NCBI GenBank assembly: GCA_051294375.1 | Contig: CM119269.1 | Coordinates: 394,910-458,909, forward strand | DNA: 64,000 bases | From: Paraspadella gotoi | Taxonomy: Eukaryota; Animalia; Chaetognatha | Direction of reading: 5' to 3' | Part shown: positions 1 through 64,000 of the stretch, in pieces | Position numbering within the stretch: position 1 is the first letter of the stretch | Layout: each line of letters starts with the position of its first letter | The notes under the pieces: generated by a model | What the model saw: only the letters and a program-made list of their open reading frames with translations | Told to the model about the DNA's origin: nothing | Database searches by the model: none | Program-made: the position numbers and the translations under genes

Positions 1-190
1 TGATCTCTGGCGACAATGAACGGGTCATTTCCCTCTCTGCTTTCTTCGTAATGGATGCCTGGATGCCTTTTGAAGAGGATTTAACCAAATAGTTAAAATA
101 ATATCATTTTTAGTAAGAGAGATATTGACTTTCGTTTCGTTTCGTCTCTCTATCGCGATCATTTGGGATTCGTCTTCGTCTTCCTAATTC

Positions 191-279
191 TTCCGTATTA
201 TTCTGTGATTAATTGTAACTATTCATGTTTCATAGTATGAAACACGAATAGTTACAATTAATCACAGAATAATACGGAA
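191..279. repeat. Near-perfect long inverted repeat (hairpin)
   Basis: ttccgtattattctgtgattaattgtaactattc...gaatagttacaattaatcacagaataatacggaa; arms of about 40 bp around a tiny loop. Confidence 0.85.
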
Positions 280-399
280 TAAATACAGAAGAATTACATA
301 GTGATTAATACTTATTATTAGTGTCTTGTATAGATATTTCAATTGCTCGCCGGCAAGAGCAGATGGAATATCTATATGCTTTATTTTATTAAGGTATTA

Positions 400-507
400 A
401 ATATCAACAAGACGAAATCGATGTCCCCACCCGCTCGCCTCCGCCTCCCGGCCGGCGACCCGGTCTAAGAACTCAAAATGTTTCACCCTCAACTAGAAAC
501 CTTTGAC
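400..507 (+). pseudogene. Degenerate fragment resembling the post-integrase tail of a Gypsy pol
   Basis: Translates as DEIDVPTRSPPPPGRRPGLRTQNVSPSTRNL*, similar to EIETGHPQRRQPGRQPGLRTREAPTSTRV in the pol ORF near 57220-57300. Confidence 0.45.
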
Positions 508-2073
508 TGCGAAACGCAAAAAAATCATCCGCCCATGATGCCCGCCTCCGCCGTCTCCTCTTCCCTACCTCCGCTTCCCCTCACACTTTAGAACCGGAGT
601 GAACTTTTACATTGCCTGACGGCAGTTTAATTAAATGGTAAGATTTTATTTTCTCTTCTACAACCTATTTTTTATGTTAAATATGTCTTAGTTTTCGTAT
701 TACAATTGCAATATTAGTTTGTTAAATATAAACTATAATGTAACTAAATTGAATAACTAAAAAAAATATTACTAGATCATTTTTTAATGATATTTCAAGA
801 CTGATGATATTTTTATTTTTGCTCATTCGCTGATTATTATGTCCCTAATATATATCATCTATTTTTGTTACTATTTTCACATGAAATGGTCGAATTTGTT
901 TTTCAATCGATTTTACAATTAATTTTTTTTGTTTTATTAGAAATTAAAAACGGCGAGCTTCAGGATAAGGAAAAGACGCCGAAACTTTGTTGGTAACAAT
1001 TTTTTTTCTGTACAAATTATATTGCTTAGTATTGCATTCATTATGATATTAATTAGATTAAAATCTTGTGTGCATAAGGAATTCATTAATTATTATTATT
1101 TATTATTTATTTATTTATTATTATAATTATTATTAGAGATGATTTTGTAGGATTTATAATATAGCTTTATTTTGTAAATATTGTGATTTACTTCATTTAG
1201 TTTTTACTTTTCATTACTTTCAGGATCAATCGGCAGTCCTGCTAGGTCAACAAAATCATTGTGGTTGCAGTCGTCATCAAGCACAGATTGCCTTTTTTTA
1301 CATATTATTTCCCCTTTGTCAATTTATTATAAATATTTTTTTTTTTGATTTCAATAATAAAAACGGGCGAAGGGGATAGAAGTATTAATCACTGATTTTT
1401 TTGCTGTTCTTCTTTCTCTCTGTTTAATCATGAAGTATTTCTGTCAAATAGATCAAAATACTGTGTGTACCATGTGTTATCTTTTATTATATATGTAACA
1501 ATTGTTGCATTTTTCAACACATAATAATTTAACTTAAATAAAAATCTATTCTTTTTATTTTAAATAAAACTTTGTAGGTGTATCAAACTTGTACATTCTT
1601 ACGAGTACATTCATAGGAATCAGCTTACCATGTCAATTGTCCTGAGTATGTTTTCATTTATTAGTCGATGAAAAGATAGTATGGTAGTCAGTGGTGTGTT
1701 GACGCTCGTGGCGTCCGACATGTGCGTTACAACATGGATTTAAAGTTTGACGTCTGCGGAGTCACCGCGGACGACCTCGCAATCGAGGCCGGGCCAAATT
1801 ATTAGGAAAAGTTTTACAACTGATTCAGTCGCAAAGAATGGGGGGAAAGGGGAAATTAGTATCTGTCTTAGTTTTCAGTTTACCAATGTTTGAAATGTCG
1901 CGGGAGGGAAAAGTTGCCTCTGGAACGTTCAATGCTTTTAACCCCGTTGGGGGTTATTAAACTGTTTTTACACACTTTTTAAAGTTTAAATCTCAAAAAT
2001 GAATAGTTAATTTCACACTTCTTATAAATGTAAACAGATATTTTTATCCGTCATCGTTGCCTATGTGTTGTTT

Positions 2074-2308
2074 TGAAAAAACATGATTATTGTTGTGTTA
2101 GTGACAGAACCGTTCAATATAAGCAGTCCCTGAGCTTTGGATCAGACTGACACTGTATCATCGAGTTACAGGCGGATTAAGTGCCCCGTCGCTCTTAACT
2201 GCTAGGCGACCACCGGGCTAGAACCCCGGACCTTGGGTAGGGAGGCGAATGACTTGCCTCCGGCGCCAATGGCCGCTGATGAACGGTTGATGATTTTAGT
2301 CCACCATA
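2074..2308 (-). mobile_element. tRNA-twister solo-LTR-like element, copy A (degenerate)
   Basis: Homologous to 35025-35258, 37656-37889 and 61144-61351. TG...CCATA ends on +, 4-bp TSD GTTT. tRNA-like head and twister core lie on -, with T1 and P3 mismatches. Confidence 0.85.
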
Positions 2309-3441
2309 GTTTGTTGAATTTTAAACATACAACTTGTTCCAAAATCCGAACGTCATTTAAGAAAAGACGTAAGGCAGCCAACGAGATCGAAACCAAAAAT
2401 ACAGAGGCACAAACAAGTGGATTAGTTCAATATCTAGTGTGTTACGTGAATAATTTTTATTTAATTTTTATCAAAAAATTACGTATTTGTAGAAGAGATC
2501 TAATGTATATTGTTCATTAATTTAAACGGCGGCATTACGGAGATTGCGCTTACGGACTACGACATTGTCATCTTCGAACCACTCGAATATGTTTGTGATT
2601 TGCTCATGCGGTTGACTCATTGGCATTAGGGTTGCTGTAATCAATAATTTTTTTTAAAAATTAATATCCGTCTTGTTATGGTTATCTTGGAACCGCATAT
2701 TCTGTACGTTAAATCGCTCACGTAAATGGCTAGTTCTTTAAATAAAAACTGTTTTGTAAAAATTGTAACAAGAAAGCCTTGGCTCAGTTTGATTTATTTT
2801 ATATTAATTACTTGGAAAGTAACATAAAGAATAATAAAAATTGTACCTCAAATTTCGATCGGGTATTTTGTTATTATTTACAACAAGATTTGACCTTTTA
2901 CCTAAAAGAATATAATAAAAATAAATAAAAAAAATAAAATGATAAATTATCAATAATAAAGAGTAGAAATATTTATTTTTACAAATATTCATGAGCTTTT
3001 TTCCCCGATTCATCGAACTTCGATATTCTTTGCTTGATTTCTTTATTGAATCTTTGGCCCGGAATCGAGCATACGACTCGTACCGTGTTCGTAGTACAAA
3101 TCCTTATGAACCAAAATTGAAATCCTTAACATAGGGCGACTTGATTACGCGAGGAAGCGGATTTTGGGTGACGTTTTGGGCCATAACTTTTGAATGCCTG
3201 GACCGATTTTGCTGATTTTGTCATGAAGCGCTCGAAACGAATTCCCTATCGTTCGGTACCAAATTTGTACGAGAAAACTTTTAAATAAAAATCTTGTGTT
3301 CTCGCTACCTTCCCCTATCTCTCTCTCTCTTCCCCTATTCCTCTTTCTCTCTTCCCCTATTCCTCTCTCTCTATCTCTCTCTTCCTATTCCTCTCTCTCT
3401 CTCCCCATTCCCCGTTCCCACCCTCACTCAATTCCACCCAC

Positions 3442-4220
3442 CTGTCCAGTCTCAGTTTCGGCCTCAGTCCGATCCACCCTCTCCTCCTCTTCCTCTTCCG
3501 GCTCAAATCCCGCGTGGCTCTCCTCATCCTCTTCCTCCGCTCTTGGACCGCCAGGGGTCACGGGCTGGCTGCGGGCATCGACGGAGGCTGGGGGTTCCAT
3601 CAACCCAGCCAGGTCTCGTGGGGTCTGAGGTGGGGCGTCGTCCATAGAGGAGCCCGGACGGCCCGGGGTGGGCGGGATCGAGGCCGCGCCGCCAGGGGTT
3701 GGGGGCGGAAGGCCGACCGACTCTGGGGGCAACATGTGGTCATCTTGGCCGTGGTGGGGAGTGAAGGGGGTACGGGTAGCTGTGGGGAAAAAGAATTAGT
3801 GAGTAAATGAATGGTGAGTCTGTGAAGTAGAACCAGTGGCCACAGATAGTTTGTGGACCGAGAGACACTGAGATATCTCTCTCTAGCTCTCTCCTCTTCT
3901 CCCCCGGTCAACCTCAGTTAGAATTTGGATCGCGAATTCAGTTGATAGATTCCGCTCGCTTGGACGATTTTCCCTCGGTATTTTAACCATTTTCCCTCGG
4001 TATTTTAATTATTTTCCTACGGCTTTTACACTACATTTATTGAATGATTTATGACGGATTTCTCTTGGATTATATTTTGATTTCTCTCCGATTTCTTTTA
4101 CATTTTTCGTCGAGATTTGTTGACAGTACAGAGTCAGTGGATGCCTTGTCGGTTGCTGGACCTTTCCTGGACCAACTGATATTGCTTGGAGCGGCGTAGA
4201 GAGACGGAAACTTCTCTACA

Positions 4221-4256
<36 letters not shown>

Positions 4257-7200
4257 GTATTGTCGTCGCTCTCGATCGAGTCGATCTTCCAGATGGCGTC
4301 GGCGATGGCGCGCCCATCGTCTCTCCGCCGTCGTCGTCGTCTTCATGCGGCGCCACCGAGGCCGGTCGCGCGTTGAGCGCCGCGTTGGCCTTCGCTTCTT
4401 CATCGACGTCGCCAGAGACATCCGCGTCGGCATCTGCGTCGGCATCGGCGGCGTCGGCGTATCCGCCCATTGAATAGGCCGAAGGAGGACCGACCTTGAG
4501 GAAAATAAAAGATAGAAAATATTGTTTAATTATTGTAAAAGATCCTCTTTTTCTCTTTCTCTTTCTCTTTCTCTCTCTCTCTCTCTCTGCTCGTTCTCGC
4601 TTCGCTGGTGTCAACGAGTTCGTATCTCCAATATTACTTATTATACTCATCTGAACCCATGATAAACTTTGATACTCAAACAAAAAATCAGATTTTATAC
4701 AGGAAAACTAAGTTTTAAATTAAAAATAAATAAATAAATAAAAAATGAATTGAATTAAATGAATTGAATGACATAAATTAAATGAATGAATTGTGGTGGT
4801 ATATTCACACCGCCTCACGTCCGTCATCCTTCAGCCAAATCCATTGGCTCAGAGGGGGAACACACCATCCCAAGCGTAGTGTTCCATCCACAGTCCTAAC
4901 GACTTCCCTCTGCGTTGGCAAAGCGAGACCGTCCTAGGGTAACCGCGCCAGTGACTGGAGGCGTCACTGAGGGTCGGAAGCCCCCAAAGCCAACAGTGAG
5001 ATGCCCCATCCCAATGGGCATCACAGGCAACCCGGCTGTTGCCATAAGTGGTGAGCCCTACTATCGAACACGCAACCTTCTCAGGGTACGCTACGACAAA
5101 CGCCTATGCCCTGCCGACTTCGGGTACGCTACGACAAACGCCTATGCCCTGGGGTACGCTACGACAAACGCCTATGCCCCACAACTCGCGCTCTCTCTCT
5201 CTCTCTCTCTCCACTATGGTAACAGTCTTGTCAGACACCTCTCAGGCTTGAGGAACCTGAGTGATGTCTTGGCCCGGGGATCCTGTGGTGGTATATTCAC
5301 ACCGCCTCACGTCCGTCATCCTTCAGCCAAATCCATTGGCTCAGAGGGGGAACACACCATCCCAAGCGTAGTGTTCCATCCACAGTCCTAACGACTTCCC
5401 TCTGCGTTGGCAAAGCGAGACCGTCCTAGGGTAACCGCGCCAGTGACTGGAGGCGTCACTGAGGGTCGGAAGCCCCAAAGCCAACAGTGAGATGCCCCAT
5501 CCCAATGGGCATCACAGGCAACCCGGCTGTTGCCATAGAATTTAATTTAAATTTTCAAGGAATAACAGTTTTTTAGTGTGTGACGACGAATTTTTATTTC
5601 ATAAGGACATGTTTCGACTCTGTGGTTGAGAGTCTTCATCAGCATTTGATTTAATCAACTCTCAACCACAGAGTCGAAACATGTCCCTATGAAATAAAAA
5701 TTCGTTGTCACACACTAAAAAACTGTTATTCCTTGAACTTAAACACAACGAAAAAGACAGAATCATAACAATTTAAATTTTAAAAAGACCTGCAGGTGAA
5801 CGCCCTACTCCTTCCTTCGTCCACCCATGACCTATCTCTTACCGATGGCGGGCCACCAATCGACTCCGGCGCTCCGATTGATTCGTCGCCAATCGACTCG
5901 GGCGGCCCGACAGAGGGCGGACCGACAGAGGGCGGGCCAATAGACATAGGAGCGGGGTAGTCTTCCATCTCTTCGTCGTCGTTGTCCGACTCCAACGCCT
6001 GCTCCTTCGCTGCTTGCTCCTGCGCTCTCGTTTCTGCTTCTCGGTTCTCTTCCTCGATTCTTTTCGCTTCCGCCCGTGACATACGCTTCTGCCTTTTGGC
6101 CGGGACTTCTCCGGCCGCCGGAATGGACGAATCCAGCGCGGACCCTTCCGGCACCGGCGCTTCGACGCCCGCAGCGCCGCCGCCCTCGCCCGAGCGGCGC
6201 CGCTCGTTCGTCGTTGGCAGAATCGAGGATTTTCGGCCGCGTTTGCCGCGACGCGTCGTGTCGAGGAGAGAGGACTCCCCGATTCTGATGAAGAATGATG
6301 GAGAAGAAATGCAAATGATAAAACTTTAATACTGATGCAGATTTCCTAATAATCGAGAGAATGATTAATAATGATTAATAATGATGGAGAAATAACTCAC
6401 CTTGACGATCCTCTCCCGCCAAGCGAGAATGACTCGCCTCCCCTCATAAGTTCCCGATCGTCAAAAGCGCCGATGTCCCCGAAGTCGTCGTCGCCCAATT
6501 GTTGAAATGAGGAAAAGTCTTCCTTCATTGTGATCTCCTCTGCTCGGGTCTGAAGGAAGGTTGGGGGAATAAATCAATAAATTAATAAATAAACAAATTA
6601 ATAAATAATTAAATATAAAAATAAATGAATTAATAACTCCTGTCTAGCTTTAGTTTTTCAGTGTGATCATTCATAGTTAAAATTACATTTGTTTTGCTAT
6701 TGAAAATAGTGAAACAAGTAATTTGAAAATTTTCATAAAAAGTAAAACGTTGTACCAATTTCATAACATTAGTAATTGTTTTCCCTTTGACCTTGCCCGA
6801 ATCGAATCCACAAAATTCATACTAATTTAAAATTAAATACAAATTAAAATTAATTATAAATAATTAATAGTTATTAACTATGAATCCGCCAGCTTCACCT
6901 GATTAAGAGTCAGCTGGCTTTGCACATCCAAGTCATTCAGATCCGTCAACGCCGTGTCAAAATCGTGAAAGTTCTCCGGCAAGGTGATGGCATTAAGCGC
7001 CGCCTCGCGATGATCCTCGGGCAAATCGACGACGCCAGGTCGAAACGCCATCTTGATCTTGACGAAAGCCTCATTGCAATCCGCCAAGAGATACTTGGCC
7101 TTACGAGAGTAGATGCGGACAACGCCTATGTGGGGAGGGGGCGCAGTTTCAGCATTTATAACCCAATAAGATTTCAAACTAATAGTCGTTTATGTTCTTT

Positions 7201-7491
7201 AACTTACCCAGCAAAAGATGTCCCGTGGTACGAAGGGCCATTTTGACTTTGGGTTGGATGATGGATTGAACAGAGGATTCTAAGTCTGTTTCGAAGACGT
7301 GAGCCTAAAAAGATTAAGAAAATTAAATTATCATATTATGTTATAAATTGTTAAATAACTTAAGATTCTGACCAAGAACCATCAAAACCTTGGAAAAGAC
7401 TTACCTTGGTGAGTTTTTTGTCCCAATGAGCGGCGAGCCAGATTCGAGCGAGTGGCCCTCGCTTGGACAGAACAAAGTGAGCGTAAAACAT
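3442..7491 (-). CDS. rad21: Cohesin kleisin Rad21/Scc1, 5' part. Exons 7491-7405, 7304-7208, 7125-6899, 6549-6401, 6284-5843, 4494-4254, 3779-3442
   Basis: [33 protein letters not shown]...[41 protein letters not shown] is the Rad21 N-terminal domain. DRELMR matches the ExxR separase site. GT-AG introns keep the frame. C-terminal exons were not found. Confidence 0.93.
4914..4994 (+). ncRNA. Twister ribozyme, type P5, in the 5' LTR of the TRIM
   Basis: P5 gttggc/gccaac; P2' gcga; GA; T1' ccg; P1 region tcctaggg; TAA; P2 ccgc; T2 GC; P3 cagtgac/gtcactg; A; P4 ggg/ccc; L4 tcggAAGC. Predicted cleavage between 4940 and 4941. Confidence 0.8.
5049..5081 (+). promoter_or_regulatory. tRNA-Trp-type primer binding site, extended
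   Basis: TGGTGAGCCCTACTATCGAACACGCAACCTTCT compared with the complement of the metazoan tRNA-Trp 3' end as I recall it, TGGTGACCCCGACGTGATTTGAACACGCAACCTTCT. Confidence 0.8.
5406..5485 (+). ncRNA. Twister ribozyme, type P5, in the 3' LTR of the TRIM
   Basis: Same core as 4914-4994. Predicted cleavage between 5432 and 5433. Confidence 0.8.
5554..5737 (-). mobile_element. Penelope-like pLTR remnant: inverted repeat with a minimal hammerhead (5606-5642, -)
   Basis: Minus strand CTGATGA-A-GACTCT-caaccac-AGAGTC-GAAAC-ATGTC, with palindromic ACATGT stem III. A truncated inverted copy follows on +. Confidence 0.78.
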
Positions 7492-8405
7492 TTTTTTGAT
7501 GTTGTGCGAGACGTTGAAGACGTCGAGGAAGAAGAAGCAGAAAAGAAAAAAGAATTCAAAGCGTGGATTACGAGATTCGAACGCGTGTCATATCGGGTCA
7601 GTTTCTTTTCTTTCCTCTTTTTATTTTCTGTAAAGTAATGGCGAACGAAACGGCAAACTTTAAGATCCTTTGTTTCAAAAAGGTTTTTAAAAAACTAATC
7701 CGAAAAATCAGATTTAAGAGTCTTGGAAATTAGAAATTACCTCAATAATTATATATATAACAATCATATTGGCAAATAGAAAAAAAGATTTGAAAAAGTT
7801 ATAACTGAGATTTTTAGGCCCTATCGACAGTACCTTAAACATAAATACAAAAATTTGACCTCCTGAAAAACATGTTCGGCCGCTAATAAAAAAATGGCAG
7901 TTCAAAAATAATAATGTCAGTCAAAACACAAAACAAGAAATTATTAGGTTATTTTTGATAAGATTTTTTTTTTAAATCTCATTTATGAGCATTTTTAAGG
8001 TCTTCGTTAGTTCACAAAGAATCACAATCAATACCAAAATTAAACGGAGATCTTTTAGTTTTTTTTTAGCTCCACTCAGATCCTTAGGCTTAAGCTTTAC
8101 TCTGCCTCACGGTAAAATACGGTTTTCCAAAATGAATGCTAACGGATGTTATCACAGGTCATGAACAAATCTCACTTCTTTAATAAAAATAAACAAATTT
8201 GGGCCAAATTTTAATTTAGGAGACATAATTTGAAACCACTAACAAGTAAAATAAGAATAATGTTATTCATCTTTAGCTTCGGTTTAGCAAACTAAAGCGA
8301 GAAGGTTTTGTTCCCGAGTTCCTACTAGCCGAAATCCTGAGCCATTAACCAACCCGTAGACAGGGCCTAGACAGGCCCCTGAGTGGAGGTGTATACCGCC
8401 TCGCT

Positions 8406-9251
8406 TCACTTCTCTCTTAATCCTAATTCAGAGACTTTTTTCTGAGCGGCTGCCATGACAACCATAGCTGTCCCGTTGGAGAGGAAAGAACGAATAGACC
8501 CAGGGGCTAAACCACGATAAAGTCCAAAGAATCCAACATTTTTGTAAACGGACTTTATCCTGTCCATTGTAGACATTTTGGGACCGAATTGACTTTGAAC
8601 CTGAGATTTTATATATTCAAGAGGCCAGACAACCCACCAGGCCAGAGTGGCCGCTATTCCGCTGACTAGAAAAGGCCCCACGATGGGGCTGTCGAAGAAT
8701 CCTGGAAAGTGTCTCCTTTGAGAATCGATAAGAATGAAGTAGGTCGTCATAAGTCCCAGGGTTCGCGACCACGTCACTCCGAATCCCGTATACAGGCTTT
8801 TGAATGTCCAGACTTGTCCCGTTTGTCTCTTCACTTTGGCGAACTCCAACGGCGTTTCGATGGCCGCCCGGGCTGTGGAGCCGCATATTCCGGCAAAGAT
8901 CACGCGCCACTGCAGGCCAAAGGTGCCAGGGATCTCCCGCGCGGCGATAGAGTCGTTCATCGCCGTGTAGACGCCCTCGAAGACGGCGAACTGGGCCGAG
9001 CGATAAATGCCCGAGCCCCAGAGGGGAGGCACGCTGCCCCGATAAAGGCCGCGAATGCCTTCCGCTTGGAAGGTCTTAGAGAAGGCTCGCCACATGCCCG
9101 CGTCCCGAAACCCGGGCTGAGCCTGCATTTTGGTTTTGATCGTATCGAAAGGGTAACCGGCCACGACGTTTGTGACGCCATAAAGAATTCCGACGCCAAG
9201 GCCGATAGATCCTTCCTTTAACCAGTGGCCGCGTTTTTCGTTGTGCGTCAT
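8406..9251 (-). CDS. SLC25 mitochondrial carrier (carnitine/ornithine-carrier-like), single exon
   Basis: Three Px[D/E]xxK signatures (PFDTIKTK, PLEFAKVK, PLEYIKSQ) and GLYRG motifs. First ATG at 9251; the track ORF starts at a TTG. Confidence 0.92.
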   Translation of the reverse strand: MTHNEKRGHWLKEGSIGLGVGILYGVTNVVAGYPFDTIKTKMQAQPGFRDAGMWRAFSKTFQAEGIRGLYRGSVPPLWGSGIYRSAQFAVFEGVYTAMNDSIAAREIPGTFGLQWRVIFAGICGSTARAAIETPLEFAKVKRQTGQVWTFKSLYTGFGVTWSRTLGLMTTYFILIDSQRRHFPGFFDSPIVGPFLVSGIAATLAWWVVWPLEYIKSQVQSQFGPKMSTMDRIKSVYKNVGFFGLYRGLAPGSIRSFLSNGTAMVVMAAAQKKVSELGLREK

Positions 9252-10455
9252 TTTTGTCACGTCGTCGTCGGCGTTCGTCAATCAAGATTTCAGATCCAGA
9301 TTTAGAAATTTCTTAATTTTTACTTTTCATCCATTTTTAAATCCTTTTTACATTATGACAGCTGACACTGGGGAAGAAAAAAAATTCATGATTCACTTGG
9401 TTTAAAACATTGAGGCGGTTTAAAGCCGTTACCTTATAACATATATGAGGCGACTTGTTTGTCTTGTCTTCTACACAGAAGAGTAGGAGTGTCAACTAAG
9501 ACAAACTTTATTTTAAATTGAAACAGCGCCTATTAAATTTGCTGATTTTTAGATTTTATGGTTACTATTAATTAATTTATGTATATTTTTGTTGATCTAA
9601 TCATTTTTTAAAAATTGCTTTTAAAATCCGTTTTATGTTAGGTTTCAGGCCTTCGTGCTTATAATTAAGATAAATTAACAAAGCAAAAGAAACATCAACG
9701 GCTTTGGAAAATGGCGATGAGCTGGTGTTCCCGCTAAGATTCATCCGCCGCCAGACTCTTCCTTTCGCGAAGAAAAGTAGATCCAAGAATTTTTTTAAGG
9801 ATTTCTGCCATAAAAAACTGTTATTTAAAACGAGAAAAACTTATATGTATTCTTTCAAACTATATCAATAATAGGTTCATTTTTTACTCTTAAGCATTTA
9901 TATTAGTTATTATGCATTTTTGTTGTTTAAAAGATATTGCGTGTTTGATCAGTTACGTATATTATTATCACAGCTAAGAAAAATATTACGTCTACCGTAT
10001 TGCTAATAGTCAGCATTTCGAGCTTAATTTCGGCAGAAGAAGAGCAGAACTGTGTTAAATTCATTGGCGTAAAGCTAAATCATACCAACCTGGAATCTAG
10101 GCTTAAACGATACGCTGGATGAAACGAGATGAGCAAGAATATTATATTGGTTGTACCAATTTCATATAAAAACTATAAATAAAAAAATATGAATAATTAT
10201 GATTTTAAACAATATCTCATAGAACCCTCTAATTAAAATTAAAAAAAGGTTTTCAAGTTTAAATTTAATAAAAACGGATGAAATTATTTCTTTTGTCAGT
10301 AATTTAAAGGACATCTGCCGTCAAAGAGCGATAACAAATTAAAATAAAAACTCATGTGATCATCTTAATTTCTGAAAACTGGTTGGACGATCAACTGTTA
10401 CAACAACAAAATGACTTTATTTTGTTAAGAGGATGTTTTTCGTCGATCTGCCATC

Positions 10456-12004
10456 ATGGGACATCGACACTCAAACTTATCCCCGCTCGAAAAAGAGATC
10501 GTTAAGGATAACATTCCCTCCACCGAGCGATACTATGGCCTTGTTAATTTCGGCAACACATGCTACTGCAACAGGTGATTCCTGCCCCTCCCATCTTTCT
10601 ACTCCTGGTATTGCATTGCAATTAACTCTCACTCCCATCATCTCAATTTCCTCGCAGTGTCCTTCAAGCCTTGTACTTCTGCCAACCATTCCGCGACCGA
10701 GTTCTCCAACACCGCGCCCATTCCAAGCGCAAGACCGAGACCCTCCTCTCCTGTTTGGGCGACCTCTTCCACAACATCTCCTCGCAGAAGAAACGAGTTG
10801 GTACCGTCGCACCGCGCAAATTCGTTTCGCGAGTGAAGAAGGAGGGGCCTTTCGACAACTTCACGCAGCAAGACGCCCACGAGTTCTTGAACTATCTGCT
10901 CAACAGCATGGCCGACTCTTTGGTCGCAGAAAAGACTGACAAGACGGAGCCTAATCCGACGACGACGACGACGAGAAGAAGACTTGGGACGTCTCCACCA
11001 TTCGTCAATCGGCCGACGGGTGCAGGTTCGGCGGCGGCGGCGGTGGCGGCGGCTGCTGCCTCTTCTTCAACCTCCAAGTCATGGATTCACGAACTCTTCG
11101 AAGGAACTCTTAGGAACGAGACGCGCTGCTTGAACTGCGAGACGGTCTCCAGCAAAGACGAAGATTTTCTCGATCTCTCCGTGGACGTTGAAGACAATTC
11201 GTCTCTGTCTCACTCGTTGAGAGTCTTCGCCAACACAGAGACTCTTTGCTCCGATCAAAAATACGACTGCGACGTTTGCCGATCGAAGCAGGAGGCACAG
11301 AAGAGGATGAGGATCAAAAGGGTGAGCGCAGTTTTATTCACAACAACAACAACGATCACAACGACAAACACCTAATTATGTTGACCTTAACTACAATATA
11401 GGCATATTTTACTAAATTTTATAATGATTACTATATATCAAGGAAGGGAAAATTTATTTTTTATTAGTAACATATTAATATTATTTTACTATTAAATTTA
11501 TAATTGTAGTATTAAATACTTCATTATCTTATTAGCATTATCGAAAAAATATATTTTCTATACTCTTCAGCTGCCCCGAATCTTGGCCTTACACCTAAAG
11601 CGCTTCAAATACTTGGACGACCTTCAACGCTACACCAAGCTGTCCCACCGCATGGCTTTCCCTGTCGAGCTTCGCCTGTCCCATTCGCCTGGCGAAACAG
11701 GCGACGATAACGACGAGCTGTTTGATCTTGTGGCCGTCGTTGTTCACTGCGGACCCGGGCCCAACAGGTCAGGACTAATCAATATCAATCAGTTAATTTT
11801 ACTTGATATAATTAAAATGTTTTATTTCCTTAAAGGGGTCACTACATTTCTCTAGTCAAGAGTCAAGGATTTTGGCTGCTATTCGACGACGACGTTGTGG
11901 AGCGAATCGACCCAGCGTCGCTCCAGCATTTTTTCGGGATTTCCTCCGAAGTCCAAAAACCCGCGGAAAGCGCCTACATTTTGTTTTATCAAGCCAGAGA
12001 TTAA
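10456..12004 (+). CDS. usp12/46: Ubiquitin-specific protease USP12/USP46. Exons 10456-10574, 10658-11321, 11571-11767, 11836-12004
   Basis: [13 protein letters not shown] Cys box, [16 protein letters not shown], His box [21 protein letters not shown]-terminal [10 protein letters not shown]. Confidence 0.95.
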
Positions 12005-12442
12005 TGGTGTTATGTTGCTACATTATGTTAAGAAATAAACGTCTAATTTGTGTTAAATCTGTTTTAAATTTTCAATTAAGCGCTAAGATGATTCGAGTCA
12101 GTCAACCTTTGTTTCCAGCTTTCCCTCTACGTATTGCCCACGTCAGGAATGTGTTGCACGCTTGAAATTTAAGGGTCGAGATTGTGACAAAATTATAAAT
12201 CGGTTTTCACCGATAAAATCACAATCGACCAAAATCAACCTGATCTTTTCTCACCGACGCACAGTGATCCACATGGCTTTAAATATCCGAAAAAAATCTT
12301 TTTTTCTTTTTTACCAAAACCTACTTTTTCCGGTATTACTTTTCTTATAGATCATAGTGCGCCGTCGATCCCAATAAAATTTCCAGGCCACGATTACATT
12401 TTTTCTTCCCTGAAATTTTTAAAACAAATTTAGGATAAAAAA

Positions 12443-13172
12443 ATGGTTCGCGTTTTAGTTTTTCTTTTCCTTTTGGGTAAGAATTTGAGAAAAGTTAAAT
12501 TAATAAGTTAAATAAATTGTACAACTAAATTGAAAAATTACTTGTGATAAATGATTGTAACTGATGACTTCTGTCTGTTATTCTGTAGGAACGACTTTTG
12601 CCCATGCTAATGGCTCCGAATACGGAATCAAGGATGTTTTGGAGAAATGTCTTAAGTTTTGTCCCAAGATCCATTCGCCAGTTTGCGATAACGAAGGCAT
12701 AACGCACAACAGTCAATGCGAATTTGAGATTCGCAAATGCGTTGCAAAAGAAACCAGCGGCAGAGATCTTCGCGTCGTTCATCCCGGAGTTTGTCTGGAC
12801 AAAAGAAGTGGAATAAAGCCCGTCTTAGAAAAGTGTCTCAAGTTTTGTCCCAAAATCATGGCTCCCGTTTGCGACAATGAAGGCATTACGCACTACAACA
12901 AATGTGAATTCGAAATCCGTCAATGTATCGCGAGAGAGACCAGCGGAAGAGAGATCAGATTGGTCCATCGCGGGGTCTGTTTGGACAAGAAGGGCATCAA
13001 GGACACGCTGGACAAATGCTTGAGAAATTGTCCAAAAGAAATGAGGCCGGTCTGTGACAACGAGGGAATTACCCACGCGAATCGATGCGTCTTTGAAATG
13101 AGACGATGCGTGAGAAGGGAAGAGACGGGAAATGAATTACGCGTCGTTAGAGATGGCGTGTGTCTCAACTGA
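12443..13172 (+). CDS. Secreted three-domain Kazal-type serine protease inhibitor. Exons 12443-12476 and 12589-13172
   Basis: Signal peptide MVRVLVFLFLLGTTFAHA spans a phase-1 intron. Three repeats of CxxxCPKxxxPVCDNEGITHxxxC...C...GVC. Confidence 0.92.
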
Positions 13173-13659
13173 GGTGAGACCTTCATTAAATCATAAAAAA
13201 AAACAAATCAAAACTTATGATTATGAAATAATCCTATTTGAATACAAGTTAATTTTAATAAATCCTAAAATTAATCATTAATGACTTTATAGGAGGCGCA
13301 ACTTGGACGGAACGACATTCAAGGAAAACAAATCCCAAATTTAAAGTTGAATTAAATTAATTAAAGTTTAGTTTGTACTTAATTTGAACTAAAGCAAATT
13401 TTTGCTTGAAAAAAGCCAAAAACAAACGTGATTCACGTTCATCAAATTTATTTGATTATTATTATTTTAATATATAATTATTTTTATTATTATAAAATAA
13501 ATATTAATATGCAATTTAGATAATTGAGTGGACGGTGTCGTAAATTTCTCACCTTGGTTTCAAATTGTTTTACGCCATCTTGTTGAAATAAAAATAAGTC
13601 ATATTTTCACAGATTTTCCGGCAGGCCAATCCGAAAAAGAGTTTTCGGATTCCGTGAGT

Positions 13660-13793
13660 CGGCGACTCGTGTCCCGGCACCGATTCGTGTCCCGACAATG
13701 ACTCGCTCTCTCTCGTGTCCCGACAATGACTCGCTCTCTCTCGTTCTTCATTAATCACCGAAATGGTTCAACAATTTCCTTCGGCGATTTTCT
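13660..13793 (-). pseudogene. Diverged duplicate of the neuropeptide last exon and 3' UTR
   Basis: Encodes ENRRRKLLNHFGD* versus ENRRRKLLNQIGRR*. Homology continues into the UTR (gagagcgagtc...cgggacacgag, tandemly repeated here). Confidence 0.75.
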
Positions 13794-13897
13794 GAGAGGT
13801 TTAGATTATTGCAGTAATAATTAGCGACACACAAACGTTTTCAGTGACTGTATAGTAGTGTATACATAGTGAAAAAAAAAATTAAATTAACATTGCG

Positions 13898-13930
13898 ATG
13901 ATGAAGACTCGAAAAAGAGTCGAAACATGC
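13898..13930 (+). ncRNA. Degenerate minimal hammerhead (Penelope-type)
   Basis: aTGATGA-A-GACTC-gaaaaa-GAGTC-GAAACATGcC; the core C and the cleavage triplet are mutated. Confidence 0.55.
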
Positions 13931-14908
13931 CCGTTTAAAGAAATAAACTTTGTTGTTTGTAAACAAAAACAAACTTTGGTTTCTCTCTCAAGTGACTATA
14001 TTAAAAAACTAATTTTGATCTGTGAAAACGTATTTGTTTATCTTAATGATAGATTGAACAATTTTTTTTTCTTCTCGGGTCACGTGACCTAAGAAGGGCC
14101 TTACCAGATTTTATCCCCTGATATCATAAAGGTCAGAGGCATGACCGCTTGTCTTCCGAGTCAAGTCTGGGTAACCTTCTATCAAGTCTCTAACCAAGTT
14201 TGATCTGCGTTTTTATCTAAAGAAAATAATAAGAAAGCGGGAGAAAACCCTGTAATAACAAAAGGTTGACTCTCTCATCCAAAAGCACCCTGTTTTTGAT
14301 TTTAACCCATAAACTTCAACTTTAATCCATTCTATTAATTATTAAACTAATACCGAACTTAACTTAATTTACTAGCTAACATAAACCTTAACCTTAAATG
14401 CTGACATCTGACTTATTTTTTTGGCGTGGTTCGAGTAGACGTCTGTTTAATGCCACTAGTGAGACCTTAAATTGGTACAAGAAGACAAATTGTATAAATT
14501 TTTAAAATATAAACCCTTTTTTTTTAATTTGATAATCGTAAAAGTTATTAATTTTAACTAATTATCTTAAAAAACCGAAACTAATGTTAATTTTCGGTCT
14601 GAAATTTTGAAGACAGATTGATATTTCATACTCGTATTTAGAAAATAATACATAATGATAATGTAATGCATATGACACACACAAAAAAAAACACCAAACA
14701 AACAAAAAATTTGCATCATTTTCGTTATCCAGAATACAATTTAAAGGTTATTGGTTATACAAAGTTACAAATGCAATATAAATTTGAATTTTTAATTATT
14801 TTTTTTTAATCCGTGAACATTCTCCTCTATGACATTTTTATATGAAATTGGTACAACCAATATAAAAATTATTATATATTATATATATATATTATATATT
14901 ATATATTA

Positions 14909-14993
14909 TTTAATGAAAATTGGTTTTTAATGCAACAACGATTTTATTTATCCAAAATAAAATCGTTGTTGCATAAAAAACCATTTTCGTTAA
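14909..14993. repeat. Inverted repeat, probably a Penelope-family remnant
   Basis: tgcaacaacgattttattt/aaataaaatcgttgttgca, followed by aaacacaacgaaa as seen after the repeat at 5554-5737. Confidence 0.6.
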
Positions 14994-15143
14994 ATCTCAA
15001 ACACAACGAAATGAAAGGATAATATCGGACATTTTTATAAATAAAACCGTAACACATTTTCTGCTAAGTCAAACCAGGTTTCTGAGTTTTTTCACTTCTT
15101 CTGAGGACTCGTGTCCCGGCAACGACTCGCTCTCTGTCTTTCT

Positions 15144-16182
15144 TCATCGGCGACCAATCTGATTCAATAATTTCCTGCGGCGATTTTCATCGATGTCTTT
15201 CTGAACGGATTTGTCAAGGAGACTCCTGTGAAAAAAAAGGGAAAGAGGAAAGGAAAGGAAAGGAAAGGAAAGGAAAGGAAAAGAGAGGAAAGGAAAGGAA
15301 AGGAAAAGAAATGAAAGGAAAAGAGAGGAAAAGAAATGAAAATAAAATAAATGAAGGGAAAAGATAGGAGGAAAGGAAAGGAATGGAAAGGAAAGGAAAG
15401 GAAAAGAGAGGAAAGGAATGTTATGGAATGGAAAGAAAATAAAAGCAAAGAAACGGAAAGGAAAGGAAAGGAATGGAATGGAAAGGAAAGGAAAGGAAAG
15501 GAAAGGAAAGGAAAGGAAAGGAAAGGAAAGGAAAGGAAAGGAATGGAAATGAAAAGAGGAAAGAGAAAAAAAGTACGGAAAAGAAAAGAAAAAAAAAGAA
15601 AAGAAAAAAGAGGAATAAAAGAAAGATAGAAGATAATAGAATAAGATAATAGAAGATAAAGATAAGAAGATAATAGAAGAAGAAAGGAAAAGAAAAGAGA
15701 AAAAAACAAGAGAAAAAAGAAAATAAAACAAAAGAGAGGAGAAAAAAGTGAAATCAAAAAGAGAAGAAGAAGAAAAAAAAAAGAAAAAATTAGAGAAGAA
15801 AAAAAAGAAGAGAGAAAAGAAAATAAAAAATAAAAGAAGAATAGATAAGAAAAGAAAATAAAAGAAAAAAGAAAAGAGAAAAGAAAAAAGGTTGAATAGA
15901 CATTATAATTTAAAGTGACCTGACCCTCTAAAACCTGACCTGATTCTGTCCGTAGAGATCATAACGGAGAGAGGGATCTTTGCCTGCCTTCCTGTCCAGG
16001 ATCCATCAATCCTCTTGTCCCAGGCGCCGATGTCTGTCGCGACGCCTGACGCCTGGCCGACGCCTGACGCCTGATCGATGCCGATCGAGGATTCCATTCC
16101 GTTCGACCCTGAAGAGAAAAAAGGAATCAGTGGGGAGAGAAGACGATGATAGATTTACTTATTTACTTTCTCTCTCTTTCTC

Positions 16183-16228
<46 letters not shown>

Positions 16229-16796
16229 TCTCTTTCTTCTCTCTCTCTCTCCTTCCTCTCTCTCTTTCTTCCTCTTTCGCTCTCTCTCTTCTTCCTCTTT
16301 CGCTCCTCTCTCTCTCTCTCTCTCTCTCTTACCCCTCGTCATCCTTCGTAGGTATTCTTCGCAGTTCCTCCTTCTCGGTGATGCTTTGCAGAGAGACACG
16401 CCCTTCGCCAACGCGGCCCAGAGAGCGTCCGCCGCACGCTTTAGGTTTGAGGTGGAAAGAGAGCTTTAAATTGATTGCTCTGATAAGTTCAAGTCTGAAA
16501 TATTATAATATATTACTAGCCATCAAAATAAAATAGCTTGCGCAAAATTCACGGGCACGACGGCTTATTCATTGAATGAACAGATGAATTGATAATTTTA
16601 CTTTGGTTGTTTTTATAACAAACTTCTCGAACGAACAATGTATAGAAAAACACATGAACAAAAATGAACAAACCTCCCTGATATCTTCTTCTTCCTGCGC
16701 CGCAAAGCCTGGGACGGCAGAAGAGCTCAGCACCGCGGGCACCGCAAAGGATGACAACGTGACGAGGAGGAGGAGGCGAAGAAGGAGGAGAGACAT
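15144..16796 (-). CDS. CRH/DH44/ELH-like neuropeptide precursor, 159 aa. Exons 16796-16674, 16438-16333, 16108-15940, 15225-15144
   Basis: Signal peptide MSLLLLRLLLLVTLSSFAVPA. Intron phases 0, 1, 2 give an open frame ending KR-IDGSWTGRQAKIPLSVMISTDRIRSLLDKSVQKDIDENRRRKLLNQI-GRR*. Confidence 0.8.
15238..15890. repeat. (GGAAA)n / purine-rich simple repeat in an intron
   Basis: Seen directly; explains the F/S-rich and K/E/R-rich ORFs. Confidence 0.9.
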
Positions 16797-17094
16797 CGCC
16801 GTCTTCAAATGACAATTTGAAAATAAGAAAAACAAAGAAAATTTATTGGAACCCAGTGTTCGAGGGGGGTCAGGGGGGGTAAAAGGCTGATATCATAACG
16901 TTTGGTCCTTCAATCTCCCCCGATTCCAAAAATGTAATTCTTTCTTCTCTAGTCCAATGGGAAAGTGGTCAAAAAATTCGATGTTGTCAGCTCGCCTATT
17001 TTTGTTTAAAAATTCGGTAAGGGGCAAATCTTTTCTAAGTTTCGATTTTTTTTTTGTTTCCAACTTTACACTAAAAATTAATTCTTGAAATCCG

Positions 17095-17600
17095 ACAATG
17101 ACGACAACGAACATAACAAAAAAGATGAAAAAGACAAAAACCAATAGAATAGAGATGACGAAAATGACGGCGAAGACGAAAANNNNNNNNNNAAAACAAA
17201 AACAACAAAACGTTGACGAAAATGATTACAAAGACGACAACAACAACAAAAACGATGATGAAAGCAACAACAGACGATGACAACAACGATGAAGGCGACA
17301 ACGACGAAGATGACAACAATAACAACAACGACAAAAACAACGACGAAGACGACAACAAAAACATCAAAGACGATGACAACAATAACGATGACAAAAACAA
17401 AAACGCCGAAAACGACAACGAAAAAGACGACAACGACGACGACGACAACGAAAACGACAACAAAGACGATGACGAAATCGACAGCAAAGACGACGACGAC
17501 CACAATGACGAAGAAGACGACAAAAGCGAAGGCGAAAACAACGACGAAAACGAAGGCGAAGACCATGACAAAAAAATTTGACGAAGTAAAAGACAACAAA
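17095..17600. repeat. (GAC/AAC/GAT)n degenerate trinucleotide repeat
   Basis: Seen directly; similar tract at 18425-18510. Confidence 0.85.
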
Positions 17601-18046
17601 GAGTACGGTGTGGCAGGACATATACAAGACACAAGGTTGATTTTTTATTCTCTCAAAAAGTGAAAATCAATAACAAAGTGAATACTACGTCTGGTCTATA
17701 TCATTTAAGTATTTAAACAGGGATTTCAACATGAAACCAAAGTGGATATTTATTTCACTAAGAACAAGCGCAAGACGGTGTCAGATTTGAGACAGAGTGA
17801 ATCAAAGTAGAAACAGAAACTATTTATAAAGGGTAAGTAGACGAAGCCAAAGGGACAACATGAGGACATGTTCGGGACATGGTAAAACAAAGGATAAGTC
17901 GTGAAGCCCGTTGGAGGGAGAGAGAGAGAGAGAGAGAAGGAGAGAGAGAGAGAGAGAATTTCTTGTTAGCTGTTGAGCTTGAAAGGTCGCGTGAACGAGG
18001 CTGCCACACATCCCCCCGCTGAGACTTCGACCCAGCGGAGAGAAGG

Positions 18047-18204
18047 CTATGAGAGTTGTTGATCATTGTCGTCGTCGGGTGGGTGCAGCATCGATGGGAG
18101 GATGTTGCTCAGGTTAAGAACGGCCTCTGACTGACGCTGCACAATTCGTACGATCGAAGGCGAGGGTGGCGGCGGCGGAGGCACGATCGGTGGCGCCGCC
18201 TGAA
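18047..18204 (-). CDS. Possible orphan terminal exon
   Basis: GC-rich island after a CAG acceptor: VQAAPPIVPPPPPPSPSIVRIVQRQSEAVLNLSNILPSMLHPPDDDNDQQLS*. Upstream exons not identified. Confidence 0.35.
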
Positions 18205-18347
18205 CTGAGTTGAGGCGAGGGCGTCCACGGCAGCAAAATAAAAAAGAGAGAGAAGAAAGAGAGAGAAAGAAAGAGAGAGAAAAACTCGGAAGAGAGAGTT
18301 TAAATTTAAGCAAGCAGCGGGGATTTAGTTGACTGTTGATTTGTTCA

Positions 18348-18378
<31 letters not shown>

Positions 18379-18593
18379 CTCGTTCTTTACTTCTTTCTCC
18401 AATGTCAAAAGATTCCAAAAAGAAAACGACGACGAAGACGACGACGAAAAAGATGAAGCCAAAAACGACGAAGACGAAAACGACGGTGAAGATGACGGCA
18501 AAGACGAACTCAATAATATACTGTCAATGATTTTTTATTATAAATTTATTTACATAGTTGTAATACCTTTCTTTTCGTTGTTATTGTATTAAA

Positions 18594-18799
18594 GGCAATT
18601 TGGTTTCCTCACCACTGACCACTATTCTTTCTCAACTCTGTGATGGAAACTTTGCCCTCTCTCCTCCACTCTCTCTCCTTCTTCACAAAACTGTCTAACA
18701 ATTACACAATTATTGACGTTGATGAAGGCTTGCATTCAAAGCCGCGAAACATGTATGTTTCTTTGAAATAAAAACTTGTAAACTGAAACCAAATTGCCT
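18594..18799 (+). mobile_element. Penelope-like remnant with degenerate hammerhead and inverted ends
   Basis: ggcaatttggtttc...gaaaccaaattgcc flanking tTGATGA-A-GGCTT-gcattca-AAGCC-gcGAAACATGTa and aataaa. Confidence 0.55.
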
Positions 18800-20968
18800 A
18801 TAAATTTATTATACGAAGTGAGATAGAGATGAGAGAGAAAGAAAAACATAATTATGATAAAATCAACATGCCATTTCAATTTTATTTTCATTCAATTTTG
18901 AAATTCAGCCCTGAGGACGTATTTGCTGGTCGATTTGTAGGACCTCAAATGATCCAACAAAGACGAAGACGTCGATCTTTGTACGTTACCCTTGTGGCGT
19001 AGTACTGCTAGTAAGTTTTCTGTTTGAAAAAGTTGGTTAAGAATTAAATGTTATTCATCATTGTTTATTAACTTTTTAATAGGATTTCAGGGTCAAATTA
19101 GCCATATTATTGTTAGATATGTCCAGTCTTTTCCGTACGATGTTGTGTTCATCAATTTCCCGTCCTGGCGCACCTCGTACACTGATTATCTTTTTCCTCT
19201 CAAAAAAGAAAAAAAAGAAAAAAATCGGGAATGGTTACAAAATTATGGTATGAAAAAATTTTAACTCTAGTTTCTTTTAAAATCAAATCATTAATTGGAT
19301 CGAAATATACCTCAACATTTATACAAGTATGAGAAGAAGGGAAGCGCTCTTTATCTCTCCTAAAATTAAATCTGTTGCAAACTACAGTCAACGGAAACCG
19401 GAAAGATATCACATAGGGCATGAGAAAAGTTTACCAAATGAAATGACATCCTTGTTCGCATTTTAAGAGGGATTTGACCTTTTTTTCTGTCCTTTCCTGT
19501 GTGTGTATGAAGGAGATGATATCACTATTAAAATTCCTTTATCAGAGGAGGCCCAGACGCAAGAATTCAGCTTTCTGCATTTAAATATAAAAATTCGAAA
19601 TTCATGGAAAAATGACTTCCCAAGTGAAAGTAAGAGAATGGAGGGTATCAGTATTTAGATCAATTAAAAAATTTTCCAATAAATATCTCGTCCTTGTTCG
19701 CACTGCAACAAGGAGATGGGAATTTTTTCTCCACTTTCCCGCGCAAAGAAAAATTAATGACTATCACCATTCGAATTCCTTTAATGATAGACCCTTAAGC
19801 TTATGATATCATTTTTATCACCGAGAGAAAATAGTTCGTAAAACAATTTCGAGACAAAACATAGAAAATCGAAGCAAAGTTTTCGAAAATGACTTTTATT
19901 TTAAAAATATACGTAAAATTTGAAGAAAAAAAAAGAAAGGAGGTGATAGTTTAATTTAATTGTTTAATTTAAATAGTATACCGCAAAGGACGGCGCGAGG
20001 GCCGAAGGTGCGAGGCAGATATTTGGGCGTGGCAGATTTGCAAGAGAAGCAGAAAGAAAAAGCTGCGTTGGCACCGACTTCAATTGGAGGTAAAGTTGAA
20101 AAACGAATCGACGTCCGTTATATAAGCGAAGGCGTCGTCGTTGTCGTCGTCGTCATATCCATCGTTGGCGGCCATTTTCCTTTTTTTCCGCTCGATTTAA
20201 CCAAAAACCAAAATAGATTTGTTTTCTCGAACGAATGAATTTTTCAAAAAATTCGTAAAGAGTCGTTAATCAGAGAAAAACATAACTGATAAGCCTAAAC
20301 TTTGTTTAATTTTTTTCGAGGGCTTAGGGAGTTTGAGACTAGTATATTTTCTATACCATACTTTATACATTTATCCAATGAAAGCCGTTCTTAAAAATAA
20401 ATATCCACTTCATTGATGAGGATGAAGGCAAGATAGCTTATTTGTTAAATGAATGAATAATTTTATATTCGTTATACCAATTACATAGACCGTCTAATTA
20501 AAATAGCTAATTAAATAGCTGACTACATTTTGCGGAGTGTGTCTTTGTATCTTTGTGCGAAAGCAAGATTGAGAAAATACTGGAAAAAACAAACAATATA
20601 ATCATAGACATACAATGGTATATCAAAATGATGAATACGAAAGAAAGAGTATGGTACAAATGATTTTGGCGCAATACCATTTTGCTTTTTAAATGGAAAT
20701 ATTAATCTAACCGTTAATAGGAAAAGACTAGGATTGTAAGAAAGTAATAGTAACTGCTTTCAATGACTAGTTAAATGAGGGGGGGAGATAATTGTACAAA
20801 AATGAACAACATATTGGGTCAGAAAATCAACGCAACAGAAAGTCTCTGGTGGCCGTTCTAAGTATTTGGCAGAAAAACTCAAATCTGAGTTCTTAACTTT
20901 TATCCTTTACAGAAAAAATGGAGACCTCGACAATTCATTGTAAGTGTTTTGGCGGAGAGTGAGTGAGT

Positions 20969-21021
<53 letters not shown>

Positions 21022-21742
21022 TTAAAATACAACAGAAGATAAAATATGGTGAAAAATAACCAACAAAGTAAAAAAGTACTGGTATCGTTTATATATACAA
21101 GTTTCAACCTGTAAAAAAATAAACAAGGAAAAATAAAATGCACTAATCACTGCAAACATAAATTGATAAAAAAGGGATTCAATTCACGGAGGTAGTTTCG
21201 GGAGATTCATGCAGCGGGTCTTGGTGTCACTTAAAATTAAAAGAGACCACATTTTTACACACGTGATCGATAAAAAAAACCGAAGTCATAATAATGAAAA
21301 ATAAGAACTAACTCTAAAAAAATTGGCACTGATAAAAATTTGCACGGGTGTTGTTTTTTATATATTTTTTTTGGTATTGCTGTAGCTTCCTGATTTAAAA
21401 TATAAAAGGTCAGGTTCCTAAAAAGAAGGTTTATGTTTCAAAAAGGTAAAAAGGATAAGCGAATTAAAGGAGGAAAACAAAAGGAGAAAGAGAAGAAAAG
21501 AGAGGAAAGAAAAGAAAAAATAAGAGAAGAAAAGGAAAAAGAAAAAAATAAGGAAAGAAAAAACGGTAAAAATAAGAAAAACAAAAAAAGGAAACAAAAA
21601 AACAACGTCGGATCTGCCCAAGATATATAAGCTGTAATCAATTAATCAGATGATACATTACAATATTTTTTTTCAATTTGCGATCTTAACAGAAAAAAAT
21701 CTTAAAAGCATAAGGAATCGAGCCTACTTTTGATGATACCAA

Positions 21743-21945
21743 ATATTGATCGCATGATAATCAAATATTGATGCGATGATAACCAATAATTGATGCGATG
21801 ATAATAAAATAACTGATGTGATGATAATCAAATGATTGATGCGATGATAGTCATTCATTGATGTGATGATAATCATTTCATTGATGATGATAATCATTCA
21901 TTGATGCGATGATAGTCATTCATTGACGCGATGAGTCATTCATCG
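21743..21945. repeat. Degenerate minisatellite (attgatgcgatgataatca core)
   Basis: About 9 tandem units seen directly. Confidence 0.85.
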
Positions 21946-21974
21946 TAAATAAAACAAACAAATGCGTGTATGAA

Positions 21975-21975
21975 T

Positions 21976-22027
<52 letters not shown>

Positions 22028-22953
22028 AGTGAGAGAGGCTGGTCGAGTTTTCACTCTCGTTTATATAAAGTATAATCAGAGCTGGACCGCCTGCAGAGCT
22101 GAACTCGTTTTTTCGACGTATCTGAGTAGGGACGAACTCTTTTCCTTTCCTTTGAATGAAATTTTAGATTGTTCTTTTTTTTAAGAAAGAACCAGACCGA
22201 GGTCAAATTTCATATTTGCATATTTAACTATAATTTATAAATATTTATCCCAACTCAAATAATTATTATTTTAAAAAAGAATAAAAATGATTAATATATA
22301 CACTAAAAAAAATTTACAATTTTAAAATTGTAAAAATTATTAGAATAACAAAAAAGTAATGTTTAATTTGACAATATCTCTCTTCTCAACTCCTATTTTA
22401 GATATAATTTGCCAATAGTGGGCGACGCGGTCCAAAGTTACAGTAATAAACAAAAACAAAAAAAATTTTTTTGTTGAAAGTTATATATGTAATTAAATTA
22501 ATCCGCGCAATTGCCGGACATATAGCAGCTATATGTACAGGCAGCAAGCTGATGTACATGTGACTTTGCCTGCATTATAAGTTATTTTTCCTTTTTTCTA
22601 AAAGGAATCCATTAAAATCTCGATGTAAATTTGGGATTTTGTATAGAGAAAAAAAAATAAATGGCGATAATAAAAGTTTTTAGAAGGAAAAAAATAATAA
22701 GAATTTTTCAAAAAACGAACGGGTCGTACATAGAGAGAGAGAAGAGAGAGAGAGAGAGAAGAGAGTGAAAAAAAAGTGACTAAAAATTTTGTTTTTTAAA
22801 AAAAAAGAGAGAGAGAGAGAGAGATAGAGAGAGCCGGAACTCGTTTACTCGTCGCGCAGTGACGGAGGTAAAAAAAAGGTGACTAAAAATTATTTTTGTA
22901 CAAAAAAAAGAGATAGAGAAGAGAAAGGAGAGAGAGAGACAGATAGAGAGAAA

Positions 22954-23000
<47 letters not shown>

Positions 23001-23129
23001 AGAGCCGGAACACGTGTTTACTCGTTTACAAGTGAATAAATTTTTTTTTGTAAAAAAAAAAAGAGAGAGAGAGTGAGAGAGAGAGAGAGAGAGAAGAGAG
23101 AGAAAGAGAGAGAGAAGAGAGAGAGAGAA

Positions 23130-23173
<44 letters not shown>

Positions 23174-23451
23174 AGAGAAAGTTTTCCCGCCAACGATACG
23201 CAATATTAGGTCACTCTTGTTTATATCGGCGTGATCTCGGTCAAGTTGATTTTTTTTATACACGTAACGCGTTATTAGGTCATGTTCCTCGAATTGTTTA
23301 TTCGTTGCCCCGCAACGGCACGAAATCCAGGTGAAGTTAGTTATTCTTCACATTTTTCAAAAAAATCCACGAAAATCTCAGATGTAAATTTGGGATTTTG
23401 TATTGAGAAAAAAAAGCGCGGAATAAGATAAGAGAGAGAAGAAAACGACGA

Positions 23452-23482
<31 letters not shown>

Positions 23483-23705
23483 CGGAGGGAGACGGAGGGA
23501 AGAGAGAGAGAGAGCCTGAATCGTTTTTTTTTTTTAAAACGATTCAGAAAAGGCAGCGCCTGATCAAATATATATGTTTTAGAAAGAAAAAAATAATCAG
23601 AATTTTTCAAAAAACGAACGATCACGCAAGAGATCGCACACAAAGAGAGACAGAGAGAAACTGAACTCGTTTTTAAACGATTCAGAAAAGGCAGCGCCTA
23701 AAAAA
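21975..23705. repeat. Complex locally duplicated region built of (AG)n plus gaactcgttt modules
   Basis: gatgtaaatttgggattttgtat at about 22622 and 23381; agaatttttcaaaaaacgaacg at about 22700 and 23599. Confidence 0.7.
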
Positions 23706-24239
23706 TATATATATAATAAAAAATAAATAAAAGAAAGGTAAAAAATGTTACAATGGTTTACAATTGGAAACTTTTCCATTTTTTTCCAATCGCGCAGCTT
23801 GTAAAAGATTTTATTTTTATTTGTATTAAAATTAAGATATAGCTTCTCATTAAAAAAATCCTTTGAGTTCCCATTTTTATTAGAAATTTAAAAAAATTTT
23901 TTTGAATTTCATCTTCAATATTATATACTGCAATATGTAAATTAGCTTAAAGCATTTCTAATATACTAATTTGGATATTATAATGAGTACTATAATCTCA
24001 TTTGCATATTGCAGTAAATCATAATGAAGTGGAAATTCAAACAAAAAATACTTAAACCAAAATGTAATATGAAAATATCACAGCTATTTCAAGATGAAAA
24101 GCCATATCTAAATTTTTAACTTACTATGATCGCACCCTTTGTTAAAACTTTATCATAATTCAATAATTTTTATTTAAAAAAAACGGTAAGTCACAGCCAA
24201 CCTATAAAAGCGTAGTAGTTTTTATTTATATGAAACAGC

Positions 24240-24332
24240 GTGACCACGACGACGACGACGACGACGCCACAAAGAAGCAACCCTAAAACATTATAGAGCC
24301 TTGACCCGGCTTCGCCGGTCAAGGCTCGATAA
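24240..24332 (+). mobile_element. HINE/pearl-like 3' end: (GAC)n followed by a terminal hairpin
   Basis: gagccttgacc-cggcttcgcc-ggtcaaggctc stem-loop after acgacgacgacg. Confidence 0.5.
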
Positions 24333-24958
24333 TAAAAAATCGTAACAACAAATCATAACAAACTTCTTAATAAATCTAAGTAAAAATCTAAAAATCAATC
24401 GATCAATCAATCAACCAATCATCAATCTATACATCCAATAACTAGTAAGTAAAATTTAATATCAATGGTAGACGGACGGACGGACGGACGGACTGAAAAA
24501 AATATTTAATGCTACTATGATAGTAATAAAAAACTATGATTGAATAATAATGATTCATTGAGTTTTAGTAGAGCTAAAATAGAGAGAGAGAGAGAGATAG
24601 ATATATATATATATATATTACAGATCATAACATACGATCCTCTCACGATTATCACTTCACGATTATCACTTCACGATTCACCCTTTTTAATTTATTATTT
24701 TCAATTCTTGATTAGAAAAATAATTTTAAAAAATTAATAAAGAGACTTTCCTACCCACACAAAATTTCTTCTCAATCCATCCATCCAATTATAATGACGG
24801 ACAGACGGATGGATTTAAGTGAATGACCGACAATTTTGTAAGGGTGGACCGATGGACCGACAATGTGAATTGTAGATCTGATAAGCAGATCCGACTAAAA
24901 AGTAAAGGAGAAAACTGAAAAAGTAAGTGAATCTGGAAAAGTAAAAAGTGAACTTTCC

Positions 24959-32922
<7,964 letters not shown>

Positions 32923-34009
32923 ATCTGTGAATGAGGAGTGAGACCACGAGGGGGAGGACTACATGAGATTGGTCGAATTTAAACATACGAGATGAGACTC
33001 AGCAAATGTTATTTTTATAATTTATCTCTTACTCAACTATTGACTAATATGATTTATAGTATTACTTGCGTTATGATCATTTCATATGTACGCGAAACGG
33101 ACATACTGACTTACGCAAACAGACTCACCGAAAACATTGAATATTACGCTTAAGAAGTTTATAAATCTGTTTTTATTGTTTATTTTCTCCCCCGCTTTTT
33201 TTTCAGTTTAAGGGGGGGATTTTCTCCTGGCCGCGCGGTGACGGACCCGTATCATTCTCGCGTCCATTTCGATGTTTTAGGTCCAAAAAAGTCCGTCCGT
33301 TCGTCGGCTTCCATAATATTAGTCAATATTCGAAAGCGACTCGTAACACGTTGTTGCGAATTCGTTAAATAGATTTTGTATAAAAGAGATAATTTGGTTT
33401 TTCTTAAAAATCTCAGAATTAAAAATCCAGGAAAGCCTCAGCAAATTGTCTCGCTCTCTCTCTCGGCCTCCGCTGCAGAAGATGAAGAGATTCCGTCCGT
33501 CGACGACAGAGGGCGACAACGATAGAGACGACGAAAAGGGAAATGAAAATCGAACAAAAGAACAGATGATGTTAACACTTTTTTGTTTAATTGTATTAAA
33601 AATCGTTGTGTATCTTAATGTTATTTTTAATCTTCATATTTTATAGAAATTAAATTTTTTGTCCTCTCTTTATTTCCTACATTAGACTAAAAATCTTAAG
33701 ATATCAGTTATCTGTAGAGTTTCAATTATTCAAATTTTCTTTTTTCCGAAAGTAAAACTTTTTCAGTATTTAAGGTAATGAGTTTTTGCAATACTACATA
33801 AGCTTATTGTATTAAACTAAAAAATTCTTGTAACAAAAAAAAAGAAGGATAGTTTTTTTAACCAAACAACAATATAATTTTATTGGCTACATTTTACAGA
33901 TAAGAGTTATTAATAAATGATTAATAAAAATAATCAGTCCAAGATCCATGTTAATAGATTAGATTAATATTTACAAATAGTCCCAGTGATAAAATGTTAT
34001 TCCCAGGTG

Positions 34010-37000
34010 TTATCCTTCTTGAATCAGAAAATCCAAGTTGATGTTGACCGCCTCGGTATGAGGTTTTCCAAGAAAACGGTTAAGCATCCGTTGCATGAAT
34101 CGTTGATACTTTTCGCTCTCCCCTGTAATAAAATCATTATTGTAAATTGGACTAATAAATAATACGACTAATATTACCAATGTTTGACATACATTGAATT
34201 AAACTTTTAAAGACACTTTTTAAAAATTTGGAAACGCGTATAGTTTTTTTTTTTAAGTTCTGTCTAAAACAACCTTGTTTAATATTTAATCTAGAATAAG
34301 TAAAATGACAATTTTTAAAATTTAAATAATTCCGCCTCAGAATCCCAAGCGCCCTCTATCGGCTGACCTTGCAAGACCCAATAGTCTTCGTCGTCAAAGA
34401 CTCTTGTCTCGTCTGGTCTTTCCCAAATCGGGAGACGCAAGATCAAACCGGTGATGGCGCCACCAATGATTGCAATGGCCAATGTGACCACGATGGCCTC
34501 GAACTGACGACCCGCTTGTTGAGATCCGCTTAAACTGGAAACGGAAAAAAAATATAAACACTACGACAACGATAACCAATCATTAAATAATAAAATAAAT
34601 AATTACAAACGTTAACATAAAAAAAACATATTTTACATTAAATGTTTTTCAAATTTTTAATTTTTATATGTTTTTTTTTTAACCCAAATTTAACAGAAAA
34701 GTAATCATAAAATATACCTACCCCAATCCAAATTTTTTAACATCCAGCAAACAATTATATTCGTTCATGGCAGGATTCATTGCAGGGTAAGTAACCATGG
34801 TAACCTCACTGTTTGGATACCAGTGAGCGAATGCGGGAAAGATACCGCTGGCGATACCGCCCATAAGACCAGCCAATCCTTAAACGTTTGGGAATTTAAT
34901 ATATTATTAGGTCTAGAAGGAGATGATAATTATCTATGTTGTAAAAATTATTACATCCTTACTCTTGGATGTTCCAAAAAAATTTTTCAATGCATTTTTA
35001 AAATGAATTAAATTAATCAACTATTATGGTGGATGAAAATCCACCAACCATTCATCAGCGTCCATTGGTACCGGAGGCAAATCATTCGCCTCCCAACCCA
35101 AAGGTCCGGGGTTCTCGCCCGGTGGTCGTCTGGCAGTTAAGAGGGACGGGGTGCTTAACCCGCCTGTAACACAGTGTTACAGCCTGATCCGAAGCTCAGG
35201 GACTGCTTATATTGAACGGTTCTGTCACTAACACATAACAATAATTACTGTCTCTTCACTATTTGATTTTCTAATAAATAAATATTTTAAATTGTTTTTC
35301 AATTATTTTCATTCTGGTCGTTGGTCCTACGTTAGAAACGAAAAAAAATTTAAACACTTAAATAAGCACTTATCAAAAATAATATTTTATCACTATATCT
35401 TTATTTATTATCACCGTGTAGACTGTGAACTCCTCTAGAATCGTGAATTTTCAAGAATTTCCTCATGAGAGGAACGAAATATTCTTGCGCATGCGCAGTC
35501 GTCATTCCCGCCAAAACTCCGATCAAGATGGCTGCCCAAGGCGCGATGTAGGCATTGGCGAGGGCGCCCATTGCCACGCCTCCTGCCAGGCAAGCTTCTT
35601 GCACGTGGAACATGTCCAGTTCACCGAAGCCACTGAGGAATTGGGACATTGCGATGGAACCAATTGCGGAACCGGCGATGCTCCATCGGGTGTTGGCCAA
35701 AGCGACAGTCTGATCCGATCCTGGGATTGATCGATAGATTGATCGATCGTAAATAATTGATTATTTAAATATTAAAGATTTGATTTAGTGTTTTTTTTTT
35801 TACGACATCTTAAGTGTTTAGGATTGTTTTGAGTGTATTATGTTTTGGAAACACTCAATTTGAGTTACCAGAATGTTTCAATTTTATTTTATTTTGTGGA
35901 ATTTTTCTTCGTGAGCCTATTATGAAGCTTATACAATATACAATATACAACTATTATAAAAACCACGAAACTATCCCCGTACCAAGAAAGGAATAAGCAC
36001 CAAGAGAGTTTGACTTCCATATAAAGAAAAAGATATGTATAAATCGTATGTTACAATTTTTTATGTTCATAATTTAATATTAAGTATTTATATCCCTTTC
36101 TGATATTATTTACCTGTCAAATTTCTTGCATTGAACGAAGGCCACATCGCCCAGAGAAACGCCATTCCCAACAAAGCAAATGAGTTGGATTCTTTAGACG
36201 ATTTGTATTTCATATTCCCGCGCAAATATCTCTTATACAAAAGGCGAGAGACAGACAGACCAAAATAAGCGCCAAAGACGTGGACGAGAATGGATCCGCC
36301 TTCGTCAACCGCGGCGAGGTGATGCTGACAGACATAGGCGTTGATCGAGTAGAGAATGATCTCAATTATGCCCATCGCTGTCAGCTGTGATGACAAAGGG
36401 AATGAAGCAAAAAGAGAATGGAAAAATTAAGAAGAAAGGGAAGATATCTTTGTGATTTGATTTAATGATTATGACAAACCCTGTCAACTGGGATATTAAA
36501 TATGAAAGAACGGTGGCCATTAGATTTTTGTCAAAACTGTAGTTTGTATCTTTTCCTTGTTATGTGAGATTTGGTTATAAAGTAGCAGAGTTTTTATTTG
36601 TATTAAACAACGAGTTTTTCAAAATATTTGGACATGTTTCGGTCCTGGATTCAGACCTTAGTCAGCGCATTTGACAAATTTGAGATTGTCAAGATTGTCA
36701 AATTTGTCAAATGAGCTGACGAAGGTCTGAATCAAGGACCGAAACATGTCCAAATATGAAATGACATTTCTCGCACACACTCCATCACAGACCTGCAACG
36801 GCGACACGACGCCCAAAACTGCGCCGTAGCTGATCAAAACAGCAAAGACTCCGGCGTCGGCGTCGATCAAAGTCTTCAAAGTCAATTTGACGGAATTTCT
36901 ATCTTTTTCTAAAACCGGAATCGTTTCCACTCTCTTCTCTGGGGAGGGGGGAGGCAATCAATAAATCAATCAATCAATCGGTCGAAAATTCAATTGGCTA

Positions 37001-38853
37001 ATTATTTACTTTATGAATCCAACTGCCATACAATAAAAATCTCATCGTTGAATATAGTTTATCAATCAACGATTAACTTAAGTCAATTAAGTCAATAAAT
37101 TACTCAGTTAATGACTAAATAGCTAAATCACTAATTCAATCAATCAATCTCATTAAATGTGAGAGACAAAACAATCGGTCAGCCTTCCACTAAATACCTC
37201 TGATTTGAAAGAGCTTGAAGTAATTATTTCCACTAGCTCCACCTAGTTGCACCCGAAGATTTTCGTCTAGAGCGTCTCCATTTTTTAAGGCGACGCTTTG
37301 AATGTTGTTCACGAAAAGACTTTGCAAGGCGCGAGACTTGGCCGTGTCCCCTCGAACCAGGATCAGGTCAACGTCCGTTTTGTTCAACCAATGTTCGTTC
37401 AACTGCATCGTCGTTCGTGACGTCAGATGGAATTTGTCAGAATCTTTAAGGGGAGCAGGAAGTTAGGGATGGGGAGTTTTAAGGGGAGAAGGAAGTTAGG
37501 GATGGGGAGTTTTAAGGGGAGAAGGAAGTTAGGGATGGGGAGTTTTAATATATATATATAACTAATATAATAATTAACGGAAAAGTTTTGGAAAGATAAA
37601 TATATTGTCGCCAATATCAATGATACTGAATCTAAACTCATAAAAAGATTGAAATTGAAGAGACAGTGATAATTGTTATGTGTTAATGACAGAACCGTTC
37701 AATATAAGCAGTCCCTGAGCTTCGGATCAGGCTGTAACACCGTGTTACAAGCGGGTTAAGCGCCCCGTCCCTCTTAACTGCCAGACGACCACCGGGCTAG
37801 AACCCCGGACCTTTGGGTTGGGAGGCGAATGACTTGCCTCCGGCACCAATGGCCGCTGATAAACGGTTGGTGGATTTTAGTCCACCATAAAATTATCTTT
37901 TGACGAATGATTCTCCAAATGGAGAGACCGGAAAGACCGACCAAAATAGTCAATATTATTTTAGTATAATTAACCAATGATTTTGATTAAAGGAATTTTA
38001 ATCAAAAGATTTAATTTATTAAGTTTTCATAAACGGTTAATGAGCAAATCTTAATTAATTTTTGACTGGTGTTCATTTGTTTTTCCTTCTCACCGACTGT
38101 GGCGCATTTGGTCGTCGACTGATTCCAGTACAACCATCCGTTGACCAGTAGATGAATCTGTGCGCAGAGAACGACCACGTAGAGAGTGTAGCCTGACCCG
38201 CAGTGGGTGAGTCGTTCCAGGAACGTGTAGAGGAACCCGATCCCAAAAACGACCATCACGTGAACATCCTGGCCGATAGCGATAGCGATAGCGATAGCCA
38301 ATTAGAATTTTGAACAATAATCATCAAAAACAACTACATTTATACTACATCATTGGTGCTTGCTGCTAAGCTGCTTAGCCTACATCATTGTTTGCTGCAA
38401 AGCCAACATCGTTGTTACTTGCTAAAAAAAATCAAATCACAGTATTGGTTACTGCAAGGCCAACCACAGTATTGGTTGCTGCATAGCCAACCACAGTATT
38501 GGTTGCTGCATAGCCATCCACAGTATTGGCTGCTGCAAGGCCAACCACAGTATTGGTTGCTACAAGGCCAACCACAGTATTAGTTGCTGCAATTCCATCA
38601 TCACCGTTACTTGCTACAAGGCTCTCATAGATTTCACACTTTTATTATCACATCTCACCTGAAATTTAACATATTGAATGTGAGAAATGGTTTTGTCTTT
38701 TCCAGAGTCAATTTCCGGTGGGGAATCGGAGCCCTTCGCGTCGTCGTCATATTCGACTAAAGTTCCGAACAAAATAATGAAGACGATTTGAGTAGTTAAG
38801 TAAAATTTGGAAAAACTTTTGTAATGCCAAATTCGGCGTAAAATCTGGAACAT
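34010..38853 (-). CDS. Rh-family ammonium transporter, divergent paralog. Exons approx. 38853-38659, 38268-38094, 37443-37198, 36938-36793, 36384-36114, 35720-35415, 34878-34722, 34535-34369, 34122-34010
   Basis: [84 protein letters not shown]. Confidence 0.9.
35025..35258 (+). mobile_element. tRNA-twister solo-LTR-like element, copy B
   Basis: TATGG...TTCA ends, 4-bp TSD CTAT, tRNA-like head 35058-35129, twister 35133-35206. Confidence 0.9.
35133..35206 (+). ncRNA. Twister ribozyme, type P5
   Basis: P5 gcagtt/gactgc; gagg GA CGG; ggtgct; TAA ccc GC; P3 ctgtaaca/tgttacag; P4 cctga/tcagg; L4 tccgAAGC (CCG pairs with CGG). Predicted cut at 35156/35157. Confidence 0.78.
36624..36757. mobile_element. 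Inverted pair of Penelope-type minimal hammerheads
   Basis: Plus 36716-36750 CTGACGA-A-GGTC-tgaatcaag-GACC-GAAAC-ATGTC. The inverted copy on - has CTGACtA. Confidence 0.78.
37445..37548. repeat. 33-bp tandem repeat, 3 copies, including the acceptor end of an intron
   Basis: tttaaggggagaaggaagttagggatggggagt units. Confidence 0.85.
37656..37889 (-). mobile_element. tRNA-twister solo-LTR-like element, copy C (twister 37708-37781 on -)
   Basis: TG...CCATA on +, 4-bp TSD AAAT, intact twister core with P1 region ggcgct. Confidence 0.9.
38436..38592. repeat. 27-bp intronic minisatellite
   Basis: ccacagtattggttgctgcaaggccaa units; source of the QPQYWLLH ORF. Confidence 0.85.
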
Positions 38854-39173
38854 CGTGTTTTTTTTTTTTGTTTTTTTTTTGTCTTGAGACTAAAGATAAA
38901 AATTAAAGACAATTTAATGTGAAAGTGTTAATAACCATGCAATAAATATGTCCACAAGTAAACCTTTCGTTAAGCCCCGTAATAATTAGTAATAATTAGT
39001 TTGATTTTTAACTTTTGCCAAATAGAAAGCCAATAGGTTTACGCTCAGTTTTGATTTACAATCACTTTTATAAAGTAATGATGACCATCCGGAGGTATAA
39101 AATGCCAAAAAAAAGACAAATATTTAGAAAAACTGTGCCAAAGACTGTAACATTAAGTATGACGCAGTCAGTT

Positions 39174-41279
39174 TCATTGTTTGATAAACGCTCGTCTGTC
39201 TTCTCCCACGATTTTTCTTCCGTCTTTTATGGTTTTACTGATGTTTCCTGAAAAATATAAGAAAACGAGTTTGAGCACACAACTCCTGGTTTCACGCGGG
39301 CATTTGGCGGTAAGCAGCGAATCAGATGATTAATCTTACCATTTCTTTTTTAATTTAATACAATTTAACAACAATATTTATAATTTATAGTTTTTTTATA
39401 TGGTATTTGCTTTCATTCAGGTGATAATGCAGGTTATGATCGTTAAGATTTTTATGGTGGTTAACTGGTTATGGTAGCATATTTTTATTATGTTTACATT
39501 TCTTATAAAAGGAAAAACAAATTAATTAGTTAACTGTAATTTATGTTTTTTATTTTAAAATTTCAGAATAAAATTAACCTAATTTCCAAAAATCTTCATC
39601 GTCGTACAGCTGCTCGTCGTTAGGATTATCCCAAATCGAAAGTCGCATAATTAATCCAGTAAAGATTCCACCGACAAGAGCGAAGACCAAAGTGACCACC
39701 TGAGCGGCCATTTGGTGACCGCCTTGTTTTAAGGAGCTCCATCTGTGGGTTTAGTCAGAAAATGTGGAGAACAATCATTGGTATAATTAAGTATAAAGAG
39801 ATTCTGTGGAGCGGGATGAAATTAAGCTTCAAAGTCGAAAACGTTATGTGGCTTATTACTTTTAAATACTTCGTTCCATTTTTTTCTATTAAGCCTTTAA
39901 TATTTTCATTCAAATATTTTTTAAACGGGATTATATGAACCTACTACGCCCAACCTTCATAATTTGGCTCTCTTTTCCAAAAACGTCCAATTTCTGTTCC
40001 TTAATCCTTAAACTTAATTTTAACGCTAATATTTAACCCTAATCTGTTACCAATCTTTAATCTTTTAATCCTAAATCCTAATCCTTGATACCTAAATCCT
40101 TGATTCCCTATCCTAAACTTGAACCGAATCTAATTCCTAATTTAAGATGAAATAGGGCGTTATGGGAATATAAGGCCCTTAATTAAACTTTTTTCCTTAC
40201 CTTCATTATCCCCGACTTACCCTAAGCCAAAAAACACATCTTTCCCTTCATTGATTCTCATGCGACAAAGAGCTTCGTTCGGTTGAGGAGCCATTGCGGG
40301 AAACACCCTGTAGAGGCTGCTTCCGTATTTTTCCTCTGTAGCAACGCCGGCGACGATGGCGCTCCCGACGCCGGCGATGAGCGCCGGGACACCTGGCGGA
40401 AAAATGAGATGGCGTGGTTGTTGGAGTTTTTTTTCCTTTGTGGATCTCAAATATTTCTTTATGGATTTACATTACACCGTTGACTTGCACTTTATTAATA
40501 ATTATTTTTTATTATTATATTATTATTTATTATTATTTTATTATTATAAATTTCATATTAAACTATTAGTTTTTATCAGTTCTTTAAACGTCATCACAAG
40601 CACAGGGAGTATAGTACGTAATTGAATTAATATTTATTATAATTGCAGGAATTGCTACATTGTTTGTTTTTGTATTTGAATTTACCTTTACGAAATCATA
40701 TGGTAACCATGTATAAAAGTATAATTAACTTAATATAGATTTAAAAATGTTTTATCACAGACTCTCTCTCTCTCTCTGTCTCTCTCTCCCTCTCCCTCTC
40801 TCCCTCTCTTTCTTTCCGAAGCAGAGCACTCTCATGAAATTAGCATCATTAAAATGATTAAGTAGTAAAAAAAATATTTTGTTCATATTGTCTTGGGAAC
40901 AGAGATTCAGATTCATATTCTTCATAAAAAGTTAAATCAAAATATAAAACATGTTATCCAATATTCTGTCGTCTTCAGCATTTAAAATTTTATTCTCTGT
41001 AGTATAAACTTATATATGTTCAACCGTTTTAGTCATTTTTTGCGGCTTAAAAAGTAAAATATTATATAACATATCATCTAAAAGTTTCTTAGTTTTTTAC
41101 GGCGAATCCAAATCAGTTCTTAAAAATAAAGAAAAATTATTTTAAAATTTTATAAGGATATTACTACATAAATAATTGAATTTACTCTCTTCTCTCTCTC
41201 TCTCTCACTGTGTAGATTATTCACCCCGCACATATCATGAATCCCAAGATTCTTCACTCCCCACAGAGTCACATATTCA

Positions 41280-41327
<48 letters not shown>

Positions 41328-41348
41328 CATCTCTCTCTCCTCTTTCTT

Positions 41349-41412
<64 letters not shown>

Positions 41413-44400
41413 GTGTAGATTATTCACTCCACACGTATCATGAGTTCCAAGATTCTTTGCTCCCCACAGAGTCACATATTCATAACCAAGAACAGAGATG
41501 GCGCCAGAGACGACACCGACAAGCAACGCCCCCCATGGTTGGATCATCATGTCCGCCATTGCGCCGACGGCGACGCCTCCCGCCAGCGTCGAATTTTGCA
41601 CATGGATCATATTGAGTTTTCCTTCAGGATGAACCATTGAAGAAACGGCTACTGCTGTACCGGCCGAGGCGGCCAGAGCGAGATAAGTGTTAATCACCGC
41701 TCTGTGTTGTTCGTGACCTGGAAAAATAAAGGAAAATAAAGGAAAATAAAGGAAAATAAAGGAAAATAATGGAAAATAAAGGAAAATAAAGGAAAATAAT
41801 GGAAAATAAAGAAAAATAATGGAAAATAAAGAAAAATAAAGGAATAAAGGAAAGAATCGGAAAAATTAAGTTTTTAACCTTTCCTCTCTCTTCATTCTTT
41901 TTTGTAGTTTTTCTCATTTCTCTGTTTCTATTTTTAAATAATTAAATAATTAAAATTATTTCTTTTCTTTCCTTCCTAAATTCCTCCCTTCCTCTCTCAC
42001 CGATATCTCTCCTCCTTTATCTCTTTTTCCTTCCTCCCTCTCTCCCTCCCCCTTTCCTCTTTCTCTTCCTCCCCCTTTCCCTCCTCTCTCCCTTCCCCTT
42101 TCCTCCTCTCTCCCTCCCTCTTTCTCCCTCTCTCCCGTCACTTTCCTCCCTCTCTCTCTTCCCCTTTCCTTCCTCCCTCTCTCCTCCTTTTCTCCCTCTC
42201 TCTCTCCCCCTTCTCTCCCTCCCCATTTTCTCTCTCTCTCCCCTTTCTTCCTCTCTCTCCCTCCCCCTTCCTCCTCCTCCCCCTTTTCTCCTCTCTCCCT
42301 CCCCCTTTCTCCCTCTCTCCCTCCCCCTTCCTCCCTCCCCTCTTCCCTTTCTCCCTTCTCTCTCCCCCCTTTCCTCCCTCTCTCCCTCCCCCTTTCCTCT
42401 CTCCCCCCTTTCCTCCTTTTCTCCCTCTCTCCCTCCCCCTTCCTCCCCTCTCCCTCCCCTCCTCTCCTCCTCCTCCCCCCTTTTCTCCCTCTCTCTCCCC
42501 CTTTCCTCCCTCTCTCCCTCCCCTTTTCCTTCCTCCCTCTCTTTACCAGCCGTGGCTCCCGAATTGAAAGATGGCCAATACATCCAGAGAAAGACCGTCC
42601 CACCATTCTCTCTCTCCCCTTTCCTCCCTCTCTCCCCTCCCCCTTTCCTCCCTTCTCCCTCCCTTTTTCTCCCTCTCTCCCTCCCCCTTTCCTTCCTCCC
42701 TCTCTTTACCAGCCGTGGCTCCCGAATTGAAAGATGGCCAATACATCCAGAGAAAGAGCGTCCCAACCATCGCGAAGAGATTCGACGTGTAGGTGGCGCC
42801 CTCTTTGAGAGACTCGTGCATTGGCGTCCGGTAAAGGACGCGTGCCACTGTGATGCCGAAATAAGCGCCGAAGGAGTGAACGAAGATGGAGTCGCCGGCG
42901 TCGACGGCGTGAAGAAATGAGCGACCGATCCATTCATTCACGTTGTAAAGGACGAGCTCTATCATTGTCATCACCACAAGCTTTGATGCAGTTTTTGATG
43001 GAGTGTTTCATGAGGTTTTGATGGGGTATAAAATTTATTGCTTAATTAAATGTCATTACTTCGTAATATAACTTCCGATTGAAAGAAAAAAGATGTCGAA
43101 AATGAGTTTTCATTGCTCGATCCTCATCCTCCTCTTCCCCTCCCTCTCCCGAGGATCCGTCCTTTTTAGTCCAGTCTTCGCGAGCCTCGAGTTCTACTAA
43201 CTTCCTTCTTTTCTAATACTATTCCGGCCAGGGACTTTTCCTCAATAAACATTATCGGTGCGATATACGTCTTATTCTTCAGCATTGTTTTAATAGAAAA
43301 ATAAAACAAGTTTGAGCAAACAATATCGGATCTGCCCACGATCATTATCGGTAAATAATTAAATAAAAATTAAATAATTCATGTTAATTAATTAATTAGG
43401 CAATTAATTAATTTGATCCCAAATGTTTGTTTTGATTGATTAATTGACTGATTAATAAAATATTGATTAATAAATTGACTAATTGATTAATTAACTGATT
43501 AATTATTTGTTTAATTAATACATCTTGCATTTACATTTAAGATAAAAATAAAAAGAAGCATTATCAATTAGCGAAACAGGTTTTTTAATTTTTTTCCATT
43601 TAAACTCATTTCCACTCAAACGATTCCATCGAAAGTTGATTTCCAGCTTAATCACACACTTTCCTACCCACATATACAATTTCAGGTTAATCGCCCCATC
43701 CACTCATGAGTAATTGGTGTTCAAATAATGATTTTTTATTTTTTTTTTACATTTAAACTTATTTCCACTCGGACGACTCCATCGAAACTTCATATCAAGC
43801 TCAATCACACGCTTCCCAACCCACACACAAAATTTCATGCCAATCCATCCATCCAATCACAAGTAATTGGTGTTTTTTTCTAAGATGGGACGGACAGACA
43901 GACAGACAGACAGACGGAAGACGGACGGACGGACATCATTTTTTTGCATAATTTATCATAATTCGATGTTCTGACATAATATAAGTGAATTCCCGACAAG
44001 ATTGAGGGGGCGGACCGAGGGACCGACAAAGTGAATTATACATTCGGGATCTAATTAAAATACAATTTAATACATAATTTTTAACATATTGGGTTTTCGC
44101 GACTGGCTCTCTTTTTCAAAGAGAAATTGTTTTTTTTATTTCAGAAAAAAAAAATTCAAAGGCCTCTTCTATGAATGCCCTGATTTTAATTTTATTTGTC
44201 TTAATATAAAAGTCTAATCTTTAACCTTAAATCCTCAACCCTAAATCCTAATACTGTAGCGGTAGTAAACCTAAACCGGAGTTCCTTAGCTCCTATCACC
44301 TTTTTAAAGACAAGAGATCATTCCATCTCAGACTTGCAGATGGGATACTTTCCTAACACCTTTTTAAAGCCAAGAAGTCATCCCATCTCTGACCTGTAGA

Positions 44401-46360
44401 TAAGACACTTTCCTAACACCTTTTTAAAGCCAAGAAGTCATCCCATCTCTGACCTGTAGATAAGATACTTTCCTAACACCTTTTTAAAGCCAAGAAGTCA
44501 TCCCATTTCTGACCTGTAGATAAGACACTTTCCTAACATCTTTTTAAAGCCAAGAAGTCATCCCATCTCTGACCTGTAGATGGGACACTTTCCTAACATC
44601 TTTTTAAAGCCAAGAAGTCATCCCATCTCTGACCTGTAGATAAGACACTTTCCTAACACCTTTTTAAAGCCAAGAAGTCATCCCATCTCTGACCTGTAGA
44701 TGAGACACTTTGCCCAAAACCGCGCCGTAAGAAATGAGGACGGCGGCGATGGCGAAGTCCGCCCCAAGGAGACTTCCGAGGTTAAGAGGAATCGGATTAT
44801 CAGTTGGATCGATGAAGGGATTGTTGCTAGAGACACGTGGCGCCTCTGTTGGCAGGACTGGAGCGGAGACATTGAGAATGACTGCGAGAAGGGAGGAAGG
44901 GAGAGAGGGAGAGAGAGGGACAGTTAAAAAGAGAAGAGAAAGAGAGAGTGAGAGACAGGGAGAGAGAGAGAATGAGACAGAGAGAGAGAAGAGAGAGAGA
45001 AGGAGACAGAGAGTGAGGGAGAGAGAGAAAGAAGGAGAAAGATAGAGTGAGAGAGAGAAAAAAGAGGGCGAGTTCATTTGTTTAGATCTTTGTTAAAGTT
45101 TTCATGTACTAATTTTTCAGATAATTTATTTTGGAAATATTTCTAGTTTCAAATTAAATGGTTTTTGGTCTTTATGAAAATTTATGCAAAACTAAAAACA
45201 AACAAACTATTTTATTTAACTCTGTAAGTTACATTACTGTAGAGTAATGTATTGTATGATATTATATGATTAATTTAGTTTTTGAACATTTACATTGAAT
45301 TACATTACATACAAATACTGAAGGGAGTGGTTCTTTAATGCAATTGAAACATTCTTTGAATTCTTTGGATTATTTATAAAATGAATGGTTAATTTTTTTA
45401 TTGGTTGTACCAATTTGATTATTATAATTTTAAATAATATTTTAAAATTTTCCTTGCTATGTCTATGATTTCATAAACAGTATAAGAAGTACGGAAGTAG
45501 TACAGAAGAGTAAAAATAATAATAATAAGTGATGAACGGAATGACCACTCGACAATCCTCGAACCACTCAGGCTGTTCTGACTCAGGCTCACCCAGGTTG
45601 CTCACTCACCTCTGCACTGCGCATCATAGTCTTCATCGTGGGAGTCAATGTGCAACCAACCAAAGACCAACATCGACCATTGAATTCCGATGGCAGAAAT
45701 CATCATATTGAATCCAACTGAACCGTAAGAGTATTTCTTGAGAAATGTCATGAGAAAACCGAAACCAAGAAAGATCATCACGTGAACATCCTGTCAAGAA
45801 AAATAAGTGGTTGTGGTATTCCTCTCACACGAGATTCTTCCCACACGGAATTTTTCCCCAAGGAATTCCTCCCCCACAGGATTCGTCCCTTTGGAATTTC
45901 TCCCCATAGAATTCCTCCCCATAGAATTCCTCCCCAGAGAATTCCTCTCACACGTGATTCCTCCCCACTGCATTCCTCTCACGAGGGATTCCTCCCACGA
46001 GGAAAAGTAAGAGGGAAAGTACGAGGGAAAGTAAGAGGGAAAGTACGAGGGAAAGTACGCAAAATATGCAAAATATAATATCCTGTGAAAATGTCAAGCT
46101 TTGTTTAAAAACGTTAACCCATGCAACGTGACCTGGTTCATTACAACACATCCACAGATTCGCACCTGAAACATGGAATAGGTGATCTCCATCATATCCT
46201 CAGACTCGTTCGGCTTGTTCGCGTCTCTGAATGGTTGCGCCACTCTGTCTCTGTCGTCGTCGTATTTCGTCATCGTCCCGAAGAGAATGATCAACAAAAT
46301 CTCGATCACGAGGATCGTCGCTCCCAGTTTCATATGACGCATTTGACGCAGAAAGCCCAT
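39174..46360 (-). CDS. Rh-family ammonium transporter, canonical paralog (8 exons)
   Basis: [106 protein letters not shown]. Confidence 0.93.
43302..44056 (+). mobile_element. HINE/DINE-1-like non-autonomous repeat; partial copies at about 46503-46985, 21600-21630, 24785-24897 and 61672-61720
   Basis: Shared acaagtttgagca...gatctgccca start, (GACR)n microsatellite and ccgacaagatt...ggcggacc...gaccgac end. Subterminal inverted motif gtcggatctgc/gcagatccgac. Confidence 0.6.
44298..44715. repeat. 60-bp tandem repeat, 7 copies, derived from an Rh exon end plus its donor
   Basis: Period of 60 is visible line by line. On - each unit carries ...AAAGTGTCTyATCTACAG|GTCAGAG. Confidence 0.92.
45817..46060. 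repeat. Intronic minisatellites (attcctcccc-type and gaggggaaagta-like units)
   Basis: Seen directly. Confidence 0.8.
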
Positions 46361-48341
46361 TGTTGTTGTTGTTGTCGTCGTTGTTGTTATTGTTTCGGTC
46401 GAAGTCACGACTCACGATTATTTTTAACTTTTGCTTCTTGAGAGATTGAAAGAAAACTATTAAGTGAGTAAAAAATATAAACAGTAAAATAACAGATAAT
46501 ATACAAGTTTGAGCAAAAAATACGCAGATCTGCCCACGATCATCATCAGTAATTAATTAACTAATTAATTCATCAGATCTGGCATTGTTTGTTCTAACTT
46601 GTTTGTTTTTGACCGCGACAAAAGCAACGACGACGATGATGGCGACGACGACGACTGATAATTGATAGATGAATGATTGATTGATTGATTAAATAATTAA
46701 TTATTTGATTGATTGACTGATTAATTATTTATTAAATAATCTTTTAATTACTTGATTTATTAATGCAGCCTACCTTTACATTGAATATAAAAAAGCATAA
46801 TTAGTAAAACAAATCGAAATTTAATTTCCAGCTCAATCACACACTTTTTCACCCTCAAATACTGATAGACAGACGGATTTTGCATAAGTGAAAGTACACA
46901 ATGCATAATTTATCATAATTTGATGTTCTGACATGATTTAAGTGACTTACCGACAAGATTGTGGGGGCGGACCAATGGACCGACTAAAATATATCATATA
47001 AAATAAAATTAAGAGATGGATTCTCCTCTTTGTTGATACTGAAATATTGAACGGAAGAGATAAAAAAAAAAATAAAGAAAATGAGAGAAAGAATGAAAGA
47101 AAGAAGATAAAATTGATTAGTATTTGATAATGTAAAATAAAATAATTTTCTAACTGAAGTAAAAATGTATTTGATCAAAAATGTCAAAAAAAAAAAGCTC
47201 ATCGAAATAAGAGGCTATGTTAAAATGGGAATCTTGCCAAACCAGTCTGACTACTGAGCACATAGTATCTTAAGTACTTTTGGATTTTGCATTAATAGTA
47301 CAGGAGATTACTGGCGCTCTAATTAAAATATTGCAGGGTTTTGGCGAGATGATTGTTGTAGACCCATCAAAGCCCGTCCTTAGTCGGGAGGCAAGATATC
47401 TGGTCTAATATATATTTGAAAGTGTTTTTTTTTGCGCTTTTATACTTCGATTTTCTGATTTTCAAAAGTTTTTCATATATCTTAGTTCGAACCCAGCTGA
47501 CTGGCTAATGATCAAATATACCAAATAACATCTTTGTCAAAATGATAATACCATAATTCCCTAATTTTTTATTAACTAGAGTAAACAGTTACGATTGAAT
47601 AATTTAATATACATGATAAACTTTTTAACTTCAATTTAAATTTCCAAAATCTTATCCAATTTATGCTCACGGCGCATTTTCAAAGTCGTAGTACCAGTTC
47701 AGTACAAAATCCTCTCGCTCGCGTATAATTAATTAAATGTCATAAAAAGTCAGATTTCAACTTTGACAACAAAGTCTGTCGGTCTGCCTGAGTAAAGTGT
47801 AATTTAGTTACGTTATAATTATTCATTTTGTAACAAATATTTTTAGTTTCATTTGTTATTTTGTTTCATTTTGTTTTTTCATTTTCAGGTACCATTCATT
47901 TTGTCTTTTGTCAACTGTTTTTTAAAAGCACAGCACTAAAGAAAAATATTATTATTACAACTTAAAAGGGTATAAAAGCAAATCTCATTTTTTTCTTGGT
48001 AGACTTTATTTATCAACTCATTTTTAAATATTTCATTTTATTTTAACTTTTGAAATTTTCAAATTTTCCAGTTTGACTGGATTTCAAGAAAAAAAAATGT
48101 TTAACGCAAAAAATTCAAGTATTTTTTCGCCTATTAAGAATATATTATCGTCTTTGTCCTCGTCTTCGTTGCGGTTTTCTTCGTCGTCTTTATCGTTGTC
48201 GTCTTTCAATTTTGTCCTCAATTTTTGCTTCGTACGATTATCAATTAAATACCCCAAAATTCCAGATTTATAAATGTAATTTAGATTAATTTGAAGTAAA
48301 TGACCTTTTTAATTGCGCGAGTGATTTTTGGTCAATTGGTC

Positions 48342-49197
48342 TGTAGAAATTGTATGAAGAAAGGTAAACAATTTCATCAGCACTCCACTCCAAGACGAGG
48401 GGGAGAATATCACTGGAACAGCTTAGCGTGATAGAAGGACCGAGATAGAAAGAACAGAAGAGTAGAGACCGTCCATGGGAGAATTCGATTGCTTGAAAGG
48501 ATAAAGGGGGGAGCAGCCACCTCCCAGCAGGCAGAGCAGTGGAAATCCCTAGGAGGTGGAAGGAAGTCGTCCTTCGACCGGCTACGACGGACAACTTGCC
48601 AGGAGAGCAAGACACACTATGCTAGTTTCGCACATCGACTTACGAATTCTTTTTTTTTTCCCGACGAAATTGATTTCGATCGATCGCAAGCGAAGAATCC
48701 TCAGCGGTCCATGAGGACAGCTGTTGCAAGTGCCGCAACCATCGGAAGTGTTGGGCCAACGGTCCGCCTCCCGAGCGAGGTTGTCTAAACTTTTGACTTC
48801 TATGTATAGAAAATCTTTAAGAAAAAGAAACAAACTACTTTTTATTAGATTTTTTAATTTTATAAAAAATAGAATAAAAATTTTAACAACTTTGGAGCTC
48901 TCTTAGGGTTTAATTCCTACCGGTCTCTTTCTCTAAACTCTTCCTCTCTCCTCTTTCTCCGTGCAGGTCAATCCACACGGTCACTTTGCCCCTGCTTTGG
49001 CAATGACCTTAAATTGACCGGGCAAAGCAATAGGACCGAGAAGACCGTAAGGTCAAGTCGGTCCGGGCAATGATAAAAGTGGATCATGAGAGAGCTCGTC
49101 TCACTCTTTTTCTACTTCTCATACAATGTCACAATTCTTCACCTTCTCCTTACTTTTATTATTACTATTTTTCGTCTTCTACATTGGTGATCCCGAC
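48342..49197 (+). mobile_element. Isolated 5' LTR (48342-49183) with tRNA-Trp-type PBS; internal region lost
   Basis: Terminal inverted repeats TGTAGAA...TTCTACA, then t + TGGTGATCCCGAC. Confidence 0.7.
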
Positions 49198-51304
49198 TTA
49201 AGATAAGTAACCTTCTGATTTTTACTGACACTGATCGATTGGCTTATGATTTTATTGATAGAGTGAATGCCGGGATGGCATTAACTTCCTCCTGCCGGCC
49301 CTCCAGTTTTCTTGGTTGTGTCGATAACACCCTGGCTCACAGTTTTTGGCGGCGTCGCCGAATTTTCTATGGTAAAAGCAGATTTCGACGCGTTGGGTTT
49401 TTTGCTGCTGCTGGGGCTGTTTCTAATAATAAAAAAGTACATTTTTGGCAATATTTAAGAAAAAAAATCATGTCCATTTTTGTCCATTTTCACTTTCGTC
49501 CTCTGATTTGAATGCCAAGGAAAGTTGAGAAAATTTATTTACTTTGGAAATCCGTTCTTCCTTATCTTATTCACCTCTGGGTAAATTTATTCGCTTAAAT
49601 CATTTGTAGTTTGCCTATGAATTAATTTTAAAGTTGACAAGTCAAAAAGTTTCATTTTCAGTTTTTATCATAATTTGTTAAACAAAAATTGTTCAAATTG
49701 GTTTAAATTAACAGAAAATATAGCCTATTGAATAAGCTTTTAAAACCTATAAAATAATAAAAAAAAACCTGCTTCGTTCAGCCACTAATAATTTTTAAAG
49801 ACGGCCATTAATTTGTGACTTTTTGTGACTTGCATTTATTTTTAATAAAGAAAATATTTTCAACTCATTTATTAGTTTTAAAAGATAATATACATACTGA
49901 CGTTGATTAATCCAAAAAAACCGCATCCTTTTAGTCCGATGGAAAGCATCAGGACTTTTTTTTCTCAGAAAAATCTATCGATTTACTAAATCTGCTAGGC
50001 AATCAAACTTAGAATAAAATCTTTCGCTACCCAAAATTTATTTTACTACGTTACATTTTAAACATTTTCATATATTTAACATAATGTAAACGCAGATTTA
50101 ATAAGTGAACGGGAGAAAAAGAGAAGAGGAGGGAGAGACAATGTGTGTGAAAAAAGGAAGCTGATAGAGGGGGAGGGAGCGGATTGGAAAGTATTAAAAA
50201 ATGAGTAAGAGGAGTTTGAGAACAAGAGAAGGAGAGAAAAGAAGAGATAGTATGAAAGGAGAGACAGAATCGGAGAAAGAAGAAGAAAAGCTGAGATAAA
50301 GAAAAAAATAGTAAAGGAAAAGAGAGGAAGAGAGAGGAAAGGGAAGAGAGGAGGATTAAAGGAAAGAGAGATTAAAAACATATTACTTGATTCGATTAAG
50401 ATCATTTCATCCTTACTATAATTTATAGCTTACAGATGAAGTCGATAAAAACAGTTTTAGTGACAAAGTGATTTAATGACATAATAACATGACGTGAGAA
50501 TCGAGACTGAATTTGTTTCAGCTTAACAGATCAAAAGAAAACATATTAAAAACAAAACAGATTTAAATGTCGAGCCATCTTCTCGGGAGAATCAAAATCT
50601 AAAATAAACTAGAGGTTCAGCTTCTGATTAAAGCTTTAAATAAGATTATTTGAATTCTGAGTTTTCAGTTCCCTGGTGGCTCAGAGCCATAATTCCAGGA
50701 ACCAAGACCTCCGATCCCAGGATCGAATCCTGGAGAGGGACAATTTATTCACAAACGAATAAGTTGGTCGGAGAAGTCTATATCCCCCTGTGATTATATA
50801 TATGCGTTTAATATTTACAATAATATATAAAAATAAAATTCGTTGTCGTCGGTATGTGTGTGAATGTGATTTCAATATCTGTAAACATTTATAAATGATA
50901 ATTCAAAAATTGTAAAAGGGTTTTTCATTTCGAAATGAAATTTGACTTGACTTGACTTTGCAAAATTTGAAATAAAATTACTAAAATTCACAAAATTCAA
51001 AATAATAATTGGGGAATAATGGAATATGGGGTTGTTGGCTGTCGGAGTCACCGCCGAGGATGCTGATGGATGAAGATGGATAAAGATTGACTCCGACAGT
51101 TTAACTAGGCATTAGTTGGGAATTTTGCTTTTTTCGTTTTTTTTTCTCCCGTCCATAATCACATCCATGTGCAAGGAGGTCTGGGAGAAGGAGAAAGACA
51201 AGGCGAAAAACGTGTGGGTCGGAGAAAAGGTTTGACACTACAGCAAGACACATGACGTGACAACTTAGTGACGTGACGTGACACTAAATACTTAACAGTA
51301 TTTA

Positions 51305-51730
51305 ATTAGGGTTAGGGAGGGTTAGGGTTTTAGGGTTATGGGTTAGGTTAGGTTTAGGTTAGGTTAGGGTTAGGGTTTAGTTAGGGTTAGGGTTAGGGGT
51401 AGTTAGGGGGGAGAGAGATGGTTTAAGTGGTTAAGCGGTTAAGGGTAGTTAGGTGTAATAGGCGTTATAGTGCGTTAGGCGTGATAGAAGGTGTAGGTGT
51501 TGTTAGGTTAGGGCTTTAGGCGTTTTTAGGTGTTAGTCTAGGTTACGGCGGTTGAGTTAGTTAGGGTTATGTCTGTCGTGTAGTGCGGTGTAGGGTTTAG
51601 GGTTAGGGTTCAGGGTTAGCGGTTAGGTGCTGTAACGGTGTAGCGTTAGGGTTAAGGTAAGGGTTAGGTTAGGGTTTAGGTTTTATGGGGTGTAGGGTTT
51701 AGGGTTAGCGGTTAGGGTTTAGGGTAGGGT
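51305..51730 (+). repeat. Degenerate interstitial telomere-like (TTAGGG)n tract
   Basis: Many ttaggg, ttagg and tttaggg units. Confidence 0.85.
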
Positions 51731-52813
51731 TGCGGCCTACGCGCTTTGATATCGCTTAACGCAACTTCCTAAGCGACGCCTTTAAAAATTTTCCCAAAAT
51801 TTTTTTTTAAAAAAAATAAGATTTTGAAAAATTTTAATCCAGTGAGATATTTCAAGATGATCCTGGCAAAGGGGAGAACGATCTAACATAGACAACAAGA
51901 AGAGATTCATCCTTCGACTCAGGGTGCAAGCGTCAAGCCTAAGCTATCGGCCAACCAGGCTGGCCTGCAAATCCCGGTTATTATTATCCTTTTTAAAACT
52001 TTTAATTTAGACTTTCGAAGCCTTTGTTGTTTGTTTTGATTCAGCTAAACAAAAAAACCAGGAGTCTTACCGCCTTTTCAATCATATGTTGTTTAACTGT
52101 TTTTCTCAGAGAAAACAAAACGTTTTGATTCAGTTGCTTGTTTTCGAATCTGAATAAATAAACAAGTCAAACTTTTATTCACTTGTTTTACTTCTTCTCA
52201 ACCATGTAATAAACTACATTTTTGAAACTAGAAATAAAGTTTTTATCTTAGCTGAATTGAATATCTCTCTTCTAAAATGAATCACCTCTAACAAACAGAC
52301 AGAGAAAAATCCCATTTATCCCTGTAAAAATCTCTAGGAACTGGAGAGAAGAAAATGAGAAGAACGAATGACGAATAGTATACCAGCAGAATAAAGTAAA
52401 CCAACTTTATCTATCGTAATTTCCACGCTCGTTATTCAACTTTGATCCCTTAGCTCTCTTTACAATGCTTTAATAATTCTCGTAATACGTATCTAGGTTT
52501 CAGAGCTACGTTAAAGGAATGCTAACGCTTATCTTTAGTGAGCCCACACTCATTGTCGGCGCCATCCTCGTGGCGTATCAACGCCACTCGGAGCCACGCC
52601 ACACTTGGTGAAACCGACGCAGGACAGAACCAACCTTCGAGAGCGGGAGACAACGGATTAAATCACCTCCTCAGGTAGGACTGGGTGAGAATTGAAGGGT
52701 ATTAAAGCGACCCACCCATCCGCTGACACCCTTTCTCCCTTTTTCTCTTTCGGTGAAACAACTATTGGAGTCAATAGCGTCAACGAAGCGAAGCAAACGA
52801 AACGTCAGCCCTA

Positions 52814-53917
52814 ATGAGCAACCCGGACCTGCGCTCACGCCTCCGTTCCGCCCAGCGCGCCACAGAGGAGCAGCCAGATCCGCCGTCGACCCTCCAAATC
52901 CCCATAGGCTTTGGACGAGGCACACGCTCACGCTCGACGTCGCCAATCTTCATCGACGCCGCCCCAGAATTCAATTTCAGGCAAATTAGCAGCGAAAACT
53001 TCGAGGACGCCGATATGGCCACTGGAGGCGACGCTCAAAGGGATAATCTCCGCGATGAGAACGAGGAGCTGCGCGCCGCCCTCGCCGCCGCCACCAGAGC
53101 CCTCGAACGAGCTTCTAATAGAAAACCGGATCTTCCTGAGTTTGATACAACGAACATAGAGATCTGGATCAAGCGCGTTGAAGCCGCTTATACACGTGCC
53201 GGCATTACAGCGCCCAAATCTAAATTTGCTCACTTAGAGTCCAAAATTGGCGTGAATGTCGATCCAAAGGTGAATCAGTTTCTCTACGGGGAAACCTCAG
53301 AGCAATCATGGCAGTCTTTTCTCGATTATCTCCGCCGAGAGTATGGCCTCACTCGACGACAACAGGCCGTCCACATGCTAGACGCCTTCGACGTCGACGG
53401 GATGAAGCCATCTAAAATGCTCGCTCGACTTGAGGAAAAAACAAAAACGGTAACGCTGGATGACATTCGAAAGGAAAAAATCCTTAGAGAGTTACCCACA
53501 GAGATTCGTAGGCAGCTGGAGGACAAAGCTGACGATCTTTCAGCGAATGAACTGTGCGAGATCGCCGATCGTCACTTCGACAATGAAGGTAACATCAAAA
53601 TAAAGGCGAACTCAGCTCTCATCAACAACGTCGAAGTAGGCCGACGAGGACGGCGCGAATCATCGTCGTCATCAGATAGCGACGCCGCCGACCTCGTCAA
53701 CGCCGTCAGCGCCGGCAGACAGAAAAACTTCAACGCCAAGAAAAAGAAAAGCCAAGGTCAAGCTACAAAGAGTAAGGCAAAGCCAAAATTACTCACGTTA
53801 TGTCACAAGCACGCGAAATTTGGTGACGACGCGTGGTCTTGTGAACCCGGGTGTTCCAAGTTCGACGACCTGCAGCGCAAACGAGAGGGAAACGCCAGAG
53901 GGGGGCGCCGTCGGTGA
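52814..53917 (+). CDS. gag: Gag
   Basis: PDLPEFDTTNIEIWIKRVEA capsid-like start and C-terminal CHKHAKFGDDAWSCEPGC zinc motif. Confidence 0.9.
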   Translation: MSNPDLRSRLRSAQRATEEQPDPPSTLQIPIGFGRGTRSRSTSPIFIDAAPEFNFRQISSENFEDADMATGGDAQRDNLRDENEELRAALAAATRALERASNRKPDLPEFDTTNIEIWIKRVEAAYTRAGITAPKSKFAHLESKIGVNVDPKVNQFLYGETSEQSWQSFLDYLRREYGLTRRQQAVHMLDAFDVDGMKPSKMLARLEEKTKTVTLDDIRKEKILRELPTEIRRQLEDKADDLSANELCEIADRHFDNEGNIKIKANSALINNVEVGRRGRRESSSSSDSDAADLVNAVSAGRQKNFNAKKKKSQGQATKSKAKPKLLTLCHKHAKFGDDAWSCEPGCSKFDDLQRKREGNARGGRRR

Positions 53918-56900
53918 ACGCCGTCCCCCAAGCCACGCGATCACCGGCGCCTTCGGACCTACTCTACATTCGAGACTCAGGGGACAGGACGAAGTGGCTA
54001 GTAGACGGCGGCGCCCTCCTCTCGATCGTCCCTCCAACAAAAGAGCAACGACAAGGCGGACCTGATCCTAAGCTGAAACTTCAGGCGGCAAACGGCTCGC
54101 CAATCAGTTGTTTTGGGACAATCGATAAGGAAGTGCAACTTGGAAATCGAAAATTCAATTATCAATTCGTTATTGCTGATGTGAAACAACACATATTGGG
54201 CGCAGACTTTCTGGCGGAAAATTTTCTGGCGCCCAATCACAGAGACGGCTTATTACTCGACTTAAGAGATTATTCTACTATCGCGGCGTCGACGGCTTCA
54301 ACCGCGTCAGAGACGACGGCCCACGTGAATTTCGTCGATCGCCAAGGCGAAAAATATTATAAGCTTCTGGACGCTTTTCCTTCATTGTCGACTCCAACTT
54401 TCGAATTAAAGGAGCCAAGGCATGGGGTCACGCACTCCATCCCGACAGAAGGAAGACCTTGTCAGTCAAGAGCGCGCCGCCTCGACGCTGAGAAATTAGC
54501 GGTGGCAAAAAAGGAGCTTGAAAAGATGGTCTCTCTCGGGATAGCCCAGCGCGGCAAATCGGAATGGTCGTCTCCGTTACATGTCGTTTCAAAACCGGAT
54601 GGAGGATGGCGCTGTTGTGGCGACTATAGGCGCCTGAATTCTCAAACAATTGACGACAAATATCCGGTTAAGTTATTAACGGATTTTAACGCGCAATTGG
54701 AAGGGAAAACCATTTTCTCAAAGATAGACCTATTAAAAGGCTATCATCAGATCCCGGTTAACCCTGATGATGTCAAGAAGACTGCAGTTATAACCCCTTT
54801 CGGGTTATATGTCTTTCCCCGATGTCCCTTTGGTCTTAAAAACGCAGGACAAGATTTCCAGCGTTTGATGGACCAAATACTCGGGGATATACCCCATACG
54901 TTTGTATATCTGGACGATATACTGGTGGCATCGTCAACACCAGAAGAGCACCTCCAGGACCTCGAGAATGTCTTCAGAGCACTCGACGCCAATGGCTTGG
55001 TGGTAAACACCAAAAAATGCTTGCTAGGCCAAGAGTCACTGGAATTTCTGGGATTCTTGGTGGACAAGAACGGAGTAAGACCACTACCAGAGCGAGTTCA
55101 AACGCTACGTGAGACCACGAGGCCTACAACAATAAAGGAGCTACAGCGATTCCTGGGAATGATAAACTACTATCGACGCTTCATTCCCAGGGTCGCCCAC
55201 CGGTGCTCAGCTCTATACGAAGCCCTCAGCGGTAAACCCAAGGCGCTAGAATGGACACCAGAGTGCGAGAAAGCTTTCGAGGCCATCAAGGAGGGCCTGA
55301 TCCAAGCTGCGTTACTACATCATCCAAGGACAGGCGCACAACTATGCATCACTACCGACGCCTCCGACCAGGCAGTTGGAGCAGTGCTAGAACAACGTGG
55401 TCCGAAGGGTTGGGAGCCTCTGGCGTTTTTTTCGACCAAGCTCGCCAAGAACCAGAAGCTATGGCCCCCCTTCGACAAAGAGCTATTCGGAGCATTCAAG
55501 GCAGTGAGACATTTTAGGCACTGGGTTGAGGGACGCGCGTTTACTATATATACGGATCATCAAAGCTTAGTATCGGCGATCAAAAAGAAGGCGGAACCGC
55601 AGACGGTCCGCCAATCCTACCAACTCTCCGTTATCGCCGAATACACGACCGATATCCGCTACCTAAAGGGCAAAGCGAACGTCGTAGCCGACGCCCTTTC
55701 GAGGCCGAACGCAACGACAGAAAAAACGGCGTCAAAAACGGCATCGACAGCGCAGAAAACTACATCGCCAGCAGCAGCGGCAGCGCCAGCAGCAGCAGCG
55801 GCAGCGTCAGCGCCAGCAGCAGCAGCAGACGCAGCAGCAGCTCATATATCAACAATCGATTCAACATCGTCACCAACAGCGACGCCAACTCAGCCATTAA
55901 ACTCATCAATCGAATCAGCTCAGGCGACAGAGATCCCGTTAGGCCCCACAACTCTAAATTCGAACGATAGGCAAATAAAAGCAAATCGTCTCGAAGACGC
56001 ACGGGCAATGATCGCCTCGATGACAAGCTATGAAATTGATTTTGAGCAAATGGCGAGTGAACAGTCACTAGACCCAGATTATCAGAGAATAGCTGAGGAC
56101 GCAAGATCGGGATTGACATTCAGGAAAATCAGAGTGGGCGACCGGGATCTCTTAGCGGACATATCAAACGGACCCGCTCGACCTTTCGTACCTCTATCAT
56201 GGCGGCGAAAAGTATTCGATATAATTCATGGACTCGGTCACCCCGGCGTCGAGGCAACGCGCAAGGCCATCACCTCTAAGTTTGTATGGACAAACATGAA
56301 ACAAGACATCTCTAAATGGGCGCGAGATTGCCTCGATTGCCAGAGAGCCAAAATCACAAGACACACAGTGCCTGAAATAGGCGAATTTCGAATTCCGCCT
56401 AAACGATTTCAGCATATAAATCTTGACCTGGTAAAAATGCCGAGCTCGAATGGATTTTCACACTTACTAACAGTAGTGGATCGATTTTCTAGATGGCCAA
56501 CGGCCATCCCAATTGTGAATACGTTAACGTCAACAATCTTAGACGCCCTCAGCCTGGAATGGATAAGTGTATTTGGGACACCAGCGATAATCACGACCGA
56601 CAGAGGGACTCAGTTTAATTCAGCTCTGTGGCGACAGTTAACTAAACAATGGGGAATTAAACACCAGACCACAACCGCTTACCATCCTCAAGCGAACGGC
56701 CTTGTAGAGCGCTTTCACAGGCGCTTGAAGGAGTCATTAATGGCCCTCGCTAGAGAAAACAAAGAACAATGGTTCTGGAAACTCCCGATGACGCTACTCG
56801 CCATAAGGACGACTATAAAAGAAGATATCGGCGCCTCCGCCGCCGACATGGTCTTCGGCGAAGGAATTAGTGTACCAGGATGTGTAGTCGACAACGCCCA

Positions 56901-57744
56901 GATCGACGACGAGGCGCTGCAAAGGCGACGCCAAACTCAATTAGCAAGCCTAAGGGTGGAAATAGCTCGACTACAACCAACTCCAACATCCGCTCATCAT
57001 CGACCGAACATCCATCTTCCCGCCAACCTGGAGACCGCCCAACACGTCTTCGTCAGAAGGGCCGGAGTCCATCCGCCTCTTGTGCCTCCATATGAAGGAC
57101 CTTATAGAGTCGTGAATCGAAACGGTCTAAACTTCACAATCGAAATCCCAAGCAAAGGACGAGAGATAATCAACGTCGCCCGCGTCAAACCGGCGTGGAC
57201 GAGCGACGAGGCGTTGGAGATCGAAACAGGGCATCCTCAGCGACGTCAACCAGGACGCCAGCCAGGCCTGAGGACGAGAGAAGCACCTACTTCAACTCGA
57301 GTTACCCGCTCATCGAATCAACGCGCAGCGTCGCCAGATCCGATCGTTTCTCCTACTCCTCCTCCTCCTCCTCCTCCTCCTCCCCCTCCTCCTCCTCCTC
57401 TGTCCCCTCCCCAACTGCCCCACCTTCCCCCCAACCCTCCCATGCCCGCTCAACGCTTTTTGCTCCCATCTTCTCCCTCCTTTTCGCTTCCACGCAAGAC
57501 GAGTCCGCCACATCGAAGCGAAAGAGAAGATAACAACAACAACAACAACGAAATCCAGCAAAATGAGCCAACGACGGAACGATTCTCAAGGCCATCTCCC
57601 GGCGACTTCTCGAGTAGACTACCGAATAAAAATCGCCCAGCCTACGCCGTCGTACTAAAGGAAATGTTACTTAGACAAAAAACACAAAACAATAACAACA
57701 ACAACAAACCGACAAAAAACAATAAAACCCCACTGTCGGCCTAA
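53851..57744 (+). CDS. pol: Pol (protease, RT, RNase H, integrase)
   Basis: LVDGGA protease, FSKIDLLKGYHQI and YLDD RT, TDAS RNase H, HxxxH...CxxC and DRG...NGLVE integrase, PYEGPY module; Gypsy domain order. Confidence 0.96.
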   Translation: MFQVRRPAAQTRGKRQRGAPSVNAVPQATRSPAPSDLLYIRDSGDRTKWLVDGGALLSIVPPTKEQRQGGPDPKLKLQAANGSPISCFGTIDKEVQLGNRKFNYQFVIADVKQHILGADFLAENFLAPNHRDGLLLDLRDYSTIAASTASTASETTAHVNFVDRQGEKYYKLLDAFPSLSTPTFELKEPRHGVTHSIPTEGRPCQSRARRLDAEKLAVAKKELEKMVSLGIAQRGKSEWSSPLHVVSKPDGGWRCCGDYRRLNSQTIDDKYPVKLLTDFNAQLEGKTIFSKIDLLKGYHQIPVNPDDVKKTAVITPFGLYVFPRCPFGLKNAGQDFQRLMDQILGDIPHTFVYLDDILVASSTPEEHLQDLENVFRALDANGLVVNTKKCLLGQESLEFLGFLVDKNGVRPLPERVQTLRETTRPTTIKELQRFLGMINYYRRFIPRVAHRCSALYEALSGKPKALEWTPECEKAFEAIKEGLIQAALLHHPRTGAQLCITTDASDQAVGAVLEQRGPKGWEPLAFFSTKLAKNQKLWPPFDKELFGAFKAVRHFRHWVEGRAFTIYTDHQSLVSAIKKKAEPQTVRQSYQLSVIAEYTTDIRYLKGKANVVADALSRPNATTEKTASKTASTAQKTTSPAAAAAPAAAAAASAPAAAADAAAAHISTIDSTSSPTATPTQPLNSSIESAQATEIPLGPTTLNSNDRQIKANRLEDARAMIASMTSYEIDFEQMASEQSLDPDYQRIAEDARSGLTFRKIRVGDRDLLADISNGPARPFVPLSWRRKVFDIIHGLGHPGVEATRKAITSKFVWTNMKQDISKWARDCLDCQRAKITRHTVPEIGEFRIPPKRFQHINLDLVKMPSSNGFSHLLTVVDRFSRWPTAIPIVNTLTSTILDALSLEWISVFGTPAIITTDRGTQFNSALWRQLTKQWGIKHQTTTAYHPQANGLVERFHRRLKESLMALARENKEQWFWKLPMTLLAIRTTIKEDIGASAADMVFGEGISVPGCVVDNAQIDDEALQRRRQTQLASLRVEIARLQPTPTSAHHRPNIHLPANLETAQHVFVRRAGVHPPLVPPYEGPYRVVNRNGLNFTIEIPSKGREIINVARVKPAWTSDEALEIETGHPQRRQPGRQPGLRTREAPTSTRVTRSSNQRAASPDPIVSPTPPPPPPPPPPPPPPLSPPQLPHLPPNPPMPAQRFLLPSSPSFSLPRKTSPPHRSEREDNNNNNNEIQQNEPTTERFSRPSPGDFSSRLPNKNRPAYAVVLKEMLLRQKTQNNNNNNKPTKNNKTPLSA
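53887..53946 (+). promoter_or_regulatory. Putative -1 ribosomal frameshift signal
   Basis: G GGA AAC heptamer in the gag phase (53887-53893), a short spacer, stem gggg-ggcg/cgcc-gt-cccc, and loop cggtga complementary to tcaccg at 53941-53946. pol is in the -1 frame. Confidence 0.75.
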
Positions 57745-59181
57745 TTGGCAGCCGAAGCCTCTTCCTCCGAGCGTCCACGGTCTTCCTCCCGCCAGCTTCG
57801 ACTGCCAATGTACAAATTACCCACGAAGATTAGTAAATTTTTTCAATTTTAGTAGTTTTTGCAATTTATGATTGTTATGGATTTGTTGTTATGGAAACGA
57901 GCGAGATGGAAATATTTTACAACCTGTTTAAACCGGTCTTTTTGCGACCTAAATTTTGTATATAGAGATATATATTGATTTTAATTTTTCAACATTCGTT
58001 CAGTCACACAGATGGACGACAACAAATATTTGTAGTAATGTAAATACCTTATATTACGACAGGGGGGGATGCGGCCAATGAGTGAGATATTTCAAATTAG
58101 AACAAACTCAATCCAACCGGGATTCGATCCTTCGACTCAGGGTTCTGGCAAGCGTCAAGCCTAAGCTATCGGCCAACCAGGCCGGCCTGCAAATCCCGGT
58201 TTATTATTATCCTTTAAAACTTAATTTAGATTCGAAGCCTTTGTTTTGTTTTGATTCAGCTAACAAAAACCAGGAGTCTTACCGCCTTTTCAATCATATG
58301 TTTTTAACTGTTTTCCTCAGAGAAAACAAAACGTTTTGATTCAGTCTTGTTTTCGAATCTGAATAAATAAACAATGTCAAACTTTTATTCACTTGTTTTT
58401 TACTTCTTCTCAACAATGTAAATACTACATTATGAAACTGAGAAATAAAGTTTTTATCTTCAATGAATTAATCTCAATTCTAAAATGAATCAATTCAACA
58501 TCGAATGAATTAATCTCTGATGAACAAACGAAGTAAACAAATAAAGTAAACAAACTTTTATCTTCGAAGTCACGTNNNNNNNNNNNNNNNNNNNNNNNNN
58601 NNNNNNNNNNNNNNNNNNNNNNNNNNNNNNNNNNNNNNNNNNNNNNNNNNNNNNNNNNNNNNNNNNNNNNNNNNNCACGAGGTCTCGTGTTCCTTCCCAG
58701 GCTCCACGTTGATGACATTTTCACTATATTTAACAAGTGTAGAAAGAATTTTATTAATGATCTATTTGTCAAAAAACACTGTACTCAAAGGAATAGTTTT
58801 TTTTCTACTATTTAATTAATTATTCTATTTTTTTGGGGGGGGTTTCTAGACCTAGTCCTGATTGATGTTAATGACTGAATCAACCATGTTGAATTCGAAA
58901 TAAAATGCATATTTTAGTTTGATTTAAAATTAAATTTGTTATTAAGTTTAATAATTAGGTTTAAGGTGAGTAATAAAGTTTAGGTTAAGGATTAGAATTA
59001 GAGATTAGAGTTAAAGTTGGATTAAAGTTTTTGTTTTAAATTAGAGTTAGTGATTAGATTAGGTTTTGGAAATAGGTTTAAAAATTAAATAAAATATTTT
59101 TTTCAATTATGTTTTAATATTAAATTTAAGAACAGAAATGAGGCGCTTTTTAAAAATAATGCCATTATTTTTTTTTTTTTT

Positions 59182-59511
59182 TTAACTTTTTAATTTCCGT
59201 TGATCTAAAAAAGAATCGATTGCTACGGGGATGGAACCAAGACCCAATAAGTGAGACGCAATGACCAGTGCGAATCGCCAAGGCGTTCCTGTCAGCCAAG
59301 GGAACAATCTCCTATCGCGCCAAATTGCAGTCAATCCATACAGAGAAGAAACGAAGCAATGAAGGCAAATGGACGAGAACAGAATCCCGCCGATAATTTG
59401 AAATATTTTTACTTTAGATGTCAGAAAATCAATTGTCAATTTTATGTCTGATCCGCTGTCAAACAAGTTTAACAAGACGTTTAAGACCAATAAAATGGCT
59501 GACAAATCCAT
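59182..59511 (-). CDS. Membrane-protein fragment, possibly an XK-related N-terminus
   Basis: LNLFDSGSDIKLTIDF resembles the XK-family TM1 DxxxD motif. Three hydrophobic segments. The ORF ends in an A-run with no donor, so it may be truncated or a pseudogene. Confidence 0.4.
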   Translation of the reverse strand: MDLSAILLVLNVLLNLFDSGSDIKLTIDFLTSKVKIFQIIGGILFSSICLHCFVSSLYGLTAIWRDRRLFPWLTGTPWRFALVIASHLLGLGSIPVAIDSFLDQRKLKS

Positions 59512-61143
59512 TTTTGATTTAAAAAAAAAGAAATGGTTCTTTGACGAAGAGATGACGTCAATGTTTGGCTTTTTTAGAGTTTCATCAGCGATGTTAGGAT
59601 GGGATAGAAATAAAAAAATTGATAAAAAAAAAAATACAAGCAGTTTCTATTCATTAATAAATATTTTGGTATTATTTCTGCAAATATTCCTGATGAATAT
59701 TGACCATATCATGGCATGAAGGCATGGAGATTGGAGAAGGCATGGATACAAAAACATGAAACATGAGCGAAAGTGAATTGGTGAATGGTTATCACAATCA
59801 AGACAAAATAAGAATCTATTTAAAGATATAAACCCCCAAAAAAATCGAAATGAGCCAACTCTACTCTTAATTTTAAAATGTGATTGAATTAAAATAGATT
59901 ATTTTTCTTTCGGTTTTGTTCTTCTGAAAAAGAAAATGTTTTAGTTTTTTCCTCATTCCTTCCAAAAACAAAAAAATAAAAACTTCGGAACGAATGGAAA
60001 GAAAATTGAATTTTCTCTGAGTCAATGTATATATGGAAAAGAAGATCCTTTTTTGGGTTTCAGATCTAAATATATATTTTGATTTAATGAAAAACAAAAT
60101 ATTATACAAAACAGGGTCTATATTTTAATAACTAAAAATTAATTATCACGTTTAAACATGAACTGATTCTTTTTATACAATTCTAGAGGAAAGGAAAGAA
60201 TTTTTGAAAATCTTTGAGTGGAATCCTAATCTGTGATTCATTCAAGTTGCGATGTCGCCGGAGGTTCACGCAAGAGTCGCCGGTGTGGTTCTAATTGGTT
60301 GGCGACCTCGCCAGGGCCCCCGCGGTGTCTCCAGTACCCTCACTGGCGACCAGTATAAAATATAAAAGTAGCGAATAAGACGAAAGGCGGGAGTGAGAGG
60401 AGACGCTCGCGACTGACTTTGAGGCACGGGGATGAACGCCTTCGGCCTCGGCCTCCGTGACCAGGGGCGGCGAGAGGGGGGGTTTCATTCGCCTCAGGCG
60501 GAGGGCCCGGGCCCGGGATGGCCCTGAGAAGAGAGATAAAAAGTAGGAAAGAAAGGAGAAAAATGAAGAAAAAAAGAAAAGAAGAAAAAAAAAGGAGAAA
60601 AAAGAAGAGGAGGCAGAAGTTTGAGCACTGGAACGATTCTCAAAGCAGAAAGTCGGTAATCGAAAACTAAAAACTGTTCTCCCGCAAAATGCTCCCGGTA
60701 ACCTCGCACAAACTACCTAAATTACTACGAGAGCACGGACAGGGGGCGGGCCAGGGAGCCAGTGGGGGGAGCTTCCCCCGGCATGCGACATCGAACAACC
60801 CTAACCCAAGACCGGGCCCTAATATAGACAAATATTAGAATTTTTTTATATTAAACGACAGCTTGAACAGAGGAGAGTNNNNNNNNNNNNNNNNNNNNNN
60901 NNNNNNNNNNNNNNNNNNNNNNNNNNNNNNNNNNNNNNNNNNNNNNNNNNNNNNNNNNNNNNNNNNNNNNNNNNNNNNNNNNNNNNNNNNNNNNNNNNNN
61001 NNNNNNNNNNNNNNNNNNNNNNNNNNNNNNNNNNNNNNNNNNNNNNNNNNNNNNNNNNNNNNNNNNNNNNNNNNNNNNNNNNNNNNNNNNNNNNNNNNNN
61101 NNNATTTTTAGTTCAAATTCTGTTGGCATTTATGTATTTATCT

Positions 61144-61351
61144 TATGGTGGACTAAAATCCACCAACTGTTCGTCAGCGGCCATTGGTGCCGGAGGCAAG
61201 TCATTAACCCAAAGGTCCGGGGTTCTAGCCCGGTGGTCGTCTGGCAGTTAACACGCCTGTAACATGGTGTTACAGCCTGATCCGAAGCTCAGGGACTGCT
61301 TATATTGAACGGTTCTGTCACTAACACATAATAATAATTACTGTCTCTTCA
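61144..61351 (+). mobile_element. tRNA-twister solo-LTR-like element, copy D (internally deleted)
   Basis: 4-bp TSD ATCT. Lacks the segment between two TTAA (catalytic GA, T1', P1) and part of the anticodon arm. Confidence 0.9.
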
Positions 61352-64000
61352 ATCTGTATCTTTTGAGCTTAAAGAGATTTTGCATTAATTTTGCTACATA
61401 ACATTCAGGAAGTAATGACCTCGAAAGAGAAGCTATAAAAAAAATAAATAATCAATTGTAACATTTTTTTTCGACTGAATATTTTTTTCTCTGAGGCTAC
61501 ATTGCGTCTTAAACTCATTTCATCTTGTACTGTTTCATCGAAANNNNNNNNNNNNNNNNNNNNNNNNNNNNNNNNNNNNNNNNNNNNNNNNNNNNNNNNN
61601 NNNNNNNNNNNNNNNNNNNNNNNNNNNNNNNNNNNNNNNNNNNNNNNNNNNNNNNNNNNNNNNNNNNNNNNCAAGTAATTGGTGATTAAAGCTAAGGTGG
61701 GACGGACAGACAGACGGACTAAAAATAAAATGGTGTATTGTTAGCGGTAGCCGACCAAATTCAAATTTTAATGGGAACAGCATTAAACTAATCCATTATT
61801 GGTATTAATTATTGTGTTAAAATATATTTTTGCAAAAATGTTCCGAACCATGAGTAATTCGCTAATTTATAATGTCAAAAATTTTGGGGGGATATTTTAA
61901 GTTTTTTTAATTGATTCTGATAGAGCTTAAAAAGTTAAGCAAAAAATATAATTACAACTTTTTAAAATTTTGATGTCTTATTACTAAAAATTAGTAAAAA
62001 CTGCTAAAATCATCGGATGATGATGATGATGATGATTTTTTAAGGTTTTTCTCAATTTAAACCCACTTATCATCAAAATATTGAAAAAAGAATTGTACTT
62101 TGATTAGATAACTTTTCATAAGCTATTTGAATCTGCTTTTAAAANNNNNNNNNNNNNNNNNNNNNNNNNNNNNNNNNNNNNNNNNNNNNNNNNNNNNNNN
62201 NNNNNNNNNNNNNNNNNNNNNNNNNNNNNNNNNNNNNNNNNNNNAGAGAGAAGATTTGAGCTTTTGAAATAATAAAAATAAAAGACTAAAAATATTTGGT
62301 AAGTTTAATTTTTAAAATGTTTATGTTTTATAAAAAGTTAGTTAACTATATTTATTCGATAATTATGAAGTAAAAATTGGGTAAAGTTAAATAAAAAATA
62401 TTTCAAAAAATGTATTTTCGAATGGATATTGGCATGTCTTTTGGAAAAAGTTGATATACAGAAAACTTAATTTTTTATATCAATTACTGTTTATTGCGTA
62501 AAATCAGAAACTATAATTTGAGGCAAATTCGAAAATTTAAACAAATTACATAGCTTCTTTTAAATTTTTAATAAACCTACTTAATGAAAGTTTTTTTAAA
62601 ATGATTATACTTCATAATAAACTAACTTTTTTGTAAGGAATTCCAAATCCGGTTTTTAAAAATTTTAAAATTTATTTTTTACACGTTTAGCTTGATTTCC
62701 ATTATTTATTAATTATAATAAATAAGCTAACAAACTACTTAATAAAAATAAAATTTGTAAATAACTTACCCAAATAATTATATTGGGATCTTGTATTTCC
62801 ATATTATTGCTTGAAGCTTGAAAATATGCTTTTTATAAAATCTAATAATTTGAGTTTCTTAACTACTCTCAGCAAGTTGCTCGCCATTTAAATTAGCACC
62901 TAATATGCCTGCAAAATCGGCCATTTTCCGACACAGAAAGAAGATGAGACTGATACAAAAAAAAAATAATGGTTTCTCAGATCCATTGCGAATTCTAACC
63001 AGGACTGTTCATTAAACTGAAAATAGCTATGTAACCGTCAGCTTTTGAATTCTTGATTTGTTATATTTCGTTATTTTTCAACGCCCTAATATTTATGTAC
63101 CTTCATGTTCATTCATGTTCCTTCATGTTCATCTAATTTGTTTTCTCTTTGTTCCTTAAAAATTACTTTTATTTTTTTTATTTCTCCTATCCTTCTTTCA
63201 CTTTCCTATTTTTCCTATCTCCCTACCTCCATTAAAACTTACCTTTTCCTTTCCTCCCTTTCCTCTTTTTCCTCCCTTTCCTCCCCTCCACTTCCGCCTT
63301 TCAAAGAATAAATGTTTAGTTGTTGTTGTTGTAGTCTGCAATGTCGTCGTCGTCGTCGTCGTCGTCGTTCCGCCGAAAATGACGATTATCCGGCGGCGTA
63401 AACACTTTGAGAAGTTGAATAGAAAATGGTGAGAAAATAGAGAGCGAGAGGAAAGGAGAGAGAGCGAGAGAGAGAGAGAGAATTTCCAAAGCGCGAAAGG
63501 GAATTTGAATGAGAGACTCATTCTCGCTAAGAGTGAGAGGCAAATACGAGACGGAAAAGAGAGAGAGAGAGAGAGACTTACGGTAATTGTACTAGAGACA
63601 TAGAGAGATTCCATCTGAGAAATGGAGCTTTTGAAGTATAAATATTAAACAATTTGTTTAAACAGAAAATGAGGCTCAAAATATTATTTGTTTGCTCAAT
63701 CTGCTAAATCTGCGGATTTTGAAAAGAATTTTTAACATTTGCAAATCCGAAAAAGGGCCAACCAAAAAAAAATTTAGATAAAATCTTAACTCCGCTGCAC
63801 AATTAAAGTTATATTCCAATGAAATTGGTAAAACCGACATAAAAATTATTTATTCATATATTCAATTATGCATAATTTTTGCGCTGATGAAATCCGTTTT
63901 TCATGTCAAATAAATTCGTTGTCTGAAACAAAAATAAAATCGCTCCTTTCCCCCTCCTTCCTCTCCCACTCAAATTCCCCGGCTCTCTCCTCCCTCTTTC

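What the first reader, a model, noticed from the sequence alone, without database searches (positions are those of the whole stretch)
4792..5537. Animal LTR 'retrozyme' whose LTRs carry a twister rather than a hammerhead ribozyme
Seen: a young non-coding element (LTRs differ by 1 nt) with a 4-bp TSD and a PBS. Each LTR holds all twister elements in P5-permuted order (GA-CCG...TAA-CCGC-GC-P3-A-GGG-TCGGAAGC-CCC), with T1 covarying (CGG/CCG instead of CCC/GGG). Known: plant LTR retrozymes use hammerheads in both LTRs to cut out unit-length RNAs that circularise and are thought to be mobilised by Gypsy enzymes, while twisters are known from non-LTR elements. Inference: cleavage at 4940/4941 and 5432/5433 releases a 492-nt unit RNA with 5'-OH and 2',3'-cyclic phosphate ends, ligatable by RtcB into a circle that retains the PBS. 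I know of no described twister-LTR retrozyme in animals.
Basis: partly seen in the sequence, partly recalled or inferred. Interest (0 to 1): 0.95.

Follow-up and report, generated by a model that had tools for sequence, protein, structure and literature searches.

The report
Twister-ribozyme LTR retrozyme in an animal
A short, protein-free jumping element found at many sites in an animal genome carries a predicted twister self-cutting RNA in both terminal repeats, which would likely cut out a 492-nucleotide RNA for Gypsy-type enzymes to copy, an arrangement we found described only with hammerhead ribozymes and mainly in plants.

Summary
Observation confirmed. 4792-5537 is a 746-bp non-coding LTR element: LTRs of 255 and 254 bp differing by one base, a GAAT target duplication and TGT...ATA ends. 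Contigs of public DNA runs show about 90-130 different flanks. Ends, 4-bp duplication and tRNA-Trp primer site match CsRn1-clade Gypsy elements (PMC2582038); a Gypsy with that clade's CHCC Gag lies in the window. Each LTR holds a complete P5-permuted twister layout (chance about 1e-8 per LTR). The flipped T1 pseudoknot occurs in a natural twister (L066), and each flip is active in published mutagenesis. All five non-CpG variants of at least 1% fall in loops. Against: no Rfam P5 hit; my own model scores it marginally (E about 0.055); P1 is only 2 bp; a non-twister fold is predicted 9 kcal/mol more stable; no RNA data. Cleavage and circle are untested. P1 is self-complementary, so cutting may need two copies. 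Six literature searches found no twister LTR retrozyme; the scan's notes held no look-alike. Verdict: likely new variant of LTR retrozymes, interest 0.72.

The parts
4788..4791 (+). left target-site duplication (GAAT)
4792..5046 (+). 5' LTR, 255 bp, TGT...ATA; no AATAAA, ATTAAA or TATAAA, no Pol III B box
4914..4994 (+). predicted type-P5 twister ribozyme with P3, flipped T1 and 2-bp P1; predicted cut 4940/4941
4932..4939 (+). P1 segment, self-complementary over 8 nt (possible site of pairing between two ribozyme copies)
   Evidence: duplex -11.0 kcal/mol; variants
4941..5432 (+). predicted unit-length RNA, 492 nt, between the two cut sites
   Evidence: circular fold -168.7 kcal/mol, 59% paired, z -2.7, 1 of 100 shuffles as stable; existence not shown
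5049..5060 (+). primer-binding site of the tRNA-Trp type used by CsRn1-clade Gypsy elements, 2 nt after the LTR
5065..5083 (+). second tRNA-Trp-complementary box (18 of 19 nt antisense to a published tRNA-Trp-CCA fragment)
5084..5181 (+). three 30-nt repeats (5084-5113, 5122-5151, 5152-5181), each a predicted hairpin; role unknown, packaging signal is a guess
5191..5211 (+). CT microsatellite
5276..5280 (+). short purine run 3 nt before LTR2 (weak polypurine tract)
5284..5537 (+). 3' LTR, 254 bp
5406..5485 (+). second copy of the predicted twister; predicted cut 5432/5433
5538..5541 (+). right target-site duplication (GAAT)
51904..58500 (+). Gypsy element with CHCC Gag (52778-53917), Pol (53845-57744) and a tRNA-Trp-like primer site at 52606; shows that the likely helper clade is in this genome, not that this copy is the helper

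Best explanation
It is a multi-copy, non-coding LTR element with the ends, 4-bp duplication and tRNA-Trp primer site of CsRn1-clade Gypsy retrotransposons, whose two LTRs each hold a predicted twister ribozyme that likely cuts a longer transcript at the same position in both LTRs and would release a 492-nt RNA. Steps: (shown) anatomy, many insertion sites, twister layout, CsRn1-type signals. [quoted passage not shown] (Inferred) Because both cuts fall at the same LTR position the product has no terminal repeat for the usual first strand jump, so a host ligase would close it into a circle; a CsRn1-type reverse transcriptase primed by tRNA-Trp 108 nt behind the cut would run through the joint, rebuild both LTRs, and the integrase would insert the copy with a 4-bp duplication. 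(Speculative) The 2-bp P1 is too weak alone, and its self-complementary 8 nt may pair between the two LTR copies, so that cutting needs a two-LTR precursor while the single copy in the circle rests in the more stable non-cutting fold.
For: Anatomy. Mobility: 94 contigs in run X1, 92 plus 39 in X5 and 29 in X9 leave the LTR end into unlike flanks (agreement 0.43-0.46). Helper signals: PMC2582038 section 6 gives 4-bp TSD, TGT...ATA or AAA ends, tRNA-Trp site and CHCC Gag for the CsRn1 clade; the element has the first three, a Gypsy in the window has CHCC Gag; second tRNA-Trp box 18 of 19 nt, next best place in the window has 6 mismatches. Twister. L066, a phage-collection contig, is a full-length twister-P1 match (48.3 bits, E 3e-10, below the 67.2 cut-off) with the same L4 and flipped T1. 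In the rice twister the pair flips C26G/G48C and C27G/G47C keep 0.74 and 0.86 relative activity while mismatched combinations give 0.03-0.04, and the P2 mismatch G44A keeps 0.97 (PMC5113685 supplement); P1 and P2 imperfections are tolerated in natural twisters (10.1101/2024.07.11.603121). A model built from 5 phage P5 twisters ranks the two LTR sites first and second in 64 kb over its full length. Variation: 5 of 19 loop or linker positions but 0 of 62 stem or core positions carry a non-CpG variant of at least 1% in run X4 (Fisher p 5e-4); none of 13 LTR sites varying at 5% or more lies in the constrained core. One contig per run in X4 and X6 shows a two-sided change that keeps a P3 pair; one contig in X5 changes both central palindrome bases and stays self-complementary, and both changes are among the 1% variants. 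With 4932-4939 held out of intramolecular pairing the lowest-energy fold becomes P5-P2-P3-P4.
Against: No Rfam twister-P5 or -P3 match; partial P1 match only. My own model gives only 18.2 and 18.1 bits (E about 0.055), and an unrelated repeat scores 17.5. The nested minimum-energy fold of the motif is not the twister: -33.0 against -23.9 kcal/mol, P2 and P4 at 1-2% (pseudoknots not counted). Co-folding two copies does not give the palindrome duplex (kissing loops cannot be modelled there). All 10 Rfam-confirmed P5 twisters fetched (9, 1) have a long P1 hairpin; only one weak short-P1 candidate turned up (L098, 21 bits, E 0.085). The two T1 flips together were not in the published data. CpG-type changes of 1-2% do hit the core, including T1 (4931, 4976); counting all variants p is only 0.03; loops of DNA hairpins may vary more for mutational reasons, and the 3' hairpins outside the ribozyme show no 5% site either. 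Some 1% palindrome variants (4936 A>T) put a mismatch in the duplex. The predicted circle is 59% paired, below the 70% or more reported for retrozyme RNAs (PMC4918200). The purine tract is short. The Gypsy in the window shares no significant sequence with the element and has other ends. No relative in another species was found to give real covariation.
Confidence: 0.62

Rival explanations
1. The twister is active but the element moves as a linear RNA: the 5' ribozyme frees it from a host read-through transcript, cutting in the 3' LTR is slow or incomplete, and the uncut 3' part supplies the terminal repeat for an ordinary strand jump. No circle is needed.
For: Same twister evidence as above. 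The predicted competing fold would make cutting partial. Twisters serve as 5'-end processors in Perere-3 and RTE non-LTR elements (PMC8501958; PMC7761336). Predicted circle is less paired (59%) than plant retrozyme RNAs.
Against: Both LTRs carry the same complete motif and there is no poly(A) signal to define another 3' end; plant elements of the same layout do make circles (PMC7761336).
Confidence: 0.2
2. It is an ordinary TRIM of the CsRn1 clade that once captured a twister (for example from a LINE 5' end) which no longer cuts; the sequence is kept because the family is young or because its hairpins serve packaging or dimerisation.
For: No Rfam hit at cut-off; non-twister fold predicted 9 kcal/mol more stable; LTRs of this copy differ by one base and many contigs are 95% or more alike, so there has been little time to decay; 8 of 9 Xenopus hammerhead retrozymes tested did not cut (10.64898/2026.07.22.740005).
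Against: Both pseudoknots, all catalytic positions and four helices are intact; the 5' third of the LTR and the L3 and P1 loops vary while the core does not; twisters at LINE 5' ends are P1-ordered in the table I saw, this one is P5-ordered with a closing helix.
Confidence: 0.14
3. It is a Helenus-type TRIM: the conserved LTR block is a tRNA-derived RNA polymerase III promoter and the twister likeness is accidental.
For: Animal Helenus elements have 4-bp duplications, Gypsy-type primer sites including tRNA-Trp, and similar sizes (PMC10886601); an A-box-like motif starts at 4916.
Against: No B box and no GGTTC in the LTR on either strand, no tRNA called in the window, no Rfam tRNA match; twister layout is about 1e-8 by chance.
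Confidence: 0.03

Closest known systems
Plant LTR retrozymes (Cervera et al. 2016, PMC4918200; review PMC7761336)
   Same: Non-coding, two LTRs each with a self-cleaving ribozyme motif, 4-bp target duplication, primer site behind the 5' LTR, Gypsy-type signals, ribozyme predicted in a blocked fold in the unit RNA.
   Different: Twister rather than type III hammerhead; animal host; tRNA-Trp and CsRn1-clade ends rather than tRNA-Met; smaller (LTR 255 bp, unit 492 nt against about 350 bp and 600-1000 nt); circle not shown.
Metazoan non-LTR retrozymes (described in PMC7761336 and 10.64898/2026.07.22.740005)
   Same: Animal, non-coding, ribozyme-delimited unit; minimal ribozymes that may cut as dimers.
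   Different: Those are tandem repeats with type I hammerheads, without LTR, primer site or purine tract, tied to Penelope-like elements.
Twister variants of Perere-3 and RTE non-LTR retrotransposons (PMC8501958; PMC7761336)
   Same: Twister in an animal retroelement, weak P1.
   Different: One P1-ordered ribozyme at the 5' end of a coding LINE; here two P5-ordered copies inside the LTRs of a non-coding element.
Type-P5 twister ribozymes (Rfam RF02684; loci L052-L056, L060, L062-L064, L178)
   Same: Same order of elements; five of the fetched loci also carry a P3 hairpin.
   Different: Long P1 hairpin and canonical T1 there; 8-nt self-complementary P1 segment and flipped T1 here; the Rfam model does not score this motif.
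CsRn1-clade Gypsy retrotransposons (PwRn1, AgCR; PMC2582038)
   Same: 4-bp duplication, TGT...ATA ends, tRNA-Trp primer site.
   Different: No gag or pol; no ribozyme was mentioned in the passages read.
Animal TRIMs with RNA-derived LTR inserts: Helenus, Ajax (PMC10886601)
   Same: Short non-autonomous LTR elements in animals, 4-bp duplication, Gypsy-type primer site, structured RNA module in the LTR.
   Different: Their module is a tRNA- or 5S-derived Pol III promoter; no B box here.

Membership tests
Twister ribozyme | UAA at the cut site followed by P2 | tested here: met
   4940-4942, 5432-5434; element order from the table in PMC8501958
Twister ribozyme | G and A between P2' and T1' (general base; A.A pair) | tested here: met
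   G4927, A4928, with A4978-A4979 in L4
Twister ribozyme | Pseudoknot T1, three Watson-Crick pairs | tested here: met
   4929-4931 with 4975-4977, two pairs flipped; same flip in L066; each flip active singly
Twister ribozyme | Pseudoknot T2, two G-C pairs | tested here: met
   4947-4948 with 4980-4981
Twister ribozyme | P2 of four pairs | tested here: inconclusive
   3 WC pairs and one A.C; the equivalent change keeps 0.97 activity in the rice twister
Twister ribozyme | P4 closing an 8-nt L4 | tested here: met
   3 G-C pairs, L4 4974-4981
Twister ribozyme, type P5 | P1 closed as a stable hairpin | tested here: not met
   2 bp only (8 bp if two copies pair); 10 of 10 Rfam-confirmed P5 loci fetched have a long P1; P1 reported dispensable
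Twister ribozyme (Rfam clan CL00120) | Score at or above the curators' cut-off | tested here: not met
   best 15.2 bits against 67.2 (P1), no P5 or P3 match; own model 18.2 bits, E about 0.055
Twister ribozyme | Site-specific self-cleavage | not testable with these tools
   needs transcription in vitro
LTR retrozyme | Self-cleaving ribozyme motif at the same place in both LTRs | tested here: met
   (predicted motif, activity untested)
LTR retrozyme | The ribozyme is a type III hammerhead | tested here: not met
   no CTGANGA...GAAA core on either strand of 4701-5600, no Rfam hammerhead match
LTR retrozyme | 4-bp target duplication, primer site, purine tract | tested here: inconclusive
   duplication and primer site present (tRNA-Trp, not tRNA-Met); purine tract only 5 nt
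LTR retrozyme | No coding capacity | tested here: met
   one 163-codon open stretch without Pfam match at E up to 1; a frame-shifting insertion in it is common; all six frames of the circle hold stops
LTR retrozyme | Unit-length linear and circular RNA accumulates in the host | not testable with these tools
   only contigs, no run on record as RNA
CsRn1-clade-dependent non-autonomous element (TRIM) | TGT...ATA or AAA ends, 4-bp duplication, tRNA-Trp primer site | tested here: met
CsRn1-clade-dependent non-autonomous element (TRIM) | An autonomous partner with matching ends in the same genome | tested here: inconclusive
   a CHCC-Gag Gypsy is in the window but its ends and primer site differ; the rest of the genome could not be searched
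Helenus (tRNA-derived TRIM) | A box and B box (GGTTC) of a tRNA-like sequence in the LTR | tested here: not met
   A-box-like motif only; no B box or GGTTC; no tRNA

The most novel reading that the evidence does not exclude
An animal LTR retrozyme that arose independently of the plant ones: a CsRn1-Gypsy passenger that uses a eukaryotic P5-type twister, switched on by pairing of the self-complementary P1 segments of its two LTRs, to cut out and circularise a 492-nt RNA that is then stable because the lone ribozyme in the circle misfolds. It would be the first natural twister that works as a dimer, and would show that any self-cleaving ribozyme can turn a TRIM into a circular-RNA retroelement.
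Probability: 0.25. Interest if true: 0.88.

Novelty: new variant of a known kind. Interest (0 to 1): 0.72.

Why it matters
The reviews read here split retrozymes into plant LTR elements with type III hammerheads and animal non-LTR repeats with type I hammerheads (PMC7761336; 10.64898/2026.07.22.740005). An animal LTR element with a twister breaks both pairings and points to convergence: the circle-making trick would depend on self-cleavage in both LTRs, not on the hammerhead or on plants. It names a specific helper clade (CsRn1, by three independent signals), which makes the long-standing but untested model of Gypsy enzymes copying a ribozyme-made circle testable in a young, high-copy family. 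It would give twisters a second role in eukaryotes besides LINE 5'-end processing. It also shows a blind spot: Rfam's twister models miss this motif, so more such elements may sit unrecognised among animal TRIMs.

Tried and rejected
No whole genome was available, so copies could not be collected and aligned; variation comes only from tables of contigs laid on the window. Rfam scans of the element: no twister match at cut-off. Pattern search for relatives with the flipped T1 in P5 order: 3 viral and 32 metagenome loci, 2 of 35 with three P2 pairs, none similar to the element by BLAST; all treated as chance. Search of viral contigs for the second primer box: 16 loci, 0 of 16 with a tRNA. Looser flipped-T1 search in P1 order: 14 loci, 13 new, 0 of 13 with an Rfam match at E up to 0.05. 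Search for natural P5 twisters with a short P1: 99 new loci parsed, 6 passed the P2 and T1 filter, 1 was a true P5 twister with a long P1 and 1 a weak short-P1 candidate. No RNA holder listed among public runs; X9 and X10 are only guessed to be RNA and, being contigs, show neither ends, strand nor level. Organism B's run X10 holds one 276-nt contig identical to 4856-5131 at depth 6; not taken as a second host species. Biofilm runs X11 and X12 hold near-identical low-depth copies; no new covariation. Co-folding two motif copies did not give the palindrome duplex. Hammerhead and P1-ordered twister descriptors found nothing in the element or the window. Host phylum could not be fixed: best hits are unnamed. 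The scan's own notes held no look-alike and one unrelated hammerhead finding. The supplement of PMC11662667, which lists the natural twisters tested and their genetic contexts, could not be read; it and Roth et al. 2014 (not read) may hold P5-type or flipped-T1 twisters from animals. Repbase and Dfam were not searchable, so the element may already be catalogued as a plain TRIM.
Full report
1. The observation. The element is real and lies where stated. LTR1 (4792-5046, 255 bp) and LTR2 (5284-5537, 254 bp) differ by one C in a C-run; GAAT flanks both ends; the termini are TGT and ATA; the 237-bp interior holds a primer site, three 30-nt repeats and a CT run; there is no other copy in the window. 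The host is an animal: the named best hits of a mitochondrial carrier and of a USP12/46 exon in the window are all metazoan; the closest hits are unnamed and the phylum stays open.

2. It is a mobile family. Twelve of 16 listed public runs, from 5 studies, hold the stretch; none is on record as RNA. Laid on the window, 94 contigs of X1, 92 plus 39 of X5 and 29 of X9 leave the LTR end into unlike sequence (agreement 0.43-0.46), i.e. on the order of a hundred insertion sites at least; the table was cut, so this is a floor.

3. The likely helper. PMC2582038 (passages and section 6 read) lists for CsRn1-clade Gypsy elements a 4-bp duplication, TGT...AAA or TGT...ATA ends, a tRNA-Trp primer site and a CX2HX9CX3C Gag. 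The element has the first three. A second box at 5065-5083 is antisense at 18 of 19 nt to a tRNA-Trp-CCA fragment printed in PMC8722339 (one passage read); the next best place on the + strand of the window has 6 mismatches. A Gypsy with RT, RNase H, integrase and the CHCC motif lies at 51.9-58.5 kb, so the clade is in this genome; but its ends and primer letters differ and BLAST finds no significant likeness, so it is not shown to be the partner. The purine tract before LTR2 is only 5 nt.

4. The twister motif. Using the element order tabulated in PMC8501958 (passages), every part is present in P5-permuted order: P5 (6 WC pairs), P2 (3 WC plus A.C), GA, T1 (3 WC), UAA, T2 (2 G-C), P3 (7 WC), P4 (3 G-C) with an 8-nt L4. 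A loose descriptor with free T1 hits only these two places in 64 kb and 0 of 20,000 shuffled LTRs; 2 hits in 20 Mb of random sequence give 5e-5 per LTR, and P3 and P5 in place bring this to about 9e-9 if independent. The descriptor was written after seeing the motif, and the LTR is structured throughout (z -3.3), so the figure is optimistic, but it leaves room for a scan of many genomes. Three outside checks bear on the odd features. First, L066 is a full-length Rfam twister-P1 match with the same L4 and flipped T1. Second, in the all-double-mutant data for the rice twister (PMC5113685, main text read whole, supplement parts 6 and 10 of 12) the flips C26G/G48C and C27G/G47C keep 0.74 and 0.86 relative activity, mismatched combinations 0.03-0.04, and G44A, the equivalent of the A.C in P2, 0.97; both flips together were not tested. 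Third, P1 and P2 imperfections do not lower cleavage among natural twisters (10.1101/2024.07.11.603121, passages and first half of section 31; PMC9901934, passages, agrees on T1).

5. Results against. Rfam gives no P5 or P3 match and only a partial P1 match (15.2 bits, cut-off 67.2). I fetched 14 loci with a canonical P5 pattern, 9 of which pass Rfam's P5 cut-off, built a model from the 5 that I aligned with a P3 hairpin, and searched the window unfiltered: the two LTR sites rank first and second over the whole model, but at 18.2 and 18.1 bits (E about 0.055), with an unrelated repeat at 17.5. Such models do not score pseudoknot pairs, so the flipped T1 costs bits, but the result is marginal. 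The nested lowest-energy fold of the motif keeps P5 and P3 but pairs the G-run before the cut site with the L4/P4' side (-33.0 against -23.9 kcal/mol for the twister without its pseudoknots). P1 is 2 bp, whereas all 10 confirmed P5 loci have a long hairpin.

6. Variation in the family. In one search (121 nt, differences from 1%) 15 rows were listed. Leaving out two rows that reach 1% only in the low-depth run X12 (4920, 4937, both in free positions), 12 positions vary: 7 are CpG-type changes, 6 of them in stems or core; the 5 others (4934, 4935, 4936, 4956, 4960) all lie in the P1 or L3 loops, 5 of 19 free against 0 of 62 constrained positions (p 5e-4; all variants 6 of 19 against 6 of 62, p 0.03). 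Of 13 LTR sites varying at 5% or more (one further site, 4870, outside the core, left out), 11 lie 5' of the motif, 2 in L3, none in the core (p about 0.03); none lies in the hairpins 3' of the motif either, so constraint is not confined to the ribozyme. One contig per run in X4 and X6 has a two-sided change that keeps a P3 pair; one contig in X5 changes both central bases of the P1 segment and keeps it self-complementary. These are single records, variants are inherited and not independent, and DNA hairpin loops may be more mutable; the evidence is suggestive, not a covariation test. No relative in another species was found.

7. How it most likely works. Shown: anatomy, copy spread, twister layout, CsRn1-type signals. 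Inferred from twister chemistry and the plant retrozyme model (PMC4918200, PMC7761336, PMC6765202, PMC11722881, passages): a transcript spanning both LTRs is cut at 4940/4941 and 5432/5433. The LTR has no AATAAA, ATTAAA or TATAAA, so the ribozymes may set both ends. The 492-nt product has no terminal repeat; closing it into a circle would let reverse transcription, primed 108 nt behind the cut, run through the joint and rebuild both LTRs. The predicted circle folds better than 99 of 100 shuffles but is only 59% paired, with the ribozyme in the non-twister state. Speculative: 4932-4939 can form a duplex with a second copy (-11.0 kcal/mol), and with it held out of intramolecular pairing the lowest-energy fold becomes the twister's P5-P2-P3-P4; this would make cutting depend on two LTRs, as minimal hammerheads cut as dimers. 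Nested co-folding did not recover this duplex, and one 1% variant weakens it. I put 0.62 on the unit-RNA retrozyme cycle, 0.20 on an active twister with a linear route, 0.14 on an inactive passenger, 0.03 on a Helenus-type promoter (PMC10886601, parts 2 and 3 of 6 read; no B box).

8. Novelty. Six searches (retrozyme + twister; twister ribozyme + LTR + retrotransposon; terminal-repeat retrotransposon + miniature + ribozyme; self-cleaving ribozyme + long terminal repeat + Gypsy + non-autonomous since 2019; twister + ribozyme + copepod; twister + TRIM + primer binding site + circular RNA) gave no paper whose listing, or whose passages where I read them, describes a twister in LTRs or an animal LTR retrozyme. 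PMC7761336 states that metazoan retrozymes lack LTRs, PBS and PPT and places twisters at RTE 5' ends; a 2026 preprint (passages) says LTR retrozymes carry type III hammerheads and are primarily found in plants; PMC13725137 and 10.1101/2022.07.19.500677 (passages) report twisters in viruses and viroid-like circles. PMC5680766 was seen as a listing only. The library lacks most subscription papers, Repbase and Dfam were not searchable, and the supplement of PMC11662667 could not be read. It works like a plant LTR retrozyme but fails that family's hammerhead criterion, and looks like a type-P5 twister but fails Rfam's cut-off: a new variant of a known kind. The scan's notes held no look-alike.

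9. Verdict. Observation confirmed; interpretation partly supported, with the helper narrowed to the CsRn1 clade and a possible dimer switch added; activity and circle untested. Interest 0.72.

Noticed in passing
L066:57-125 (-): A phage-collection contig holds a full-length twister-P1 match with the same flipped T1 as the element (48.3 bits, below Rfam's cut-off): a natural twister variant that the curated threshold misses.
   Followed up: partly
L098:59-109 (-): Weak type-P5 twister candidate in a proteobacterial genome bin with an 8-nt P1 segment and another T1 variant (21 bits, E 0.085).
   Followed up: partly
window 51904-58500: Gypsy element with CHCC Gag and an open 1299-codon Pol in another frame; LTR-like repeats about 89.5% alike, the 3' one runs towards an assembly gap; its primer site at 52606 also shows a second box like the small element's.
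   Followed up: partly
window 5554-5737: A 184-nt near-perfect palindrome begins 12 nt after the element; it is itself multi-copy with many different flanks in public runs, likely a MITE or foldback repeat; its Rfam microRNA matches are all below cut-off.
   Followed up: partly
window 2073-2308, 35024-35258, 37655-37889, 61144-61352: A dispersed repeat of about 235 nt in four copies, 77-94% alike, in both orientations; SINE-like by size, not examined.
   Followed up: no
window 4900-5391 (+): A 163-codon open stretch covers almost the whole predicted 492-nt unit, whose length is a multiple of three; no Pfam match, and a common insertion in other copies breaks the frame, so probably chance.
   Followed up: partly
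window 4792-5537, runs X1, X5, X9: Summed contig depth is several times higher on the LTRs than on the internal part, a hint of many solo LTRs; contig depth is no copy number.
   Followed up: no
window 4914-4994, run X4: Five of six CpG sites in the motif show 1-2% deamination-type changes although the window as a whole is not CpG-poor, a hint that this repeat family is methylated.
   Followed up: no

What the first reader, a model, noticed from the sequence alone, without database searches (positions are those of the whole stretch)
35025..35258. Second family: tRNA-Gly-like head fused to a twister, inserted with integrase-type 4-bp TSDs
Seen: four copies (2074-2308, 35025-35258, 37656-37889, 61144-61351), each with exact TG...CCATA ends, a different 4-bp TSD (GTTT, CTAT, AAAT, ATCT) and no poly-A tail. 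Inside are a tRNA-like fold (acceptor gcggcca/tggtcgt, A-box-like tggtgccggagg, CCC anticodon-like loop, T arm ccggg-gttctag-cccgg) and, a few nt later, a type-P5 twister. A 9-bp inverted repeat (aaccgttca/tgaacggtt) encloses both. It looks like a SINE but has solo-LTR ends. Inference: a Pol III-driven, self-cleaving cassette in the LTR of a TRIM, combining features of Cassandra (5S in LTRs) and schistosome Sm-alpha (tRNA SINE plus hammerhead).
Basis: partly seen in the sequence, partly recalled or inferred. Interest (0 to 1): 0.9.

Follow-up and report, generated by a model that had tools for sequence, protein, structure and literature searches.

The report
Animal twister retrozyme with tRNA promoter
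This 234-base repeat, found four times in the window and at many other sites in this invertebrate's genome, is likely the leftover end-piece (solo LTR) of a tiny protein-less jumping gene; it carries a tRNA-derived stretch (a likely promoter) followed by a predicted self-cutting twister RNA, a pairing that would extend the plant-type circular "retrozymes" to animals.

Summary
In detail: four copies, 90-95% identical, with shared ends, exact 4-bp TSDs and no poly-A. Corrections: two copies lie on the minus strand; in the sense of the tRNA and twister the ends read TATGG...CTTCA; the 9-bp inverted repeat is perfect in one copy only. The head keeps tRNA landmarks in register (19 of 22 in the best copy; 0 of 1000 shuffles) but is no tRNA gene. 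The twister has both pseudoknots and the catalytic bases, an irregular P2 and almost no P1; Rfam misses it, and only 2 of 4 copies are intact. Public contigs show a very abundant family with sharp ends. No two-LTR copy of this family was seen, but a sister family in the window has two LTRs, a PBS, A/B boxes and a P5 twister. tRNA-in-LTR TRIMs are known (Helenus, 2024); ribozyme-in-LTR elements are known from plants (retrozymes). I found no paper joining the two, although two published wasp Helenus LTRs carry an unremarked hammerhead at the same place. Verdict: new variant of a known kind, likely a Pol III-driven animal LTR retrozyme. Cleavage, transcription and circles are untested.

The parts
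35025..35258 (+). Copy 2 (flagged): 234-bp solo-LTR-like unit, ends TATGG...CTTCA
   Evidence: sharp family ends in public contigs
35021..35024 (+). Left 4-bp target-site duplication (CTAT)
35259..35262 (+). Right 4-bp target-site duplication (CTAT)
35027..35046 (+). 5' terminal hairpin (predicted); the sister family has a like hairpin at the same place
35046..35054 (+). 5' arm of the enclosing inverted repeat (8 of 9 pairs in this copy)
35058..35130 (+). tRNA-derived head, 73 nt: acceptor-like stem, A box 35066-35077, CCC at the anticodon place 35092-35094, B box 35111-35119; D and anticodon arms not kept as in a tRNA
   Evidence: 18 of 22 landmarks here, 19 of 22 in copy 3, 0 of 1000 shuffles reach 19; no ARAGORN or Rfam call
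35133..35206 (+). Type-P5 twister-like fold: P5 35133-37/35202-06, GA 35145-46, T1 35147-49/35189-91, predicted cut 35156/35157, bulged 3-bp P2, T2 35162-63/35194-95, P3 35164-82, P4 35183-87/35196-200
   Evidence: not detected by Rfam; cleavage untested
35213..35221 (+). 3' arm of the enclosing inverted repeat
2074..2308 (-). Copy 1, most diverged, TSD GTTT; T1 and P2 mismatched, 6-nt insertion in P3
37656..37889 (-). Copy 3, TSD AAAT; tRNA landmarks 19 of 22, twister core intact (predicted cut after 37758)
61144..61351 (+). Copy 4, TSD ATCT; 8-nt deletion in the head and 18-nt deletion in the twister core
4792..5537 (+). Sister family ('family 1'): two LTRs 4792-5046 and 5284-5537 (99.6% identical), TSD GAAT, PBS-like TGGTGA at 5049, A box 8 of 8 and B box 7 of 8 in each LTR, P5 twister 4914-4994, predicted cuts after 4940 and 5432 (492-nt unit)
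51731..58575 (+). Gypsy LTR retrotransposon with CHCC gag motif, PBS-like TGGTGA at 52606, PPT 58061-58069, LTR ends read as TGCGG...CCACA; candidate helper lineage (inferred); 3' end lost in an N gap

Best explanation
The four copies are likely solo LTRs of a non-coding miniature LTR retrotransposon (Helenus-type TRIM) that would work as a Pol III retrozyme: the tRNA-derived head likely drives transcription, and the twister fold is predicted to cut the RNA once in each LTR. Shown: the repeat, its fixed ends, 4-bp TSDs, the tRNA landmarks, the twister landmarks, and a sister family with the same layout in two-LTR form. [quoted passage not shown] A solo copy would be a dead end, because the cut removes its own promoter from the RNA.
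For: 4 of 4 exact 4-bp TSDs and shared ends. Depth falls from 1e4-1e6 inside to about 40-215 or less outside both ends; 190, 201, 82 and 48 contigs in 4 of 4 runs (3 studies) leave the element at 35258 into unrelated AT-rich flanks with no poly-A. tRNA landmarks in exact register; population variants at 35126 and 35129 turn G-U into G-C in the acceptor-like stem. The descriptor finds 4 twister hits in the window, all in this family or the sister LTRs; 0 of 3000 element shuffles and 2 of 40 window shuffles (one hit each) score. Between the two families the unpaired core is the same while P3, P4 and P5 differ in sequence and still pair, and the middle T1 pair changes on both sides. PMC11662667 reports that flaws in P1, P2 and P4 are tolerated and that the pseudoknots and catalytic bases, intact here, are what matter. 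The sister family is collinear (4 of 300 shuffles reach its score), multi-copy with an internal region, has the same flank bias (CTAT/ATAT against ATAG/CTAT) and a contig of a second organism bridges its internal region into an LTR start. TA...CA LTR ends occur in wasp Helenus. Two wasp Helenus LTRs with a tRNA-Trp PBS hold a hammerhead at the same place, by eye.
Against: No two-LTR copy, PBS or PPT of this family was seen: 0 of 4 copies have TGG just downstream, no genome was available, and no row shown links this LTR to the sister's internal region. Rfam gives no twister or tRNA hit for this family at E<=10. P2 has 3 pairs round a bulge, P1 is at most one pair, P4 closes with A-U; the pseudoknot-free twister scaffold is 9.5 kcal/mol less stable than a fold in which a 4-bp hairpin blocks T1, P2 and T2 (9.4 for the sister). 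0 of 64 predicted pairs show a two-sided change among the four copies. 2 of 4 copies have a damaged twister. The descriptor was written after seeing the sequence. The lack of T4 runs is not significant (0 seen, 0.6 and 0.95 expected). The A box departs from the TRGCY motif of most Helenus, and homology to the sister family is only moderate by sequence. The sister's PPT is weak.
Confidence: 0.55

Rival explanations
1. Ordinary Helenus-type solo LTR in which the twister is a real homolog but a dead or blocked passenger; the element replicates through a linear RNA with an R region.
For: Irregular P1, P2 and P4 and the more stable competing hairpin; no Rfam hit; 2 of 4 copies damaged; most Helenus consensus LTRs that I read show no ribozyme.
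Against: All catalytic and pseudoknot bases are kept in copies 2 and 3 and in both sister LTRs with a two-sided T1 change; the common non-CpG variants listed fall in the P3 loop, the head and the tail, not in the core (40 rows shown); a hammerhead at the same place in wasp Helenus suggests selection for cleavage.
Confidence: 0.22
2. A retrozyme driven by Pol II or by read-through from neighbouring genes; the tRNA-like head is a relic or acts only as an RNA structure (for example a site for tRNA-processing enzymes or for packaging).
For: A14 and R57 are not kept, the flagged copy also differs at A58; the acceptor-like stem is kept at RNA level, which a DNA promoter does not need; Pol III use is unproven for Helenus too.
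Against: A and B boxes sit at the exact tRNA spacing and the sister family keeps an 8 of 8 A box and a 7 of 8 B box while its head folds differently.
Confidence: 0.12
3. A one-unit element with no two-LTR parent: the 234-bp unit is itself copied and inserted by a Gypsy integrase, primed in some other way.
For: 4 of 4 copies are single units; no internal region of this family was found.
Against: A cut at 35156 would part the head from the tail, so one unit cannot template a full copy (the same logic is given for schistosome SINEs in PMC6765202); solo-to-full ratios above 100 are reported for TRIMs; one contig in 2 of 4 runs goes from 35237 back to 35025, a possible two-unit locus.
Confidence: 0.08
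4. A tRNA-derived SINE inserted by target-primed reverse transcription.
For: tRNA-derived head near the 5' end; very high abundance.
Against: Constant 4-bp TSD, CA 3' end, no poly-A or simple-repeat tail, 33 nt upstream of the head, sharp ends in many contigs.
Confidence: 0.03

Closest known systems
Helenus (TRIMp3), Kojima 2024, PMC10886601; nearest members Helenus-2_SyJa and Helenus-2_SyUm
   Same: Short non-coding LTR with a tRNA-derived A/B-box stretch that is not a working tRNA; 4-bp TSD in animals; Gypsy helper; many solo LTRs; some LTRs end TA...CA; the two wasp members have a tRNA-Trp PBS, start TGTGG and, by my reading, carry a ribozyme just 3' of the tRNA-like part.
   Different: Here the ribozyme is a P5 twister; the paper mentions no ribozyme in any Helenus (0 'twister', 0 'self-cleav', 'ribozyme' only in a reference title); no T run follows the head, whereas most Helenus LTRs that I read have one; the two-LTR form of this family is not shown.
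Plant LTR retrozymes, Cervera et al. 2016, PMC4918200
   Same: Self-cleaving ribozyme inside the LTR, 4-bp TSD with sequence bias, solo LTRs, Gypsy helper; the circle model fits.
   Different: Type III hammerhead, tRNA-Met PBS, 300-400-bp LTRs, plants; no Pol III cassette mentioned (0 hits for 'polymerase III'). Animal retrozymes are described as lacking LTR, PBS and PPT.
Type-P5 twister ribozyme (Roth et al. 2014, not read; layout from PMC8501958 Table 1 and PMC11662667)
   Same: GA + T1 strand, U^AA, GC (T2), P3, P4 with U-NNN-AAGC loop, ends in P5.
   Different: 3-bp bulged P2, P1 nearly absent, 5-bp P4; no Rfam match; the known retroelement link is to the non-LTR Perere-3, not to an LTR.
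Schistosome Sm-alpha SINE with hammerhead (as summarised in PMC6765202) and Cassandra (as summarised in PMC10886601)
   Same: Pol III promoter upstream of a ribozyme, so single copies are dead ends (Sm-alpha); Pol III cassette in an LTR (Cassandra).
   Different: Sm-alpha is a tandem non-LTR element with a hammerhead; Cassandra has 5S and no ribozyme is reported there in what I read.

Membership tests
Helenus (TRIMp3) | tRNA-derived sequence with A and B boxes inside the LTR | tested here: met
   19 of 22 landmarks in register in copy 3, 18 in copy 2, 0 of 1000 shuffles (landmark list recalled); GGTTC present; A box reads TGGYG, not TRGCY
Helenus (TRIMp3) | 4-bp TSD (animal members) | tested here: met
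   4 of 4 copies
Helenus (TRIMp3) | Two LTRs enclosing PBS and PPT | tested here: inconclusive
   Not seen for this family (no genome). Two LTRs and PBS seen in the sister family, PPT weak
Helenus (TRIMp3) | Short and non-coding | tested here: met
   208-235 bp; sister element 746 bp
Helenus (TRIMp3) | PBS shared with an autonomous Gypsy | tested here: inconclusive
   Sister PBS and the window's Gypsy PBS both begin TGGTGA and match 11 and 12 of 14 bases of the tRNA-Trp PBS in the paper's Fig. S2 (counted by eye); this family's PBS unknown
Helenus (TRIMp3) | Pol III transcription | not testable with these tools
   Unproven for Helenus itself
LTR retrozyme (plant type) | Type III hammerhead in each LTR | tested here: not met
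   No CUGANGA...GAAA core on either strand of copies 2, 3 or the sister element; twister-like fold instead
LTR retrozyme (plant type) | Unit-length circular RNA between the two cut sites | not testable with these tools
   Only contigs were served
Type-P5 twister | Catalytic G and A, U^AA, both pseudoknots (T1, T2), L4 U-NNN-AAGC | tested here: met
   Copies 2 and 3; not copies 1 and 4
Type-P5 twister | 4-bp P2 and a P1 stem | tested here: not met
   3 pairs round a bulged A; P1 at most one pair; such flaws are reported as tolerated
Type-P5 twister | Match to the Rfam twister models | tested here: not met
   No hit at E<=10; the sister gives a weak twister-P1 hit, 15.2 bits, E 1.6
Type-P5 twister | Site-specific self-cleavage | not testable with these tools
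   Needs an in vitro assay
tRNA-derived SINE | Variable-length TSD, A-rich or repeat tail, start at the head | tested here: not met
Functional tRNA gene | Cloverleaf with D, anticodon and T arms | tested here: not met
   ARAGORN 0 genes; Rfam none; anticodon stem does not pair in register (by eye)

The most novel reading that the evidence does not exclude
Animals harbour a class of Pol III retrozymes: Helenus-type TRIMs tied to tRNA-Trp-primed (CsRn1-like) Gypsy helpers, in which a tRNA-derived promoter is followed by an exchangeable self-cleaving ribozyme (twister in two families here, type III hammerhead in two wasp families) that replaces terminator and R region and yields abundant small circular RNAs; this would be the first described use of a twister in an LTR retrotransposon.
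Probability: 0.45. Interest if true: 0.78.

Novelty: new variant of a known kind. Interest (0 to 1): 0.64.

Why it matters
Most genomic twister ribozymes have no known job, LTR retrozymes are thought to be a plant feature, and it is not known how Pol III-type TRIMs define the ends of their RNA. If this reading is right, it gives a twister a defined role in LTR retrotransposition, extends LTR retrozymes and their circles to animals, and offers a natural swap (twister against hammerhead at one place in one layout) that can be tested with a simple cleavage assay and RT-PCR. A very abundant solo LTR would also be a large source of tRNA-like small RNAs with cyclic-phosphate ends.

Tried and rejected
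No whole genome is held, so the genome-wide search for paired copies could not be run. Rfam at gathering level: 0 hits in the window; at E<=10 on four stretches of this family: only unrelated chance hits. No RNA holder listed; run X9 is only guessed to be RNA. An exact 23-mer found 0 loci in metagenome contigs. Relaxed twister patterns gave 37 and 8 viral, 13 metagenome and 10 genome loci: 0 of the 37 passed the descriptor; of the other 31, 26 were re-matched by my script, none with P4 above 3 pairs or a twister-like context, 5 were not re-matched; 0 of 68 gave a BLAST hit at E<=0.01 to either family. So no outside homologs and no real covariation test. Laying contigs on the sister's LTR and internal region showed no tail of this family before its PBS, but only 19 of 555 loose-end rows and 15 of 72 joints were shown and 5177-5290 was skipped as repeat. 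In one search, 24 of 663 loose-end rows and 15 of 51 joints were shown. Flanks without cover in runs X5 and X9 say nothing on insertion polymorphism. An alternative twister register (cut at 35167/35168) was rejected by eye because P2 and T1 fail. DNA transposons with 4-bp TSDs were rejected because the ends are not inverted repeats (recalled criterion). A GUUAAG/CUUAAC stem over the cut site has pairing probability 0.0. Two coordinate slips in scripts (inverted repeat, sister P5) were corrected. Look-ups of earlier findings by sequence and place were blank; 0 findings held both 'Helenus' and 'ribozyme'.

Full report
Observation. BLAST of the flagged stretch against the window gives four full-length copies and nothing else of length: 2074-2308 (-), 35025-35258 (+), 37656-37889 (-), 61144-61351 (+). 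They are 90-95% identical. Each has an exact 4-bp duplication, and no other length from 2 to 8 fits; the joint chance is about 1e-10. In the sense of the head and the twister the ends are TATGG...CTTCA, so 'TG...CCATA' is the antisense reading. TA...CA ends occur in published wasp Helenus LTRs (Helenus-3_TheEle, -2_EuAn, -1_MeDo, -3_MeDo). The 9-bp inverted repeat is perfect in copy 1 only; it pairs with high probability in copies 1, 3 and 4 and about 0.4 in the flagged copy. Copy 3 folds better than 196 of 200 shuffles (z -2.4), and its other strand does about as well, so that number alone says little.

Abundance and ends. No genome was held. Eleven public runs hold the stretch or part of it. 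Laid on 4 of them (3 studies), summed contig depth is 1e4-1e6 inside and about 40-215 or less outside; at 35057 the ratio to the flank is about 2,800 in two runs, which the tool warns is no copy number. At 35258, 190, 201, 82 and 48 contigs leave into unrelated AT-rich flanks (agreement 0.40-0.45) with no poly-A; at the 5' end 15 and 5 contigs leave at 35025 and 6 at 35022. Only 24 of 663 loose-end rows were shown, so internal truncations are not excluded. The flank consensus begins ATAG in 3 of 4 runs, and 40 and 37 contigs share CTAT plus, which points to a target bias. The host is an invertebrate animal.

The head. With textbook tRNA numbering (recalled) and T8 at 35066, landmarks fall in register with no gap: G18 G19, A21, U33, CCC at the anticodon place, A37, G53 T54 T55 C56, C61. 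Copy 3 keeps 19 of 22, the best score on either strand of the window; the flagged copy keeps 18, the second best; 0 of 1000 shuffles reach 19. A14, R24 and R57 are not kept, and the flagged copy differs from copies 3 and 4 at A58. 'Gly' rests only on the CCC loop and my recall of tRNA-Gly. It is no tRNA gene: ARAGORN and Rfam give nothing. The acceptor-like stem pairs with probability 0.99 in copy 3, the T-arm hairpin only 0.04; variants at 35126 and 35129 change G-U to G-C in that stem.

The twister. Against the layout in PMC8501958 Table 1, 35133-35206 has P5, the GA with T1 strand, U^AA at 35156/35157, T2, P3, P4 and the loop UCCGAAGC; T1 has 3 of 3 and T2 2 of 2 pairs. My descriptor hits four places in the window: copies 2 and 3 and both LTRs of the sister family; 0 of 3000 element shuffles and 2 of 40 window shuffles score. 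It was written after I saw the sequence and allows a 3-nt P2. Against: Rfam finds no twister here at E<=10; P2 has three pairs round a bulge, P1 is almost absent, and the nested twister scaffold is 9.5 kcal/mol above a fold whose 4-bp hairpin blocks T1, P2 and T2 (pseudoknot energy not counted); 0 of 64 pairs covary among four close copies; copies 1 and 4 are damaged. For: PMC11662667 found P1, P2 and P4 flaws tolerated and pseudoknot or catalytic changes harmful; and the sister twister has the same core with different paired stems and a two-sided change in T1, although n is 2. I put activity of intact copies at about 0.65.

The sister family. 4792-5537 has two LTRs 99.6% identical, TSD GAAT, ends TGTGG...CCATA, a PBS-like TGGTGA two bases after the 5' LTR, a weak PPT, an 8 of 8 A box, a 7 of 8 B box and a P5 twister. 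Its LTR aligns collinearly with this family (score 93; 4 of 300 shuffles reach it; the antisense strand 30 of 300). Contigs show it as very abundant, with solo LTRs whose flanks begin CTAT or ATAT and with a multi-copy internal region; one contig of organism B bridges internal region and LTR start. The two predicted cuts enclose 492 nt. This shows the layout in full form in this genome, but not for the flagged family, whose two-LTR copy I did not find; the one hint is a contig running from 35237 back to 35025 in 2 of 4 runs.

Helper. A Gypsy at 51731-58575 has RT, RNase H and integrase, the CHCC gag motif and a tRNA-Trp-like PBS; PMC2582038 names CHCC, tRNA-Trp PBS and 4-bp TSD as marks of the CsRn1 clade. 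Its LTR ends (TGCGG...CCACA) and PBS start resemble the sister's. No tree was built, and the link is inference.

Mechanism. Following the retrozyme model of PMC4918200, two ribozymes cut out a unit RNA without R region, the RNA is circularised, and a Gypsy RT makes solo, full or multimeric cDNAs. Here a tRNA-derived internal promoter upstream of the cut would supply the transcript; no run of four T lies in copies 2-4 or the sister element and one lies 9-15 nt into the flank in four of five cases (75 nt for copy 1), but the absence is not significant. As in schistosome SINEs, a single unit loses its promoter on cutting, so solo copies would be dead ends. Steps shown: structure and ends. Steps inferred: transcription, cleavage, circle, helper.

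Comparison and novelty. Helenus (PMC10886601) already covers tRNA-in-LTR TRIMs with 4-bp TSDs, Gypsy helpers and solo LTRs in six animal phyla. Its main text has no twister or self-cleavage, and four short twister-loop motifs in its supplement gave 13 places, none in a twister context by eye (line breaks can hide motifs). But Helenus-2_SyJa and -2_SyUm (277-bp LTRs, 4-bp TSD, tRNA-Trp PBS) carry by eye a type III hammerhead just 3' of the tRNA-like part; 2 of 5 places with that core motif have this context. A 2020 review hints at insect elements with type III hammerheads as unpublished. Reviews describe LTR retrozymes as mainly plant and animal retrozymes as non-LTR. Ten searches of the open library listed no paper on a twister in an LTR or a ribozyme in Helenus; subscription papers and Repbase reports are not covered. 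So: it works like a retrozyme, fails membership of plant retrozymes (no hammerhead), and is a probable but not proven Helenus (two-LTR form untested).

What I saw of each paper. PMC10886601: parts 1-4 and 6 of 6 of the text, supplement parts 1 and 5-9 of 11, three supplement searches. PMC4918200: passages and Discussion. PMC8501958: passages and one Results section. PMC11662667: abstract, passages, one section. PMC7761336, PMC2582038, PMC6765202, PMC12859917, PMC13570524 and bioRxiv 10.64898/2026.07.22.740005: passages only (the preprint's supplements not seen). Roth 2014, the Cassandra and Sm-alpha papers: not read, known from these reviews or recalled. Earlier AI findings report P5 twisters missed by Rfam in Penelope-like elements and Helenus in a worm; unchecked leads, not used as support.

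Verdict. Real feature; new variant of a known kind; whole mechanism 0.55; interest 0.64.

Noticed in passing
window 4792-5537 (+): Sister two-LTR element with A/B boxes, P5 twister and PBS; very abundant, with solo LTRs and an internal region whose summed depth is 0.07-0.39 of the LTR's in 3 runs (not a copy number); a relative occurs in organism B. It is the better object for experiments.
   Followed up: yes
PMC10886601 supplement, Helenus-2_SyJa-LTR and Helenus-2_SyUm-LTR: A complete type III hammerhead by eye (GUC site, CUGAUGA and GAAA core, three stems, complementary loops 1 and 2) just 3' of the tRNA-like part; the paper does not mention it. Not folded by a tool.
   Followed up: partly
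window 51731-58575 (+) and 51306-51731: Gypsy element with CHCC gag motif, long pol ORF (RT, RNase H, integrase) and LTRs about 89.5% identical, directly after degenerate TTAGGG repeats.
   Followed up: partly
window about 5554-5738: Long fold-back (arms of about 85 bp) just 3' of the sister element, MITE-like; seen by eye.
   Followed up: no
joint 35237 to 35025; loose end before 35133 in run X2: One contig in each of 2 runs goes from the tail back to the start of the element (tandem or two-LTR locus); 11 contigs suggest a diverged subfamily with a different head.
   Followed up: no
window 8409-9281 (-), 10626-11372 (+), 12561-13169 (+), 28983-29615 (-): Host genes or exons: mitochondrial carrier, ubiquitin hydrolase, three Kazal domains, C2H2 zinc finger. 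The carrier's best named relatives are invertebrate animals (70% to Owenia; unnamed ones 76-78%).
   Followed up: partly
PMC10886601 supplement, fish Helenus (LTR-11_DR group): The short internal region is complementary over about 13 bases to a conserved LTR stretch in the consensus sequences of part 5 (by eye): a possible RNA pairing.
   Followed up: no
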